This document shows, piece after piece, positions 1-64,000 of a stretch of 64,000 nt of DNA. The first letter of the stretch is position 1; every line of letters begins with the position of its first letter. The notes below the pieces were generated by a model. The model ran no database searches, was not told where the DNA came from, and saw only the letters and a program-made list of their open reading frames with translations. Made by a program: the position numbers and the translations under genes. Source of the stretch: Ginglymostoma cirratum (taxonomy: Eukaryota); contig JAHRHZ010000002.1 of assembly GCA_024137785.1 (NCBI GenBank), positions 10,767,263-10,831,262 on the forward strand, given 5' to 3'.

Positions 1-907
1 ACTGAGTAGTGAATAGTTGCAACAACTGTAGATGCTTCTGCCTGCATTATACAAAGAGGCTCTGGGGTTCACATGTAAGGCACATTCATGTAGTATCCAT
101 GGTGTCATTGTATGAGTCATTTTTGACTTTGTAACCTGTGATAAAGTTTTGGCTGTAGTTCAGTGCTAAGGGAGACCATAGAAGGCCAGTGTGAATCTTA
201 CCAGCAAGTTGAATATGCTTCCGATCATACTAAAGTCAGGGTGGAAATCAGGAATAGGAAGCACGTGGAGGACAATATACACATCACTCCCTGTCACGCC
301 TTTCCCCAAAACAAGACGCAAATTACATAGAATCTGACAGCAAAGCCTCTTAAAACTTGACCAGTGCAGAATTTAGAAATTTAAAGATCATGGATGGTCT
401 GAATGGTAAAATCTAACTGAAGAACCAAAATGAATTCTTCTACAAACAAACAAATCAGGAGCTGATGTGGACCTTTCAGTGCCTTAAAACTACTCCACTG
501 TTCAATAAAATCACGACTGTTTTGCTTGTGGCCTCAGCTCAGCCATCCTCTCGACAATCTTTAACTTCCTTGTTAGCTAAAAACTATTCAACTCTGCCTT
601 GAATGTATTGAATTTGCCCCGCCTTTACCAATCTTTGGGAGAAGACAGTTTCACAGTGCCATGACCCACTCTGGAAAAAGTTCCAGCTCACTCCATCTTC
701 AATGGGAGACTCCTTACTTTTAAACTGTGCCCTCTCGTTCCAAGGAAGATGCAAACAAAGAACTGCAGATCCTGGAAACCTGAAACAAGATCAGAAATTG
801 TGGGCAAAACTCAGCAGGTCTGCAGAGACAAAACAGACTTAATGCTTCAAGTCCATTTGCCCCTTGTGTTAACTCTGTATTTCTATCTCCATTCCACACT
901 GTATGAG

Positions 908-1290
908 TCATAGAGTCATGGAGATGTACAGCAAGGAAACAAACTCTTCATTCCAACTCTTCCATGCCGATTAAATATCCTAAATTAATCCAGTCCCATT
1001 TGCCAGCATTTGGCCCATACCCCTCTGAACCCTTCCTATTTACGTACCCATCCAGATGCCTTTTAAATGTTGTAATTGTACCAGCCTCCACCACTTTTTC
1101 CAGCAGCTCATTTTATACATGCACCACCCTCTGAGTAAGAAAAATGCCTCTTAAGTCGCTTTTATATCTTTTTCCTCTCACCTTCAACCTATGCCCTCCG
1201 GTTTTGGACTCTCCTGCACTGAGGAAAAGACTTTGGCTATTCAAACTATTTACCCTATCCATGCCTCTATCCATCTATGATTCTATGATT
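908..1290 (-). mobile_element. CR1/HER1-type LINE 3' fragment
   Basis: Reverse of the recurrent CR1 3' end (ATAGAGTCAT.., CCAGCCTCCACCACTT..). Confidence 0.75.
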
Positions 1291-3074
1291 CTCGATGCTA
1301 CCAGAACTGTTGATTTTCTCCAGCACTATCTGTTTTAGTCCCCTCGTTAACGTCTCTGCCATAAGGGGACACATTTTCTCAGCATCGCCTTACATGTTCC
1401 CTCAGGACGTTGCATATTTCATTAAGTTGACCTCTCAGTCATCAAAACTCCAAAGAATACAGAGACAAGCCGTCAGATACTTCCTCGGAAAATAACCTCC
1501 CATTCAAGGTATCAGTAAAGTGAAACATTTCTCAGATAACTGCCAATACATTGATGTCCTTTCCCGATGAAGACATCAAAATTTTACACAGTCCTCCAGA
1601 AGGAGTCGCCCCAATATCCCATACAACCATAGCAAACCATCGCGACATGTATGTTCCATTCATTCACCTAATATCATGCTCGTTTAATTACCCTGTACAA
1701 CATTAATATTTACCTCCACAATACAAATGCTAGTTGCCGAACAGAAAGATAAATATATGGGCATTTTATCCTCATCCAGTCAGTTTTATTAATTTGTTTA
1801 CAAGTATCAACGGCTTTTGAAAGGGGATCTTCAGAAACGTATGTATTAGGTTTCATGAACCATCGATGGTGAAACTTCGAGTGAAGTGTTCTGCTTTTGC
1901 TTGACGAGGTCCAGGAGAAATTTGTCTGGAACTCATCCGTAGTTCAAACGTTTGAACTGAAATCCACGCTGATCGCAAGAACATTTGTCAGCAACTGATC
2001 ATAAAATATATTTATACAATAAATGATCAATAAAAACAAATTTAGCGCTTGCGGAAAAACAATCTTTTATAATTCAAATAATAACAATATAATTTTAGTA
2101 GTTTCCAGACATGGTTAATTCTGCAAACGTACGATGCTAATCCAGTAGTTGGGCCTCCGTCTCTGTTTCAAGCTGATGCTGAATCTTTATGCTCAGAAAT
2201 AGGAATGGCATAACTGAGCCACCTTGTTGTTTCATCAGTCATAAGTACCAGAGATCAATGCAATAAGTTGGAGATGTGCATATTTTGAGAGAGAGCTCTA
2301 AATAAGCTACTTGAATTTATTTACCAATATATCTTTTAGCGAATTAGTTTGTCTTCGGGAGTTGGGTTAATGTACATCTGTTGTCTAAACATAAAAGATA
2401 TAATTGGAGAATAACTTCATTTAATCCAGGTCCAAAAACTATGAATGGGACACTTTTGTGTAAAATCTAACTCGGTGCCTTAAGATTTAAGGAAACTTAA
2501 GGCTACTACGAGATCAATTCAAAGTTTGAACTGAAAGAGGAACTGAAGATTGCGTTAATAGCAGAGTAAAGGCATTCTGAAGCCAATTGAAGAGTCTCGA
2601 GCCTATTCAGGGTGATTTTCGAACACTGAAAGAATCTATATGATGAATTCCGAGGGTCTCCATGTCTGGAACGACATTAAAACAAATTGTTTGCAACAGC
2701 TTTCACACTTGAATCCAATGTTGTGCCGATACCAGTCAGCTGTGTCATTATTCGCAAACTTGTTAATATTTACGCAAATGGAGATAGCGAGGAAAGACAA
2801 ATGAGATTTAGAATAGATTGATTTTCCAGCCCTGATGAAATTCTCACAATGCTTTACAAAAGCAACTGAGACAGGGATATGGACGAACTCTACGCCTGTA
2901 ATTTTCGTCTACAACTGTTCCCTAAATCACCGAGGATACAAATTATATTTCCTAACGTTTAAGACGATAACGTAGAGCGGAGTGACTAAGCTCATTTTCT
3001 CTTGTGTTTTCGGGAATTGATCAGATAACTGCAGATATTCTCACAGCTTGCCTGTGGCGTTCTGACGTATTGCG

Positions 3075-3084
3075 NNNNNNNNNN
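3075..3084. other. Assembly gap (10 N)
   Basis: Run of n in the sequence. Confidence 1.
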
Positions 3085-3924
3085 AGGGCTAATGACGGGC
3101 ACTGCAGTGAGTACGTGGCGTGTGGTTGCGTAGGTGGGCCTGTCAGACTAATAGCGAGTATGGCAGAAGAAATAGCTCAGGTGGCCGCCCACCACTTTCC
3201 ATCCAAAGCGCGAAATCGAGATGATGGCACCGTTGAAAAATCTCTCCACTTCCACGCTCCATCAAGAGTGCACACGCGGTCAAGCAATGCATTGTCTTAC
3301 CGATAACATTTAATTCTTTTTTATGAACTCTTTACTCTCTGCTGTTTCAACATAGAGACAACTCAGATTAATTTACCTGTTTCGGGGTGCAAATTTTTAT
3401 GAGTTTATGTACAATATTTCCCTCTTAGTTCTGTCGAAATTTCTCTCATTAAACTTACGCAGGTTTCACCTCAACGAGAGAACAATGCATTCAATGTATT
3501 GCAACGCTGCTGCTCATATTCCTGCAATTTAGTCTTGTCCTTCCTGTCTATAAGATGTATTGAGCAATTCATCATCATACAGGTTATACCAGTCATGGCG
3601 TTGACTCCGAGATCGTCCATCACGCCAGCCCGTTAGAAATGCTATTTGAAAAGAGCGAAAGTGCATGCAAAAGGGGAGATTTACAATTCATATAAGTGGC
3701 TAGCCTAAAACTGTCAGTCCCACGTTACAGTATTCGAAGTTTGGACTTAAGACTGGAAAGAGTAATGGGGCATTTTGTGATGTAGGCCTTTGTGAGGGGT
3801 GGATGGAAGGTGGCGTGAGTAAAGTGCAATTGGCTTTGGGAGCTGACATTTGCTGAAACGGAGAGCCAGACATTCTTAATCGGAGTAAAATCTACCAGCC
3901 AGACTCCGGTCTGTCTAAAAGAGC

Positions 3925-5461
3925 TACGAAAAGATGTTATGGGGGAAATAACAAATGCACTAGTAATTATGTGCCAAAATTCACTGGACTCTGGTGTGGT
4001 TCCCACAGATTGGAAAACAGCCAACGTGACGCCACTGTTTAAAAAAGGAAGGAGACAAAAAGCAGGTGACTCCAGTTAGCTTAACCACGGTAGTGGGGAA
4101 AATGCTTCAATCTATAATTAAGGAAGAAGAGTAAGACATCTGGATGCAAATTCTCCGATTGGGAACACCCAGCATGGGTTCATGAAGGATAGGTCAGGTT
4201 TAACTAATTTGTTGGAATTCTTTGAGGGCATTACTTGCATGGTGGACAATGGGGAACCTGTGGAAGTAGTGTATCTGGATTTCCAGAAGGCATTTGACAA
4301 GGTGCCACACCAGAGGCTGCTACATAAGATAAAGATGCACGGTATTAGAGGTAACGTATTGGCATGGATAGAGGTTTGGATGACTAGTAGAAAGCAAAGA
4401 GTGGGGGTAAATGGGTGTTTTTCTGGTTGGCGGTCAGTGGCTAGTGGTGTGCCTCTGGGATGAGTGTTGGGACCGCAATTATTTCCAATTTTCATAGATG
4501 ATTTGGAGTTGGGGACGAAGTGTGGTGTGTCAAAATTTGCAGATGACTCTAAGATGAGTGGTACAGCAAAGTGTGCAGAAGACACTAAAAGTCTACAGAC
4601 GGATATAGATCGTCTAAGTGAGTGCGCAAAGGTCTGGCAGATAGAGTACAATGTTGACAAGTGTGAGGACATCCATCTTGGTGGGAATAACAGCAAAATG
4701 GACTATGTTTTAAATGTGAAAAAATTGCAGCACTCTGCTATGCAGAGGGACTTGGTTTCCTTGTGCATCATTCGCTAAAAGTAGGGTTGCAGGTGCAGCA
4801 GGTAATTAAAAAAGGCAAGTGGAATTTGTCTGTCATTGCTAGAGGGTTGGAGTTTAAAAACAGTGAGGCTATGCTGCAGCCGTTTCGGGCCCTGGTGAGG
4901 CCACACCTGGAGTACTGTGTGCAGTTTTGGCCTCCATTCGTGCGAAGGGATATACGAGCACTGGAGAGGGGATGCAGAGTTGATTCACTCGGTTGATTCC
5001 AGAGTTGAGAGGGTTGGATTATGAGGAGAGACTGAGTAGACTGTGATTATATACATTGGAATTCAGAAGAAAGATTGGAGATCTTATAAAAACATCTAAG
5101 ATTATGAAGGGAATAGATGAGGTGGAGGCAGGGAGGTTTTTTCCACTAGCAGGTGAAACTAGGTCTAGGGGGCATAGCCTCACAATAAAGGGAAGCAGAT
5201 GTAGGACTGAGGTCAGGATGAACTTCTTCAACCAAAGGGTTGTGAATCTGTGGAATTCCCTGCTCAGTGAAGCGGTTGAAGCTACCTCGCTGAATGTGTT
5301 TAAGGCAAAGCTCGATAAATATTTGAACAGTAAAGGAACTAAGGGTTATGGTGCGCTGGCGGGTAAGTGGAACTGAGTCTCAAAGATCACCCATGATCTT
5401 ATTGAATGGCGGGGCAGGCTCGAGGGTCCGGATGGCCGACTCCTGCTCCTAGTTCTTATGT
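3925..5461 (+). mobile_element. CR1-clade LINE, 5'-truncated, degenerate ORF2 reverse transcriptase
   Basis: Frameshifted ORFs with VYLDFQKAFDKVPH, SGVPxG, KFADD, RPHLEYCVQFW and FFNQRVVNLWNSL motifs, followed by a 3' tail. Confidence 0.95.
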
Positions 5462-5837
5462 CTGTTCGACGAACTTACATTCTGTTTCCATTCAAAATAG
5501 CCAACTGAAACATTTGAGTTGCTTTCTGGTATGTGCGAGGGTAACCCTATTGACCATCCGAACATAATTAGTTTATGCGTGATCATGATGGCTTCCAGCG
5601 CTCTTCGACACAGAGGCTAGATTTCCAAGCAGTATTTTTCACAAGCATAAAATCTCCTCCTGTCTGTCCTGTGCTAACCCCCGTCCTTAATTATTCGCCC
5701 TGCATGATTCGCCAGGGCTGCCTATGACTGAAGACCGGCCATCAAAATTCCGGACGCGCACAAACTCATCGGAACACACGAAGATTGCCCCCAACCCGCA
5801 AGCAGGGTCTTCTTGACTTCCCACTTTCTCTTTCTTG

Positions 5838-6150
5838 CTTCAAAAATATACTTTATTCTTTAATAATATCTTTGTATATATGCATTGTCACAAATGCTTT
5901 TCGGTTCCGGATCGTTGCATATCAAGTGAACAAACATTTGAGTTTGACTCTATCCCAAAAAGAAAAACAGCATCTTTTTCACATACAAGACCGAATTTGC
6001 ATGCACTATAGGTCTAGGAGGGTCCGACAACAGAACGGACCCCCATTTACCTTCGGCGGAAAGAACTCACTCAGACAGTGGTCTTTCCCCACCGCCCTTT
6101 GGCAGAAGCTGTCCCAAGCTTTAGTGTGTCCCTCAGCATGTAGTCCTGGG
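5838..6150 (-). mobile_element. Tx1/L1-clade LINE 3' end
   Basis: The minus strand encodes QDYMLRDTLKLGTASAKGRWGKTTV* (6148..6071), followed by a 3' UTR with AATAAA. Confidence 0.6.
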
Positions 6151-6639
6151 GCTTGGATTGTTCCAGTCTACAACACTTGATCGGGTCAACTAAAATCGCG
6201 ATGCCACTGCCCTAATTTTACTAAAGGAAGCTGTTCTGGCACATACACCCGGGACCGGGATTCCGCACCGATCAATTTTCCAATATTGACATTCGGCGAA
6301 TAACTTACCACCCATGTTGAGACCTGTTCCTGCTCCGTGCTTCTCTCCTACACGTAACAGCAGTAAATGTATCCCAGAAATGTCCAGCCTCGCACCTGTT
6401 ATTATTAGGGCAATGATAAAAAGCCTTTTTCTCTGGGTTAAAAAATTGCCACTCACCCCACCCCCGAACCTGTTTTCGACTATCCCATGAGTAAATTCAC
6501 TTACCACCAGTGTATCTTTGCTTCAGGACAGCCATTGGCTATGTTAGTACAGGGGATGAGCATTGATGCCCAGTAAGCGCTGAACTCCTCAGCAGACTCT
6601 GAATAACCGCTGCCTGAACTGGGGAGAACTATGAAACAA

Positions 6640-6700
6640 AACCATTGGAGATTGGGACATTGAGAGGCGGGACGACGTCAAGAGATGCAACCATCCAATA
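6640..6700. promoter_or_regulatory. Promoter-like motif cluster (two ATTGG, GC box GGCGGG, CRE-like GACGTCA, CCAAT)
   Basis: All motifs fall within about 60 bp of CpG-rich unique sequence. Confidence 0.35.
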
Positions 6701-7037
6701 CGAAGAGTTGGCTTTCTTTTTGTTTTGTCAACGCACGCAATATATTTTAGTTTCATCGACACGCATGGAGGTAACAGACCAAAACAGATTTGTTATCCAC
6801 CGTCAGCTATTTTTAACACAGAGCTCTCAGCCTTACGTAAGAATTGAATTGAGTGAAGCGTAAGAAAAGCACTTCGCGTCTCAAATGCTCTCTCGTCACA
6901 GCGACGTTGAGCTCCAGGTAATCACAGTCCCGCCGCCGAGTATTGGACTTGTCCAAGAAGGTTATAAAAGCGAATACACATGCTTTTCCGTCTCATCTTT
7001 GTCCTGCCACACTCTTCCCCCACAAACCCACCCCCCG

Positions 7038-7086
7038 ACACACACACACACACACACAGATACACACACATACACACGTACACACC
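7038..7086. repeat. (CA)n microsatellite, imperfect
   Basis: Direct reading. Confidence 0.9.
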
Positions 7087-7277
7087 CGTAGAATCTGTTA
7101 CCTCGGAGCAAGAAACAATTCAGTTAGTGACGTTAGCCCGCTCCTTTCAAGTTGCCCTTCACATTGGGCCTCTTCAAGTTGCCATTCAGTTTCTTTTTCT
7201 AAAACGACTACCGGGAGCGACGGTCCCAAGGTCCAGGAACGAGCAAGTTCGATTGTTGACGACTCCTCCACCGGAAG

Positions 7278-7515
7278 GTGGTGCTGTGATTGAGCTGGCT
7301 GGACACAGCAGGCCCAGCAGCATCAGAGGAGCAGGAAGGCTGATGTTTCGGGTCGGGACTCTTCTTCAGAAATGAAGAATTCTGACGAATTTCTGCAGAA
7401 CGGTCCTGACCCGAAACGTCAGCTTTTCTGACCCCCTAATGCTGCCTGGCCTGCTGTGTTCCTCCAGCTCTGCACTGTGTTATTTCAGACTCCAGCATCG
7501 GCAGTTCTTACTATC
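7278..7515. mobile_element. Palindromic Penelope-like terminal repeat with hammerhead-like cores on both strands
   Basis: Inverted arms. The minus strand at 7369..7341 reads CTGAAGAAGAGTCCCGACCCGAAACATC and the plus strand at 7393..7420 reads CTGCAGAACGGTCCTGACCCGAAACGTC. Confidence 0.7.
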
Positions 7516-7519
7516 TGTG

Positions 7520-7860
7520 GCTCTGTGATGGTACTGTCATGGATTTTGAGACCCACTGGGTTCAGGGCTTAGGCTCTGAGATTATGGGTCAACTCCTCCC
7601 ACGGCAGCCAGTGGAATTTACACGCAGTTGGTAAATAGGCAATGTTCAGATGGTTTCCTAGGCGCTGTGGATCGTGCAGCGATTTTGTCAGTAGTTGTTC
7701 TAATACAATTAGTGACCCTGTGGGGAAGGAAGTTTGCTATTCCTATCCAGTGCACCATACATGGCAAAACCTCAGCAATGTGTAACTGACTGCTGAAATG
7801 GCTCTGCAAGGAACTCAGCTCGAGGGCACATTGGTATGCGCAGGCAACATCCCATAAAAG
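7520..7860 (+). mobile_element. tRNA-derived SINE, degenerate (same family at ~16745-17300, 37195-37475, 63100-63440 and inside each triplicated unit)
   Basis: Shared blocks GGCAGCxGGTGGAATT, TAGGGAAGGAAA, CTACATGTGACTCCAGAC. Confidence 0.6.
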
Positions 7861-9989
7861 AACAAACAGAAACAATTCGAAGCCAACAGTGATGCATCCT
7901 TAGAGTTGCTAATAAGACCGTTATTTTGGGAGATGCGACAAGTAGAGACAGGAGCAATGCATTGTAGGACATCTCCAGCTCTCCCTCCATTACTGACACG
8001 ATATCACAGAGAGTTCCGGAAGCTTACCTCTCACTGTGAGCTGTGTTCCATATCCTAGGCATGATTTTCACGGTGCACTAATAGACCCGTCATCGCTCAC
8101 GTTCAACTCCTTCATTAGAATCGAAGCACCTTGGCCATGTAAAGCAGGTCCTTTAGGGATCTGTGGGCATGGACTCCACTGGTATTGCTGCAGTCATTTG
8201 CCATCTATAAGACCTGATCAAAAGACAATAAGAAAGACGAACAGGAACAGTCATTTCGGTCCCTCAAGTCTGCTCTGCCACTCAATAGAATTGTGATAGA
8301 TCAGACATTCCTCGTATCCACTTTCCTGCGTTTTCCCCACGCCTTTGTTTCCCCTGCCCAGATCAAAATCTATCTATACCAACCTTAAACGTACGCAAGA
8401 ACTTTGATCCCGCAGGTGTCTATGTTAAGGGGTTCCAAAGCCTTCAGAGCCCTCTGAGAGAAGAAATTTCCCCTTATCTCAGTCTTGAATTGATGCCCCT
8501 TTATTCTGAGGCGACACCCTCTGGTCCTCCGGAGAGCTGTCGGCCGCCCACTGAGTGGCTGAGCACAAACTGGACTTCCATCTCCGGAATCCTCCAAAAT
8601 CCATTCCTTTGGAGGCTCCCAGTCCAATTCCTGAACGCCAGATGTGAAAAAGGAAGCAGGACATTTGAGAGTCAGTTGGCCAGAATAAACAGCAGCAAAG
8701 GTTTGCAACAAACACAACGGCAAAAAGCGACGTAGGGCCAAAGCTGAGATCGTAAATTCAAACAGAAGCTGTTGTAAATTTTCCAGAGGTCGAGCAGCAT
8801 CTGTGAAGGGAGAAATTTCACCATTAATACTTCGACCGTAGTCTTGTTGAGGGACGGTAATTTCAACTTTCTGCATGAAATAGGCCGTATCGAACAAGCA
8901 ACCTATTATTGACCTTACCTGTTTCTCCCAGGCATTTGCCACGGAGCTGTACAAGTCACACATTGTGAATGACGTGGACCTATTTTGATAGCCACCATTT
9001 ATCACCATGGGAAAAAAAGTCAAAATGAAGTGGAATTTATGTGCTCACTCCAATGTTCGGTCAACACTAAATTTTAATGCATTCTCAGTTCCAGTATGTG
9101 AATTTCGTCCTCATTGTCATCAGAGGTCACGAATATCTGAACTTAGGAATGACAGGCGCCCAGTTCTCAGGGCGTGTATTTTGCAGGTGGCAAGTTAAAA
9201 GCTCGTCCCATTAACTTGTCGATGCATCAATCATTGTAGTTGATTGAAAGTGATTGATTTTTCATATAACTGAAGCATTGTATAGGCTAGAGACATCAGG
9301 TAGAAAGAAACGCGAAGTGCCGGAGAAACGCAACAGGTCTCACAGCATCTGAGCAGAGAGAAACAGAGTCAACCTTCACGTCAGATGTGACTGTACTTCA
9401 GAAATGAAAACCACTGGAAGGTATTGAACGAATGATTTATTTAGTGTCACTTGCATTTCACAGTGAGTAATGTAGCAAAATACAGTGAAAAGCTTCAACA
9501 GTGCCGCAACCTGGCACCATTTTGAATAATTTAAGCATGAACAGGATAGAAGATATAACTGAAAGGAAATAGAACAATATTAAAAAAGATAAGGTGATAT
9601 GTTAAAAAAAACGTGCCTGCAGAACAGTGTCAGGATAGATGATTGAATGGAATATAAACGAAATCACAAAATGACCCAAATCAAATAAGAGGGAAACCGT
9701 AGAATACAAGACAAAGCTAACCAGTTCTATTAAATCGGGAGAGCCTGCGTAAGGGTCACTGGACCCGAAATAGTGATTGATTTCACTCCGCGAATGCTGA
9801 CAGACCAGCTGAGTTTTCCCCAGACATTTCTGGTATTGTTTCTGATTTCCAGCTTGTGTAGCTCTTTCGGGTTTTTGTTGTTGAATGTGAATTCAGATTT
9901 CAACTGACTCAGTAAATATTTAAAGAAGCAACGAATTAACAAAATGATCACAGTACCTATAGTAATTGAGAACGCAGCGTTGACAATCG

Positions 9990-10830
9990 AAAATAAGGAA
10001 ATGGCAAATTAATTGAACGTGGAGGGAGAAACTTAGAAAAATCACAGTAGCGTTGAAATTCTTGGAGTTGCGTTTTGATATAAGCTCGGGTCCAGATGGA
10101 CTTCGTTCTAGTGTTCTAAAAGAAAGGTCAAATTAGACCGTGGTGCGTTGTTTTTAATTTTCCAATAGTCACTCGATTCCAGAATTGTCCTTTTAGATTG
10201 GATGATAGTGAATATAACTTCTTTATGACAGGGAAGGTGTGGGTGGGGTCCAATGGTGCAGGGGCACGTGGGAAACGAAAGTCCAATCAGTTTATCATCT
10301 GTCATCGAGGAAATGTTTGAAGTTCTTTTGAAAGAACTCACACTAGAGAAGACAAATAGAATGGTGTTTTTTTTCAAGGAGAATGGTGTTTAATGATAGG
10401 GAGGTTTTGAAAGAACTACACAGGCCATTAGGCAGATCACATCTGGATTACTGTGAAATGTTTTTTTCCCTTTATCTCGGAATAGATATTCTAGTGTTGG
10501 AGGCAGTACAACAAGGGTTAACCAGATTGATCATTAGTATCGAATGACTGTCTTATCAGATGAAGATTGAGTCTATTTGGTCTGTACTCATTACATTTTA
10601 GAACAATGAATGGCGACCTTATTAAAACATCCAAGGTTCATTGAGGTCTTGACAGTGGAGAATCATAGAGATTGCTTCCCCTTGTGACAGTGGACAGGCC
10701 CTAACCACGTAATTGCAGAGTTATTGAGTAAAGGTATGGAATTGGAGTTGAGGATTATCAGGTCACCCGTGATCTCATTGACTTGATGGACCAAATGACG
10801 ATTTCTTCTCTCATGTCTTGTTGTCTTATG
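9990..10830 (+). mobile_element. Old CR1 LINE fragment
   Basis: Degenerate GPDG, IFQxSLDS and HLEYCVQFWSP-like segments. Confidence 0.7.
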
Positions 10831-12786
10831 TTACGTGTTATAAAATTAAGAATGACTATTTATAAGGGATGAAGTCTTTGTCGGGAGGCTGTGGAATGTA
10901 AATATTTGTACTTATAACTTCAATGCTTGGTTATCATGGTTTACTTATCCCGAGAAAGCTTTCAAATTTTGCAGACTTTGCAATGTCAAGTTTTCATTGT
11001 CAGGGATTTTCAGCAGACAATTTAAATAAGCCTTAGTGTTGAATAAATTTCTGTCTGGATACTTAAAGACAACCGCCTAGAATCATTGATGGTTGAATGT
11101 TCTCCTAACTGATCTCAGAACTTGCTGATACTAGTTGGGATCTGGTTTGTTCTCTGGTATCTATCTGGAGATGGAATGAATTGCATTCACATTTTTCTCA
11201 CAAGGGAGAGATGAGGTCAAAATAATTATCTACTCCTCGCATATATTAAAATAACCAGTCGCCATGTAAACGCCTTCAGTTAATTATTGAAAGGACTGAT
11301 AGTTCAGTTAACTAAATCTGTATCAAAACATTCGACATGAACAGGAACATGCAGTTTGTCTTTTTAAATTCTGAAGTTTCTTTTTGCACATTATGTTAGG
11401 TATCATACGTTGTGGAGGTCGATAACTGCATCTGTTTTACCGAAGCATAGCATTTTGCACTTTTAAAAAAGAACCATCGTTTGCAGTTGAGTACAGTTTT
11501 TGCTGTCGGGATACACAATTGACGACTCTCAAGCGTAGCCTGTCTGGTTGAAAGTGAGATCTAAATACCTATACAAAAATAGACCCTTATCTGATGGTTA
11601 CGTGCGCATCTCTGCAGTCCGACATAATTTTTGCATGAAAGACACTCCACAAAACTGATCAAATATCATTTGAATAAATATCACCTTCTCTGGCTAATTG
11701 TCATGCTTTCTTTTGTAAAGTTTTTGAGTACTTAATTTTCAATAAAGGTGTTGTATAAATTTAATTTGTCGTTAACGACTGAAATGACAAGAACACATTT
11801 TTTCAATGTTATTTCTTCAAATGTCTTTCCAAATTGCTGCAATAAATCTTAAGATACATGAAACGAAAGAAGTTAAACAAAATTTAAAACATTCTTGCTC
11901 AAAAGGCATTAAGAAGTGCCACTTCCTTTAGTTTCTCACATCTGAAATATTTGTACCGATTCCTTAAAGAGAGAACCCATGCATTGATGTGCTTGCAAAA
12001 GTGACAAAAAAAAAGCATCTTGTTTCCCACATTACTTTTCTTATTTCGATTTTCTCCCTTTAATCAAATTTAACCCTAATCCTAACTAACCTCACTTTGG
12101 AAAACATGCTTCAAGTCATAGAGATCTACAGCACAATATGCCTGTCTTGCAATTTAATGGTTTACCCAGTTGGATACTGGATGTAACATAATGGTTGAAG
12201 TCGAGTGACAGTGGGTTTGTGATGCTGGAACAAAACAAATGAGCGTTTCATGTTCCATGTCAGTAGATTCCCTGGCACCCGTGGATAAGATCAGAGGCAA
12301 ATCTCCTTGATTTTCTATTCTTTGTTCCGAATTGCCAGGAACAGCAAGCTCTCCTGTTCTTTTGGAAATATGTCTGAACGCAATTTCCTTACTCATTGCT
12401 GTCAGGAAGTTTAATTTCCGGTCTCACGATCTGGGTGCTCTTTGATAAGTCATTATTTCAGAGTGGTTGTTGATATGAAGCAAATGCGTTGCAAAGACTC
12501 GAAGCTCTGAGGTCCCACGAGTGCACATTATTGCATGATTGTCATCATTGAGTTTCTTTAAATCAATACTTCAGGAACTGTCAAAGACGAATGTACGAAA
12601 ACCTCAAACTATTGGAAACAGCGGCCAAGCTGAACCCTCGCTGCACTAGGAGGTGAAAAAAAGAGGCTTTGAGTAACAAAATCCATTGTGTCACATGCTG
12701 TCGGTGTCATTAAGAGTTGTTATGTTCTCTCAACAGTACTATGGAAAATCTGCATATAATACCATTCCATTCGCACAGCGGCAAAA

Positions 12787-12829
12787 ATGGCTTCAGGTGC
12801 CGTGTTCTGTATTCTTAGTCTTGGCTTTG
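12787..12829 (+). CDS. Gene 1 signal-peptide exon (MASGAVFCILSLGF, phase 1)
   Basis: AAAATGG Kozak context, hydrophobic 14 codons plus 1 nt, donor G|GTAAGA at 12830. Same 43-nt length as the gene 2 leader. Confidence 0.8.
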
Positions 12830-15800
12830 GTAAGATGTCTAAATGATGAACTTGTTCGTATTAAATGGAACGCAAGGCAAACCTTGAAATGTATGAGGCT
12901 TGTATTTGCTTTGGCACGCAACATGTCACATTAGCAATTTATCACTGGGTACGCTTTTACTTGGTTATGCTATTTTATTGGAGGTGGTTTTATTGGAGTG
13001 ACTATCCAAGCGTTCATTAACTTACGGACGTGCGTGGGTTCACGGATCAAATCCATTCGCCTTCACTAAATCCCTACTCTAAAGCTTTTGCAAGCTGCGA
13101 GTCATGGGAAGTAACAAAAAGAATTATTTCGCTTCTTTATTTCAGTTTCTTAACCAATAGTTCCCCACTGGTGACAGCATGCACATCAGAAACAGTACCT
13201 CTGCAAAGATGTTGATGTCTGGAACTATGGCACAGCGTGAGACTTCAAGTCAAGCCAAAAGACTTCCTGCTTTAAATATTGAACGAAACAGCATGTCATG
13301 GGATATGTCAAAAAAGAAATAGAGCAACGTTTATCACAGATTCTTCAAAATGTAGTAAAATGTTTGCCAGATTATTGGGATGTTGGGGGTGGGGAGAACC
13401 AAAATCTCTTGATGCATTTGTAAGTAAAACGAATTACAAGGATGTTAAAACAGGTGAGATAGAGTCTTGGTAGTTTTAAATCAGTTCTTTACAGTCGTGA
13501 TTTAGCACTAAAACCGATCTTGAAAGTTGACATTTGGCTTAATTTCTGTCAATTGCGTGCAGTTGACATTGGGATCACGGGAAGTCAACAGCAGCGATTA
13601 CTGTTTTAACATCTTTGTAATTCAAAAATTTCAAAAAATATTTCAAAAATATATGACTGTAACATCAGCAATATCATCACGTACTATTGATATCATCACG
13701 TAGTGAAAATGTGCTGCTGTTTTGGTTTTGCAATGGAAGGATTGCACAGTATACCACGTACGTTTGAAATTCATTACCCAATGTTCGATAAAACTGGATA
13801 ACCTCAAATATTAATATCTCCGAAAGTGAATTAACTCAATGGCGCGATTATCCTCCATCATCTTCATCAAAGTAATTACAACTTATTTATAAATCTATCA
13901 CAAAACAGTAAAGTCGTTGAATCAAATTTCCTGTAGTGGGAGAGCTAGTCACTTCATTTTGGAGTGTGAATGGCTGCACAAACTTTAGACAAATACACGC
14001 GACTTTTCCGTCGTTTGAATTCTAATAATAGATTTTAGCAAGAATATTACACGCAGACACCTCAATGTGGCATAAATGTCTGACTTCAGTGTGAAACGTT
14101 GTTTGTTCTTTTACAGCAGTGACTGCTGAGAACATCAAAGTTCTTCAAAGCCCGGCATTTGTTAATGTAACCGAGGGGACGAAGGCCGCTATGCACTGTG
14201 CTCACGAAGGATCTAATGGACCGAGTGTCTTCAGGTGGTTTCGGGACAACACAAACGGAACCGAACTTTGTAACAGCACAGCGCAATACAGAGGCCGGGT
14301 CATTGGGCCAAACAGGGAGAAAATCGACGGAAGGACGGGCGCCTGGATTCAACTAACTAATGTGACATTGAGCGATGAGGCGACCTATTATTGCAAAGTG
14401 GAATTTGTCTCAAGCGGTGAACATTGTGGGCAAGGAACAAGACTTTCTGTGACAGGTGAGCCTGCAACACGTTGCTAACTTGAACAGTGAAGTCGCAAAA
14501 CTATAGAATTGATGAATCTTTTTGTTCACACCTCCTGTCAGTTGTCAATCTTATACTCGTAAAGGTTGGACAGACACAACATCGCTAACGAAGGCATTAG
14601 AAAATCAGATATTACAAACGCTGAGATATACTTCGTTTATTTATCCCACCATATTTCGTGGACGATGTTCAATAATCCGATGGCTAGAATAAGTATTTTG
14701 ATTCTATCTACGAGAAAGACGTTGCAAGGAACATTGCACCAACAGATTAGGAAGCTGAAAAGAGAGAGACGCTTCTGAAGTTACAATCACCAGGGAAGCG
14801 GGATATCACGTCCCCAGGTCCCGATGGCACTCTCATACAGTCTTAAAAGAAATGGCCACTCAGGCTGCAGATGAATTGGTGCTAACTTTCCAAAGTTCGC
14901 TGGGTTCTGGGAAGCTTTCTCGAGGAAAGATTGTGACAAATCGATTCAAGAGGTAGGGAAGCAGCAATCCCTAAGTTATAAGCCAGTACACTAGTCGCAT
15001 GTCGCTCGTAATCGATCAGCAAGATGAGTTTTAGTCGAGAGTTTAGGAAGTCTCAAATTCGTTGGGAATTGTCAGTGCAGTGTTTTGGAAAGGTAATGAT
15101 GTTTAATATTTTACGCGAGTTCTATGGATGGACTGCACTGGGATTTCCAGAAGGCATTTTACAAGGTACCAAGTCCTTGCAAAAAATATAAGTCAGGGGT
15201 ACAATGTCAGTACGGATAGACATTGGCTCGCTGTCTGGGAGAAAACGGAGAGTATGTCTGAATGATTCAGTTTTGTTTGGTAAGCTGTGACGACTGGCAT
15301 CCTACAGATGTCTGTTCTGGGGCCTATCTTTTTGCAAATTATAACAATAACATGAATGAGCCGACCAAAAGCAGGCGACTATGTTGACAGATAGCTCAGA
15401 AATCTGGCGGATGGAGTTCAACGAAGGAAGAAGTGAATACCACAGTCTTCGCCTGACCCAAATGTCAAACAAATGTAGGATTTATAAGTGGAAATAAATC
15501 TAGTGCCGGAATCACATGAGTTAGCGTGCAGTACAGAAAGCAATTAAAACAGATTGTTGAAGAAACTCAGCAAGTCTGGCAGCATCTGCGACAGAGAAAC
15601 AGAGTTAACATTTCGAGTCCAATGACCCTTCTTCAGAAAATAATTCAGTTGACTAAAACAATGCCATCTCTTATGGTCTCATCTTGATTATCAAGAGGAT
15701 CAAATGTTCCGCGGAGAATGCAGGAGAATGGGTTTGACGAACTCCTCAACCATGATTGAATGGCGGAGCATACTCGATGGGCCGATTGGCCTAATTTCTG

Positions 15801-17825
15801 CTCCTATGTCTCATGGATTTCTGATCTCATGGTGTTTTACTGCGATAAGGTCGATGATAAAAGTAGGTACGTTATGCATCCGAGATAGTAGGAACTGCCA
15901 ATGCTGGAGAATGGAGGTCCAGACTCGAAACGTCTGCTTTCCTGCTCCTATGACGCTGCCTGGTCTGCTGTGTTCATCCAGCTCGACACGTTATGCATCA
16001 CTGATATTGGTGAGACCATATCTTCAATGCTGTGCAAACTCTCCTCCCAATTGCAATACAACATATCTATAAACGCCGGAAATACAACACATATCTCATA
16101 TGCGAACGGCATGCGAGGGAATAGAACTGTAAGCCATCTCGTTTTTCGGTTTAATCTGAGGTCAGAGAATAAATCGACTTGAAACGATCTTATTCGATTC
16201 TTCCATGATACCAATCCTGACACCTTCATGATTTTAGCATCTGGTTGCGTGTTGAATTGATCCAATACCCAAGCTGTCTGACCATTCTAGCCAAGCTCTT
16301 CCTTGAGGCGTGCGCTCTGCAGGAATAAAAGGTCGCCGATGTCTTTCTCAAACAGATTTCACTGCACGGAATGTGCGCCGATCAAATGTTCACTTGGCCA
16401 GTCCTTTGAAAATTGATAACATCACCATTCGGAGCCAAGACCGGCTTCTTTGAACTTCATGGAAGAAATGGAGAGTCATCATAGTCCGTTTGCTCCTGAC
16501 CAGCTCTTTGTTAATTCACTGAAAAACGAGAGCGTGACATCGGTATGAATCCAACCTCGTCCGATATATTTCTTATCCGCATCAGCGCGGCCTTGTGCTA
16601 CTCCGTTCTGGTTGATAGAAACCCAATCGTTTTCAGGACAATGTTGAGAGTGAAAAGTTGGATAAAGGGAACACGTTTCTTGAAGCAGAATGGAATCTGA
16701 TTAAATTACCAATTTAAATCAACTTGCCAGCGGGAAACAGGAGAGGGGAGTCAATGGTCTCATGGTATTATCGCTAGACTTTAATTCAGAGAGTCAGCTA
16801 ACATTCTGGGGACCAGGTTTCAAATGCGACAATGGCAGCTGGTGGAAGTTGAGTTCAATGTAGAATTAAGGGTCGAAGGTTTTGTTGGATGAGCACAGCA
16901 GGCCAAGCAGCATCGTAAGAGCAGGAAAGATTGACGTTTCGGTCCTAGTTGAAGGGTCTCGGCCCGAAACATCCAGCTTTCCTGCTCCAATGATGCTGTT
17001 TGGCCTGCTGTATTCATCCAGTTCCACACCTTGTTATCTCGGATTCTCCAGCATCTGCAGTACCTATTATCTCTCGAAGGTTTTGTTATCGACGATGACC
17101 ATGAAATCATTGTTGATTGCTGGGAAAACCACTCTGATCCGTTAAATCCGTTTAGGGAAGGAAACTTCCATCCTTGCCTGGTTTGGCCTACATGTGACTC
17201 CAGACTCACAACACCTGATGGAATCTTAGCTGTCCTACGGGCAGTTAGGGATGTGCAATAAGTGCTGGTCTAGCCAGAGGCGCACAGCCTCTGAGTGAAT
17301 GAAAAAATGCGTTGTGTTCGCCGGAATGCTGCCCAGTAATCCACCCGCACGAACTACCAATGAAGTCAGTTTAGGGGAGTTCAACACAAAAGGATATAAC
17401 TTCCAGGTGAGAGGAGAAAGATTTAAAAGAGACCTGAGGGGCAACGTTTTCATACGGTTCATATGTGGAATGTGCTGCCAGAGAAGGTGGTATATGCAGG
17501 CACAGTTACAAGATTTAAAAGACGTTTGAACAGGTACGTGAATAGGAAAGGTTCAGAGGGACATGAGTCGTACACAGGCAAGTCGCTTTCGTTTAGTATG
17601 GGAAACTGGGTCGCTTAGACGAGTTGTACTAAAGGGTGTGTTTCTGTGCTCTCTGACTCTGTGAAAGCAGGCTCGGGTAAAAATATCAATGACATTTGTT
17701 TCCTTCCGGCAGCGAGGAGCAGAAATCACGCATCGATCAGTTCCAACGGTGGACGGACAGTCCTGGTGATAACAGCCGCGGGATTTCTGACCGTATTCTC
17801 AATGATAATTGCTGTCATCTGCTGA
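12787..17825 (+). CDS. NCR3: Gene 1: NKp30/NCR3-like single VJ-domain type I membrane receptor, join(12787..12829,14117..14455,17713..17825), 164 aa, no cytoplasmic tail (possibly a nonsense allele or pseudogene)
   Basis: Leader, V and TM exons join in phase 1 with GT-AG sites. The V domain carries NKp30-like motifs (WFRD, E-x-x-N-x-T, YRGRV, DEATYYC, GQGTRLSV). The TM TVLVITAAGFLTVFSMIIAV resembles human NKp30 TVLLLRAGFYAVSFLSVAV. Family assignment is from recalled motifs, not a search. Confidence 0.72.
14117..14455 (+). CDS. NCR3: Gene 1 Ig V-set (germline-joined VJ) exon
   Basis: Acceptor TTTTACAG (CAGCAG tandem acceptor), donor AG|GTGAGC. Canonical B-strand Cys, C-strand Trp, D-x-A-x-Y-Y-C and G-x-G-T-x-L-x-V. 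Confidence 0.92.
14790..15815 (+). mobile_element. Old CR1 LINE fragment in gene 1 intron 2
   Basis: SPGPDG and LDFQKAF-like DNA plus a CR1 3' tail. Confidence 0.7.
16745..17305 (+). mobile_element. tRNA-derived SINE interrupted by a palindromic Penelope-like repeat (~16880-17075)
   Basis: SINE head and tail flank an inverted-repeat insertion. Confidence 0.6.
17713..17825 (+). CDS. Gene 1 stalk + transmembrane exon (ARSRNHASISSNGGRTVLVITAAGFLTVFSMIIAVIC*)
   Basis: Acceptor TTTCCTTCCGGCAG, phase 1, about 21 hydrophobic residues, TGA at 17823-17825. It is followed by NKMK and an AAG|GT donor at 17839, matching the gene 2 TM exon end (RMK|). Confidence 0.7.
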
Positions 17826-17947
17826 AACAAAATGAAAGGTGCACATCGCTTCACATCTAAATCCTTCTACACCGCTGGTCATGTCGCTTACATTTTCATG
17901 TATCGATGCTCGGACTATTTGTAAAGTTATATGTTTGGAATGCCCAG

Positions 17948-18949
17948 GTCTCCGAGGTTGGAAATGCCGCAATTACAGATCGGGAACGAAAAGAGGATTT
18001 CCTCGGGTGGGGTTTTCTTTAGTTTGGATTATAAATGGCAAAGTTTAAAACCTGTAACGCCCTTAGTGTTTCAGAAAGGGAAGTGAAATTGGGGGAAACG
18101 CAGAAACATAGCAAATGTGAGTAGGAGTGGGCCACTCATCATCACGCTGCAGCGTTCAAAACGATCCTGGTTGATCCTCTGTCTCAGCGACGCATTCACG
18201 CTTTTTGCCCAGCCAGTAAGTGAAGATTATTGATCCCCTCAACTCAGTCTGTAAACTGAGACTGCGAAACCTCGTTCCAGGTACCACTGTTGTTTGATTT
18301 TTGAAAAAAAAACTTCTTTTTCTCACAACTTTGGGGATCCTTTTCGAATTCTCAACTCCAATTAACAACGAAAACTAGTTTTAACTACTCGCCTTAATTC
18401 AGCTGCATGTTTCCGTCCCTGCTGACTTAATTGTACCCGTACCCTGCGTCTCACGGCAACTTCCTAGCTCAATGTTCAAATCACATCACTTCTCCTTCCC
18501 AACTTGGCAAACGTTTTACGATTAATCTATTACTACAAGAATAAAACTGAAGCATGTATGGATAGAATCCATTGTTTTACAACACTAATTATGTTTTACT
18601 GAACTGAATGCAAAAATCGGCCAAAGGTTTCCTTTGCTTCCCCTTTCCGCCATGAAAAAAATACAATTACCTCTGAGATATATCTATATCGCAGTCGTAT
18701 TTTATATTGTGTGATAACACACGCATTTAATAGAACAGTTACAGTGGATTATAGACAAGATGAGTTAAAATCACAAACTGGGAGTAAGGGAATTATATGG
18801 TGGAGGCGAGTTTGGAAATGTCGAGCTGCGATTTCAAGTCATTTACATTTCTGATGTTTTGCCTTATCCTCCCGACACATCGTGCACAGAAATTCCAGAG
18901 AAGACCATTGTGCAGAATTGAAGATCATCTATATAGCATTCCGGAATAA
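17948..18949 (+). pseudogene. Candidate relic cytoplasmic exons of gene 1: 17948..18006 (GLRGWKCRNYRSGTKRGFPR) and 18890..18949 (KFQRRPLCRIEDHLYSIPE*)
   Basis: Phases chain 1->0->stop from the donor at 17839 and end in a Tyr motif. The splice sites are only moderate (CCCAG/GTGGGG; CACAG). Confidence 0.3.
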
Positions 18950-19299
18950 CCGAGCTTGGTTGTATGTCTACAGCACTGTGATACCTGTTGGCTTTGTTGA
19001 TGTCTATAACCTGCGAAACCAAAATGATTTTCCACACATTGGCTCGAGTGTTCATAGATTTATTAAGCAAGGAGCAGGCGTACAACTCGACAGTGAGTAG
19101 ATAATATCTACAGTCACACTTGGCGATTGAAATGCAACACAGTTCGGAACTGCACACTTCATTTTAACATCCTTTCAAATCATATTTCTCGTGAATCATT
19201 CATTGGAAGGTTTAGGCCAGCATGTATTGCTCACCCGTAGTCGCCCTTGAGGAGTTGGTGGTGAGCTACATTCTGGAACTGCTGCAGTTATCGGGGTGG

Positions 19300-20600
19300 A
19301 ATCAGAACCGTACAGTACAGAGGTGGTGTTTGGACCCAACAAGACTCCGCTGAAAAAAAACTACGCGAAATCCACACAAGTCCCACTTTCCAGCATTTGG
19401 GTATTGTATGTTATGAATTTTTAATTGCTTATCTAAATACATTCTGAAGGCTGTAAGGTTTCCTGCCTCAACTACCCTCCCAGGCATTTCATTCAAGGTG
19501 TCTAACACCCTCTGGGAGAAATTTTGGTTTCCTCATGTCACCTCCAAATACTTTTTATCGTAAAACTATAGCCCTTTATTGCTCAACCTTCAAATAAAGA
19601 GAACAGTTGCTTTCATATTACCCTGTCAATGTGCCTGATAATTTTTTACACATCAGAAATGTCCTCTCTTAGCCTTCGCTCCTGTACTGAAAACAACCCA
19701 AGCTTATCCATCCTCACTTCATCGGCAAACCACTCCACCTGAGGCAACATCTTAGTGCTTCGCCTTTGCATCCCCTGCAATGCAATGACATCATATCTTT
19801 AGTGATGCAGAACTGAAACGGGTCTAAAATATCCGCACTGTTTTCATAATCTATGCCATGAGTGATAAAAACAAGGGTCCCCCATGCTTTTTCAACGACT
19901 AATATCCTGTCACCTTCAGGGATCCGTGGACAAGCACCCTAAGATCCCTTTCTTCACCCGATCTTCTCAGTGTACTGCCATTCGTTGCATACCCCTTGAC
20001 ATTTTATTTCTCTGAACTGCATCAGCTCGCATTTATCAAGATTAAATTCCATCTGACATGATTCTAGTCATGTGACAAATCTTTTTATATCTTTCTGTAA
20101 ACTAGGATGTTCTTCCTCACTGTCGACCAAGCCGTCAACCTTTGTGTCATCCAAAAACTTATTTATCAGACGTCCGCACCCTCACACTCTTTCTTCTATG
20201 TGTAAATCATTTGTAAATATCACAATCAATAAAGGACTCAGTCATGACCTCTTGGGACACTACCGGACACAGGCCTCCAATCAAACAAGCAAATTTCCCC
20301 CACCACCTTCTATCTCCAAGCCCGAAATCAACTTTGGATACCACTTGCCAAGTTACCCTGGATCCCACGTGGCTGTTTTTTTTTTAAAACCAGTTTTCCT
20401 TGTGGAACCTTTGCTGAAATCCACACAATCGAATCATCTATAAAAATCCTCATGTACACACCTGGTTACTTCCTCGAAAATTGTTAGGCATGACTTCACT
20501 CTGATAAAGCGATGACGACTATCTCTAATCAAACCTTGCCTTTTCAAATGGAAATTAAATTTCTCCTTCAGAATTCTATTCAATAGATTTCTTACCACTG
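19300..20600 (-). mobile_element. CR1 LINE fragment
   Basis: Reverse RT and 3' end motifs (KFxDDTKV, LDRLGLF-like). Confidence 0.75.
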
Positions 20601-20834
20601 GTATGACAGTCACGTGTGGATGTTTGAGAGGCTGTTATGGAGTGAGTTCCAGGATTTTGACACGACATCATGTATAATTTATATTATTCCCTCACTTCGA
20701 TTGGTATCATTCTGTGCCAATATTCAACTTTGTCAAAGAGTCTCCGTCCTCTGATCAACACCTTCAATTAATAAAATAGTTTCCTTACAAACCATGACTT
20801 TACCTGTGGGATAGCTCGCATAGTTCATTAAAAA

Positions 20835-21045
20835 CCGAAAGAAATGAGGATGCTGTAAATCAGAAACAAAAACAGAAGTTGCTGGAAAATCTCAGCAAGT
20901 CCGGTAGCATCTGTGAAGAAAATATCCGAGTTAACATTTCGGGTACCGTTCTCAGAAAAGGTCACTGGACCGAAAATGTTAATTCTGATTTTTTTCTTCA
21001 CAGATGCTGCCAGACCTGCTGAGCTTTTCCAGCAACTTCTGTTTT
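20835..21045. mobile_element. Palindromic Penelope-like terminal repeat
   Basis: Inverted arms GCTGGAAAATCTCAGCAAGTCCGGTAGCATCTG / CAGATGCTGCCAGACCTGCTGAGCTTTTCCAGC. Confidence 0.65.
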
Positions 21046-23223
21046 CCTCGCACAGTTCATCATCTTTTGAATCATTTCAATCTTGTTGCAAATCATTGTC
21101 TTATTATCACATGAAAGAAGTCAGATGGCCTGGTGGTCAGTGGTTAACACTGCCGTCTCAACGAACACGTGACTGCGCGGGTTTCCTTCCACAGTCGAAA
21201 GGTGTGCCGCTCAGGACGATTGGCTCTGCTAAATTGTCTTTAGTGTCCCGAGATGTGCAGGCTAGGGAGATTAACATGGAAAATGCAGGGTTCTGGGGTA
21301 GATTGGAATGCTCTACCGGAAGTCACTGCGCGCTCGTTGGGCCAAAAGTCCTGCTTCGACACTTCAGAGATTCGATGAACCAATTGCGCCTTTTGATTTT
21401 ATTATGTTCGTTTGAAAAACAAGCAATTCCCACATGTTCTACAAAACAGGATTGAAAACCTAATATTTACCTCAACATGTTTTTCTTCTTCAAGCTATCT
21501 TATGGTCTTGAAACCACATAATAATTCATACCTTCTTAAAATTTAGGAAACAACGTACAATAACACTGTATGCACTAACAGTAATTACAGTTTCGGAAAA
21601 GAAAGTGCCATCCTCACCTGGTCTGGCCTACATGTGACTCCAGACGCACAGCAATGGGGTTGACTCTCAACTGTCCTCTGGACAATTAGGGATTAGCAAT
21701 AAATGCTGCCTAGCCAGCGATGCCCTCATCCCGTGAATGAATAAGGAAAAAAGTTTCCGATTGCTCAGACAGTTAGCGCCCAACTACCGAATATGTGGCC
21801 GCTAGATTCTAATGCATGGAAATCAAAGCAAATCCCTTCCTTGGTCATGTTTTTATTGGCATTTCACAGCTAAAGAAATGTTCTGTTCTACCGTCATTTA
21901 TTATGTCTTGAAGCAACCCTTGTAACAGTTGCATATGTTTAGACGTAAAATATTTTCAAAAACAAAACAAAATCTATTAGAAATCAGTTTGGAGTATTCA
22001 AATGAAACATTTCACTGTTCTTGTCATTTAATCACACTATAAACTGATTCTAAAAAGGCATTGCCTACGACGATGTCCAGTCAATAAATTACTATTTTTT
22101 CATCTTCAAGATAATAATTGAGTTAGTTATTAGGTCTGTTTTCATGCTTCTCAACGATTCCTCAACTTTAGGGTGTCAATTCTTGATTGAAAACGCTGAC
22201 TAAGAACAATTTGCAGAAGAAACAGAAAGGAAGATGAACCTACGAAGTGAATATATCGACAGCATGAACATATATTTATATATTCTTCGATTTATTTGTA
22301 TCCACTTTGTTAACAATTTTTGTCCACTTGGTATATTTTGTAATGTATTCTATTTGTCTTCAACCATGGAAATGGAGAAGATACGGTGCAATATTGCGCG
22401 CTGGACTTTTAAAAAAATGGAGCGAACATTTTTCGAGAAAGACAAGGTGGTATAGAATTTGTTGAAACATTTATATTCATGATACTTACCTTGATATCAC
22501 AGAATTATGTAGTATATTAAGCAATACGGAAGCATTTCATTCAAACTTTCTATTTCATGGTACGTCTGTATCCACCTATCTTTCATAATATTAATATTAG
22601 TATTAGAAATCTCACTGAAAAATTCATCAGAATCATTACATGGAATTCTCAAAACTGTTATTGTCCCTTAATATATTCTGATGGCTCCAAGACACTGAAT
22701 TACTCATGACGTAATTCAGCGTTGGTTGATGAATATGGTTATGTTATAGAATGTGGCGATCAACTTCACTGATCAATTAATTAGAGTAAGCAAGTGCATC
22801 GTTCCTGGTTTGAATTCTAAACACTCGCTGCTAGCTTGAGAAAACAAAAATTACTCAAAACCAATTGAACAGAAAACATGGCAATGTGCCACGGGTTCTT
22901 CAATGTATAAAAATCAATTTGAAGTTTAGCTGGCGAAACACACAAAACAAATATTGTTGAATTAATAATTGAATATTGTTGAAATAATAATGTGATCCGA
23001 ATTACGTTCATATTTTACTTTCCTCAAACAGACAGGTGCAGAGGACAAAGTACAATGTTGCTCATTAAAATTAAATGAAAAACGTGAAAACCAGTAAGTC
23101 TGAAGATAAGAACAAGAGAAGATTATATTGGATTTGTGAAATTATGTCACAAACTTGACGTCGCTCAATATTTTTATCTCCAAAATGATTGCATATTTTA
23201 AGGATGTGCAATTCAGCATAACT

Positions 23224-23270
23224 ATCTATCTATCTATTTATCTATCTATCTGTCTGTCTGTCTATCTATC
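23224..23270. repeat. (TATC/TGTC)n microsatellite
   Basis: Direct reading. Confidence 0.9.
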
Positions 23271-23960
23271 GTACGAGCAATATAAGCTATTCAGACCCTC
23301 CAGCTTGCACTGACAGAAGAGGTGACGGTTGGTCATCCGTTGTCATAACCCCTCACTATCCCCATTTCCTTAATACCTCGAGAGAATAGAAATCTATCGA
23401 CCTCTGCCTTGAACTAACTTAATGACTGACATTTCAGAGCCCTCTGAAGTATTGAATTTTACAAATTCATCACCTCCCAGTGAAGAAGATTCTTCTGCAC
23501 ACTGTTCTATGTCGCTTGACATTTATTCTAAGACTGTGTCCCAAGGTTCTAGACCCCGTGGCTAGGATAACGTTCCTTTTTCCATGTATTATATCACTTG
23601 AATAATTTCATATCTTTCAATGAGTTTGACTCTCGTTCTTCTAAACTCCGTAGAATAAAGACTCAGTCTCCTCATCAGTCGTCATAGGACAGTCCCAAGA
23701 ACTCAGTGTTCAGTTTCGTGAGCATTTCTTGCTTTGCCTCCAGGACAGCTGTGTCCATCCACATGATAGGGGACGATATACACATACAATACTCCGGAGG
23801 CAGTCTCATCAGTGTGATAAATAACTGAACTTCGGTTTCTTTGCTCCTGTCCTGAATCTCTTCTTGTGATAAAGGTTAACATATCTTTTGCCTTCTGAGT
23901 CTCTTGCTGCTGCTTGTGCAGGCTAACTTTCAGGGACTTTTGGACAAGGCCACCGAGATT
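23270..23960 (-). mobile_element. Old CR1 LINE fragment
   Basis: Reverse CR1 3' ORF2 and tail similarity to other copies in the window. Confidence 0.6.
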
Positions 23961-24879
23961 ATAGTTTTAATGAGTAGTACATGCTGACTTTTTTTAAAAA
24001 TTGTTTACCTGAAGGTATAATCTATTCACTGTAGTAATGATTCTTATTCAGTACAGAAAACTGTTCGTTGCTTTCTATATGGGTCTATATCAATATGGGT
24101 CCGAAAATCCGTAACATTGGGGACGTTGAGATCATTTAAAAGTGTTTAAGTTTTGTGATGATTCCGGGAATAACACGGTTGTATTTCCATGGTGCTGCTC
24201 CAACGACCGGCGACAACTCTACCAGATTTGGCAGACAAAGCTAGGTTGTGGGGGCGGGCTTGGGGGTACAACCAGCTCGAGGATTGCATGTTGAAAGAAG
24301 TATAAATCAGAATTCCAGCACCTTATCTACCAGCCAGTGCCTGAGTATGTGCACTTTACACCTCCCCGGTATGGCACCGGTAAATGGTGTTGGCGTGATT
24401 ACGTTGGATACCTTGAACACCGCTCATGACCCCATTGGCAATTACTCCCTCAGCAAAGACACACAGCAAGACTCGTCACGGAAGATGAAGAGACAACCCA
24501 AGAAGACCCAGGAGAAGTTCTAACCTTACCTGGGAGACCCGTCTTCATGGAAGGGAGCCAGTCCCACACCAGACCGGAAGTAGATTCCAATGGCTCAGCT
24601 CAAACTCGCAAATTGACGTCGGTATTATCCTTTCTCAGACAGATAGAACTTAATAGAGAGTAAATATATGGGAATTTGGGAAATGTTCACATGATATTAA
24701 TAAGGAATATATTTGCTAATAAAATTGAATAGAACTGCAGTCTAACTTATGTGTCCCTTTGTCCACCACACAGACGAGAGTACAAGGGTAAAGTGCTTTT
24801 AATACATAAACATGTCCAAGTGCCCAAAGTACGGATAACATGACGAACACATTTTTGAATATATACGACAGCTCACTTT

Positions 24880-26560
24880 ATCCACAGAGATTCCCAACAG
24901 GATTTAATAAGTAATACCAATACTAGAATAATTGAATTAGGAACTCAAGGCAGAATGATGGGCCGAAGATGTTTAATTGGTAGGCACTTAACTTTGTGTC
25001 ATTGAATATAATATGGTCGAACAAATGGTAGAACCAACCCCAAGTGGAACGGTATCAATACAAGGTGGTCAGAAGGCAATGTTCAACCACTACGCGAGTG
25101 CTGTTTGACAACACTTGGTTTGAACAACAATTGGTTAGGTTAGATTTGTCCTTTTTTTCCTAAATACAGAGCATGCAACAGCAACTGTTGGAGACATGTC
25201 AATATTCTTGTTGTGCTGGAACAGCTCAGCTCGGAGTGTGGCTGATCCCACATCATAAATCTTCAGTTCTATTGCCGAAATGTTGTCAAAGCCCATATCC
25301 TTTGAAGTATCCATTGCTTTCATCTGTTTCTTGATGTCACATTGAGTGGATCAAAAATCTGAAGACAGTGATTTGTGATGTTCCTAACTTCTGAAGGAAG
25401 CTACGAGAATCATCCCCTTTGCATTTCTGTTTGAAGATGGTAACAAATACTTCAGGCTTTTTTTCTATCCATTTTGCGAGAAGTGGGCATCGCTGGCTGG
25501 CCAGCATTTCTCACCTAACCCAGTTACCCTTGAGAAGGTGGTGGTGAGCTGCCTTCTTGAACCGCTGCAGTCCACCTGCTTTTGGTTGACCCACAATGCC
25601 ATTGGGTAGGGAATTCCAGGCTTTTGACCCAGTCACAGTGGAGACAAAGCAATATATTTCCAAGTCGTTACCTTTTACATTGATGAGTTGGGCTTGCCCA
25701 TCATTGAGGATGGAAATATCCTTCCCTTGTGAGTTATTTGTGTTCCAACGTTCGCGATTGGATGTAGCAGAACTGCATATCTTAGGTCTGATCCTTTTGT
25801 TGTTCAGTCACTCAGCTCTGTCTATCATCTCTTTCTTGTGCTGTCTGCCATAGAAATAATCATGTTTTGTTGCTTCAAGGGATTGATATCTCATTTTAGC
25901 TATACCTGCTTCTATACAGACATCTACTCCTGAACTCTTCATTTGAATCAGGACTGATCCCTGATGTTTTGCTAATGATAGAGAAGTTGATATTCCAGGC
26001 CGTGAGGGGCACATTGTGTTCGATTACACTTTTGCTGAGAGTGATGGTCTGTAACGTCTCAGAGAAACTGAGTCCTGAGTTGTTTGATATGATTGATGTC
26101 TATTACATTCAGCATGACAACAGGACCAAACAAAATGATATGGGCGCTCAGTGTGAAGTTGAGACTTTGGTTCGGATAAGAACCATGAGGTCATCACTTT
26201 TACTTCTACAGTCATGGACAGATGCACCTGCAACAGGCAGGTTGGTGAAGATGAGGTCAAGAATGTCTTCACTCCCTTTCCTTTGTTCCCTCACCACCTC
26301 CTGCAGACCCATTTAGCAAACATGCCCTTTCAGACTCGATCAGCTTGGTCAGCAGTGTTGCTGTCGAACCAATCCTGGTGATTCACTTCGAAGGCCGTTA
26401 CCACGGAGTACATTCTGTGCGCCTGACATCTTTAGAACTTCCTACAAGCGGTATTCAACATTTATGAGTATTGATTCGTCAGCAAAAGGAATGAACAACG
26501 AAGTTGTCAGCAGATTTCATTCTCCATGTTTCCAATTACAGCCACCATTTTACTCGATGG
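24880..26560 (-). mobile_element. Degenerate non-LTR LINE (endonuclease/RT fragments)
   Basis: Minus-strand KxMGxDNIxAIxLK-like peptide (25135..25323) and endonuclease-like LDLIFTNL..SVHD..SDH. Confidence 0.6.
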
Positions 26561-26779
26561 TTTGCGAATTAATGGGCGAGTCAATAATAAGAACTCCGAT
26601 AGAAACTTCATCCCGGCTTTATGCCTCCGAACAACCATCTCTGCTGGGTCTGTCTGCCGTTAGAGCAGAGCCGCATTAAAAGAGGAAATGCGAGAAGCAC
26701 ACAAACGTGTCGGATGATTTATTTTGCAGCATCAGTTACTCCTGCTTCAGGGCGTCTATCTGAACTGTTAAACAAACTG

Positions 26780-27140
26780 CTTCTCCCTCCCAGCTGTCAA
26801 AGCCATTTGGCCTCGGAACTTCGATTAAATGTCCTCCAGGGTGGACTTCGGGACACACCACTACGCATGCCCCAGCCCCTCCGAACCATATTCCCAGCAC
26901 CTTCAGGTAGTCTATCCTGTCGTTGAAGGGGATAAAGGATCAGTTGGCCCAATTCCCAAAGAACATGGCCTCGCTCTTGCCTTGATTTACCTGGGCTCCT
27001 GAGGCCAGTTCGAAGGGGTCACAGATGGTCATGAATCTGTGCACTGGCAGCAGATCAGAGCACAAAATGGCAACACCATCCATGGACACGGAGACTTTGA
27101 ACTGCAGCCCCTCGCTGCCTGGAATTGTCACTCTCTCAGG
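26780..27140 (-). mobile_element. Tx1/L1-clade LINE reverse transcriptase fragment
   Basis: VTIPGS.GLQ.KVS..MD.V....SD.....FELASGA.VN..KSEAMFFGNW, a degenerate YMDD region. Confidence 0.8.
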
Positions 27141-27619
27141 CTCACATTCTTCCTTGTTTGTGGCTAAGATTTCCATTGAAACTGGCAACTTTTGAAAAGG
27201 AAATGCAATTTCCAGTTAATGGCTGACAGGGTAACAGGATTTAACTTTTTTTTAAAGGTACTAACTGTAACAAAGGACCTAAAACACGTTTAAGTAAACA
27301 TTAATTTTGTGGGCAAATTATACTGCAAACCACTGAATGAAATGTTACCTTTTCGTGTTTTGGCACAACTGACAAAGCACAATTGTGGATATTTTCCTGA
27401 TCAATATACTCACCCTAGTCGTCTGAAATAGGTGGGATTTGAACCGAAGCCTTTAGGGGGTTTAATGAGGCAACAACACCATCACTGTGCCATGAGAAAC
27501 CTTATGACATGACGCAGTCCTTCAAGTAGACATTCACTTCTCCCAGAATCAGTCAAAATGATTCTTAATTCCAAAAGTTTGCATCTTTTCTTGATTCCCT
27601 GAATGGGATGAGGCAAGTT

Positions 27620-28240
27620 GAAATAGACGTTAAGAAGGCATACAAGATCTTTGGGTTTATAAATACAGGGACAGAGTATAAAACCACTTCTACAAATCAT
27701 TGGTCAGACCATATTTGGAGTATTGTGTTCAGTTCTGGGCAGATTACATAAGGGAGGATGTTAAAGCCCTGGAGAGAGTTCAAAGGCTATTTACTAGAAT
27801 GATACCAGGAATAAAGAATTTTAGATACCAGGAAAGATTAGAGAGATTGGGCCTACAATCTTTGGAGCAGAGAAGATTAAGCAGTGACCTTATTGAGGCG
27901 ATCAAGATTAAGATTAAGATTAAGTTTTGACAGTGTCAAGAAAAATATTCTGCTTCTACGAGTTGGCTATGTCAGTCAGTAGGGGTTGCAATTTTAAGAC
28001 TGTCAGCGGGACAGTTAGGAGTGGGTTGAAGAGAAACTTCTTCACTCAGAGTTGTTCGGGTTTGGAATGCACTACCTGGGAGAGTGGTGGAGACAGATTC
28101 TATGGGAGGTTTCAAAAGAGAGCTGGATATTTATTGAAATTGATGACTTTAGACGGTCATGTGGATAATGCTGCAGAATGGGGATAGCTGGGTAGCTCTT
28201 TTGGGAGCTGGCAAAGACAGGATGGGTTGAATATCCTCCT
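27620..28240 (+). mobile_element. CR1 LINE 3' fragment
   Basis: VRPYLEYCVQFW...LERVQR.FTRMIPG...RLERLGL.SLEQRRL. Confidence 0.9.
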
Positions 28241-28242
28241 CT

Positions 28243-29500
28243 AGAACATAAGATATAGGATCAGAATTAGGCCATTTGATCCACTGAGTCCACTCCACCG
28301 TATAATCATAGCTGCTTTGTTTCTCAATCCTATTCTCCTGTCTTCTCCCTGCAACCCTTAATCCCCTTAATAATCAAGAATCTATCTGTCACTGTCTTAA
28401 ATAAACTCAATGACTTGGCCTCTACCACCTTCTGGGGCAATGCGATCTGCAGATTCTTCACCTTCTGGCTGAAGAAATTCCTCCTTATCTCCGATTGAAA
28501 AGGTTGTCCCTTCAGTCTGAGTCTATGCCCTCAGCTCCTAGTCTTTCTTGGGAGTGGAAGCAACTTCTCCATATCCACTGCATTCAGACCTCTCAGTATT
28601 CTTTAAGTTTCAATCAGATCCTACCCCTCATCCTTCTAAGCACGATCAAGTACAGAACCAGAGTCCTCAACTTCTTATCATATGATGGGCCTGTCGTCCC
28701 AAGGATCATTCTTGTAAACCTCCTTTGGATCCTGTCCAAAACCAACACATCCATCCTTAGATATTGGGACTAAGACTGCTCACAATATTCCAAGTGCAGT
28801 CTGACCAGAGCCTTATACAGCTTCAGCAGCACATCCTTACTCTTGTATTCTAGTCCTCTAGAAATGAATGCTAACACAGCATTTGCCTTCCCAACTGCCA
28901 ACTGAACCTGCGTGTTATCCTTAAGAGAATCCTGAACTAGTACTCCCAAGTCTTTTTGTGCCTTAATTTGCCTGGAAAATAGTCTACACTTCTATTCTTC
29001 CTACCAAAGTGCATAACCTCACACCATCACGCTGTATTACATCTGTCTGCCACTTCTTTGTTCACTCTCCTAACCTGGCCAAGTCCTTTTGCAGCTTTTC
29101 CACTTCCTCAATATTGCCTGTCCCTTCCACTTATCTTTATGTCACCTGCGACTTTGGCAACAATGCCCTCAGTTCCTTCATTCAGATTGTTAATGTACAA
29201 CGTCAACAGCTGTGGTTTCAATATTGACCCCTGTCGAACTCCACGAGTCACCAGCTGCCATCCTGAAAAAGACCCCTTTATCCCCACTCTCTACCTTCTG
29301 CCAGTTGGCCAATCTTCCATCCATGTCACTACCTTATACCTAACATCGCGGGCTCTTATCTTGTGTCGCAGCTTCCTGTGTGGAACCTTGTCAAAGGCCT
29401 CCTGGAAATTCAAATGGATCACATCTCCTTGGCTCTCCTTTGCATGATCTGCTCGCAACTTCCTCAAAGAATTCTATCAAATTTGTTAGGTATGACAACC
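28243..29500 (-). mobile_element. CR1 LINE fragment, tail-to-tail with the preceding copy
   Basis: Reverse LTNLIEFFEEV and FQEAFDKVPH motifs plus a 3' tail. Confidence 0.85.
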
Positions 29501-30109
29501 CCTTATTGAACCGCCCATCATCTAAGTCCTCTAGCCCTCCTGGAGAGAAACAGGGCATTAGCAACCCTCTGCCCAGAGTAAGAGGGGGAGAAGAGAAGAG
29601 AAGAGAAGAGAAGAGGTGTAAAGTGAAAAGAAGGGAATCAGAACAAAGGAATTGTGCAGCCTGAGCAGTCGAACATTCCAAGTAGTGTGTTTTGATGTAA
29701 GTGCACCGTTGAGTTAATAAAAGGGTGACTGGTGTGGTTTCTTTAACTGTTTACAGTTGTATTTGGGAATATTTTGATATATGGATATTTTTGATAATTG
29801 TGATATTTGGTATTTTTGGATACTTTGTATTTGAGGCTTTAGAGAATAAAGGAGTGAATTGATTAAGTTAGTACTGTGTGCCTTCTTGATTGATTGGATC
29901 ATTTATTATCGCGTGTATTCAATGTAAAAATACAGTGAAAAGTGTGTACCTTCACCATTCATACATGGTGCCATTCACATTAACTTACAAAAAGATAAGG
30001 GAAAAAGATAACTTAACAGGATCCAACTTTCCTTTCCACTGCTGCAGTCTCACTCTGGGATTTTCAGCCCTTGCCATGCCTGCTGCAGGGGCACACTCAT
30101 ATAATTACT

Positions 30110-30495
30110 GTCTCAACGTCCCCGCTCTCGCCGTCACTGCCTCACCGGCCCCGCTCTCACCGTCACTGCCTCACTGGCCCCGTCACTGCCTCAACATCCC
30201 CACTCTCAACATCACCGCCTCACTGGCCCCGTCACTGTCTCACCGGCCCCACTCTCACCGTCACTGCCTCACCATCCCCACTCTCACTGTCACTACATCA
30301 CCGTCCCTACCCTCAACATCACTGCCTCACGGTCCCCACTCTCACCGTCACTTCCGCAGCGTCCCCGCACTCACTGTCACTGCCTCACCGGTCCCACTCT
30401 CACCGTCACTGCCTCACTGGCCCACTCTCACTATCACTGTCTCAGCAGCCCCACTCTCACCGTCACTGTCTCACCGTCCTGCTCTCGCCGGCCCA
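30110..30495. repeat. Imperfect ~30-bp minisatellite (CCCACTCTCACCGTCACTGCCTCACCGGC-like)
   Basis: About a dozen degenerate copies. It accounts for the low-complexity ORFs at 29890 and 30071. Confidence 0.9.
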
Positions 30496-31289
30496 CCCTT
30501 GACCCGACACCTTCTGTCTGACACACGATTAATCTGCCACCGCTGCAGGACTCAAAACATATGTGTTCAGCTCCCACCATCTGGCTCCCAGTCATGGCCT
30601 GGCTCCTCCCTGACTCCTGGCTAGGTCGTGAAAAGGGATGGGTGGCATTGAATTACAATAGAGGTAGAGAGAAGAAGTGAGGAACAAAAAGGAAGAACAA
30701 AGAAAAAAAGAGAAAGAGAACTGGCAAGCAGAGTGGCTCTCCAATTGAAGCGAATTACCATGCTGCCATCGTGGCATCATCTAGAATCACTTTCACTGAT
30801 GTTAACTGTTGTTTCAGAGGTAGTCAACATTTAACATGTAATTAACACTTTGGAAGGATCTTTTGTGCTGCAAAAGTGAGCTTTCCATGGACATGTTACA
30901 TTTAGGGCATTCTCATGTCAAAGGGGTGTTACGTTTGGCCAAAATAATCGTCACATGCAGACATGTTACTGACAAGAGTGGGAGGAATGTGCAGCAAGTC
31001 AGCATCGCAGTGAAGCAGGCTGGGGAAAACAGAACTGTGTGAGAATAGTATCAGCGATAGCAGATAAAAACAAATGACAATGAGCACCTTTCTCCCTGCC
31101 TGAGGCAAAAAATGACTTCACAGGATATGGTTTGTGACAGTGTTCCCTCTGAACTGCAGTCACTCTGAGATTCCCTCTGAGTGAGGAGGTGAACAAAAAT
31201 CAAAGTGTGACAAGAAGGAGCAGATAATATGATCAGAAGAGTGCAACAGAAATGAGAACCAGAATAAGTAGTAAACATAAACTATCAAA

Positions 31290-31830
31290 GCTTATAAAGA
31301 GATGTACAGCACAGAAACAGACCCTTCAGTCCAACTCGTCCATGCTGACCAGATATCTTAAATTAATCGAGTCCCATTTGCCGGCATTTGGCCCATTTCC
31401 CTCTAAGCCCTTCCTATTCCAGGTGTCTTTTAAATGTTGTAATTGTACCAGCCTCCACCACTTCCTCTGTCAGCTCATTCCATACACGCACCACCTTCTG
31501 CACGAAAAAGTTGTCCCTCAGGTCCCTTCTTTATTTTTCCCCTCTCATCTTAAACCTATGCCCTAAAGTTTTGGACTGCCCTATCCTGGAAAGAAGACCT
31601 CGGCTATTCAAACAGATCTATCTTGTAACTCTGCACTTCCCATGGCTAAACCACTTAGCCTACACATCCCTGGACACTATGGACAATTTAATATGGGCCA
31701 ATCCATTTGGCCTGCACAACTTTGAACTATGGGAGGAAACCCACGCAGACACAGCGAGAATGTGCAAACTCCACACAGACAGTCAGCCAATGGTGGGATT
31801 GAACCCCAGGCACCTAGTGCTGTGAGGCAA
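31290..31830 (-). mobile_element. CR1 3' fragment fused to an HE1-type SINE, both reverse
   Basis: Reverse CTGTGTGGAGTTTGCACATTCTC core at about 31740-31790. Confidence 0.75.
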
Positions 31831-32289
31831 CAGTATTGTGAGGCCTCCAGTATTGACAACATCATTGTAAATCTTTTCTTCACCCTCTCCAACTTATTAG
31901 ATGTGGGCATCATTAGATAAGCTAGCATTTATTGCCTATCCTGTGCACTGCTTAAAATACATTTGTTATATGTATACACACAACACCATTAAGGAGGGAG
32001 TTCCAGTAACACTGAAGGTAAGGTGGCATGACTCCAAGTCTGAGTGATAAGTGGCTTGAAGGGGAACTTCCAGGTTGTGATGGTTCCACGTATCATAGAG
32101 TGGGTGAATATTTGTGGATGTGGTGCCATTCAAACTTCTTTCGTGTTGTTGAAGCTGCACTCATCCAGTGGGGAACGTTCCATCACACTGCTGACTTGTG
32201 CCTAGTAGATGGTGGACAGGATTGGAAGTTTCAAGAGGTGGGTTGCTGCAGGATACCTCGCTTCTGACCCGTTGGTGTCTTCACAGTAT

Positions 32290-33452
32290 TTGTGAGCTTG
32301 AGTCTGTGAAAATGCACTTTTGAGTGTATATCTTGCCATGTATTGGTGAGAGTGAGTCTATGAGAGTGCGTTGGAAAGTGAGTAAGTTGTGCATTTGTTG
32401 GCATGTGTCCATGAGACTGTGTGCTTGAGAGCCTGAATCTTGTTCCATATCTTTGAGAGTGTGTTTTTGAGAGTGTGGATCTGTTTTGAGTGTCCGTGGG
32501 AGTGCATACGGGCGCATGTGTCTATGTATGTGTGTGTGCATGTGTGTCTGTGACAATGTATATCTTGTATTTCTATGCGACAGTGTGTATATCTGTGCTG
32601 TGTGTCTGTGAATGTATCTATCTGCATGTTTATGTGTTAGGTGTCTGTATGTGACGGTGGTGTGTGTTTCTGAATGTCTGTATCTGTCATGAGTATCTGT
32701 GACAGTCTGTATCTGTGTTGTATGTCTGTGACAGTCTGTATCTGTATTCTCTGTGGTGTGTCTGCGACAGTGTCTACCAATGGTGTGTGTATGTATCTGT
32801 GTTGTGCCTTTGATAGTGTGGATCTGCGGTGTGTATGTATCTGTGTTGTGTGTCTGTAACAGTGAGTATCTATGGTGTATATATGTATGTGTTGTCTGTA
32901 TGTCTGTACGTGTGTTTCCCTGTGCACTCTCTCTGTGATTTGGCTGCATCTGACAGTGCATACCTGTGTTATGTATGTGTGAGCACGTTTTGTGAGCCGA
33001 TGTCTGTGAGAATGTGCATATGTGCCTTTGAGAGTGCATCTTGTGTTACGTATGTGTGTATCTTTTACAGAAGTTTGTGAGACTGTCCATGAGACTGTCC
33101 CTGTAAGTGCATGCACTATATTTGTGTGTCTGTGATGTTATGTATGTGTTGTGCATCTGTAAGTGTTTCTGAGTATATCTGCTATATCTGCTGTGTTTGC
33201 GAGGGCATTTCTGTGAGTGTATTTGTTGCACGCCTGTTCGCGAGTGCGTGTGTGCGTGTGTTTGGTTACGTGTCTTGGACAAGTGTGCCAGTGGGTGTGC
33301 GAATATTGATTACCTCAGTATGAGGGTGTCTCTGTCATGACGCCCCAGTTACTGACTGTGCTGTTTTTTGTCGACAGATTGTACAGATTTCTGTAACCTT
33401 TTTGCCAGTGTGTATGTGTGTGTGTGTATGTGTGTGTATGTGTATGTGAGAC
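32290..33452. repeat. Degenerate (TG)-rich low-complexity tract
   Basis: TGTGTC/TGTATC-rich sequence producing His/Thr and Cys/Val ORFs. Confidence 0.9.
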
Positions 33453-33860
33453 AGAACAAAGAACAAAGAACAAAGAAAACTTACAGCCCAGGGACAGGCC
33501 CTTCGGCCCTCCAAGCCTGTGCCGATCCAAATCCACTGTCTCAACCTATCGCCCAATTCCTAAGGATCTGTATCCCTCTGCTCCCCACCTACTCATGCAT
33601 CTGTCCAGACGCACCTTAACTGAATCTACCGTGCCTGCCTCTGCTACCTCTGCTGGCAACGCGTTCCAGGCACCTACCACCCTCTGTGTAAAGTACTTTC
33701 TGCGTGTATCCCCCTTAAACTTTTCTCCTCTCACCTTGAACGCGTGACCCATCGTTATTGAATCCCTCACCCTGGGAAAAAGCTTATCTCTATCAACCCT
33801 GTCTATACCCTTCATGATTTTGAAGACCTCAATCAGGTCCCCCCTCAATCTCCTTTTTTC
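33453..33860 (-). mobile_element. Young CR1 LINE 3' end with (TTGTTCT)n tail
   Basis: Uninterrupted RGDLIEVFKIMKG.DRVD...RGEKFKGD.R..YFTQRVVGAWNALP peptide and tandem AGAACAA tail. Confidence 0.92.
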
Positions 33861-33989
33861 AGAGTTTCGGTGTCACATCTTTCTCTATATGTGACAGTCT
33901 GCCGCAACTTCTCTGCACTCTTGATAACATCTCCCAGCCCCTGATTGTTCAGATACAGAACCGGTGGAGTTTATCTTTTACTTTCTGCT

Positions 33990-34440
33990 AAAGGAAGAAA
34001 CAGCGGGGGTTGTTGTTGAGAAATGTTTCTGTGCTCGTGACCAGCCGTATTAAAATAGAGACGGGGTCCCGCTTGCAGTCTACCTCTCAAACCGCCCTCG
34101 AAACGAAAAAATATCGGCGGGTTTATTTGGGGACAGGCGGAGAATGAATGTTAATGCGAACGTGAGGAATTTCACACAAGCAGAGCGGCGCTGCGGAAAC
34201 TGAGGCGAGTGGAGGATTTGTTTTTATCTCTTCTGTTTTTAAATTGACTCGTCTGCAAACGACCTGGGGTTTACAGTCACAGGCTCTGCTGTGAACCAGC
34301 CCTTTTAGAGGAGGCTGCAATTTTCAAATTATTGTGTGATGCATGCACCGAAAGTCACAACGAAAGTCACGAGCCCCTGACATTTCGGGACAGAATGAGA
34401 ATGTGGACGAATTTGGAAGCGGATTTTGGAATAAGGTGAG
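33990..34440 (+). promoter_or_regulatory. CpG-enriched non-repeat segment, candidate promoter and non-coding first exon of gene 2
   Basis: Local CpG enrichment and donor AAG|GTGAGC at 34436. The gene 2 leader exon begins with an acceptor, so it needs an upstream exon. Confidence 0.35.
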
Positions 34441-37400
34441 CTGCATTGGAAATGGGACTTGACATAAAGAGATTTTAAAAAAAAAACTCTGGAGGCTTTT
34501 CTGTTTCTAAATAAAAGCAAGATACCGTGGATGATGTGAGTCTGTGACACAGTCTGCTGGAGAGACTCAGCAGATATCTGTGGACCCTGAGAAAGGAACT
34601 GAATTCGAGTCTGGAATGTTCCTCGTGTGCAATTTCCACTTTAAATTCATCATGTGGAGGTGTCGGTACCGGACTGCGGTGGACAAAGTCAGAAGTCACA
34701 CGACACCAGATTATAGTCTAATGGTTTTAATTTGAAATCACAAGCTTTCATAGCGCTGCTCCTTCAGATTTCCCGGTCCGGCGTTCAGTTTCATGAGGTA
34801 GACTCAACCGCTTGCTGCCTGTGCAGAAGTTATTACACACTAACGGTAGTGGGCTGAAATTTCATTCATTAAGTGGGTGAGAAATGTGAATGTATGTAGT
34901 GCCAAGTTTTCGGACCCAGAGTGAAGATTCAGCATTTTGTTTGAAAATCCAGAGAAAATAGCGGACGGATGTAAGTTTCACGTTGCAATATCACCGACGA
35001 TAATTGTTATTTTGCTTTAAGGAAAAAAATATTGCAGGTTTTTTTTACTTCCTTCGTATCCATACGTTTTATTTCAAGTCAGGTTTTGATTTCTTGACAA
35101 AATGAACTTCTTTGTTGACCTTTACCGCTCGTTCCCAAGTGTGATTGACTGTTGGTGGGTTAGAGATGGATTTTGCCTTGTTAATTCCTCAGAATGTTAC
35201 GCTGGACTCGAAAATTTAATTCCCCTCTCCTCTCCGCAGATGCTGCCAGAACTAGTGAGTTTCTCCAGTGCTTTCCGATTTTGTTTTTGTTCTTGTTTCA
35301 ATTACAGCTTTCCAACATCCACAGCATTTTGCTTTCATCTCCAAATTTGGAGATTTTGCCGAGCGAGGGGAGAATTTAGCATCCGGAGACCATTGTCAGG
35401 CGAGCAGCCGTTTATATTTGGCAGTGTTACGGTGGAGTTGTGTCCCTGTCATTCCCAATCTCAACCAACCACATTCAGCACTGCGACCCAGACTACCCAG
35501 CCGAAAGGAACAGCACCAGATGTGCAGGAATATAGGAGCAGACCATTCTGCCCCGACAGCATATTCCGCCATTCAATGAGATCTAACTGCATTTGACCCA
35601 TATCCCTCAGCTCATTATGTTTTAATCGTTCATGTCTTGGCCAGCCTCAACCACGCTGCTGTGGGCCTGAAGTCAGGATAGGCCTAAGGGACATGAGTGA
35701 ACAGATGGATTATCCCGACAATCGGCAATGAATTCGCGGTCATCATTAGACTCTTGATTCCAGATTTTTATTGAATTCAAATTCCACCATCTGCAGTGGT
35801 GGGATTCGAAACCCAGTTCCCAGAGCTTTATTTGGGTTAGCAGTCCAGTGATAATACCACGAGGTAATCACGTCCCCAAAACCTACCTCATATCTAAAAT
35901 TAGCAACTGATCAACATCCAGTTTGTTGAAGGCAGTTCCAAACATCTATCACCCTTTGTGTGTCGGAATGCTTCCTAACATCTCTACTGAAGTCTGACCT
36001 TAATTCATAGACACATAGAAGAACCCTCTCCCAACTGATGCTCATGTGCTCTGTAGTTACATTATTCCACACTATCATTTACATTCCAGTGCATTTTGTC
36101 TCTCAATGTGCATCCATAATGTCTAGATCCTGCCTGAATATTTTCAATCTGAACCAACTTGCATGCACATCTGGAGCAGCTGACATTTGAACCAAGTCTT
36201 CCCGCTCCAAAATAAGGATGGTACCATTGTGCCACAAGAGCACCATGACTGTGCCACCTATCAAACCTGAGTGAGGAGCCTCCAATTAACCTGGTAACTC
36301 GGTCCAACTGTTATAAAGTCATAGAGTTATGCAACACTAAACAGACCCTTCGGTCCAACCAGTCTACGCCAGCCATAATCCCAAACTAATCTCGTCCCAC
36401 CTGCCTGTGTTTGGCCCATGCCCCTTCAATTTCGAATTCACGTACCTGTCTAAATGCATTTTAAATATTGTAACTGTCGCCGCACCCACCACCTCCTCTG
36501 GATGTTCTTTCCACACACAAACCACTCTCTGTGTAAAAATAAATTTGCCCCTCATATCTTTTTTTAAATCTTTCTCCTCTCTCTTTGGACTCAGTCATTT
36601 GCTCCTTGCCCCATCCCCAAACCCTATCTTCTGCATAAAAGCTACCAGTTAGCATCAGTTCTGAAGGGGATTACACCTGATTTCTCTCCACAGATGCTTC
36701 CAGACCTGCTGAGTTTTTCCAGCAATTTCTGTTTGCGTTAGAAAACAATAAACTGGCTTTAACCTTTTTCTTATTGCATTTCAGGCTTGTTTCAATCGGA
36801 AGGACTAAAGTTCACTGAGAGATTTTGCTGTTTGCATTTGTTCCATTGCATTGATTTGTGGTCAAATATCTTCCACATTGGGAATGGGAAAGCTCCTGGA
36901 TTGATGCTTCAAGAAAATAATTCTTAAAAATTAAAAGTCATGGATTGGTGACTTCATGAGTGTTCAGATACAAAGTTGAGTTTATTTGCTTTCGACTCAG
37001 GATGTCCCAGGCCCCAAAGGCTTTTGTTGATCTTAAGTTTGAATGCATTCTCACGGGACTGTGTGTACACCTGGGGACAATTTAACAATGGCAGAATGGA
37101 TGCAGTGAAATGCAGTGGGTAGCTGCCGTGTAGCACTCATAGAGGGAGCTCAGGACCCCGATCAACATCCATAATGACCTTAACCATCTAAAGTGGGATG
37201 GTCATGGCTGAGTGGTGTTGTCACCAGACTGTTAATCCAGAGATCCCAGCTAATTGCTGGGGATTTGGGTTCGAATCTTGCCTGGGCATATTCAATTCTT
37301 GTCTTGAAAGGAAATCTTCACTTAAAAATCTAATGATGACCAGGGAAAAGCCCACACAATGTACATTAGGGAAAGAAACTGCCATCCTAAAGTAGTCTGG

Positions 37401-37560
37401 GCTACTTGTGACTCACCCTCTGTGCAATAAATGCTGAATTAGGCAGCAATGCCCTCATCTTGTGAATGAATGGAAAACAAATTACAATGTTTTAGTTTCC
37501 TGTGCCAAGAGTGTTAATTTCACATTCTGTGCAATTTGTTTGTTTCCCTATTGCAGGAGG

Positions 37561-37603
37561 ATGAACCCAAGCACCATCCTCTGGATATTGGCTGTCTTCT
37601 CGG
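37561..37603 (+). CDS. Gene 2 signal-peptide exon (MNPSTILWILAVFS, phase 1)
   Basis: Acceptor TTGCAG 4 nt upstream of the ATG (implies an upstream non-coding exon), hydrophobic core, donor G|GTAAGT. Confidence 0.85.
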
Positions 37604-40600
37604 GTAAGTATCAGTACGTTATGTATAAACTTTACGCTTTGGTGTATGGTGACTGTGCAGCTAAAGGCAATAATGCGTGGTGCAATAGACAAGCAAATTA
37701 GACTGAGAGCAAAGACACTGCTGAACAGTATCGCTTATGCTATATCCGCCACAACTTCACGATGACCTAGTTCTACTCATCAACTGTTGCTTAATTATCA
37801 ACCTGTTTGTCTAGCATTTATAAACTATAGTGCTTGGGAACAGACATTTTAATCTAACTTGTCCACACTGACCAGACATCCCAGTCTGACCGAATCCCAT
37901 TTGCCAGCATTTGGCGCATATCCTTTAGCCCCACATGCCTTTTAAGTGTTGTAATTGTACCCGCCTCCACTACTTCCTCTGGCAGCTTATTCCATACATG
38001 CACTTCCTTCTGCAAGGAAAAAAGTTATCTCGTAAGTACTTTTTAAAACATTCCCCTCTCATCTTAAAACAATGTCATCTAGTTTTGGAATCCCCCACTC
38101 TAGGAAAACAGAAATTTCTTCTAGTTAAATATTTGTGAAGACCAAAACCATTCCCTCCAGTTCCCCACAACTAACTCTGTCTGTCTCCATGGCGAGTGTC
38201 TTGAGGATGAAGCAGAACACAAAATCTTGGTGCATATATGACTTTGAGTTGAACTTCTTCATTGAGGTCATGTCTTCAGATCATTTACCACTCATTTCCA
38301 TCTTCATAAGACTGCCTGATTCCACCAAATCTCAATTCATCTGATGCTGCAACCATCAGAGATGCTATTGTTATCTCTATACTTGACTATACTGTAAGCA
38401 CTTCCTCCATTACACCCTCTGTAAACCTGATCTCATCTGAAACTCTGATCGTCCTGCCATAACTCTCACAATGTGTTCCCTTCAGGCCCTGCTGGCAGAG
38501 TGACAGGAATACAATGTCACTGTGCTATATTAATGCTGTGTGAACACATTTACAAGTCCTACCAGGCAAGTGGTGGAATTAAAATTCATCGTTGTCGAGG
38601 TCTGGAGTACAAGGCTAGTCTCAATGATGGTGATTCTAACAATTATTATTGATGGCTCATTAATGTCCTTTATGGAAGGAAATCTGCTACCTGTACCTCG
38701 TCTGGGTTACATGACACATAACAATAGCATTGACACTGAAAGAGTCTACCAAACCATACAGCTCAATGGCAGTTACAAATGGGCAACCAATATTGACTTT
38801 ACTAGTGATACTCACATCCCCTGTAAAGTGTACAGTTCAGAAACAGGGAATTTGACAGAACCACCATTATTTCAATTGTTTTACTGCAAATGAGCCTCTT
38901 CTTATTTCTTTTCCTATCCTCCTACCATTTTATTCCATTCTCCCTCATGTTTCACTGGCTTTCCCTTAAATACATCCATGTTATTCGCCTCAACTATTTC
39001 GAACAATTGAAAGTTTCCCAATTACCATTGGGCGAAAATTTATTTCTTGAATTCATTTTTGAACTTGTTCCTGGCTATTTTGATAACATGGCCCCGAGTC
39101 AATTATGTTTACTCATTTTTCACTGTCTCTCTATTGTGTAGATCAGAAGAAGGTCAGGAACATGCACGTTAATTTCTGTGCAGTCTGATCACCCATTCAT
39201 TTGAAATAAAATTAAACAAACTCCATTTTAGTTAATAACTGAATGGGCAGTCTGTTTTAAAGATTAATTAAATGTAACAGCGAGATTGTTGAAAATCTCC
39301 AGAATGCCCATTTCTGTAGAATAAAAGCCTTGTATTTAGCACCTTGAGATTTATGTTCAGGATGTTTCCACGATCCAGGGTGAACAGAGGAAAGAAAGTG
39401 GTTGTTGCTTTTAATACCCTGCATGAATTGTCATCAGTGCTCTTCGTGACATTTCCTATTCAATCTCAGTCTTTTCCTGAAATTGAGGACTTGTAAGACA
39501 TTTCACGTCTTTCAAACTGGCCTTCTTATCATTTACCATTTTCCCACATCCTATCATTGCGGAGTCGAGAGCTTTTCTGTATTTACAACGCTTGACCTCT
39601 CATAGCTTTCTCAGTCATAGAGTCGCAGAGTGATCATAGAGTCATCCTTCCTTTCTCTGTCCTTCCTCATAGTTCTTGACACTTAACCTCCTTCGGTCTA
39701 TTGCCGACAGAGGGGGATTTCAAGAGTAGGCAACACATGAGGGGAGAGAGATTTAAAATGAACATGAGGGGCAATTGTATCAGAGAGCGGTTTGTGTGTG
39801 GAATGAACTTGCAGGGGAAGAGGTGGACGGTCTACAGTTACAACGTTGAAAAGGCATTTAGATAAGGACATGAATGAGAAATGTTTGGAAGGCGATGGAC
39901 CAAGCACAGTCTGGTGGGACTAATTTAGCTTGGAATAATGGACTGGTTGGACCGAAGGGTCTGATTCTGTGCTGTATGACTCTCTGACGCTGTTATGTCA
40001 AAATAGCGCATTGGGTCTCCTCTAAATACGTGATCTCTGCGATAGATCAGCACTGCAGCTCTTTCGATAACAAGCCACATATATGGTGCTTTCATATCCA
40101 GCTTGTTGGAAACCAAGTGGAAAGATTTGCTGTTTTTGTTGATCTGCCCACAGAATAATGCAGCACAGTGAAACCCATTCCGCCCACCATGCCAAGACAA
40201 GGTTTCTAAAAAAACTCTTTTGTAATTGGACCGTAATCCTTTGCAAATGAAGGGTAGCAGTCAGCTTCCTTGTTCAGACTGCAATGGAATCTGCTCCCAC
40301 TGCCCTTTCAGACAGAGGACAGCATCTCACTGAGTGGTAAAACGGTTATCTAAACGTTGCTGCACATTCCCCCGCTATTGAGCTGGTAATTTGTTTATTC
40401 GTTTTAACGTTGCCTCTCAAAGTTCCAACTTCCAATCACTTCCTCCCCTCTAATTCAGGAATCGGCGCAAGGAAGTTCCAAGTCGTTCAGAAACTTCCGG
40501 CGATTCTGGCGGAGGAGGGTCAATCAGTCCTTATCCCGTGCGAGTGGACAGGCAATGTCGACCAGACAATAGGCTCTTTTAAATGGTTGAAGGATGGTGT

Positions 40601-43600
40601 GGAAGTTTCCAATCAGACAGCGCGGTATGCAGGGCGAGTGCACAGACCCCAAGAGGATTTCATCCAAAGCCGCAATGCCTCCCTCTTTCTGAAGGAGCTG
40701 AAAGTGACTGATTCCGGGATGTATAGGTGCAGCGTGAAGTTCATGCAGCTGGGTGAGGAATATGGGAATGGAACACAGCTCATGGTGAGAGGTAAGTGTT
40801 TCACTTGTCTACAAATAGTCATGCGTGGCCGGAGAAATCAGTTCCACAGCACGACTGGTAACTTTTCCCAGTTCTTTCCGCCGATGGTGTTCTCTTCAGT
40901 TCGAGGACGCTCCCGGTAACACAATTGTCGAAAAGTACAATCTTGCACAAGGAAGAGATGCCTTTGGTTTGTTTGTTTGGACCGAGTCAAACTCCAATGT
41001 TTGTTTTCTTCATGTACAGAACCAGACTGCTTTACTGACTTTTTATGTATATTTTTAATGATAAAGAATATTTATAAAGTTTGTAAATATTCATAAAGTC
41101 AATAACGTGTCAACTACACATGGAAATTTGCTACTATCGTGCCTTCAGTATTGAATTCTGTGTGGAGTTTGCACATTGTCCCCGTGTCTGTGTGGGTTTC
41201 CTCCCACAGACCAAAGATGTGCCGTTGAGGGTGGAAATTATACAGCACGGAAACAGACCTTTCAGTCTAACTTGTCCACACTGACCAGTCATCCCAGTCT
41301 GACCGAGTCCCATTTGCCAGCATTTGGCCCATATCCTTTAACCCCACATGCCTTTTAAATGTTATAATTGTACCAGCCTCCACTACTTTCTCTGGCACCT
41401 CATTCCATACATGCACTATATTCTGCAAGAAAAATGCTACCTCTTAAGTCCTTTTTAAATCTTTCCCCTCTCATCTTAAAACAATGTCATCTAGTTTTGG
41501 GATTCCCCACTCTCGGAAAACAGAAATTTCCTCTTCTTAAATATTTGTGAAGACCAAAAACGATCCCTCCAGTTCCCCACAACTAACTCTATCTGTCTCC
41601 ACGGCAAGTGTCTTGAGGATGAAGCAGAGCACAAAATCTTGGTGTATATATGACCTTGAGTTGAACTTCTTCATTGAGAGTCATGTCTTCAGATCATTTG
41701 CCACTCATTTCCATCTTCATAAAACTGCCTGATTCCACCAAATCTCAATTCATCTGATGCTGGAGCCATCAGAGATGCTATTGTTATCTCTCTACTTGAC
41801 TGTACTATCAGCACTTCCTACTTTACACCCTCTCTCAACCTGATCTCATCTGAACTTTTCATCGTCCTGCCATAACTCTCACAATGAGCTCCCTCCCAGC
41901 ACTGTTGGCAGAGTGCATGGTAATGCAATGTCACTGTGCTATATTAATACTGTATCAACACATTTACAAGTCCTACCAGGCAAGTGGTGGAATTAAGATT
42001 CATCATTGTCGAGGTCTGGAGTACAAGGCTAGTCTCAACGATGATGATTCTAACAATTATTATTGATGACTCATTAATGTCCTTGATGGAAGGAAATCTG
42101 CTATCTGTACCTGGTCTGGGCTACATGGACCATTACAATAGCATTGACTCTAAAGTGGACTCCCAAACCAGACAGCTCAATGGCAGTTACGAACGGGCAA
42201 CCAATATTGACTTTACTGGTGATACTCTCATCCCCTGGAAAGTGTCCAGTTCAGAAACAGGGAATTTGACTGAACCACCATTATTTCAAGTGTTTTACTG
42301 CAAATGAGCCTCTTCTCATTTCTTTTCCTATCCTCCTACCATTTTATTCCATTCTCCCTCATGTCTCACTGGCTCTCCCTTAAATACATCCACGTTATTC
42401 ACCTCAACTATTTCAGACAATTAAAAGTTTCCCAATTATCATTGGGCGAATTTTTTTTCTTGAATTCCTTGTTGAACTTATTCCTGGCTATTTTGAATTC
42501 ATGGCCCCTATTCAGTTATGTTTGCTCATTCTTGAGTGTCTCTATATTGTGAGATCAGGAGAAGGTCAGGAACATGCACGTTAATTTCTGTGCAGTCTAA
42601 TCACCAAAACATTTTAAATAAAATTAAACAAACTCCGCTTTAGTTAGTAACTGAATGGGCAGTCTGTTTTAAAGATTAATTAAACGTTATTGCAAGGTCG
42701 TTGAAAATCTCCAAAATTCCCATTCCTGTATAATAAAAACCTTGTGTTTAGCACCTTGATATTTATGTTCAGGATGTTTCCACGATCCAGGGTGAACAAA
42801 TGGAAGAAAGGTGGTTGTTTGTTTTTAAGACATTGCATGAGTTGTCATCAGGGCTCACAGTGAGATTTCCTATTCAATTTCAGTCTTTTCATGGAATTAA
42901 GGAGTTGAAGGACATTTCACTCCTTTCAAACTGGCCTTCTTATCATTTAACATTTTCCCACATCCTATCATTGCGGAGTCGAGTGCTTTGCTGTATTTAG
43001 AATGCTTGACCTCTCATATCTTTCTCAGTCATAGAGTCGCAGAGTGATCATATAGTCATTCTTCCTTTCTCTGTCATTCCTCATAGTTCTTGACACTTAA
43101 CCTCCATCGGTCTTTTGCGGTGGGTTTCAAGAGTAGGCAGCATATGAGGGGAGAGAGATTTAAAATGGACTTGTGAGGCCACTTTTTCAGAGAGTGGTTT
43201 GTGTGTGGAACGAACTTGTCGGCGAAGTGATGGGTGTGGCTACAGTTACAACGTTGAAAAGGAATTTAGATAAGTATATGAATAAAAAATGTTTGGAAGG
43301 ATATGGACCAAGCACAGGCAGGTGGGATTAGGTTAGTTTAGAATAATGGACTGGTTGGACCGAAGGGCCTGTTTCTGTGTTGTTTGACTCGATGACTCAG
43401 TAATATCAAAATAGCACATTGGGTCTCCTCGAAATAGATGATTTCTGTGATAAATCACCACTGCAGCTCTTTTGAACAACAAGTCACATCTACGGTGCTT
43501 TCATATCCAGCTTGTTGGAAACCAAGTGGAAGGATTTGATGTTTTTGGTGATCTGCCCATAGAATGATGCAGCACAGTGAAACCCATTCCGCCCACCATG

Positions 43601-46600
43601 CCAGGACAAGGCTTCCAAAAAAGCTCTTTTGTAATTGGACCATAATCCTTTTCCAATGAAGGGTGCAGTCAGCTTCCTTGTTCAGAATGTAATGGAATCT
43701 GCTCCCACTGCCCTTTCAGACAGAGGACAGCATCTCACTGAGTGGTAAAACAGTTATCTAAACGTTGCTGTAAATTTGCCCCCCTATTGAGCTGGTAATT
43801 TGTTTATTCGTTTTAACGTTGCCTCTCAAAGTTCCAACTTCCAGTCACTTCCTCCCCTCTAATTTTCAGGAATCGGCGCAAGGAAGTTCCAAGTCGTTCA
43901 GAAACTTCCGAGGATTCTGGCGGAGGAGGGTCAATCAGTCCTCATCCCGTGCGAGTGGACAGGCCATGTCTACCAGAGAATACGCTCTTTTAAGTGGTTG
44001 AAGGATGGTGTGGAAGTTTCCAATCAGACAGCGAGGTATGCAGGGCGATTGCACAAACCCCATGAGGATTTCATCCGCAGCCGCAATGCCTCCCTCATGC
44101 TGAAGGAGCTGAAAGTGACTGATTCCGGGATGTATAGGTGCAGTGTGAAATTCATGCAGCTGGGTGAGGAATATGGGAATGGAACGCAGCTCACAGTGAG
44201 AGGTAAGTGATTCACTTGTCTGCAAATACCAATGCGTAGCAGGAGAAATCAGTTCCACAGCACGACTGGTAACTTTTCCCAGGCTTTTGCGCCAATGCGG
44301 TTCTATTCAGTTCGAGGACCTTCTTAGTAACACAACTGTCGAAAAGTACAATCTTGCACAAGGAAGAGATGCCTTTGGTTTGTTTGTTTGGACCGAGTCA
44401 AACTCCAATGTTTGTTTTCTTCATGTACAGAACCAGACTGCTTTAGTGACATTTTACGGACATTTTTAATGAATAAAGTATATTTGTAAAGTTTGTGAAT
44501 ATTTATAAAGTCAAAAACGTGTAAACTGTACATGGAAATTTGCTACTATCGTGCCTTCAGTATTAAACTCTGTGTGAAGTTTGCACATTGTCCCCGTGTC
44601 TGTGTGGGTTTCCTCCCACAGACCAAAGATGTGCAGGTGAGGGTGGAAATTATACAGCACGGAAACAGACCTTTCAGTCTAACTTGTCCACACTGACCAG
44701 ACATCCCAGTCTGACCGAGTCCCATTTGCCAGCATTTGGCCCATATCCTTTAACCCCACATGCCTTTTAAATGTTGTAGTTGTATCCGCCTCCACTACTT
44801 TCTCTGGCAGCTTATTCCATACCTGCACTACATTCTGCAAGAAAAAATGTTGTCTCTTAAGTCCTTTTTAAATCTTTCCCCTCTCATTGTAAAACCATTC
44901 CATCTAGTTTTGGAATCCCCCACTCTAGGAAAACAGAAATTTCCTCTTGTTAAACATTTGTGAAGACCAAAACCATTCCCTCCAGTTCCCCACAGCTAAC
45001 TCTATCTGTCTCCATGGCAAATGTCTTGAGGATGAAGCAGAGCACAAAATCTTGGTGTATATATGACTTTGAGTTGAACTTCTTCATTGAGAGTCATGTC
45101 TTCAGATCATTTACCACTCATTTCCATCTTCATAAAACTGCCTGATTCCACCAAATCTCAATTCATCTGATGCTGGAACCATCAGAGATGCTATTGTTAT
45201 CTCTCTACTTGACTAGACTGTAAGCACTTCCTACATTACACCGTCTGTAAACCTGATCTCATCTGAAACTCTAATCGTCCTGCCATAACTCTCCCAATGT
45301 GCTCCCTCCCAGCACCGCTGGCAGAGTGTACAGTAATGTAATGTAACTGTGCAAGACTAATGTTGTATCAACACTTTTACAAGTCCTACCAGGCAAGTGG
45401 TGGAATTAAGATTCATCATTGTCGAGGTCTGGAGTACATGGCTCGCCTCAATGATGGTGACTTTAACAATTATTATTGACGGTTCATTAATGTCCTTTAT
45501 GGAAGGAAATCTGTTATCTGCACCTGGTCTGGGCGACATGACACATAACAATAGCATTGACTATTAAATAGACTACCAAACCAGACAGCTCAATGGCAGT
45601 TACGAAAAAGGCAGCCAATATTGACCTTACTAGTGATACTCACATCCCCTGTAAAGTGTACAGTTATGAAACAAGGAATTTGACTGAACCACTATTATTT
45701 CAAGTGTTTTACTGCAAATGAGCCTCTTCTCATTTCTTTTCCTCTCCTCCTACCATTTTATTCCATTCTCCCTCATGTCTCACTGTCTATCCCTGAAATA
45801 CGTCCGTGTTACTCACCTCAACTGTTTCGGACAATTGAAAGTTTCCCAATAATAATTTTGTGAAATTTTTTTTCTTGTATTCCTTGTTGAACTTATTCCT
45901 GGCTATTTTGAATTCATGGCCCCTGGTCAATTATGTTTGCTCATTCTTGAGAGTCTCTAAATTGTGTAGATCAGAAGAAGGTCAGGAACATGCACATTAA
46001 TTTCTGTGCCGTCTAATCACCCATTCATTTGAAATAAAATTCAACAAACTCCACTTTAGTTAATAACTGAATTGGCAGTCTGTTTTAAAGATTACTTAAA
46101 TGTTACAGCTAGATTGTTGAAAATCTTCAGAAGCAACATTTCTGTGGAATAAAAGCCTTGTATTTAGCACCTTGATATTTATGATCTGAATGTTTCTCCG
46201 ATCTGGGGTGAACAAAGGGAAGAAAGTGCTTGCTGTCTTTTATACCCTGCATGAGTTCTCATCTGGGCTCGCAGTGATATTTCCTATTCAATCTCAGTCT
46301 TCTCCTGGAATTGAGGAGTTGTAGGACATTTCAAACTGGCCTTCTTATCATTTACCAATTTCCCACATCCTATCATTGCGGAGTCGAGTGCTTTTCTGTA
46401 TTTACAACGCTTGACCTCTCATAGCTTTCTCAGTCATAGAGTCGCAGAGTGATCATAGAGTCATCCTTCCTTTCTCTGTCCTTCCTCATAGTTCTTGACA
46501 CTTAACCTCCTTCGGTCTTTTGCCAACAGTGGTGGATTTCAAGAGTAGACAGCATATGAGGGGAGAGAGGTTGAAAATGAACATGAGGGGCAATTATTTA

Positions 46601-49600
46601 GAGAGTGGTTTGTGTGTGGAATGAACTTGTAGGGGAAGTGCTGTATGTGGCTACAGTTACAACGTTGAAAAGGAATTTAGATAAGGACATGAATGAGAAA
46701 TGTTTGGAAGGAATTGGGCCAAGCGCGGGCAGGTGGGACTAGTTTAGTTTGGAATAATGGACTGGTTGGACCGAAGGTTCTGTTTCTGTGCTGTATGATT
46801 CGATGACTCAGTAATATCAAAATAGCACATTGGGTCTCGTCTAAATACGTGATCTCTGCAATAGATCAGCACTGCAGCTCTTTCAAATAACAAGCCTCAT
46901 CTATGGTGCTTTCAAATCCAGCTTGTTGGAAACCAAGTGGAAGGATTTGATGTTTTTGGTGACCTGCCCATAGAATGATGCAGCACAGTGAAGCCCATTC
47001 TGCCCACCATGCCAGTACAAGGTGTCTGAAAAAGCTCTTTTGTAATTGCACCGTTATCCTTTCCCAATGAAGGGTAGCAGTTAGCTTCCTTGTTCAGACT
47101 GTAATGGAATCTGCTCTCACTGCCCTTTCAGACAGAGGACATCATCTCACTGAGTGGTAAAACGGTTATCTAAACGTTGCTGCACATTTCCCCCCTATTG
47201 AGCTGGTAATTTGTTTATTCGTTTTAACGTTGCCTCTCAAAGTTCCAACTTCCAATGACTTCATTCCCCCTAATTTTCAGGAATCGGTGCAAGGAAGTTC
47301 CAAGTCGTTCAGAACCTTCCGAGGATTCTGGCGGAGGAGGGTCAATCAGTCCTCATCCCGTGCGAGTGGACAGGCCATGTCTACCAGAGAATACGCTCTT
47401 TTAAGTGGTTGAAGGATGGTGTGGAAGTTTCCAATCAGACAGCGCGGTATGCAGGGCGATTGCACAGACCCCATGAGGATTTCATCCGCAGCCGCAATGC
47501 CTCCCTCTTTCTGAAGGAGCTGAAAGTGACTGATTCCGGGATGTATAGGTGCAGCGTGATATTCATGCAGCTGGGTGAGGAATATGGGAATGGAACCCAG
47601 CTCACTGTGATAGGTAAGTGATTCACATGTCTGCAAATAGCCATGCGTAGCAGGAGAAATCAGTTCCACAGCACGACTGGTAACTTTTCCCAGGCCTTTG
47701 CGCCAATGCGGTTCTATTCAGTTCGAGGATGTTCTTAGTAACACAATTGTAGAAAAGTACAATCTTGCACAAGTAAGAGATGCCTTTGGTTTGTTTGTTT
47801 GGACCGAGTCAAACTCCAATGTTTGTTTTCTTCATGGACAGAACCAGACTGCTTCAGTGACTTTTTATGTACATTTTAAATGAATTAAGTACATTTGTAA
47901 AGTTTGTGAATATATATAAAGTCAATAACGTGGAAACTATACATGGAAAGTTGCTACTATCTTGCCTTCAGTATTAAATTCTGTGTGATGTTTGCACACT
48001 GTCCCCACGTCTGCTTGGGTTTCCTCCCACAGCCCAAAGATATGCAGGTTTGGGTGGATTGTCCATGCTAAATCGCCCATAGTGTTCAAGGATGTGCAGG
48101 TTAAGTGGGTTAACCATGAGAATTGCAGAGTTACAGGTCGAGGGCAGGGGAATGAGTCTGGGTGGGATGCCCTTCTGATGGGCCGAATGGCCTACTTCCA
48201 CACTGTCGGGATTCAATTTCTAAATTAGCTATGGGGACATTATCAGCCTTTTGCCCAATTTTTTTGTCATACTTCCATGAGCATCCTGATTACCCACTGT
48301 CTCAGATTATAACAATCAAGTAGGAATCGATAGTTAACGCAGGAGCCTGATTGTCATTTTGAAAATTAACTGGGAGGAATATATTGAAAATTGTAGAATA
48401 ACAACTAATTTAATGTGCAAATGGAAGCAATGTAGTCATTGAGTCATACAGCACAGAAGCAGACCCTTCAGTCCAACCAGTCCATGCTGACCACAATCCC
48501 AAACCAAACTAGTCCCACCTGCCTGCGCATGGGCCATGTCCCTCCAAACATTTCTTATTCATGTGCTTATCCAAATGTCTTTTAAACGTTGTAACTGTTT
48601 CCACATCCACTGCCTCTGGAAGTTCATTCCACACACGAACCACTCTCTGTGTAAAAAAAAAAAATTCGCCTCGTCTCTTTTTAAAATCTCTCTGCTCTCA
48701 CCTGCAATATATGACCCCTGGTCTTGAAATTCCCTATCCTACAGAAAGGACACTTACCATTTACTCTGTCTCTACCCTTCATGATTTTTAAAACTTCTCT
48801 CAGGTCACTTTTCGAACTCCGACACTCTGGTGAAAAAAGTTCAAGCCCAGCTATCCTTTCTTTATAACTGAAACTTTTCATACCTGGCAGCATTGTTGTA
48901 ATTCTCTTTTGAACCATCTCCAGCTTAATAATATCCTTCCTGTAACAGGGAGACCAGAACTGGACACAGTATTCCAGAAAAGGAGCCTGATTTTCATTTT
49001 GAAAAATAACTGGGAAGAGCATTCTGATAATTCTGAAGTTGCAGGAATAATAATTATTTAAATATGCGAATGGAAGCAATTGTCATATTATGGAGTACAG
49101 AAGTGGAGAAAATATTCCTCCGTTGCTTGAAATTACACTTGCACCAAATTTGGAGTAATGCATGCGGCTTCAGATCCAGAAGGATATATTAGCCTTGCGA
49201 GATTACAAGCCTGACTTGCTAGTGTGGTACTGCAGCTTGGTGTTTCAGCTGACGCACGGTTTTGGATTTTATAGATAGGAAATAATTATTTCTTATAGCG
49301 GGAGCATCAAGAATGATGGAACATGATCTGAAAATTAGAGACCGCTAATTAAACAGTGAAGGCAGGAAGCAGATTCGAATACAAAAGAGGGTGAGAATCT
49401 GGAACCCTCTTTGGAAAGCCTGAAAATACTGAAACTTGAAAAGGCAATGTTGATGGATAAAAGGCAAGACAGTGTTAATAAAGGGTATGTAAATTGTTGC
49501 ATTAGTTTGTGTTCAGGTTCAGATCAACCATGATCTAACTAAATGATTGAATAGATGCAAGGGGCCTAATGGCGTATTTCTTTTACCTGTGTTGTGCTCT

Positions 49601-52600
49601 GATTTGTTCTTTTTGTTTCTTAGAGAAACCAAAAGGTAGCATGACGCTATGGTTATTCCTGTTGATCGGTGCTCTGCTACAACTCGCTCTCCTGTTCATT
49701 GCTGGGCTCTACTATATGAAGTTACTCAGAATGAAAGGCAAGGATGTGTATTTTTACGCTGTTTGGCAGATGTAAAGGTTGTGAGATATTGTGTTGCAAA
49801 CATTTACATTTGTATTCTTAAGGTTGATGTATCTGATTGGCACTCTTAATCGCTTTGTCTTCATCTATCTCTTGAATTTCCTTCTCCCAAGCTCGAACCG
49901 TTTGCCACACTGTCTGTACCTCATTGTGTATCACCTGTGGGTCAAAATTCTCACGCACCTTCTCTCCCCCTTCCAAAGTGCACACTACTAAAGACCTTAA
50001 CCAATTAGAGTGATCGCATCCAGTTCGCCTGGTATGTTCCATTTCTCAAAAAACCTGAGTAAAATCAAATCATAACTGACCTGTATATGCAATAAGAGGA
50101 CGACACCTATTTAAATCATCTGTTGGATCCCCTCTGTTACAACCTATCACAGCTAATATACTTTCCTTCATACCTTTCAAATCTCCAATAGACACAGTAA
50201 CCATCACTAATTAACTGTTCCAATATAGTAACAATCCATAAACACAGGTTTGATAAAAGGCAAATTCAGCAAATACATTGTCTCACATGCAACTCCCACA
50301 ACAGGCAGAGAATACCCAATTTTTGGCTATACCAAAAGAGAAGGAACCATTAAATTTCACTTCTTCAGGAGCCCACCTGCAAACGCTAAGACCTAAAAGT
50401 AAAAATCCTGGTTCTTTGAGAGCTTGACCTCACTCTCTTAGGCTGCTTCTATTGTTCCAACTTTTTTTAAAAAAAGCACCCAAGGCCTCACAAGCTGTTT
50501 ACTTTACTGGCTTTCCAACTAGCCAGCTCTGCACCTCTGTTTTATCCCTCTCATTAAAAAATAAGAAGACAATAACATTTTAAAGTCACTGTATTATCAC
50601 AAAATCATTTTAGCAATTTCCCCGCACTGCAGTGACAGAATTCATTTTGGAAGGCGATCGTTGTGTGGGGGCTCTGAGGTATTCAGTGACCCTAGAAAAG
50701 GAGGTAGGGGTCCCCAGTCATCGTCACGTGCAGCATCCTGCTGGGCATTCTTTTCCAGCTTTCCCCAATCCCTTCCGTAATCACTCTGCCCCACAGGCTG
50801 AACTGTCCCAAATACCCACTTAATTCTTTTCTGTATCAACAGCTGAGATTTTAATTTATCAATCCGCTGCTAGCATTTTGAACAGTCAGCCACGGAGATT
50901 CCTCTTTCTCTGCCTACTTGACACAGACGTTTAACAGTAGACTGCAAATTGGTGCATTTTCTGTTAAGTTCATTCACAGTCTGTTTGGCAATGTTATGAC
51001 CCCTGTTTGCACTGTGTACTCCTTAATAAGCCTTCTCACATTGGATCAGAATGTGGCGCGCATACAATACATTTATCTGACTCCTTTGCTCCTGTTCCAC
51101 CACTTTTCTCAGTAACCTTTTCAACTGCTCCCGTAATTTTCCTCATGGAATCTCTCGTTGTCTTCATGTAATATTTTATCCTCCAACTCTCGACACGTTA
51201 ACTGCTGCAAACAACTGACTATTGCTGTAGCCTTACTAAGTCAGCTTGGTAGCATGCTTTCTTTGCTCTCTACATGTTACTTCACAACATTTCTGACCAA
51301 CGGATCGCAGGCTCGTTACTAATTTACTGCAATGCTCAACAACTAGGGCTACGTCTTATTTAGCTCCTTCCTTAATATCTCTGACCGTGCTTGGCAATCT
51401 GCCAGTCTTTACTCTTAACTCTTAGGTATCTTCTAGGAGATACAAGAAGCGACCAGATTCACTGCACAAATTCTGCCATTTGTTTGTCACACTCAGCAAA
51501 CACCAGCTTTATTCCCAACTGCTGATCAATTCACGAAGTCTGGGGAATTCAACTTCGAGACAACCTCAAGTCTCAGCTTATCAATGGCCACTCAGTGTTG
51601 CCCGAAAGGAGTACTCATACTTTTTTACTCAGATATGTGACAGACAAATGACAGGGAACTTCATTAAACAAGCTCTTCAATATTTCAACTCCCAGTTATA
51701 GGAAGGATGTTATTGAGCTGGAGAGGGTTCAGAAGAGATTTACGAAGATGTTGCCGGGTATGGGGGGTTTGAGTTTTAAAAGAATGCTGCATAAAAGCTG
51801 AGACTTTTGTCATTAGAAGTTGAGAGGTGACCTCACAGAGGTTTATAACATCATGATGAGTATGGATAGCGTAAATGGAACCGTGTCTTTTCCCATTCTC
51901 GGGATTTGAAGACGAAGGGGCACATTTTTTAAGGTGAGAGAAGAGGGATTTCAATAAGGCACAAGGGGAAAATCTTTTCCACAGAGAGTGGTTCACACAT
52001 GGAATGAACTTCCTGAAGAAGTGGTGGATGGAGGCACAGTTACAACATTTAAGAGTCACTGAGATAAGTATATGAAAAGGACAGGTTTCCGGGGGACATA
52101 AGCCACGAGCAGGCAGATAGGACTAGTTTACCTTGGCAGTATGGTCAGTGAGGCATAGTTGCACCGAAAGGTTTGTTTTCGTGCTGTTTGGCGCTCTGAC
52201 CATGACTCAGTAGAAGGCATACATTAGTTGCAACATTTAATTCTTACTTCACTTAACTTATCTTCAAATTTAACTCACTTCATTTAAATTCACTTGATCT
52301 TACTTTGCTTAATTCATATTTAACCCCAATTCAGACTTTAACTCAACAAGTTTGGCTTGAATCAAATACGATTTGAGTGAAGTGGCCAACATTGCTCTTC
52401 TTGCAGATACTCCCTTGTGATTCTTTATTTTCTCTGAAGATCACTTCAGGGCCGGACTTCTCAAATTTGGTCTTGAAGGTTTCTCCTGCAAAAAATTCCT
52501 TTGTTCTGCTAAATTATCTCAAAAAGTGTGCACCTCCTCCAGAGACTTCTCTGACGCTAAACCAATGAATTGACCAAAGCCAGATCACGTTGTTCAATCT

Positions 52601-55600
52601 CAGCTCATGGAGTTTATTGGTAAATAGCTCCCAAATGATTACAGCAAATAAACTGCCACATTCCATGCTCCATGTAAGGCAGTAAGTGGTGCCAGCATGT
52701 CGAGAAACCATCATGACACTTTCCTTATTTGGTCAACACAGCAAACTGCAGATCACAACATATCCTGGCACCAACTTTATCTGAGGCCAGAGTTTAAACT
52801 AGCTTGACACCAATTCCCAGCATGTTTCATTGTAGCTCTTAACCAGTCTTGTAAGTATTTCTGCTGCTGGCCACCTGACCACAAGGCCATGCTGATTCTC
52901 CCAAGGCAATCACGTCAAAAGTTAAAATATTAATACTTCTAAATGCATTGCAACACAGAATGTGTGCACTCAGTCCAACTGGACCATTCTGGCAGCGGTC
53001 TCAGCCCCCTCTCACGATTTCAACATACTCCACACTGTTTTATTTCTTAGGTACTTCGCAGTTTGCCTCAACTGCTCCAACACACAGCAACATTTTGGCC
53101 GTGCTGTTGTTGAATCAGTTTCTCCTTGTTGCATCTAAAACATCACAAACAGAAATGTTTCATCGAATTCTGCCATCAATTGCTCTCAGAACTTCTTTCA
53201 GGCTGCCCCTTGGTCTATTCTTTCCGCTGATACATTTTGAGAGAAAAAAATGAATTAAAGTCAATCATATGCATTTGCTTTGTTCTTTATTTTGTCTGTC
53301 ATTTGTAGTGAATAACTTTGTGCAATTAATATCTTTAAGTGCAGACTCTACAGTTCCATGCACAAAACTGGCATCAATGAATAATGAGACTTAAGTAATA
53401 AGAAATGTCTTCTGTAATCCAATACTTTTCTTGTGTCCCTTTGTTTTAGGTCGTCGCCGGGCTCAAAGGTGAGTGAACATCAGCAGGTACACATTTGCTG
53501 GTTAAGAAATGCACTCTGTTACCATTTGAAGTGATTGAAAGATTTGTAGACAGTTTAGCAGTAAATTTCATTTCACGCAGATTGTCTGCAACCCATTTTC
53601 TGCAAGGATACAGGAGCTTGGAATACTCATCAGAGTTGAGACAGAGCTCCACGTAAATGCACCTGAGATGCCCCCATTCTACAAAGTTAAAGGTCAAATT
53701 TTGCGAAGTTATCGTCAACCAGGAAAATCTCCTTGTCTCAACAGATATGATGGGTTGAACAGCCTTCTCTCTACTTTAAATACATTCATATTTCTGCTGT
53801 CAAATGTTTTCAGCAAATGTGGTTGAGTTCTTCCTTTTCATTATTTTGCAGACAAGTCCAAGGTAATTCAGAAATCAACTGCGTAGATGGTACGTAAAGC
53901 TGGTTTTGGTTATGTTTGAAAATAATATAAACTTCTATGGGGTTATTAAAACCCTCAGGATTACCATGATACTGAGTTTAAAATGGATGAAAAATTTCCA
54001 GTTTGACACCCGAGTTATGATTCAGAAAAAAAAATCCCCAGACATTACAGTTTTCTTTACTCATATAATAGCTTCTTATAAATGTTTCTATTTCCACAAA
54101 GTACTTACCTCTCAGTCAATGGCATCTGATTTAATCAAAGGCAGCACTTTATTTTCACTCTTCCATTGAACAGAAATCACATCTTCAGGGATAATTACAA
54201 TTTTCTGCCTCTTAACAGCTTTTTTTAAGTCATGGTGGGCACTTACGCAAGTTAGAGGAAAGTAAAGTTCTGTGGGAGAAACAAGTATGCAATTCCAGGA
54301 ATGTGGATATGAATATTAGTGAAAAAATATACACTTTATCACACTTGTCTTGTACCCATTAGGACAATTCAGTAATGTAAATACTAAAGTAAAGGGAAAA
54401 CGTATTGCATATCATAGTATTGTATGAGAGAAAATGCTAATTGGTTGGCAAATTGCCTCTGACTACAGAGGTGTTGAGATGTAAGATGAACTAGTTCTGA
54501 ATGACTGACATTTAACTGCCAAAATTTCATTAAATATTCAACTAGACAGCTTGACACTGATTGGACAGGGCATGCCCAACTGATAATCCTAAATTGGTTG
54601 TCAGTGTAATTCTTCATGAATCAGTATTATATAGCAAATATTTTCCAATCACAGAATCATCGTAGTGTTGGATGCTGCATTGTGAGGTTTGCAAGTGCAG
54701 ACTAGTTCCATACCTTTCTTCTTTCACTGAGTTGGAGGGATATTCAGTGTCGTAACATTCTAGAGGGCTACAGAGATAGGGCTGGAGAGTAGGACTAGCT
54801 GTGTAGCTTTTTTGGGGGCAGTACAGGCATGATAACTTGAATGGCTTCGTTTTATGGTAAGATTCTGTGATTCTATTATTCTAAGTTCTGACATTCATTG
54901 GGACAAATGGCTGACTTTCCTAGCATCAGGCCAACAATGAAATTCACATGCCACATTAATTAGCTGGGTGATAGGCAGAATGCCTTTTCAGCTTGGCAGG
55001 AAAAATGAAACAGATGTGCTTGCTATGACTGAAATTTATGATGTGGTATGTGCATTTCAATACCTGGGTGATGCTCGACAAGTAAGCCGTATGTTCGTTA
55101 GACAAAGACCAAGTATCATATAAAATGACATGTTCTTTCAGTTGCTTGCCACAAGCAGGTGCTGACTACATGCAACGAGCCCATGCAGGCAAAACGCAGA
55201 CCAAACATTAGATGTGATCCTGTGATTAAACAACATTTTCAAATAATGTTTGGGGGTAGGTAAAACATAAACTTTCAATAAAATATGATTCTCTTCAGCT
55301 ATAACTACATGAAGTTTGAACAAACCATTATTTGACAATGGATATATGCATGAATAAAATTTAAGGACTTTAGTGTCAGACTGGGTAAAGTGTGGGGAGG
55401 TGGGAGTAACAGACTTGTGAAAGGGACAAGACAGACTCGATGGGCTGACACACATTCCACTGAGCTGTAGCAGCCTATTCTATGGTTCTATTCTAATTGT
55501 GACATGAATATGTGAATACCTGAGATACTCAACTGTTGGATAAATTGGGGTTGAATTTGGATGTGAATGGGGCTACAGGACGTGCTGGAAATTTTATTTT

Positions 55601-58600
55601 ACTGACTGTTATACCAGCTGATGAATGTACACTCATATCAAAGATAAGATAGAACATTAACCAGGAAATTGGGTGAAAAGATAGTTTTACCTCTCAGACG
55701 ATATCACTGTCTGTTGATTTTACGAAGGGATAAGATTGTTTAGGGTATAGAGCCAATGTTCCGAATATTCTTTCTGGTTTTCACAATTGGCAGTTTAGAG
55801 TAAAAATGCAGCTGTTTCAATGAAATTTCTCAAAATGCATAATTTGAGTCACAGTGTCGTACAGCACAGAAACAGACCCTTCGGTCCAAACAGTCCAAGC
55901 TGACCATAATCCCAAACTAAACTAGTCACTAGGCCCATATCGCTCCAAACATTTCCTATTCATGTACTTATTTAAGTGTCTTTTAAATTTTGTGACTGTA
56001 CCCACATCCATCGCTTCCTCTGGAAGTTCATTCCCCACATGAACCACTCTCTGTGTAAAACATAAATGCCCTTCATATCTTTTTTAAATATCTCCCCTCT
56101 CACCCAAAAATGTGTCCTCTTGTCTTTAAATCCCACACCCTGTGGAAAGCACACCTGCCAGTCAACTTATCTACCTCATGATTTTATGAACCTCTATAAG
56201 CTCACTCCTCAACCTCCAGTGAAAAAAAGTCCCAGAACATCCAGCCTCTCCTGAGAACTCAAACCTTCCATTCCTGGCAACTTCCTGGTAAATCTCTTCT
56301 GAATCTTCTCGAGCTTAATAATATCCTTCCTGTCATCAGCCGACCAGAACTGAACACAGTACTCCGGAAGAGTTCTCACCAGCACCCTGCAAAACCCCAA
56401 ACGGATATTGGTTCTTTTAAAAGACAGTCAATTGAATAAGCAAACACTATAAACTGAAGGCATTTCATACAATTTATGAGCTGCAATGAGTCTTATGCTT
56501 TTATTTGAACATAAGGAAGCAACTGTATCAATGTTGCAAAACTATTACTGGCCCTAGGGACAAAACTGATGAGTTAAGTAACAATCAATTTACACATTAC
56601 AGTGCCCTACAGACAGTAACTGGAAGTGTTACTATCAACATTGGTTCATGTTGGAATTACTTATGGGAATATTGTTGAACAGTACACTGCAAGGGTACCC
56701 TACTCTTCTTTGAAAGATGCCAGGAAATTTTACTGACTGTGAAATCGTTCCTGTTTAATTGAATGAAGAATGTGTGACAATGCGGAACTCCCTCAGTTCC
56801 AGACAAAAATAAAAAGCCATTTTTCTGTTCTCCGATGGTGGATTGTCGCTTGAATCCAGATCTTTCACTATTTAGTGTTGCGAACTCAGCACAACTGGAA
56901 GTATTAAACAGTTTTATGGACATACTTATGAGGTCGTATCTTATATATATTCATATAGATGGTGGCTCAGTGTTTAACACTGCTGCCTCACTGCGCCAGG
57001 GACCTGGTTCCGTTCCACCCTTGGGCGACTGTCTGTGTGGAGCTTGTGCGTTCTCCTCGTATCTGCATGGGTTTCCGCCAGGTGCTCCGGTTTCTTCACT
57101 CAGCCCAAAGATGTGCAGGCGAGGTGGATTGGCCATACTAAATTGCCTGTCGTGTTCAGGGCAGTGTGGATTAGGTGGGTTGAGGGGTACAGGTCTGGGT
57201 GGGATTCTCTGAGGGTTGGTGTGGAGTTGTTGGTCCAAAGGGCCTATTTCCACACTGTAGGGATTCTATGACGATAAGAAACTCTTTCCATAAAAGTTCC
57301 TATAAAGCAACATTTCGAACAATTCCAGCAGATACCTTCCGTTTTCGAGTCAAAGGGTCATAGAGCATGGAAACAAACCCTTCGGTCCAACCATTCCATG
57401 CCGAACATAATCCCAAACGAAACAAGACTAACCTGCCTGCTCCCAGCCCATATCACCCCAAAACCTTTCCTATTCACGTATGCTTTATATTTGCATTCTC
57501 ATGCTTTTGTCTTTTAGATATTGAAACATTACCTGTCCTGGATGAAGTGCAGAATCTGGTAAGTAGCCTTTAAGGAAGACAATCACAACACTTGAAATCT
57601 GCATTTGCAGATGAGGATTGAAACAAAATATACCCAAGTCCCCATATAAAAAATCAAATTCAAGGTTGCAGAAATGCCGAGACTGTTCCTGAAAACGATT
57701 GCCATTAAAGACCAGAAATAGATTTTGTTAAAAATAACTGGGAGGCTGACACTGCTCACTATAATGCTCAATGTCTGCTGCCTCAATTCAAAGTGTAGTT
57801 AATAATTTTCTGTCAGACATCCCACGCTTCTCCATTGGCTCTGATATTGTGTTTTCATCACTGGGAGCAATGCACCGCCTTGAACTTGGGATAATTGATG
57901 ACTAGGTTTCCAGTATAATGATGACAGATAATAATGAAAGCTAGCGCATTGAGAAGTAAATGACCGGAGCATCAAAAAACACCGACAGACAACTGTATTG
58001 CTTCTTAAGAAGTTCACAAGAATTAAGTCTCATTTCTGAAACAGGTAATGAGTTTTGAAATATCAATGTATGTGTACTGAGAGAGTGTGTAAACGTTTTA
58101 ATCAGAACTGTATTTCACAATCTTCTTTCACTTTCTGTTCTTGATTTAAATCCAGTTAATACACTTTGCTTTATCTATTACGGTTTGCATTCTGGGATTA
58201 CAAGTGGCAGCATAAATTGCTGGTAACCAACAGATAATATTCAGTTTCACTGTTGTCAACAGGATTAAACATTAAGGGCAGTGTTTAATCAGAAGTCAAT
58301 TCCATACCATCTGCTTTACTGTCATTTGTTAGAATATCTTTTATACCTATGCGAGTCAGCATGGATAGTTCAATTGGATAGTTCCTGGTCTTGCTGGATA
58401 TGTTAGACTACCTATAGATAGCACTCAGCTTAAAAGTAATTTAAAACTTCTCTGCAGACTAAAATCTGTAAAACAAAGTTGTATACAACCGTAGCTGAGA
58501 CAATGAATGATCGCCATTGATCAACTGTGAAACTCAGACATTACATTCTACATCGATAAAGTTGACACCAAATAACCTTAAGGAATATGGTCATCTTTCA

Positions 58601-59712
58601 CTTCTAATTGTTCACAGAGAAAACATATTATTTCAATGTTTTACCAAAAAGAAGTCGTAACACACGTCTCTTGGCAAACATCAGGAAGAGTATGGTTGAG
58701 TCTCATTTGGAGACAGTGCCAAAGGTTTATTAACAACAATATCAAAACAGTGAGCTGTTCTAGCATGTTGGTGACATGGGAAGCATGCCAGTGAGACTCT
58801 TTGTGTCCAAGCATGCTGATGACGTCGTAAGCATGGGAGCTGAAGGGATTTTCCTACTCTGTTCTCACAATGTTTTAAACATAGTTGGAATATTTCTTTT
58901 TTTACCAGTGATAACTTAAAACACAGTGAAAGGAGTTCCATGTCCAATTTCACTGCATTTATTTCAGGGTGGCCACATTTGAAGCATTTATTGGTGCAGC
59001 ACCAGTTCTATTCAGTTATGTTTATATGCAGTAAAGCACAATGTTGATTGGAGCAGACATGCATGCAGGTGGCATGAGGACTCAATGGTTAGCACTGCTG
59101 CATCACGTCCAGGCAGGGAACTGGTTTTAATTTGGGCAACAGTCTGTCTGGCATTTGCGCATTCTGCCTGTGTCTGTGTGGGTTTCCTTCCAGAGTCCAA
59201 AGATGCGCAGGTACGGAGGATTGGCCACGCTAAATTGCCCGTCGTGTCCATAGATGTGTTGATTAAGTGAATTAGCCATAGCAAATGCTGAGTTATAGGG
59301 GAGGGAGTTGAGCCTGGGTGGGATGGGATGCTGATTGGAGGGCCAGTTCAGACTTGATGAGCGGAATGGCCTGCTTCCGCACTGTGGGGATTCTATGTAT
59401 AACTTTAACTCCAACAGTAGAGAATTATGATTTTTTTCTGTGACAGTTAATAGATGTATGTTTATGTCAATGTATTAAAATGTCTTGGTCTATGGAAATG
59501 TCCATTTGATTGGGTAATGTTTTATTTTATGACAGGATCAAGACGAGAGTGGACTGGAATCTTATGCACTGTGCATGGTATGGAAGTATTCCACTTTGTT
59601 CAGTTATGTTACCTTTCATTGGAAACAGAGTAATCATTAACAGAGTTTGATTTGTGTTCCGTAGGTTGAAAACAATGAAGACACATCGATTTACACACCT
59701 ATGGAAAGGTGA
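37561..59712 (+). CDS. NCR3: Gene 2: NKp30/NCR3-like receptor with three tandem VJ exons; join(37561..37603,40459..40791,43870..44202,47281..47613,49624..49737,53450..53468,53852..53889,57518..57558,59536..59577,59665..59712), 447 aa if all V exons are used
   Basis: All ten exons chain in consistent phase with no internal stop and canonical splice sites (one GC donor). The V domains show NKp30-like motifs IGSFKW..D..EVSNQT.RY.GR..F...NASL.L..L...DSGMYRC.V...LG...GNGT.L.V. Confidence 0.8.
40459..40791 (+). CDS. NCR3: Gene 2 V exon 1 (VJ-type Ig V-set, 333 nt, phase 1-1)
   Basis: TAATTCAG acceptor, AG|GTAAGT donor. Reads GIGARKFQVVQKLP...IPCEW...FKWLKD...DSGMYRC...YGNGTQLMVR. Confidence 0.93.
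43870..44202 (+). CDS. NCR3: Gene 2 V exon 2 (333 nt, phase 1-1)
   Basis: TTTTCAG acceptor, AG|GTAAGT donor, open frame. 21 nt and 11 aa differences from V1 by manual count. Confidence 0.92.
47281..47613 (+). CDS. NCR3: Gene 2 V exon 3 (333 nt, phase 1-1)
   Basis: TTTTCAG acceptor, AG|GTAAGT donor, open frame. 11 nt and 5 aa differences from V2 by manual count. Confidence 0.92.
47980..48215 (+). mobile_element. HE1-type V-SINE (3' part); truncated copies at the unit junctions ~41158-41225 and ~44570-44640
   Basis: CTGTGTG..GTTTGCACA..CCCC..GTCTGC.TGGGTTTCCTCCCACAG..CAAAGATGTGCAGG core. Confidence 0.8.
48435..48985 (-). mobile_element. CR1 LINE 3' fragment
   Basis: LEYCVQFWSPCYRKDIIKLE.VQKR.T.MLPG. 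Confidence 0.9.
49624..49737 (+). CDS. Gene 2 transmembrane exon (EKPKGSMTLWLFLLIGALLQLALLFIAGLYYMKLLRMK)
   Basis: Long polypyrimidine tract and TAG acceptor, phase 1, hydrophobic stretch followed by a basic stop-transfer segment. Non-canonical donor AAG|GCAAGG. Confidence 0.85.
51690..52210 (+). mobile_element. CR1 LINE 3' fragment
   Basis: YRKDVIELERVQKRFTKMLPG-like DNA plus tail. Confidence 0.85.
53450..53468 (+). CDS. Gene 2 cytoplasmic micro-exon 1 (GRRRAQ, 19 nt, phase 1-2)
   Basis: TTGTTTTAG acceptor, AAG|GTGAGT donor, phase fits neighbours. Confidence 0.75.
53852..53889 (+). CDS. Gene 2 cytoplasmic exon 2 (RQVQGNSEINCVD, phase 2-1); in-frame alternative donor at 53863
   Basis: TTTTGCAG acceptor, G|GTACGT donor. 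The internal AAG|GTAATT donor is also phase 1. Confidence 0.65.
55845..56400 (-). mobile_element. CR1 LINE 3' fragment
   Basis: LVR...EYCVQFWS...RKDIIKLEKIQKRFTRKLPG. Confidence 0.88.
56959..57272 (+). mobile_element. Near full-length HE1-type V-SINE
   Basis: tRNA-like head (GGTGGCTCAGTG..., GGTTC), V-domain core GGGTTTCCGCCAGGTGCTCCGGTTTC and a CR1-like tail GGATTCTATG. Confidence 0.85.
57518..57558 (+). CDS. Gene 2 cytoplasmic exon 3 (DIETLPVLDEVQNL, phase 1-0)
   Basis: CTTTTAG acceptor, TG|GTAAGT donor. Confidence 0.72.
59067..59400 (+). mobile_element. HE1-type V-SINE, degenerate
   Basis: GGTTAGCACTGCTGC..., CCAAAGATG.GCAGG, GCTAAATTGCCC and tail. Confidence 0.8.
59536..59577 (+). CDS. 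Gene 2 cytoplasmic exon 4 (DQDESGLESYALCM, phase 0-0)
   Basis: T-rich tract with GACAG acceptor, TG|GTATGG donor, acidic Tyr context. Confidence 0.65.
59665..59712 (+). CDS. Gene 2 terminal coding exon (VENNEDTSIYTPMER*)
   Basis: TTCCGTAG acceptor, acidic residues before a YxxM motif, TGA at 59710-59712. Confidence 0.68.
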   Translation, partial: VENNEDTSIYTPMER

Positions 59713-61504
59713 ATCCTAACTCTTCCATTGCAACAGTAAGAGTTACAGTTACAGACCGCAGCTGTTTGTCTTCCAGGATCGCCTGTGGAATGCGTAGTAG
59801 TCAGCTGAGACATGTTATAAAGCTATCTTAGTGTGGTTATGGGTGGCATTGAAGTCAACGATGTCGAAATGTGTGGGCTTCCCTGAGATGCCCCCGACAA
59901 CTGATCTTTAGGTCTACTAGAGAAGAGCAGGATTCCCTGTTATATTTCAGGGGTTGTCTATTGGATGCGCTGGAAAGTGATTAAAAAAACACAACCTTGC
60001 CTCATTCTGTTACAACAAAGTAAGCCTTGGCGATTATCAGAAGACACTTGGTTGTGCTTTCCGAATTCAAATGTGGTCAACGATATTAAAACATCAAGTA
60101 ACCATAAGGAACATGATCATCTTTCACTTTTCATGTTTTCACAGAGAAACCGTAATATTTCAATTTTGCACGAGTGGAAAGTCATAACATATGCCCATTG
60201 GTGAAAAATAGGAAATGTATGGTTTAATCCTGCTGTAAGGATTCCCAGAACTCTCCAGCAAAAAACAGTATTTTCAGCCTGCCCCAACCATGTGCAAAAG
60301 CAGTTGGTGGAAACGACAGTGGAACAGAGTCTGCTCAGACACTTATTTCAAAGAAGTGGTCCCAAGTGTTACTAAGTGGAGCGTGAAATCATCACTCCAC
60401 ATCAATTTGGTCTCTTTAGGACACTTGGGCGTACATTTTAAGCTCGCAAACCAGGAGGAAGAAGATCAGCAGTTCTTTCTGCATTCCATCAACTTTTCTT
60501 CCCTGTCAATTCAATGCTGTTCTGGAATCAGTCCTCCGATGATTCCCAGCAAGTTGACTTTCACGCCAACTATTTTACTCCATACAATTTGTTTCATTTT
60601 CTGCCTTATCCCTCTCTGTATTTGACTGCTTCTTGTTGGGTTTCAAATGAAGTTCCGTTCATGTAGAAGTGTTATTGACAGAGAAGGAGCTAATTTTACC
60701 CGAAGGCAAGATGAGCAGAATAGCTGGTGGAATCCCAGTTTTACATTGTAAGCTGCATCACCTCCCATTAGCGAGTTAAATCAGGTGCACTGTGAAACGA
60801 ATGGAGCAAGTGACCGACCATTTGGGATGTTGAGGGGATGGGCGTAGGTAGAGATTTAAGGAGAAGAAAATTTTACTCAGCTGCTCCATAGGAGTGTCAC
60901 AACATGACTCAGCTCGTTGATCAAAAGTATCTATAAAAGAAAAGTTGAAACAAGTGTGAGTGATTGCATTCTCTGTAAGAACAAAATAACATTACCGTTT
61001 TTTTTGGTTTCTGACAGCCTCAAGGCCTTCAGCAACTCAACAGCGACTGAGATGGGCAAGTAACTCAATTCATTTAAATGTTTGGAAGAGCTGGTGAGAA
61101 ATGAGAAGTGCATCTTTGTGGACTAACATAAACCACTTATACCTTGCTTCTATCTTTCTTACCACATTTTGGGAGATCTTCTGGAAATAGATACCCTTCA
61201 TGGCTTTTCAAGTGATAGTGATTGGGTAAGGTTTTGCTCTGGTGTCATGACAGTGCATTCATCTGGCACCTTTCAAGCTCAGAAGCGATTACAGCCAATG
61301 AGGGACTTTTGAAGTGTAGTCATTGATGCAGTGTAAAAAACACAGATTTGTATAATGCAGTGTCCCATAGGAAGCAATTGATAATGATAAAGTCTAATGT
61401 CACTTATTCAGGAAAGCACGTCAGTCAAATCACCAGAGTGAACTCACCTGCTGTTCTTCAAAATTATGTCATGGGATTTTTTGAATTTGATTTATTATTG
61501 TCAA

Positions 61505-62065
61505 GTGTGCTGAGATACAATGGCCTCCTCTACATCGGGGAACTTCCCAGAGGCTTGGAGACTGCTTTGTGGAACACCTACGCTCTGTTTGCGACAAATG
61601 ACAACACCTCCCAGTTGCGAACCACTTCAACTCTCCCCTCCCACTGCCTGGATGACATGTCCATCCTTAGCCTCCTCCAGTGTCACAAGGATGCCACCCG
61701 AAAAATGGGGGAACAACACCTCATATTCCGCCTTGGAAGCCCACAGCCCAATGGTCTCAATGCGGACTTTGCAAGCTTCAAAATCTCCCAACCCCCCGAC
61801 CTCATCCCAAGACCAGCCTCCCCTCTGATACCCACCTCATTGAATTGTCCATCTTCTCTCCTACCTATCCGCTCCTACCACCTCTCTGACCAATCCCCAC
61901 CACTACCTACCTGCTATCACCGCCCCGACCCCAACTCTTTATTTATTTCGGACACCCCTTCCCCTCCCCCATTTCTGAAGAAGGGTCCTGACCCGAAATT
62001 TCAGCTTTCCTGCTCCTCTGGTGCTGCCTGGCCTGCTGTGTTCATCCAGCTCCACATTGTTATTA
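61505..62065 (+). mobile_element. Penelope-like element 3' remnant (GIY-YIG C-terminus plus terminal repeat with hammerhead-like core)
   Basis: GLLYIGE...RKMGEQHLIFRLG..QPNGLN.DF peptide, then CTGAAGAAGGGTCCTGACCCGAAA at 61975-61998. Confidence 0.8.
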
Positions 62066-63099
62066 CAATGAAAAGTGTTGTCTTATGTGCTTTATAGGTG
62101 GATGGTACTATACCAGTGCATCAGGGTAACAGGACAGAATGCATGTTATGGAGTTACAGCCACAGAGAATGTGCAGAGAGAGATCAACATTAACATTTAA
62201 AAGGCTTATTCAAAAGTCTGATAACAAGGATGAAGCTGTTTGTCAAATGTTTGTATCTTCTGCACAGCGGAAGAGATAGAAGGGAGGATAACCAGAGTGG
62301 GAGGGGTCTTTGATTATGATGGTTGCTGTCCTGAGGCAGTGGGAAGTATAGGTGGAGTCAATGGATGGAAGGTAGGTTTGCATGGTGGACTGGGCTCTGG
62401 TCACAACTCTGTCGTTTCTTGCGGTGTTGGGAAGAGATATATCATGCTATGATATATCCAAATCAGCTGCTTTCTTTGGTGCACCGATAAATATTTCTAA
62501 GAGTCTTTATGGGCATGCAGAACTTCCTTAGGCTCCTGACGAAGCAGAGTTGTTGTTGTGCTTTTACATCCACTATAATTTGAAAAATTCGGGAGCACTC
62601 GGGTAGCATTTCACGAGTCCATATTTGAGATTAGAGTGAAGCTTGATTCCATAATCTTTTGACGCAGTAGTTCTCCTGGGTGAATGCAGAAGGCAGCTTG
62701 TTTCTGCTATCATTATTTGAATTAGTGACAGAGAGAGAAGAGTAAATTCTCCACAGTGCATGGCCTAAATGTAGTATGTAGAACTGATTTGAAGTGTCTT
62801 AACACAATCTCTAGTGTTTTTTGGTTCATAACCGGAAATTACTCATAAATTACCTCAAAACCATTTATCCCCTTCGCTGTTCTGAGAAATAGAAACATTA
62901 CAATGAATTTGATTCCCTGAGATTTACATTGGACCCACGCTACATCTAATATTGAACGTAAAAATAAATAGTGGCTTTCATTTAACCCATGACAAAGGAA
63001 CAAATTTTCAGAGTAACTATCTGCCTCAATACGCAATATCAAATGAAAGGTACTACCTGGAAATTGTAATAACGTGGTAGATGTAACTTGGTAATTATT

Positions 63100-63440
63100 T
63101 TTATTCATCAATGGGATGATGACACTGTTGACTAGGCCAGCATTTATTGCCCATTCATAATTGCCTAAAGGGCAGTTAAGAGTGAACCATATTGGCTGTT
63201 TGTCTCGAGTCACATGTAGATGATAGTCGCTAAGGATGACAGTTCCTTTTCCTGAAGGACATTACTGAACTAGATGGTTATTTCCTGACAATTGATTCAC
63301 AGTCATCAATAGACTCTTAATTCCAGATATTTATTGAATTCAAATTCTACCATCTGCCATGGTAGGATTCGAACCCAGCTCCCCAGAACACGACCTGGGT
63401 GTCTGCAGTAATAGTCCTCACATGATGCCGCTCGGCCATC
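63100..63440 (-). mobile_element. tRNA-derived SINE, reverse
   Basis: Reverse B-box (GGATTCGAACCC) and shared body with the other copies. Confidence 0.7.
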
Positions 63441-64000
63441 CTCTCCCTTCGCGAGATTATATGGCGAACACTAATCGTGTTTGTTTCACAGTTCTCTACT
63501 TGCTGTTAAGTCGTTGGCATTCATGATGTAAGCCAACTAGTTTTTTTTAAAATAATTGTCAGTTAGAAATTACATAGATATAGGTATGTTCATTGGTATT
63601 TGTCTCTTTTCCATCAGTTTGGATCAACTACTGGCAAGGTATTGCAGAATTAATTTCTACTTCAAAAATTCCATCGATAATTGTGATTTACTGCAATTGT
63701 GTGGGAATGAGGGTATGCTAAAATGCAAGATATTCCACCTCTCAAGATGTCCACTCTTCAGGGTAAACGTTGTTGGCATTTTGACAAACCTCATTCATTC
63801 CAGCATGTGGCTTTCATAAAACAGACTGAGGCATCCAAGTGCATATCAATGAGATGAACTGGTCATTGATGTTACTTTCCTGCTGTATCTGGAACTGTTA
63901 TTTTTAAAGTAAACATTCATAGCGATAATGATTTCACTCAATGCAATCACCATTATTTTTTATTCCGTCATGAGATGTGCATTGGAACTGGAATTTTTTT

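Follow-up and report, generated by a model that had tools for sequence, protein, structure and literature searches.

A tandemly triplicated V exon in a nurse-shark gene of the NCR3/NKp30 family and its probable multi-V product

NKp30 is the one natural-killer receptor that can be followed through the jawed vertebrates, and models of antigen-receptor origin draw on its germline-joined VJ domain. Mammalian NKp30 has a single V domain, and the arginine in its transmembrane (TM) segment pairs with CD3zeta/FcRgamma and marks an activating receptor. MHC linkage and binding of B7H6 characterize the NCR3/NKp30 family, and human NCR3 is alternatively spliced in the tail exon, a subject of titles cited in PMC12272517. 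The nurse-shark NCR3 family was described by Kinlein et al. in 2021 in Immunogenetics 73:333 and reportedly includes several divergent, MHC-linked subtypes expressed in lymphoid cells; the abstract of that article is not known to mention multi-V members. Full-text searches of literature other than that article returned no description of a multi-V NKp30. The nurse-shark family is represented by GenBank accessions MT914154-MT914161, as cited in PMC12227049.

Tandem, similar, in-frame exons for Ig-type ligand-binding domains, placed before shared constant exons, are common to the gene described here and to Dscam1 and the clustered protocadherins. However, Dscam uses exactly one exon per cluster out of dozens, whereas the shark gene has three exons that can be spliced one to another, and the protocadherin variable exons each have their own promoter, whereas the shark V exons have no leader of their own. 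The multi-V innate receptors of fishes in the immunoglobulin superfamily (for instance teleost NITRs and pIgR/CD300/SIRP types) similarly carry tandem V-type domains per chain and are also comparable in their rapid lineage-specific expansion, ITIM-type tails, and origin by exon duplication, although they belong to different V families and the present V domain is clearly closest to NCR3.

The gene is located in a stretch of 64,000 nucleotides from Ginglymostoma cirratum, referred to here as the window. Self-BLAST revealed a 3.41-kb unit in exactly three tandem copies (37822-48058), each with one intact VJ-type Ig exon, and a single leader exon and a single TM exon are located outside the repeat, 218 nt upstream and 1.56 kb downstream, respectively. 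Homology searches were run exon by exon. The features of the gene are as follows.

37561 (ATG)-37603, + strand: leader exon, encoding MNPSTILWILAVFS and the first base of a Gly codon; donor GTAAGT
37822-41234, + strand: repeat unit 1, 3413 nt (intron, V1 exon, intron), from self-BLAST and unit alignment
40459-40791, + strand: V1 exon, 333 nt, phase 1-1, VJ-type V-set Ig domain, predicted from sequence
41235-44646, + strand: repeat unit 2, 3412 nt, from self-BLAST and unit alignment
43870-44202, + strand: V2 exon, 333 nt, phase 1-1, spliced to V3 (run X1) and to TM (run X4)
44647-48058, + strand: repeat unit 3, 3412 nt, from self-BLAST and unit alignment
47281-47613, + strand: V3 exon, 333 nt, phase 1-1, spliced to TM (runs X2 and X4) and preceded by V2 (run X1)
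49624-49737, + strand: stalk and TM exon, EKPKGSMTLWLFLLIGALLQLALLFIAGLYYMKLLRMK-G; donor GC
57518-57558 (approximate), + strand: predicted cytoplasmic-tail micro-exon (..DIETLPVLDEVQNL), flanked by AG and GTAAGT, from tblastn with the Stegostoma and Rhincodon tails
59536-59577, + strand: predicted tail micro-exon (DQDESGLESYALCM), flanked by AG and GT, from tblastn with homologue tails
59665-59708, + strand: predicted tail micro-exon (VENNEDTSIYTPME) with a tyrosine motif, from tblastn with homologue tails
61018-61055 (approximate), + strand: predicted tail micro-exon (SLKAFSNSTATEM), donor apparently GC, from tblastn with homologue tails

An earlier, sequence-only reading had proposed three intact 333-nt V exons of phase 1-1 flanked by a single leader and a single TM exon, and this layout is confirmed by self-BLAST and by the splice sites. 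All three exons have an open frame, are preceded by a polypyrimidine tract and CAG in near-consensus acceptors, and are followed by GTAAGT in identical donors (AG/GTAAGT). Because the exon phase is symmetrical, every combination of V exons is in frame, and the seven non-empty combinations counted in that reading follow directly. Its further statement that the units hold no extra leader or TM exon agrees with tblastn inside the repeat units, in which no other leader-like or TM-like piece was found, at low power for a leader of 14 residues; weak tail-like or TM-like matches within the units (E 0.5-9) were taken for chance. An Rfam scan of 36-50 kb gave no match. Each V exon begins with G-IGARKF, and the suggestion that this GIGA start is a signal-peptide relic is untenable, since the same motif heads internal V domains of homologues. 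The leader exon shares 87-93% identity with its counterparts in the Chiloscyllium, Stegostoma, and Rhincodon homologues, and the TM exon is 71-72% identical to those of Rhincodon and Stegostoma. Contigs of runs X1 and X2 depart from the genome at 49737/8 and run on for 209 and 93 nt, indicating that the GC donor of the TM exon is used. The predicted tail exons match those of orthologues in tblastn, and the gene probably extends past 61055.

Assignment of the gene to the shark NCR3/NKp30 family, as the sequence-only reading had it, is supported by sequence comparisons, including those with solved structures. Briefly, Pfam V-set matches the V1-V3 domains with E values of 5e-12 to 5e-11, and four human NKp30 chains are the top matches among solved structures (E ~4e-11), followed by the next match at 1e-6; structures of mammalian NKp30 (NCR3) include 3NOI and 3PV6. 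The nearest protein is an NCR3-like protein of Stegostoma (84-88% identity), the nearest named proteins are NCR3-like models of sharks, and the NCR3 of tetrapods, lungfish, and Callorhinchus matches the V domains of the window at 40-45%. Single-V relatives found in turtles, frog, lungfish, and Callorhinchus are named NCR3, and in the tree the V domains of the window fall within the NCR3-like group of cartilaginous fishes. The genes of Kinlein et al. 2021 and the present gene belong to the same family. The shark gene resembles mammalian NKp30 in having a VJ-type V domain that does not rearrange, occupies one exon, and bears a J-like GxGTxLxV, and in the exon order of leader, V, and stalk/TM. 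The one-exon V-set with this J-like motif and a Cys-Trp-YxC core is found in all three V exons, specifically with Cys in LIPCEW, Trp in FKWLK, DSGMYRC, and YGNGTQL(M/T)V. By contrast, mammalian NKp30 has one V domain and the TM arginine that couples to CD3zeta/FcRgamma, whereas the shark gene has three V exons, with V2 and V3 joined in a spliced contig, and the TM span LWLFLLIGALLQLALLFIAGLYY contains no charged residue, hence no basic one. Its predicted tail, unlike that of mammalian NKp30, is long and composed of micro-exons with tyrosine motifs, and its alternative splicing affects the ectodomain, whereas that of human NCR3 affects the tail exon.

The number of V copies at related loci was compared using homologue proteins and isoforms that are automated, uncharacterized RefSeq predictions, sometimes misnamed as turtle-like, SIRP-beta-like, or pIgR-like. 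The locus LOC121291130 of Carcharodon carcharias (XP_041068137-41) is modelled with V1V2V3, V1V3, and V1V2 isoforms, and in an alignment its isoform X3 lacks V2 and its isoform X4 lacks V3 exactly as exon cassettes. Models with three V domains, TM, and tail are found in Heterodontus (XP_067865770-75), models with five and two V domains in Mobula (XP_062903898 and XP_062903900), and a two-V model in Scyliorhinus (XP_038671255). A Cetorhinus model (XP_078422540) has the same build, the Stegostoma orthologue is spread over two models (XP_059495591 and XP_059495503), each with a V and a partial V domain, and one V is present in the model of the Rhincodon orthologue. The shared build consists of one leader, two to five tandem NKp30-like V domains each starting with G-I/S-x-A-x-K-F, a stalk/TM exon starting with EKxK, and a micro-exon tail that contains SIYTPME. 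When the Carcharodon, Stegostoma, and Rhincodon models were compared with the window by tblastn, exon by exon, the present gene matched this LOC121291130-type build. Judging from these models, the design is already present in RefSeq annotations and is not unique to this shark. In the tree, V copies cluster by species and not by position, which indicates that each lineage expanded or homogenized its own copies, and the membrane-proximal V of Heterodontus and Scyliorhinus is of an older, distinct type. Multi-V architecture is probably a trait of elasmobranch NKp30-like receptors that is maintained by repeated or concerted amplification of the V exon, a judgment made jointly with the reading of the present gene given below.

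Within the window, divergence among units is 3.3-6.3% in the exons vs. 9.4-9.8% in the introns (Fisher p 0.038, 0.023, and 6e-5), and the unit 1 intron is ~90.2% identical to the other units. The dN/dS ratio among V exons is 0.34-0.75, with dS of 0.07-0.10. The V copies are 90-95% identical and differ at 6-14 of 110 residues, and the differences between V1 and V2/V3 lie chiefly in the BC (CDR1-like) loop. Given introns diverged by about 10%, exons diverged by 3-6%, and this range of dN/dS, the units are old, maintained copies and not collapsed haplotypes.

Splice junctions were taken from Logan contigs of public runs, with one contig per junction per run, and contigs were examined across 43850-49849 (V2 to TM exon). 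V2 and V3 are both present in spliced RNA, contrary to the outcome that the sequence-only reading had named as its refutation, a single V exon in all transcripts. A single 363-nt contig (run X1, record 1) joins V2 (44067-44200) to V3 (47279-47507), with 134 nt from the end of V2 and 229 nt from the start of V3; this joint occurs in X1 alone, at a depth of ~6, and is absent among the joints listed for run X4. V3 is joined to TM (47613 to 49624, GT..AG) at a depth of 160 in run X4 and 15 in run X2, and V2 is joined to TM with V3 skipped (44202 to 49624, GT..AG) at a depth of 104 in run X4. The latter two joints dominate in run X4, in which depth is 275-450 over exons vs. 1-3 over introns. The raw-read polyA run X5 had an exon depth of at most 1, and no junctions were seen. 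High-copy interspersed repeats account for many further joints and loose ends (44.6-44.9, 46.7-46.8, and 48.4-49.0 kb), which were disregarded. Taken together, the three joints indicate that the gene yields multi-V chains and also skips a V cassette, and the three-V form may not be the major product, because the V2-V3 joint occurs only in X1 at low depth and the other two joints dominate in X4. The multi-domain receptor of the sequence-only reading is supported by the V2-V3 contig and by the two to five V domains of the homologue models. Its alternative use of V exons is supported only in the form of cassette skipping, to which the run X4 joints and the Carcharodon isoforms X3 and X4 point; exclusive choice is not.

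We consider it probable that the locus is one NCR3/NKp30-family gene in which a 3.41-kb block of intron and V exon was tandemly triplicated between the leader and the stalk/TM exon, giving a multi-V product with cassette skipping. The default product would be a type I membrane protein whose ectodomain strings together three NKp30-like VJ domains, separated by putative linkers of ~6 residues (..LTVR-GIGARKF..). With its uncharged TM span and tyrosine-motif tail, the protein would signal through its own micro-exon tail and not through CD3zeta/FcRgamma. Symmetrical cassette skipping would produce two-V isoforms and perhaps one-V isoforms, and how many V domains a chain carries, and which ones, would adjust its avidity, reach, or fine specificity toward a putative ligand that is probably B7-like.

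Alternatively, the three V exons might be included constitutively, as their near-consensus acceptors, identical donors, and the V2-V3 joint would favor, and the V2-TM joint could come from an allele without unit 3 (copy-number polymorphism) generated by unequal crossing-over, or from rare mis-splicing. Repeats of 3.4 kb that lie in tandem and share 90% identity readily undergo unequal exchange, and the V2 exon of X1 bears three letters typical of V1 and V3, suggesting exchange between copies. Nevertheless, this explanation is rather unlikely: the depth of 104 for V2-TM against 160 for V3-TM in run X4 is beyond noise, the same run contains unit 3 intron contigs with zero mismatches, and the models of a single Carcharodon locus include one isoform that skips V2 and another that skips V3.

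An interspersed repeat recurs around the V exons in opposite orientations.

36317-36581, + strand: further forward copy, upstream of the leader
39739-39988, - strand: inverted copy, ~470 nt upstream of V1, complementary to 48434-48699
43146-43397, - strand: inverted copy, upstream of V2; predicted duplex energy -313
46558-46808, - strand: inverted copy, upstream of V3, 82% complementary to the downstream arm; predicted duplex energy -341
48434-48699, + strand: single forward copy in the V3-TM intron, a possible pairing partner of the three upstream arms

The predicted duplex energy of the V1-upstream arm with 48434-48699 is -311 vs. -110 for shuffled controls, and the element is high-copy, with very high depth in every run. 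It is conceivable, at long odds, that V number is set by competing RNA pairing of the 48434-48699 copy with one of the three inverted copies; such pairing would loop out V3, V2 and V3, or V1-V3, resulting in three-V, two-V, one-V, or V-less products. If true, a vertebrate immune receptor would possess transposon-derived docking/selector logic, co-amplified with the variable exon.

The resemblance of one downstream arm and three complementary upstream arms to docking and selector sites, the coexistence of V2-TM and V3-TM joints in run X4, and the single V of the Rhincodon model could also point to mutually exclusive or stochastic splicing of one V per chain onto a common tail. This Dscam-like choice, which the sequence-only reading had raised, is very improbable, and in its strict form of exactly one variable exon per mRNA it is refuted by the X1 contig joining V2 to V3 in one RNA; moreover, homologues are modelled with two to five V domains per chain, the inverted-arm geometry would loop out exon blocks instead of picking one, and the copies differ at so few residues. 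A protocadherin-style choice, also raised there, is excluded because, as in protocadherin and UGT1 loci, each variable exon would need its own promoter and leader, whereas the V exons here begin at phase 1 acceptors and tblastn inside the units gave nothing resembling a leader. Least credible of all is an error of assembly, through stacked haplotypes or a mis-expanded repeat, or a pair of dead pseudo-exons. Error-prone as tandem repeats are in assemblies, the units are ~10% apart throughout, far beyond allelic divergence, and three haplotypes are impossible from a diploid. For V2 and V3 this explanation is already contradicted: their specific 3′ ends are each spliced to TM, and V2 is joined to V3 in cis in an independent run, which also argues against the misassembled haplotypes considered in the sequence-only reading. 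Each of the three V exons, moreover, keeps an open frame, and dN/dS stays below 1.

The earlier interpretation as a whole is partly supported. The RAG-independent diversification that it proposed is not supported, since at most seven isoforms from copies that are 90-95% identical do not make a system comparable to RAG; multi-V architecture is a genuine trait of the family, though a modest one, and falls short of a diversity-generating system. The value of the finding lies in recognizing and naming this trait and not in discovering a new mechanism, because the architecture is already present in several RefSeq annotations, uncharacterized and often misnamed. The trait is also a clean natural case of an immune-gene exon being amplified repeatedly or in concert. 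If elasmobranch members of the family regularly have between two and five VJ domains in tandem and vary that number by cassette skipping, the textbook picture of a single-V family would change, and these receptors would have a simple, rearrangement-free means of tuning avidity or specificity.

The three V exons, the single leader exon, and the single stalk/transmembrane (TM) exon of the sequence-only reading were recovered at the same coordinates by self-comparison, splice sites, and tblastn. Self-comparison of the window reveals a single tandem array made up of exactly three units of 3.41 kb, each consisting of approximately 2.64 kb of intron, a 333-nt exon, and approximately 0.44 kb of intron, with the leader 218 nt 5′ of the repeat and the TM exon 1.56 kb 3′ of it.

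Components of the gene
37561 (ATG)–37603, forward strand: leader exon, donor GTAAGT
37822–41234, forward strand: repeat unit 1
40459–40791, forward strand: V1 exon, 333 nt, open, phase 1-1
41235–44646, forward strand: repeat unit 2
43870–44202, forward strand: V2 exon, 333 nt, open, phase 1-1
44647–48058, forward strand: repeat unit 3
47281–47613, forward strand: V3 exon, 333 nt, open, phase 1-1
49624–49737, forward strand: stalk/TM exon

All three V exons are preceded by a polypyrimidine tract and CAG, are followed by GTAAGT, and encode 111 residues that start with G-IGARKF and end in ..YGNGTQL(M/T)V(R/I). Because the exon phase is symmetrical, any subset of V exons joins in frame, as had been proposed. 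A search of the window by tblastn with the leader and TM peptides as queries yielded no second copy of either. The TM exon ends at a GC donor (AAAG/GCAAGG, 49737–49739) rather than at GT. If the following intron were retained, the frame would stop 12 residues on (..KDVYFYAVWQM*), and a tail-less isoform would be produced. A run of ten N at 3075–3084 of the window represents an assembly gap or masked sequence.

The three units are about equally distant from each other, with intron identities of 90.2–90.6% and V-exon identities of 93.7–96.7%, and exon and intron divergence differ significantly (Fisher p 0.038, 0.023, and 6e-5). An assembly artefact of stacked haplotypes was rejected, as a divergence of 10% is far above allelic variation and three haplotypes are impossible in a diploid. 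Synonymous divergence between V exons (dS 0.07–0.10) equals that of the introns, dN/dS is 0.34–0.75, and the replacement changes are concentrated in the BC (CDR1-like) loop, which reads N-V-D-Q-T-I-G in V1 and H-V-Y-Q-R-I-R in V2 and V3, and in the C′′-D region. Approximately 250 nt of intron directly 5′ of each V exon (40215–40458 and the equivalents in units 2 and 3) are 94–95% identical between units, versus approximately 90% elsewhere in the intron; this stretch may be a branch-point or splicing-control sequence or may reflect local gene conversion.

Transcript evidence was obtained from four public runs mapped on 43850–49849, a stretch comprising V2, V3, and the TM exon; for runs X1, X2, and X4 the junctions were taken from assembled (Logan) contigs, each junction corresponding to one contig per run. 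In run X4, summed contig depth was 275–450 on the V exons and 80–146 on the TM exon versus 1–3 on unique intron, and the run therefore behaves as RNA. It contains two GT..AG joints, 47613 to 49624 (V3 to TM, depth 160) and 44202 to 49624 (V2 to TM with V3 skipped, depth 104), which represent distinct molecules because V2 and V3 have three differences within their final 20 nt. The V3–TM joint recurs in run X2 at depth 15, in a contig running 93 nt beyond 49738, and a contig of run X1 runs 209 nt beyond the same position; these contigs show use of the GC donor at 49737 and continuation of the message into downstream exons. A direct V2–V3 splice is found in a 363-nt contig of run X1 (record 1, depth about 6), which joins 44067–44200 to 47279–47507. 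Its V3 portion has one mismatch to the reference, compared with four between V2 and V3 there and many more for V1; its V2 portion carries V2-specific letters near the junction together with the V1/V3 state at 44097, 44099, and 44144 (T, T, and C in run X1; run X4 shares just the C at 44144). This pattern points to a different allele or to copy-to-copy exchange, and it resembles allelic variation generated by such exchange. Run X5, a polyA run searched as raw reads, has hardly any exon coverage. A putative joint from the leader to V2 is represented by loose ends.

Three junction types, V2–V3, V3–TM, and V2–TM, are thus documented within the V2–TM stretch. The locus is one transcription unit in which usable V cassettes, V2 and V3 in the junctions covered, are joined to each other and to the single TM exon. 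The interpretation originally placed on this arrangement is partly supported. A multi-domain product is borne out by the V2–V3 contig and by multi-V homologue models, and alternative V use holds as ordinary cassette skipping (V2 to TM, V3 to TM) but not as a Dscam- or protocadherin-style choice: the V2–V3 joint refutes mutual exclusivity, and the protocadherin model is excluded because the V exons do not have leaders or promoters of their own. Nor do three domains that are 90–95% identical suffice for a diversification system.

One possible control of skipping is provided by a high-copy interspersed repeat of approximately 260 nt, present in inverted orientation in each unit about 470 nt 5′ of the V exon.

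Interspersed-repeat copies
36317–36581, forward strand: further copy
39739–39988, reverse strand: inverted copy upstream of V1
43146–43397, reverse strand: inverted copy upstream of V2
46558–46808, reverse strand: inverted copy upstream of V3
48434–48699, forward strand: single forward copy, V3–TM intron

Duplexes between the arms are predicted to be much more stable than those of shuffled or unrelated controls, and arm pairing would loop out V3, V2 and V3, or V1 to V3, and could promote skipping of these exons. Such a model agrees with the V2–TM joint; nevertheless, we regard control of V-exon skipping by these arms as improbable. High-copy interspersed repeats are also located at 44450–44900 and 48850–49050. 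Neither these nor the copies listed above have an Rfam match, and in every RNA run their summed depth reaches 10^3 to 10^5, with many chimeric joints.

Regarding family, the proposed NKp30 assignment is upheld. All three domains are V-set domains (Pfam), the four best solved-structure matches are human NKp30 chains (E about 4e-11, the next match being 1e-6), and, among database proteins, the closest is the Stegostoma tigrinum entry "natural cytotoxicity triggering receptor 3-like" (84–88% identity). V-domain identity is 81–85% to Rhincodon and about 70% to Chiloscyllium, and an exhaustive HMMER search retrieved NCR3-named proteins of turtles, a frog, a lungfish, and Callorhinchus at 40–45% identity. 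Judged from these matches, the DNA most likely comes from an orectolobiform shark, and the gene is a member of the shark NCR3 family. Another NKp30-like VJ exon, part of an upstream gene, lies at 14119–14451 on the forward strand; it is very divergent (31% identity) and matches Pfam V-set at E 3e-12. On the minus strand, 8157–8029 is a disrupted VJ remnant interrupted by a stop codon in frame.

Homologues with several V-domain matches, all of them database models, were retrieved by HMMER and word-based searches. Carcharodon carcharias LOC121291130 has the same architecture, with one leader, three near-identical V domains each starting with GID(A/S)EKF, a stalk/TM exon starting with EKTKP, and a micro-exon tail containing SIYTPME, IQYASI, and DYGYDELN. 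When its RefSeq isoforms are aligned, isoforms X1 and X2 contain V1-V2-V3, X3 contains V1-V3, X4 contains V1-V2, and X5 contains three V domains with a different tail. In two Carcharodon homologue models (P0160/P0165), the V1–V2 boundary reads GTELTVR-GTELTVR-GIDSEKF, a duplication of the seven-residue J-like end. Across related species, the models contain one to five V domains.

Models in other elasmobranchs
Heterodontus francisci: three-V models, XP_067865770-75
Mobula hypostoma: one five-V model and one two-V model
Scyliorhinus canicula: two-V model
Cetorhinus: incomplete model, three or more V domains
Stegostoma orthologue: split over two models, each ending or starting within an extra V domain
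Rhincodon: model with one V domain

RefSeq names within this family are misleading, several of the models above being called turtle homolog B-like, SIRP beta-2-like, or pIgR-like. The GIGA start of each V exon, previously read as a signal-peptide remnant, is not one, because the motif also heads internal domains in all multi-V homologues. In trees of separated V domains, V1–V3 of the window cluster with support of 100/92, and the V copies of Carcharodon, Cetorhinus, Stegostoma, and Mobula each cluster by species; each lineage has therefore expanded or homogenised its array independently. In these trees, the V domain of Heterodontus closest to the membrane pairs with its Scyliorhinus counterpart, which suggests an older two-type arrangement.

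Candidate tail micro-exons with splice sites, spanning 53852–61055, were found by tblastn with orthologue tails.

Candidate tail micro-exons
53852–53889: candidate micro-exon
about 57518–57558: micro-exon
about 59536–59577: micro-exon
about 59665–59708: micro-exon, ..SIYTPME
about 61018–61055: micro-exon, apparent GC donor ATGG/GCAAGT (about 61055–61057)

Their peptides DIETLPVLDEVQNL, DQDESGLESYALCM, VENNEDTSIYTPME, and SLKAFSNSTATEM match the Stegostoma and Rhincodon orthologues, whose tails continue with the ITIM-like VQYATL and with DYGYDELN; exons for these two motifs were not found up to the window end (64000). The product would be a type I membrane protein carrying as many as three NKp30-like domains one after another, separated by short linkers (..LTVR-GIGARKF..). 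Mammalian NKp30 pairs with CD3zeta or FcRgamma, whereas the shark receptor would not be expected to do so because its TM span has no charged residue. From this uncharged span, the tail micro-exons, and the orthologue tail motifs, our best guess is that the receptor signals via its own tail, with a probably inhibitory or mixed output.

The searchable literature, which left out Kinlein et al. 2021 on shark NCR3 genes, contains no mention of a multi-V NKp30. The gene is an NKp30-family variant whose architecture already sits uncharacterised in several public annotations, and in which cassette skipping would alter the number of domains, and thereby reach and avidity, as well as the BC-loop variant on show.
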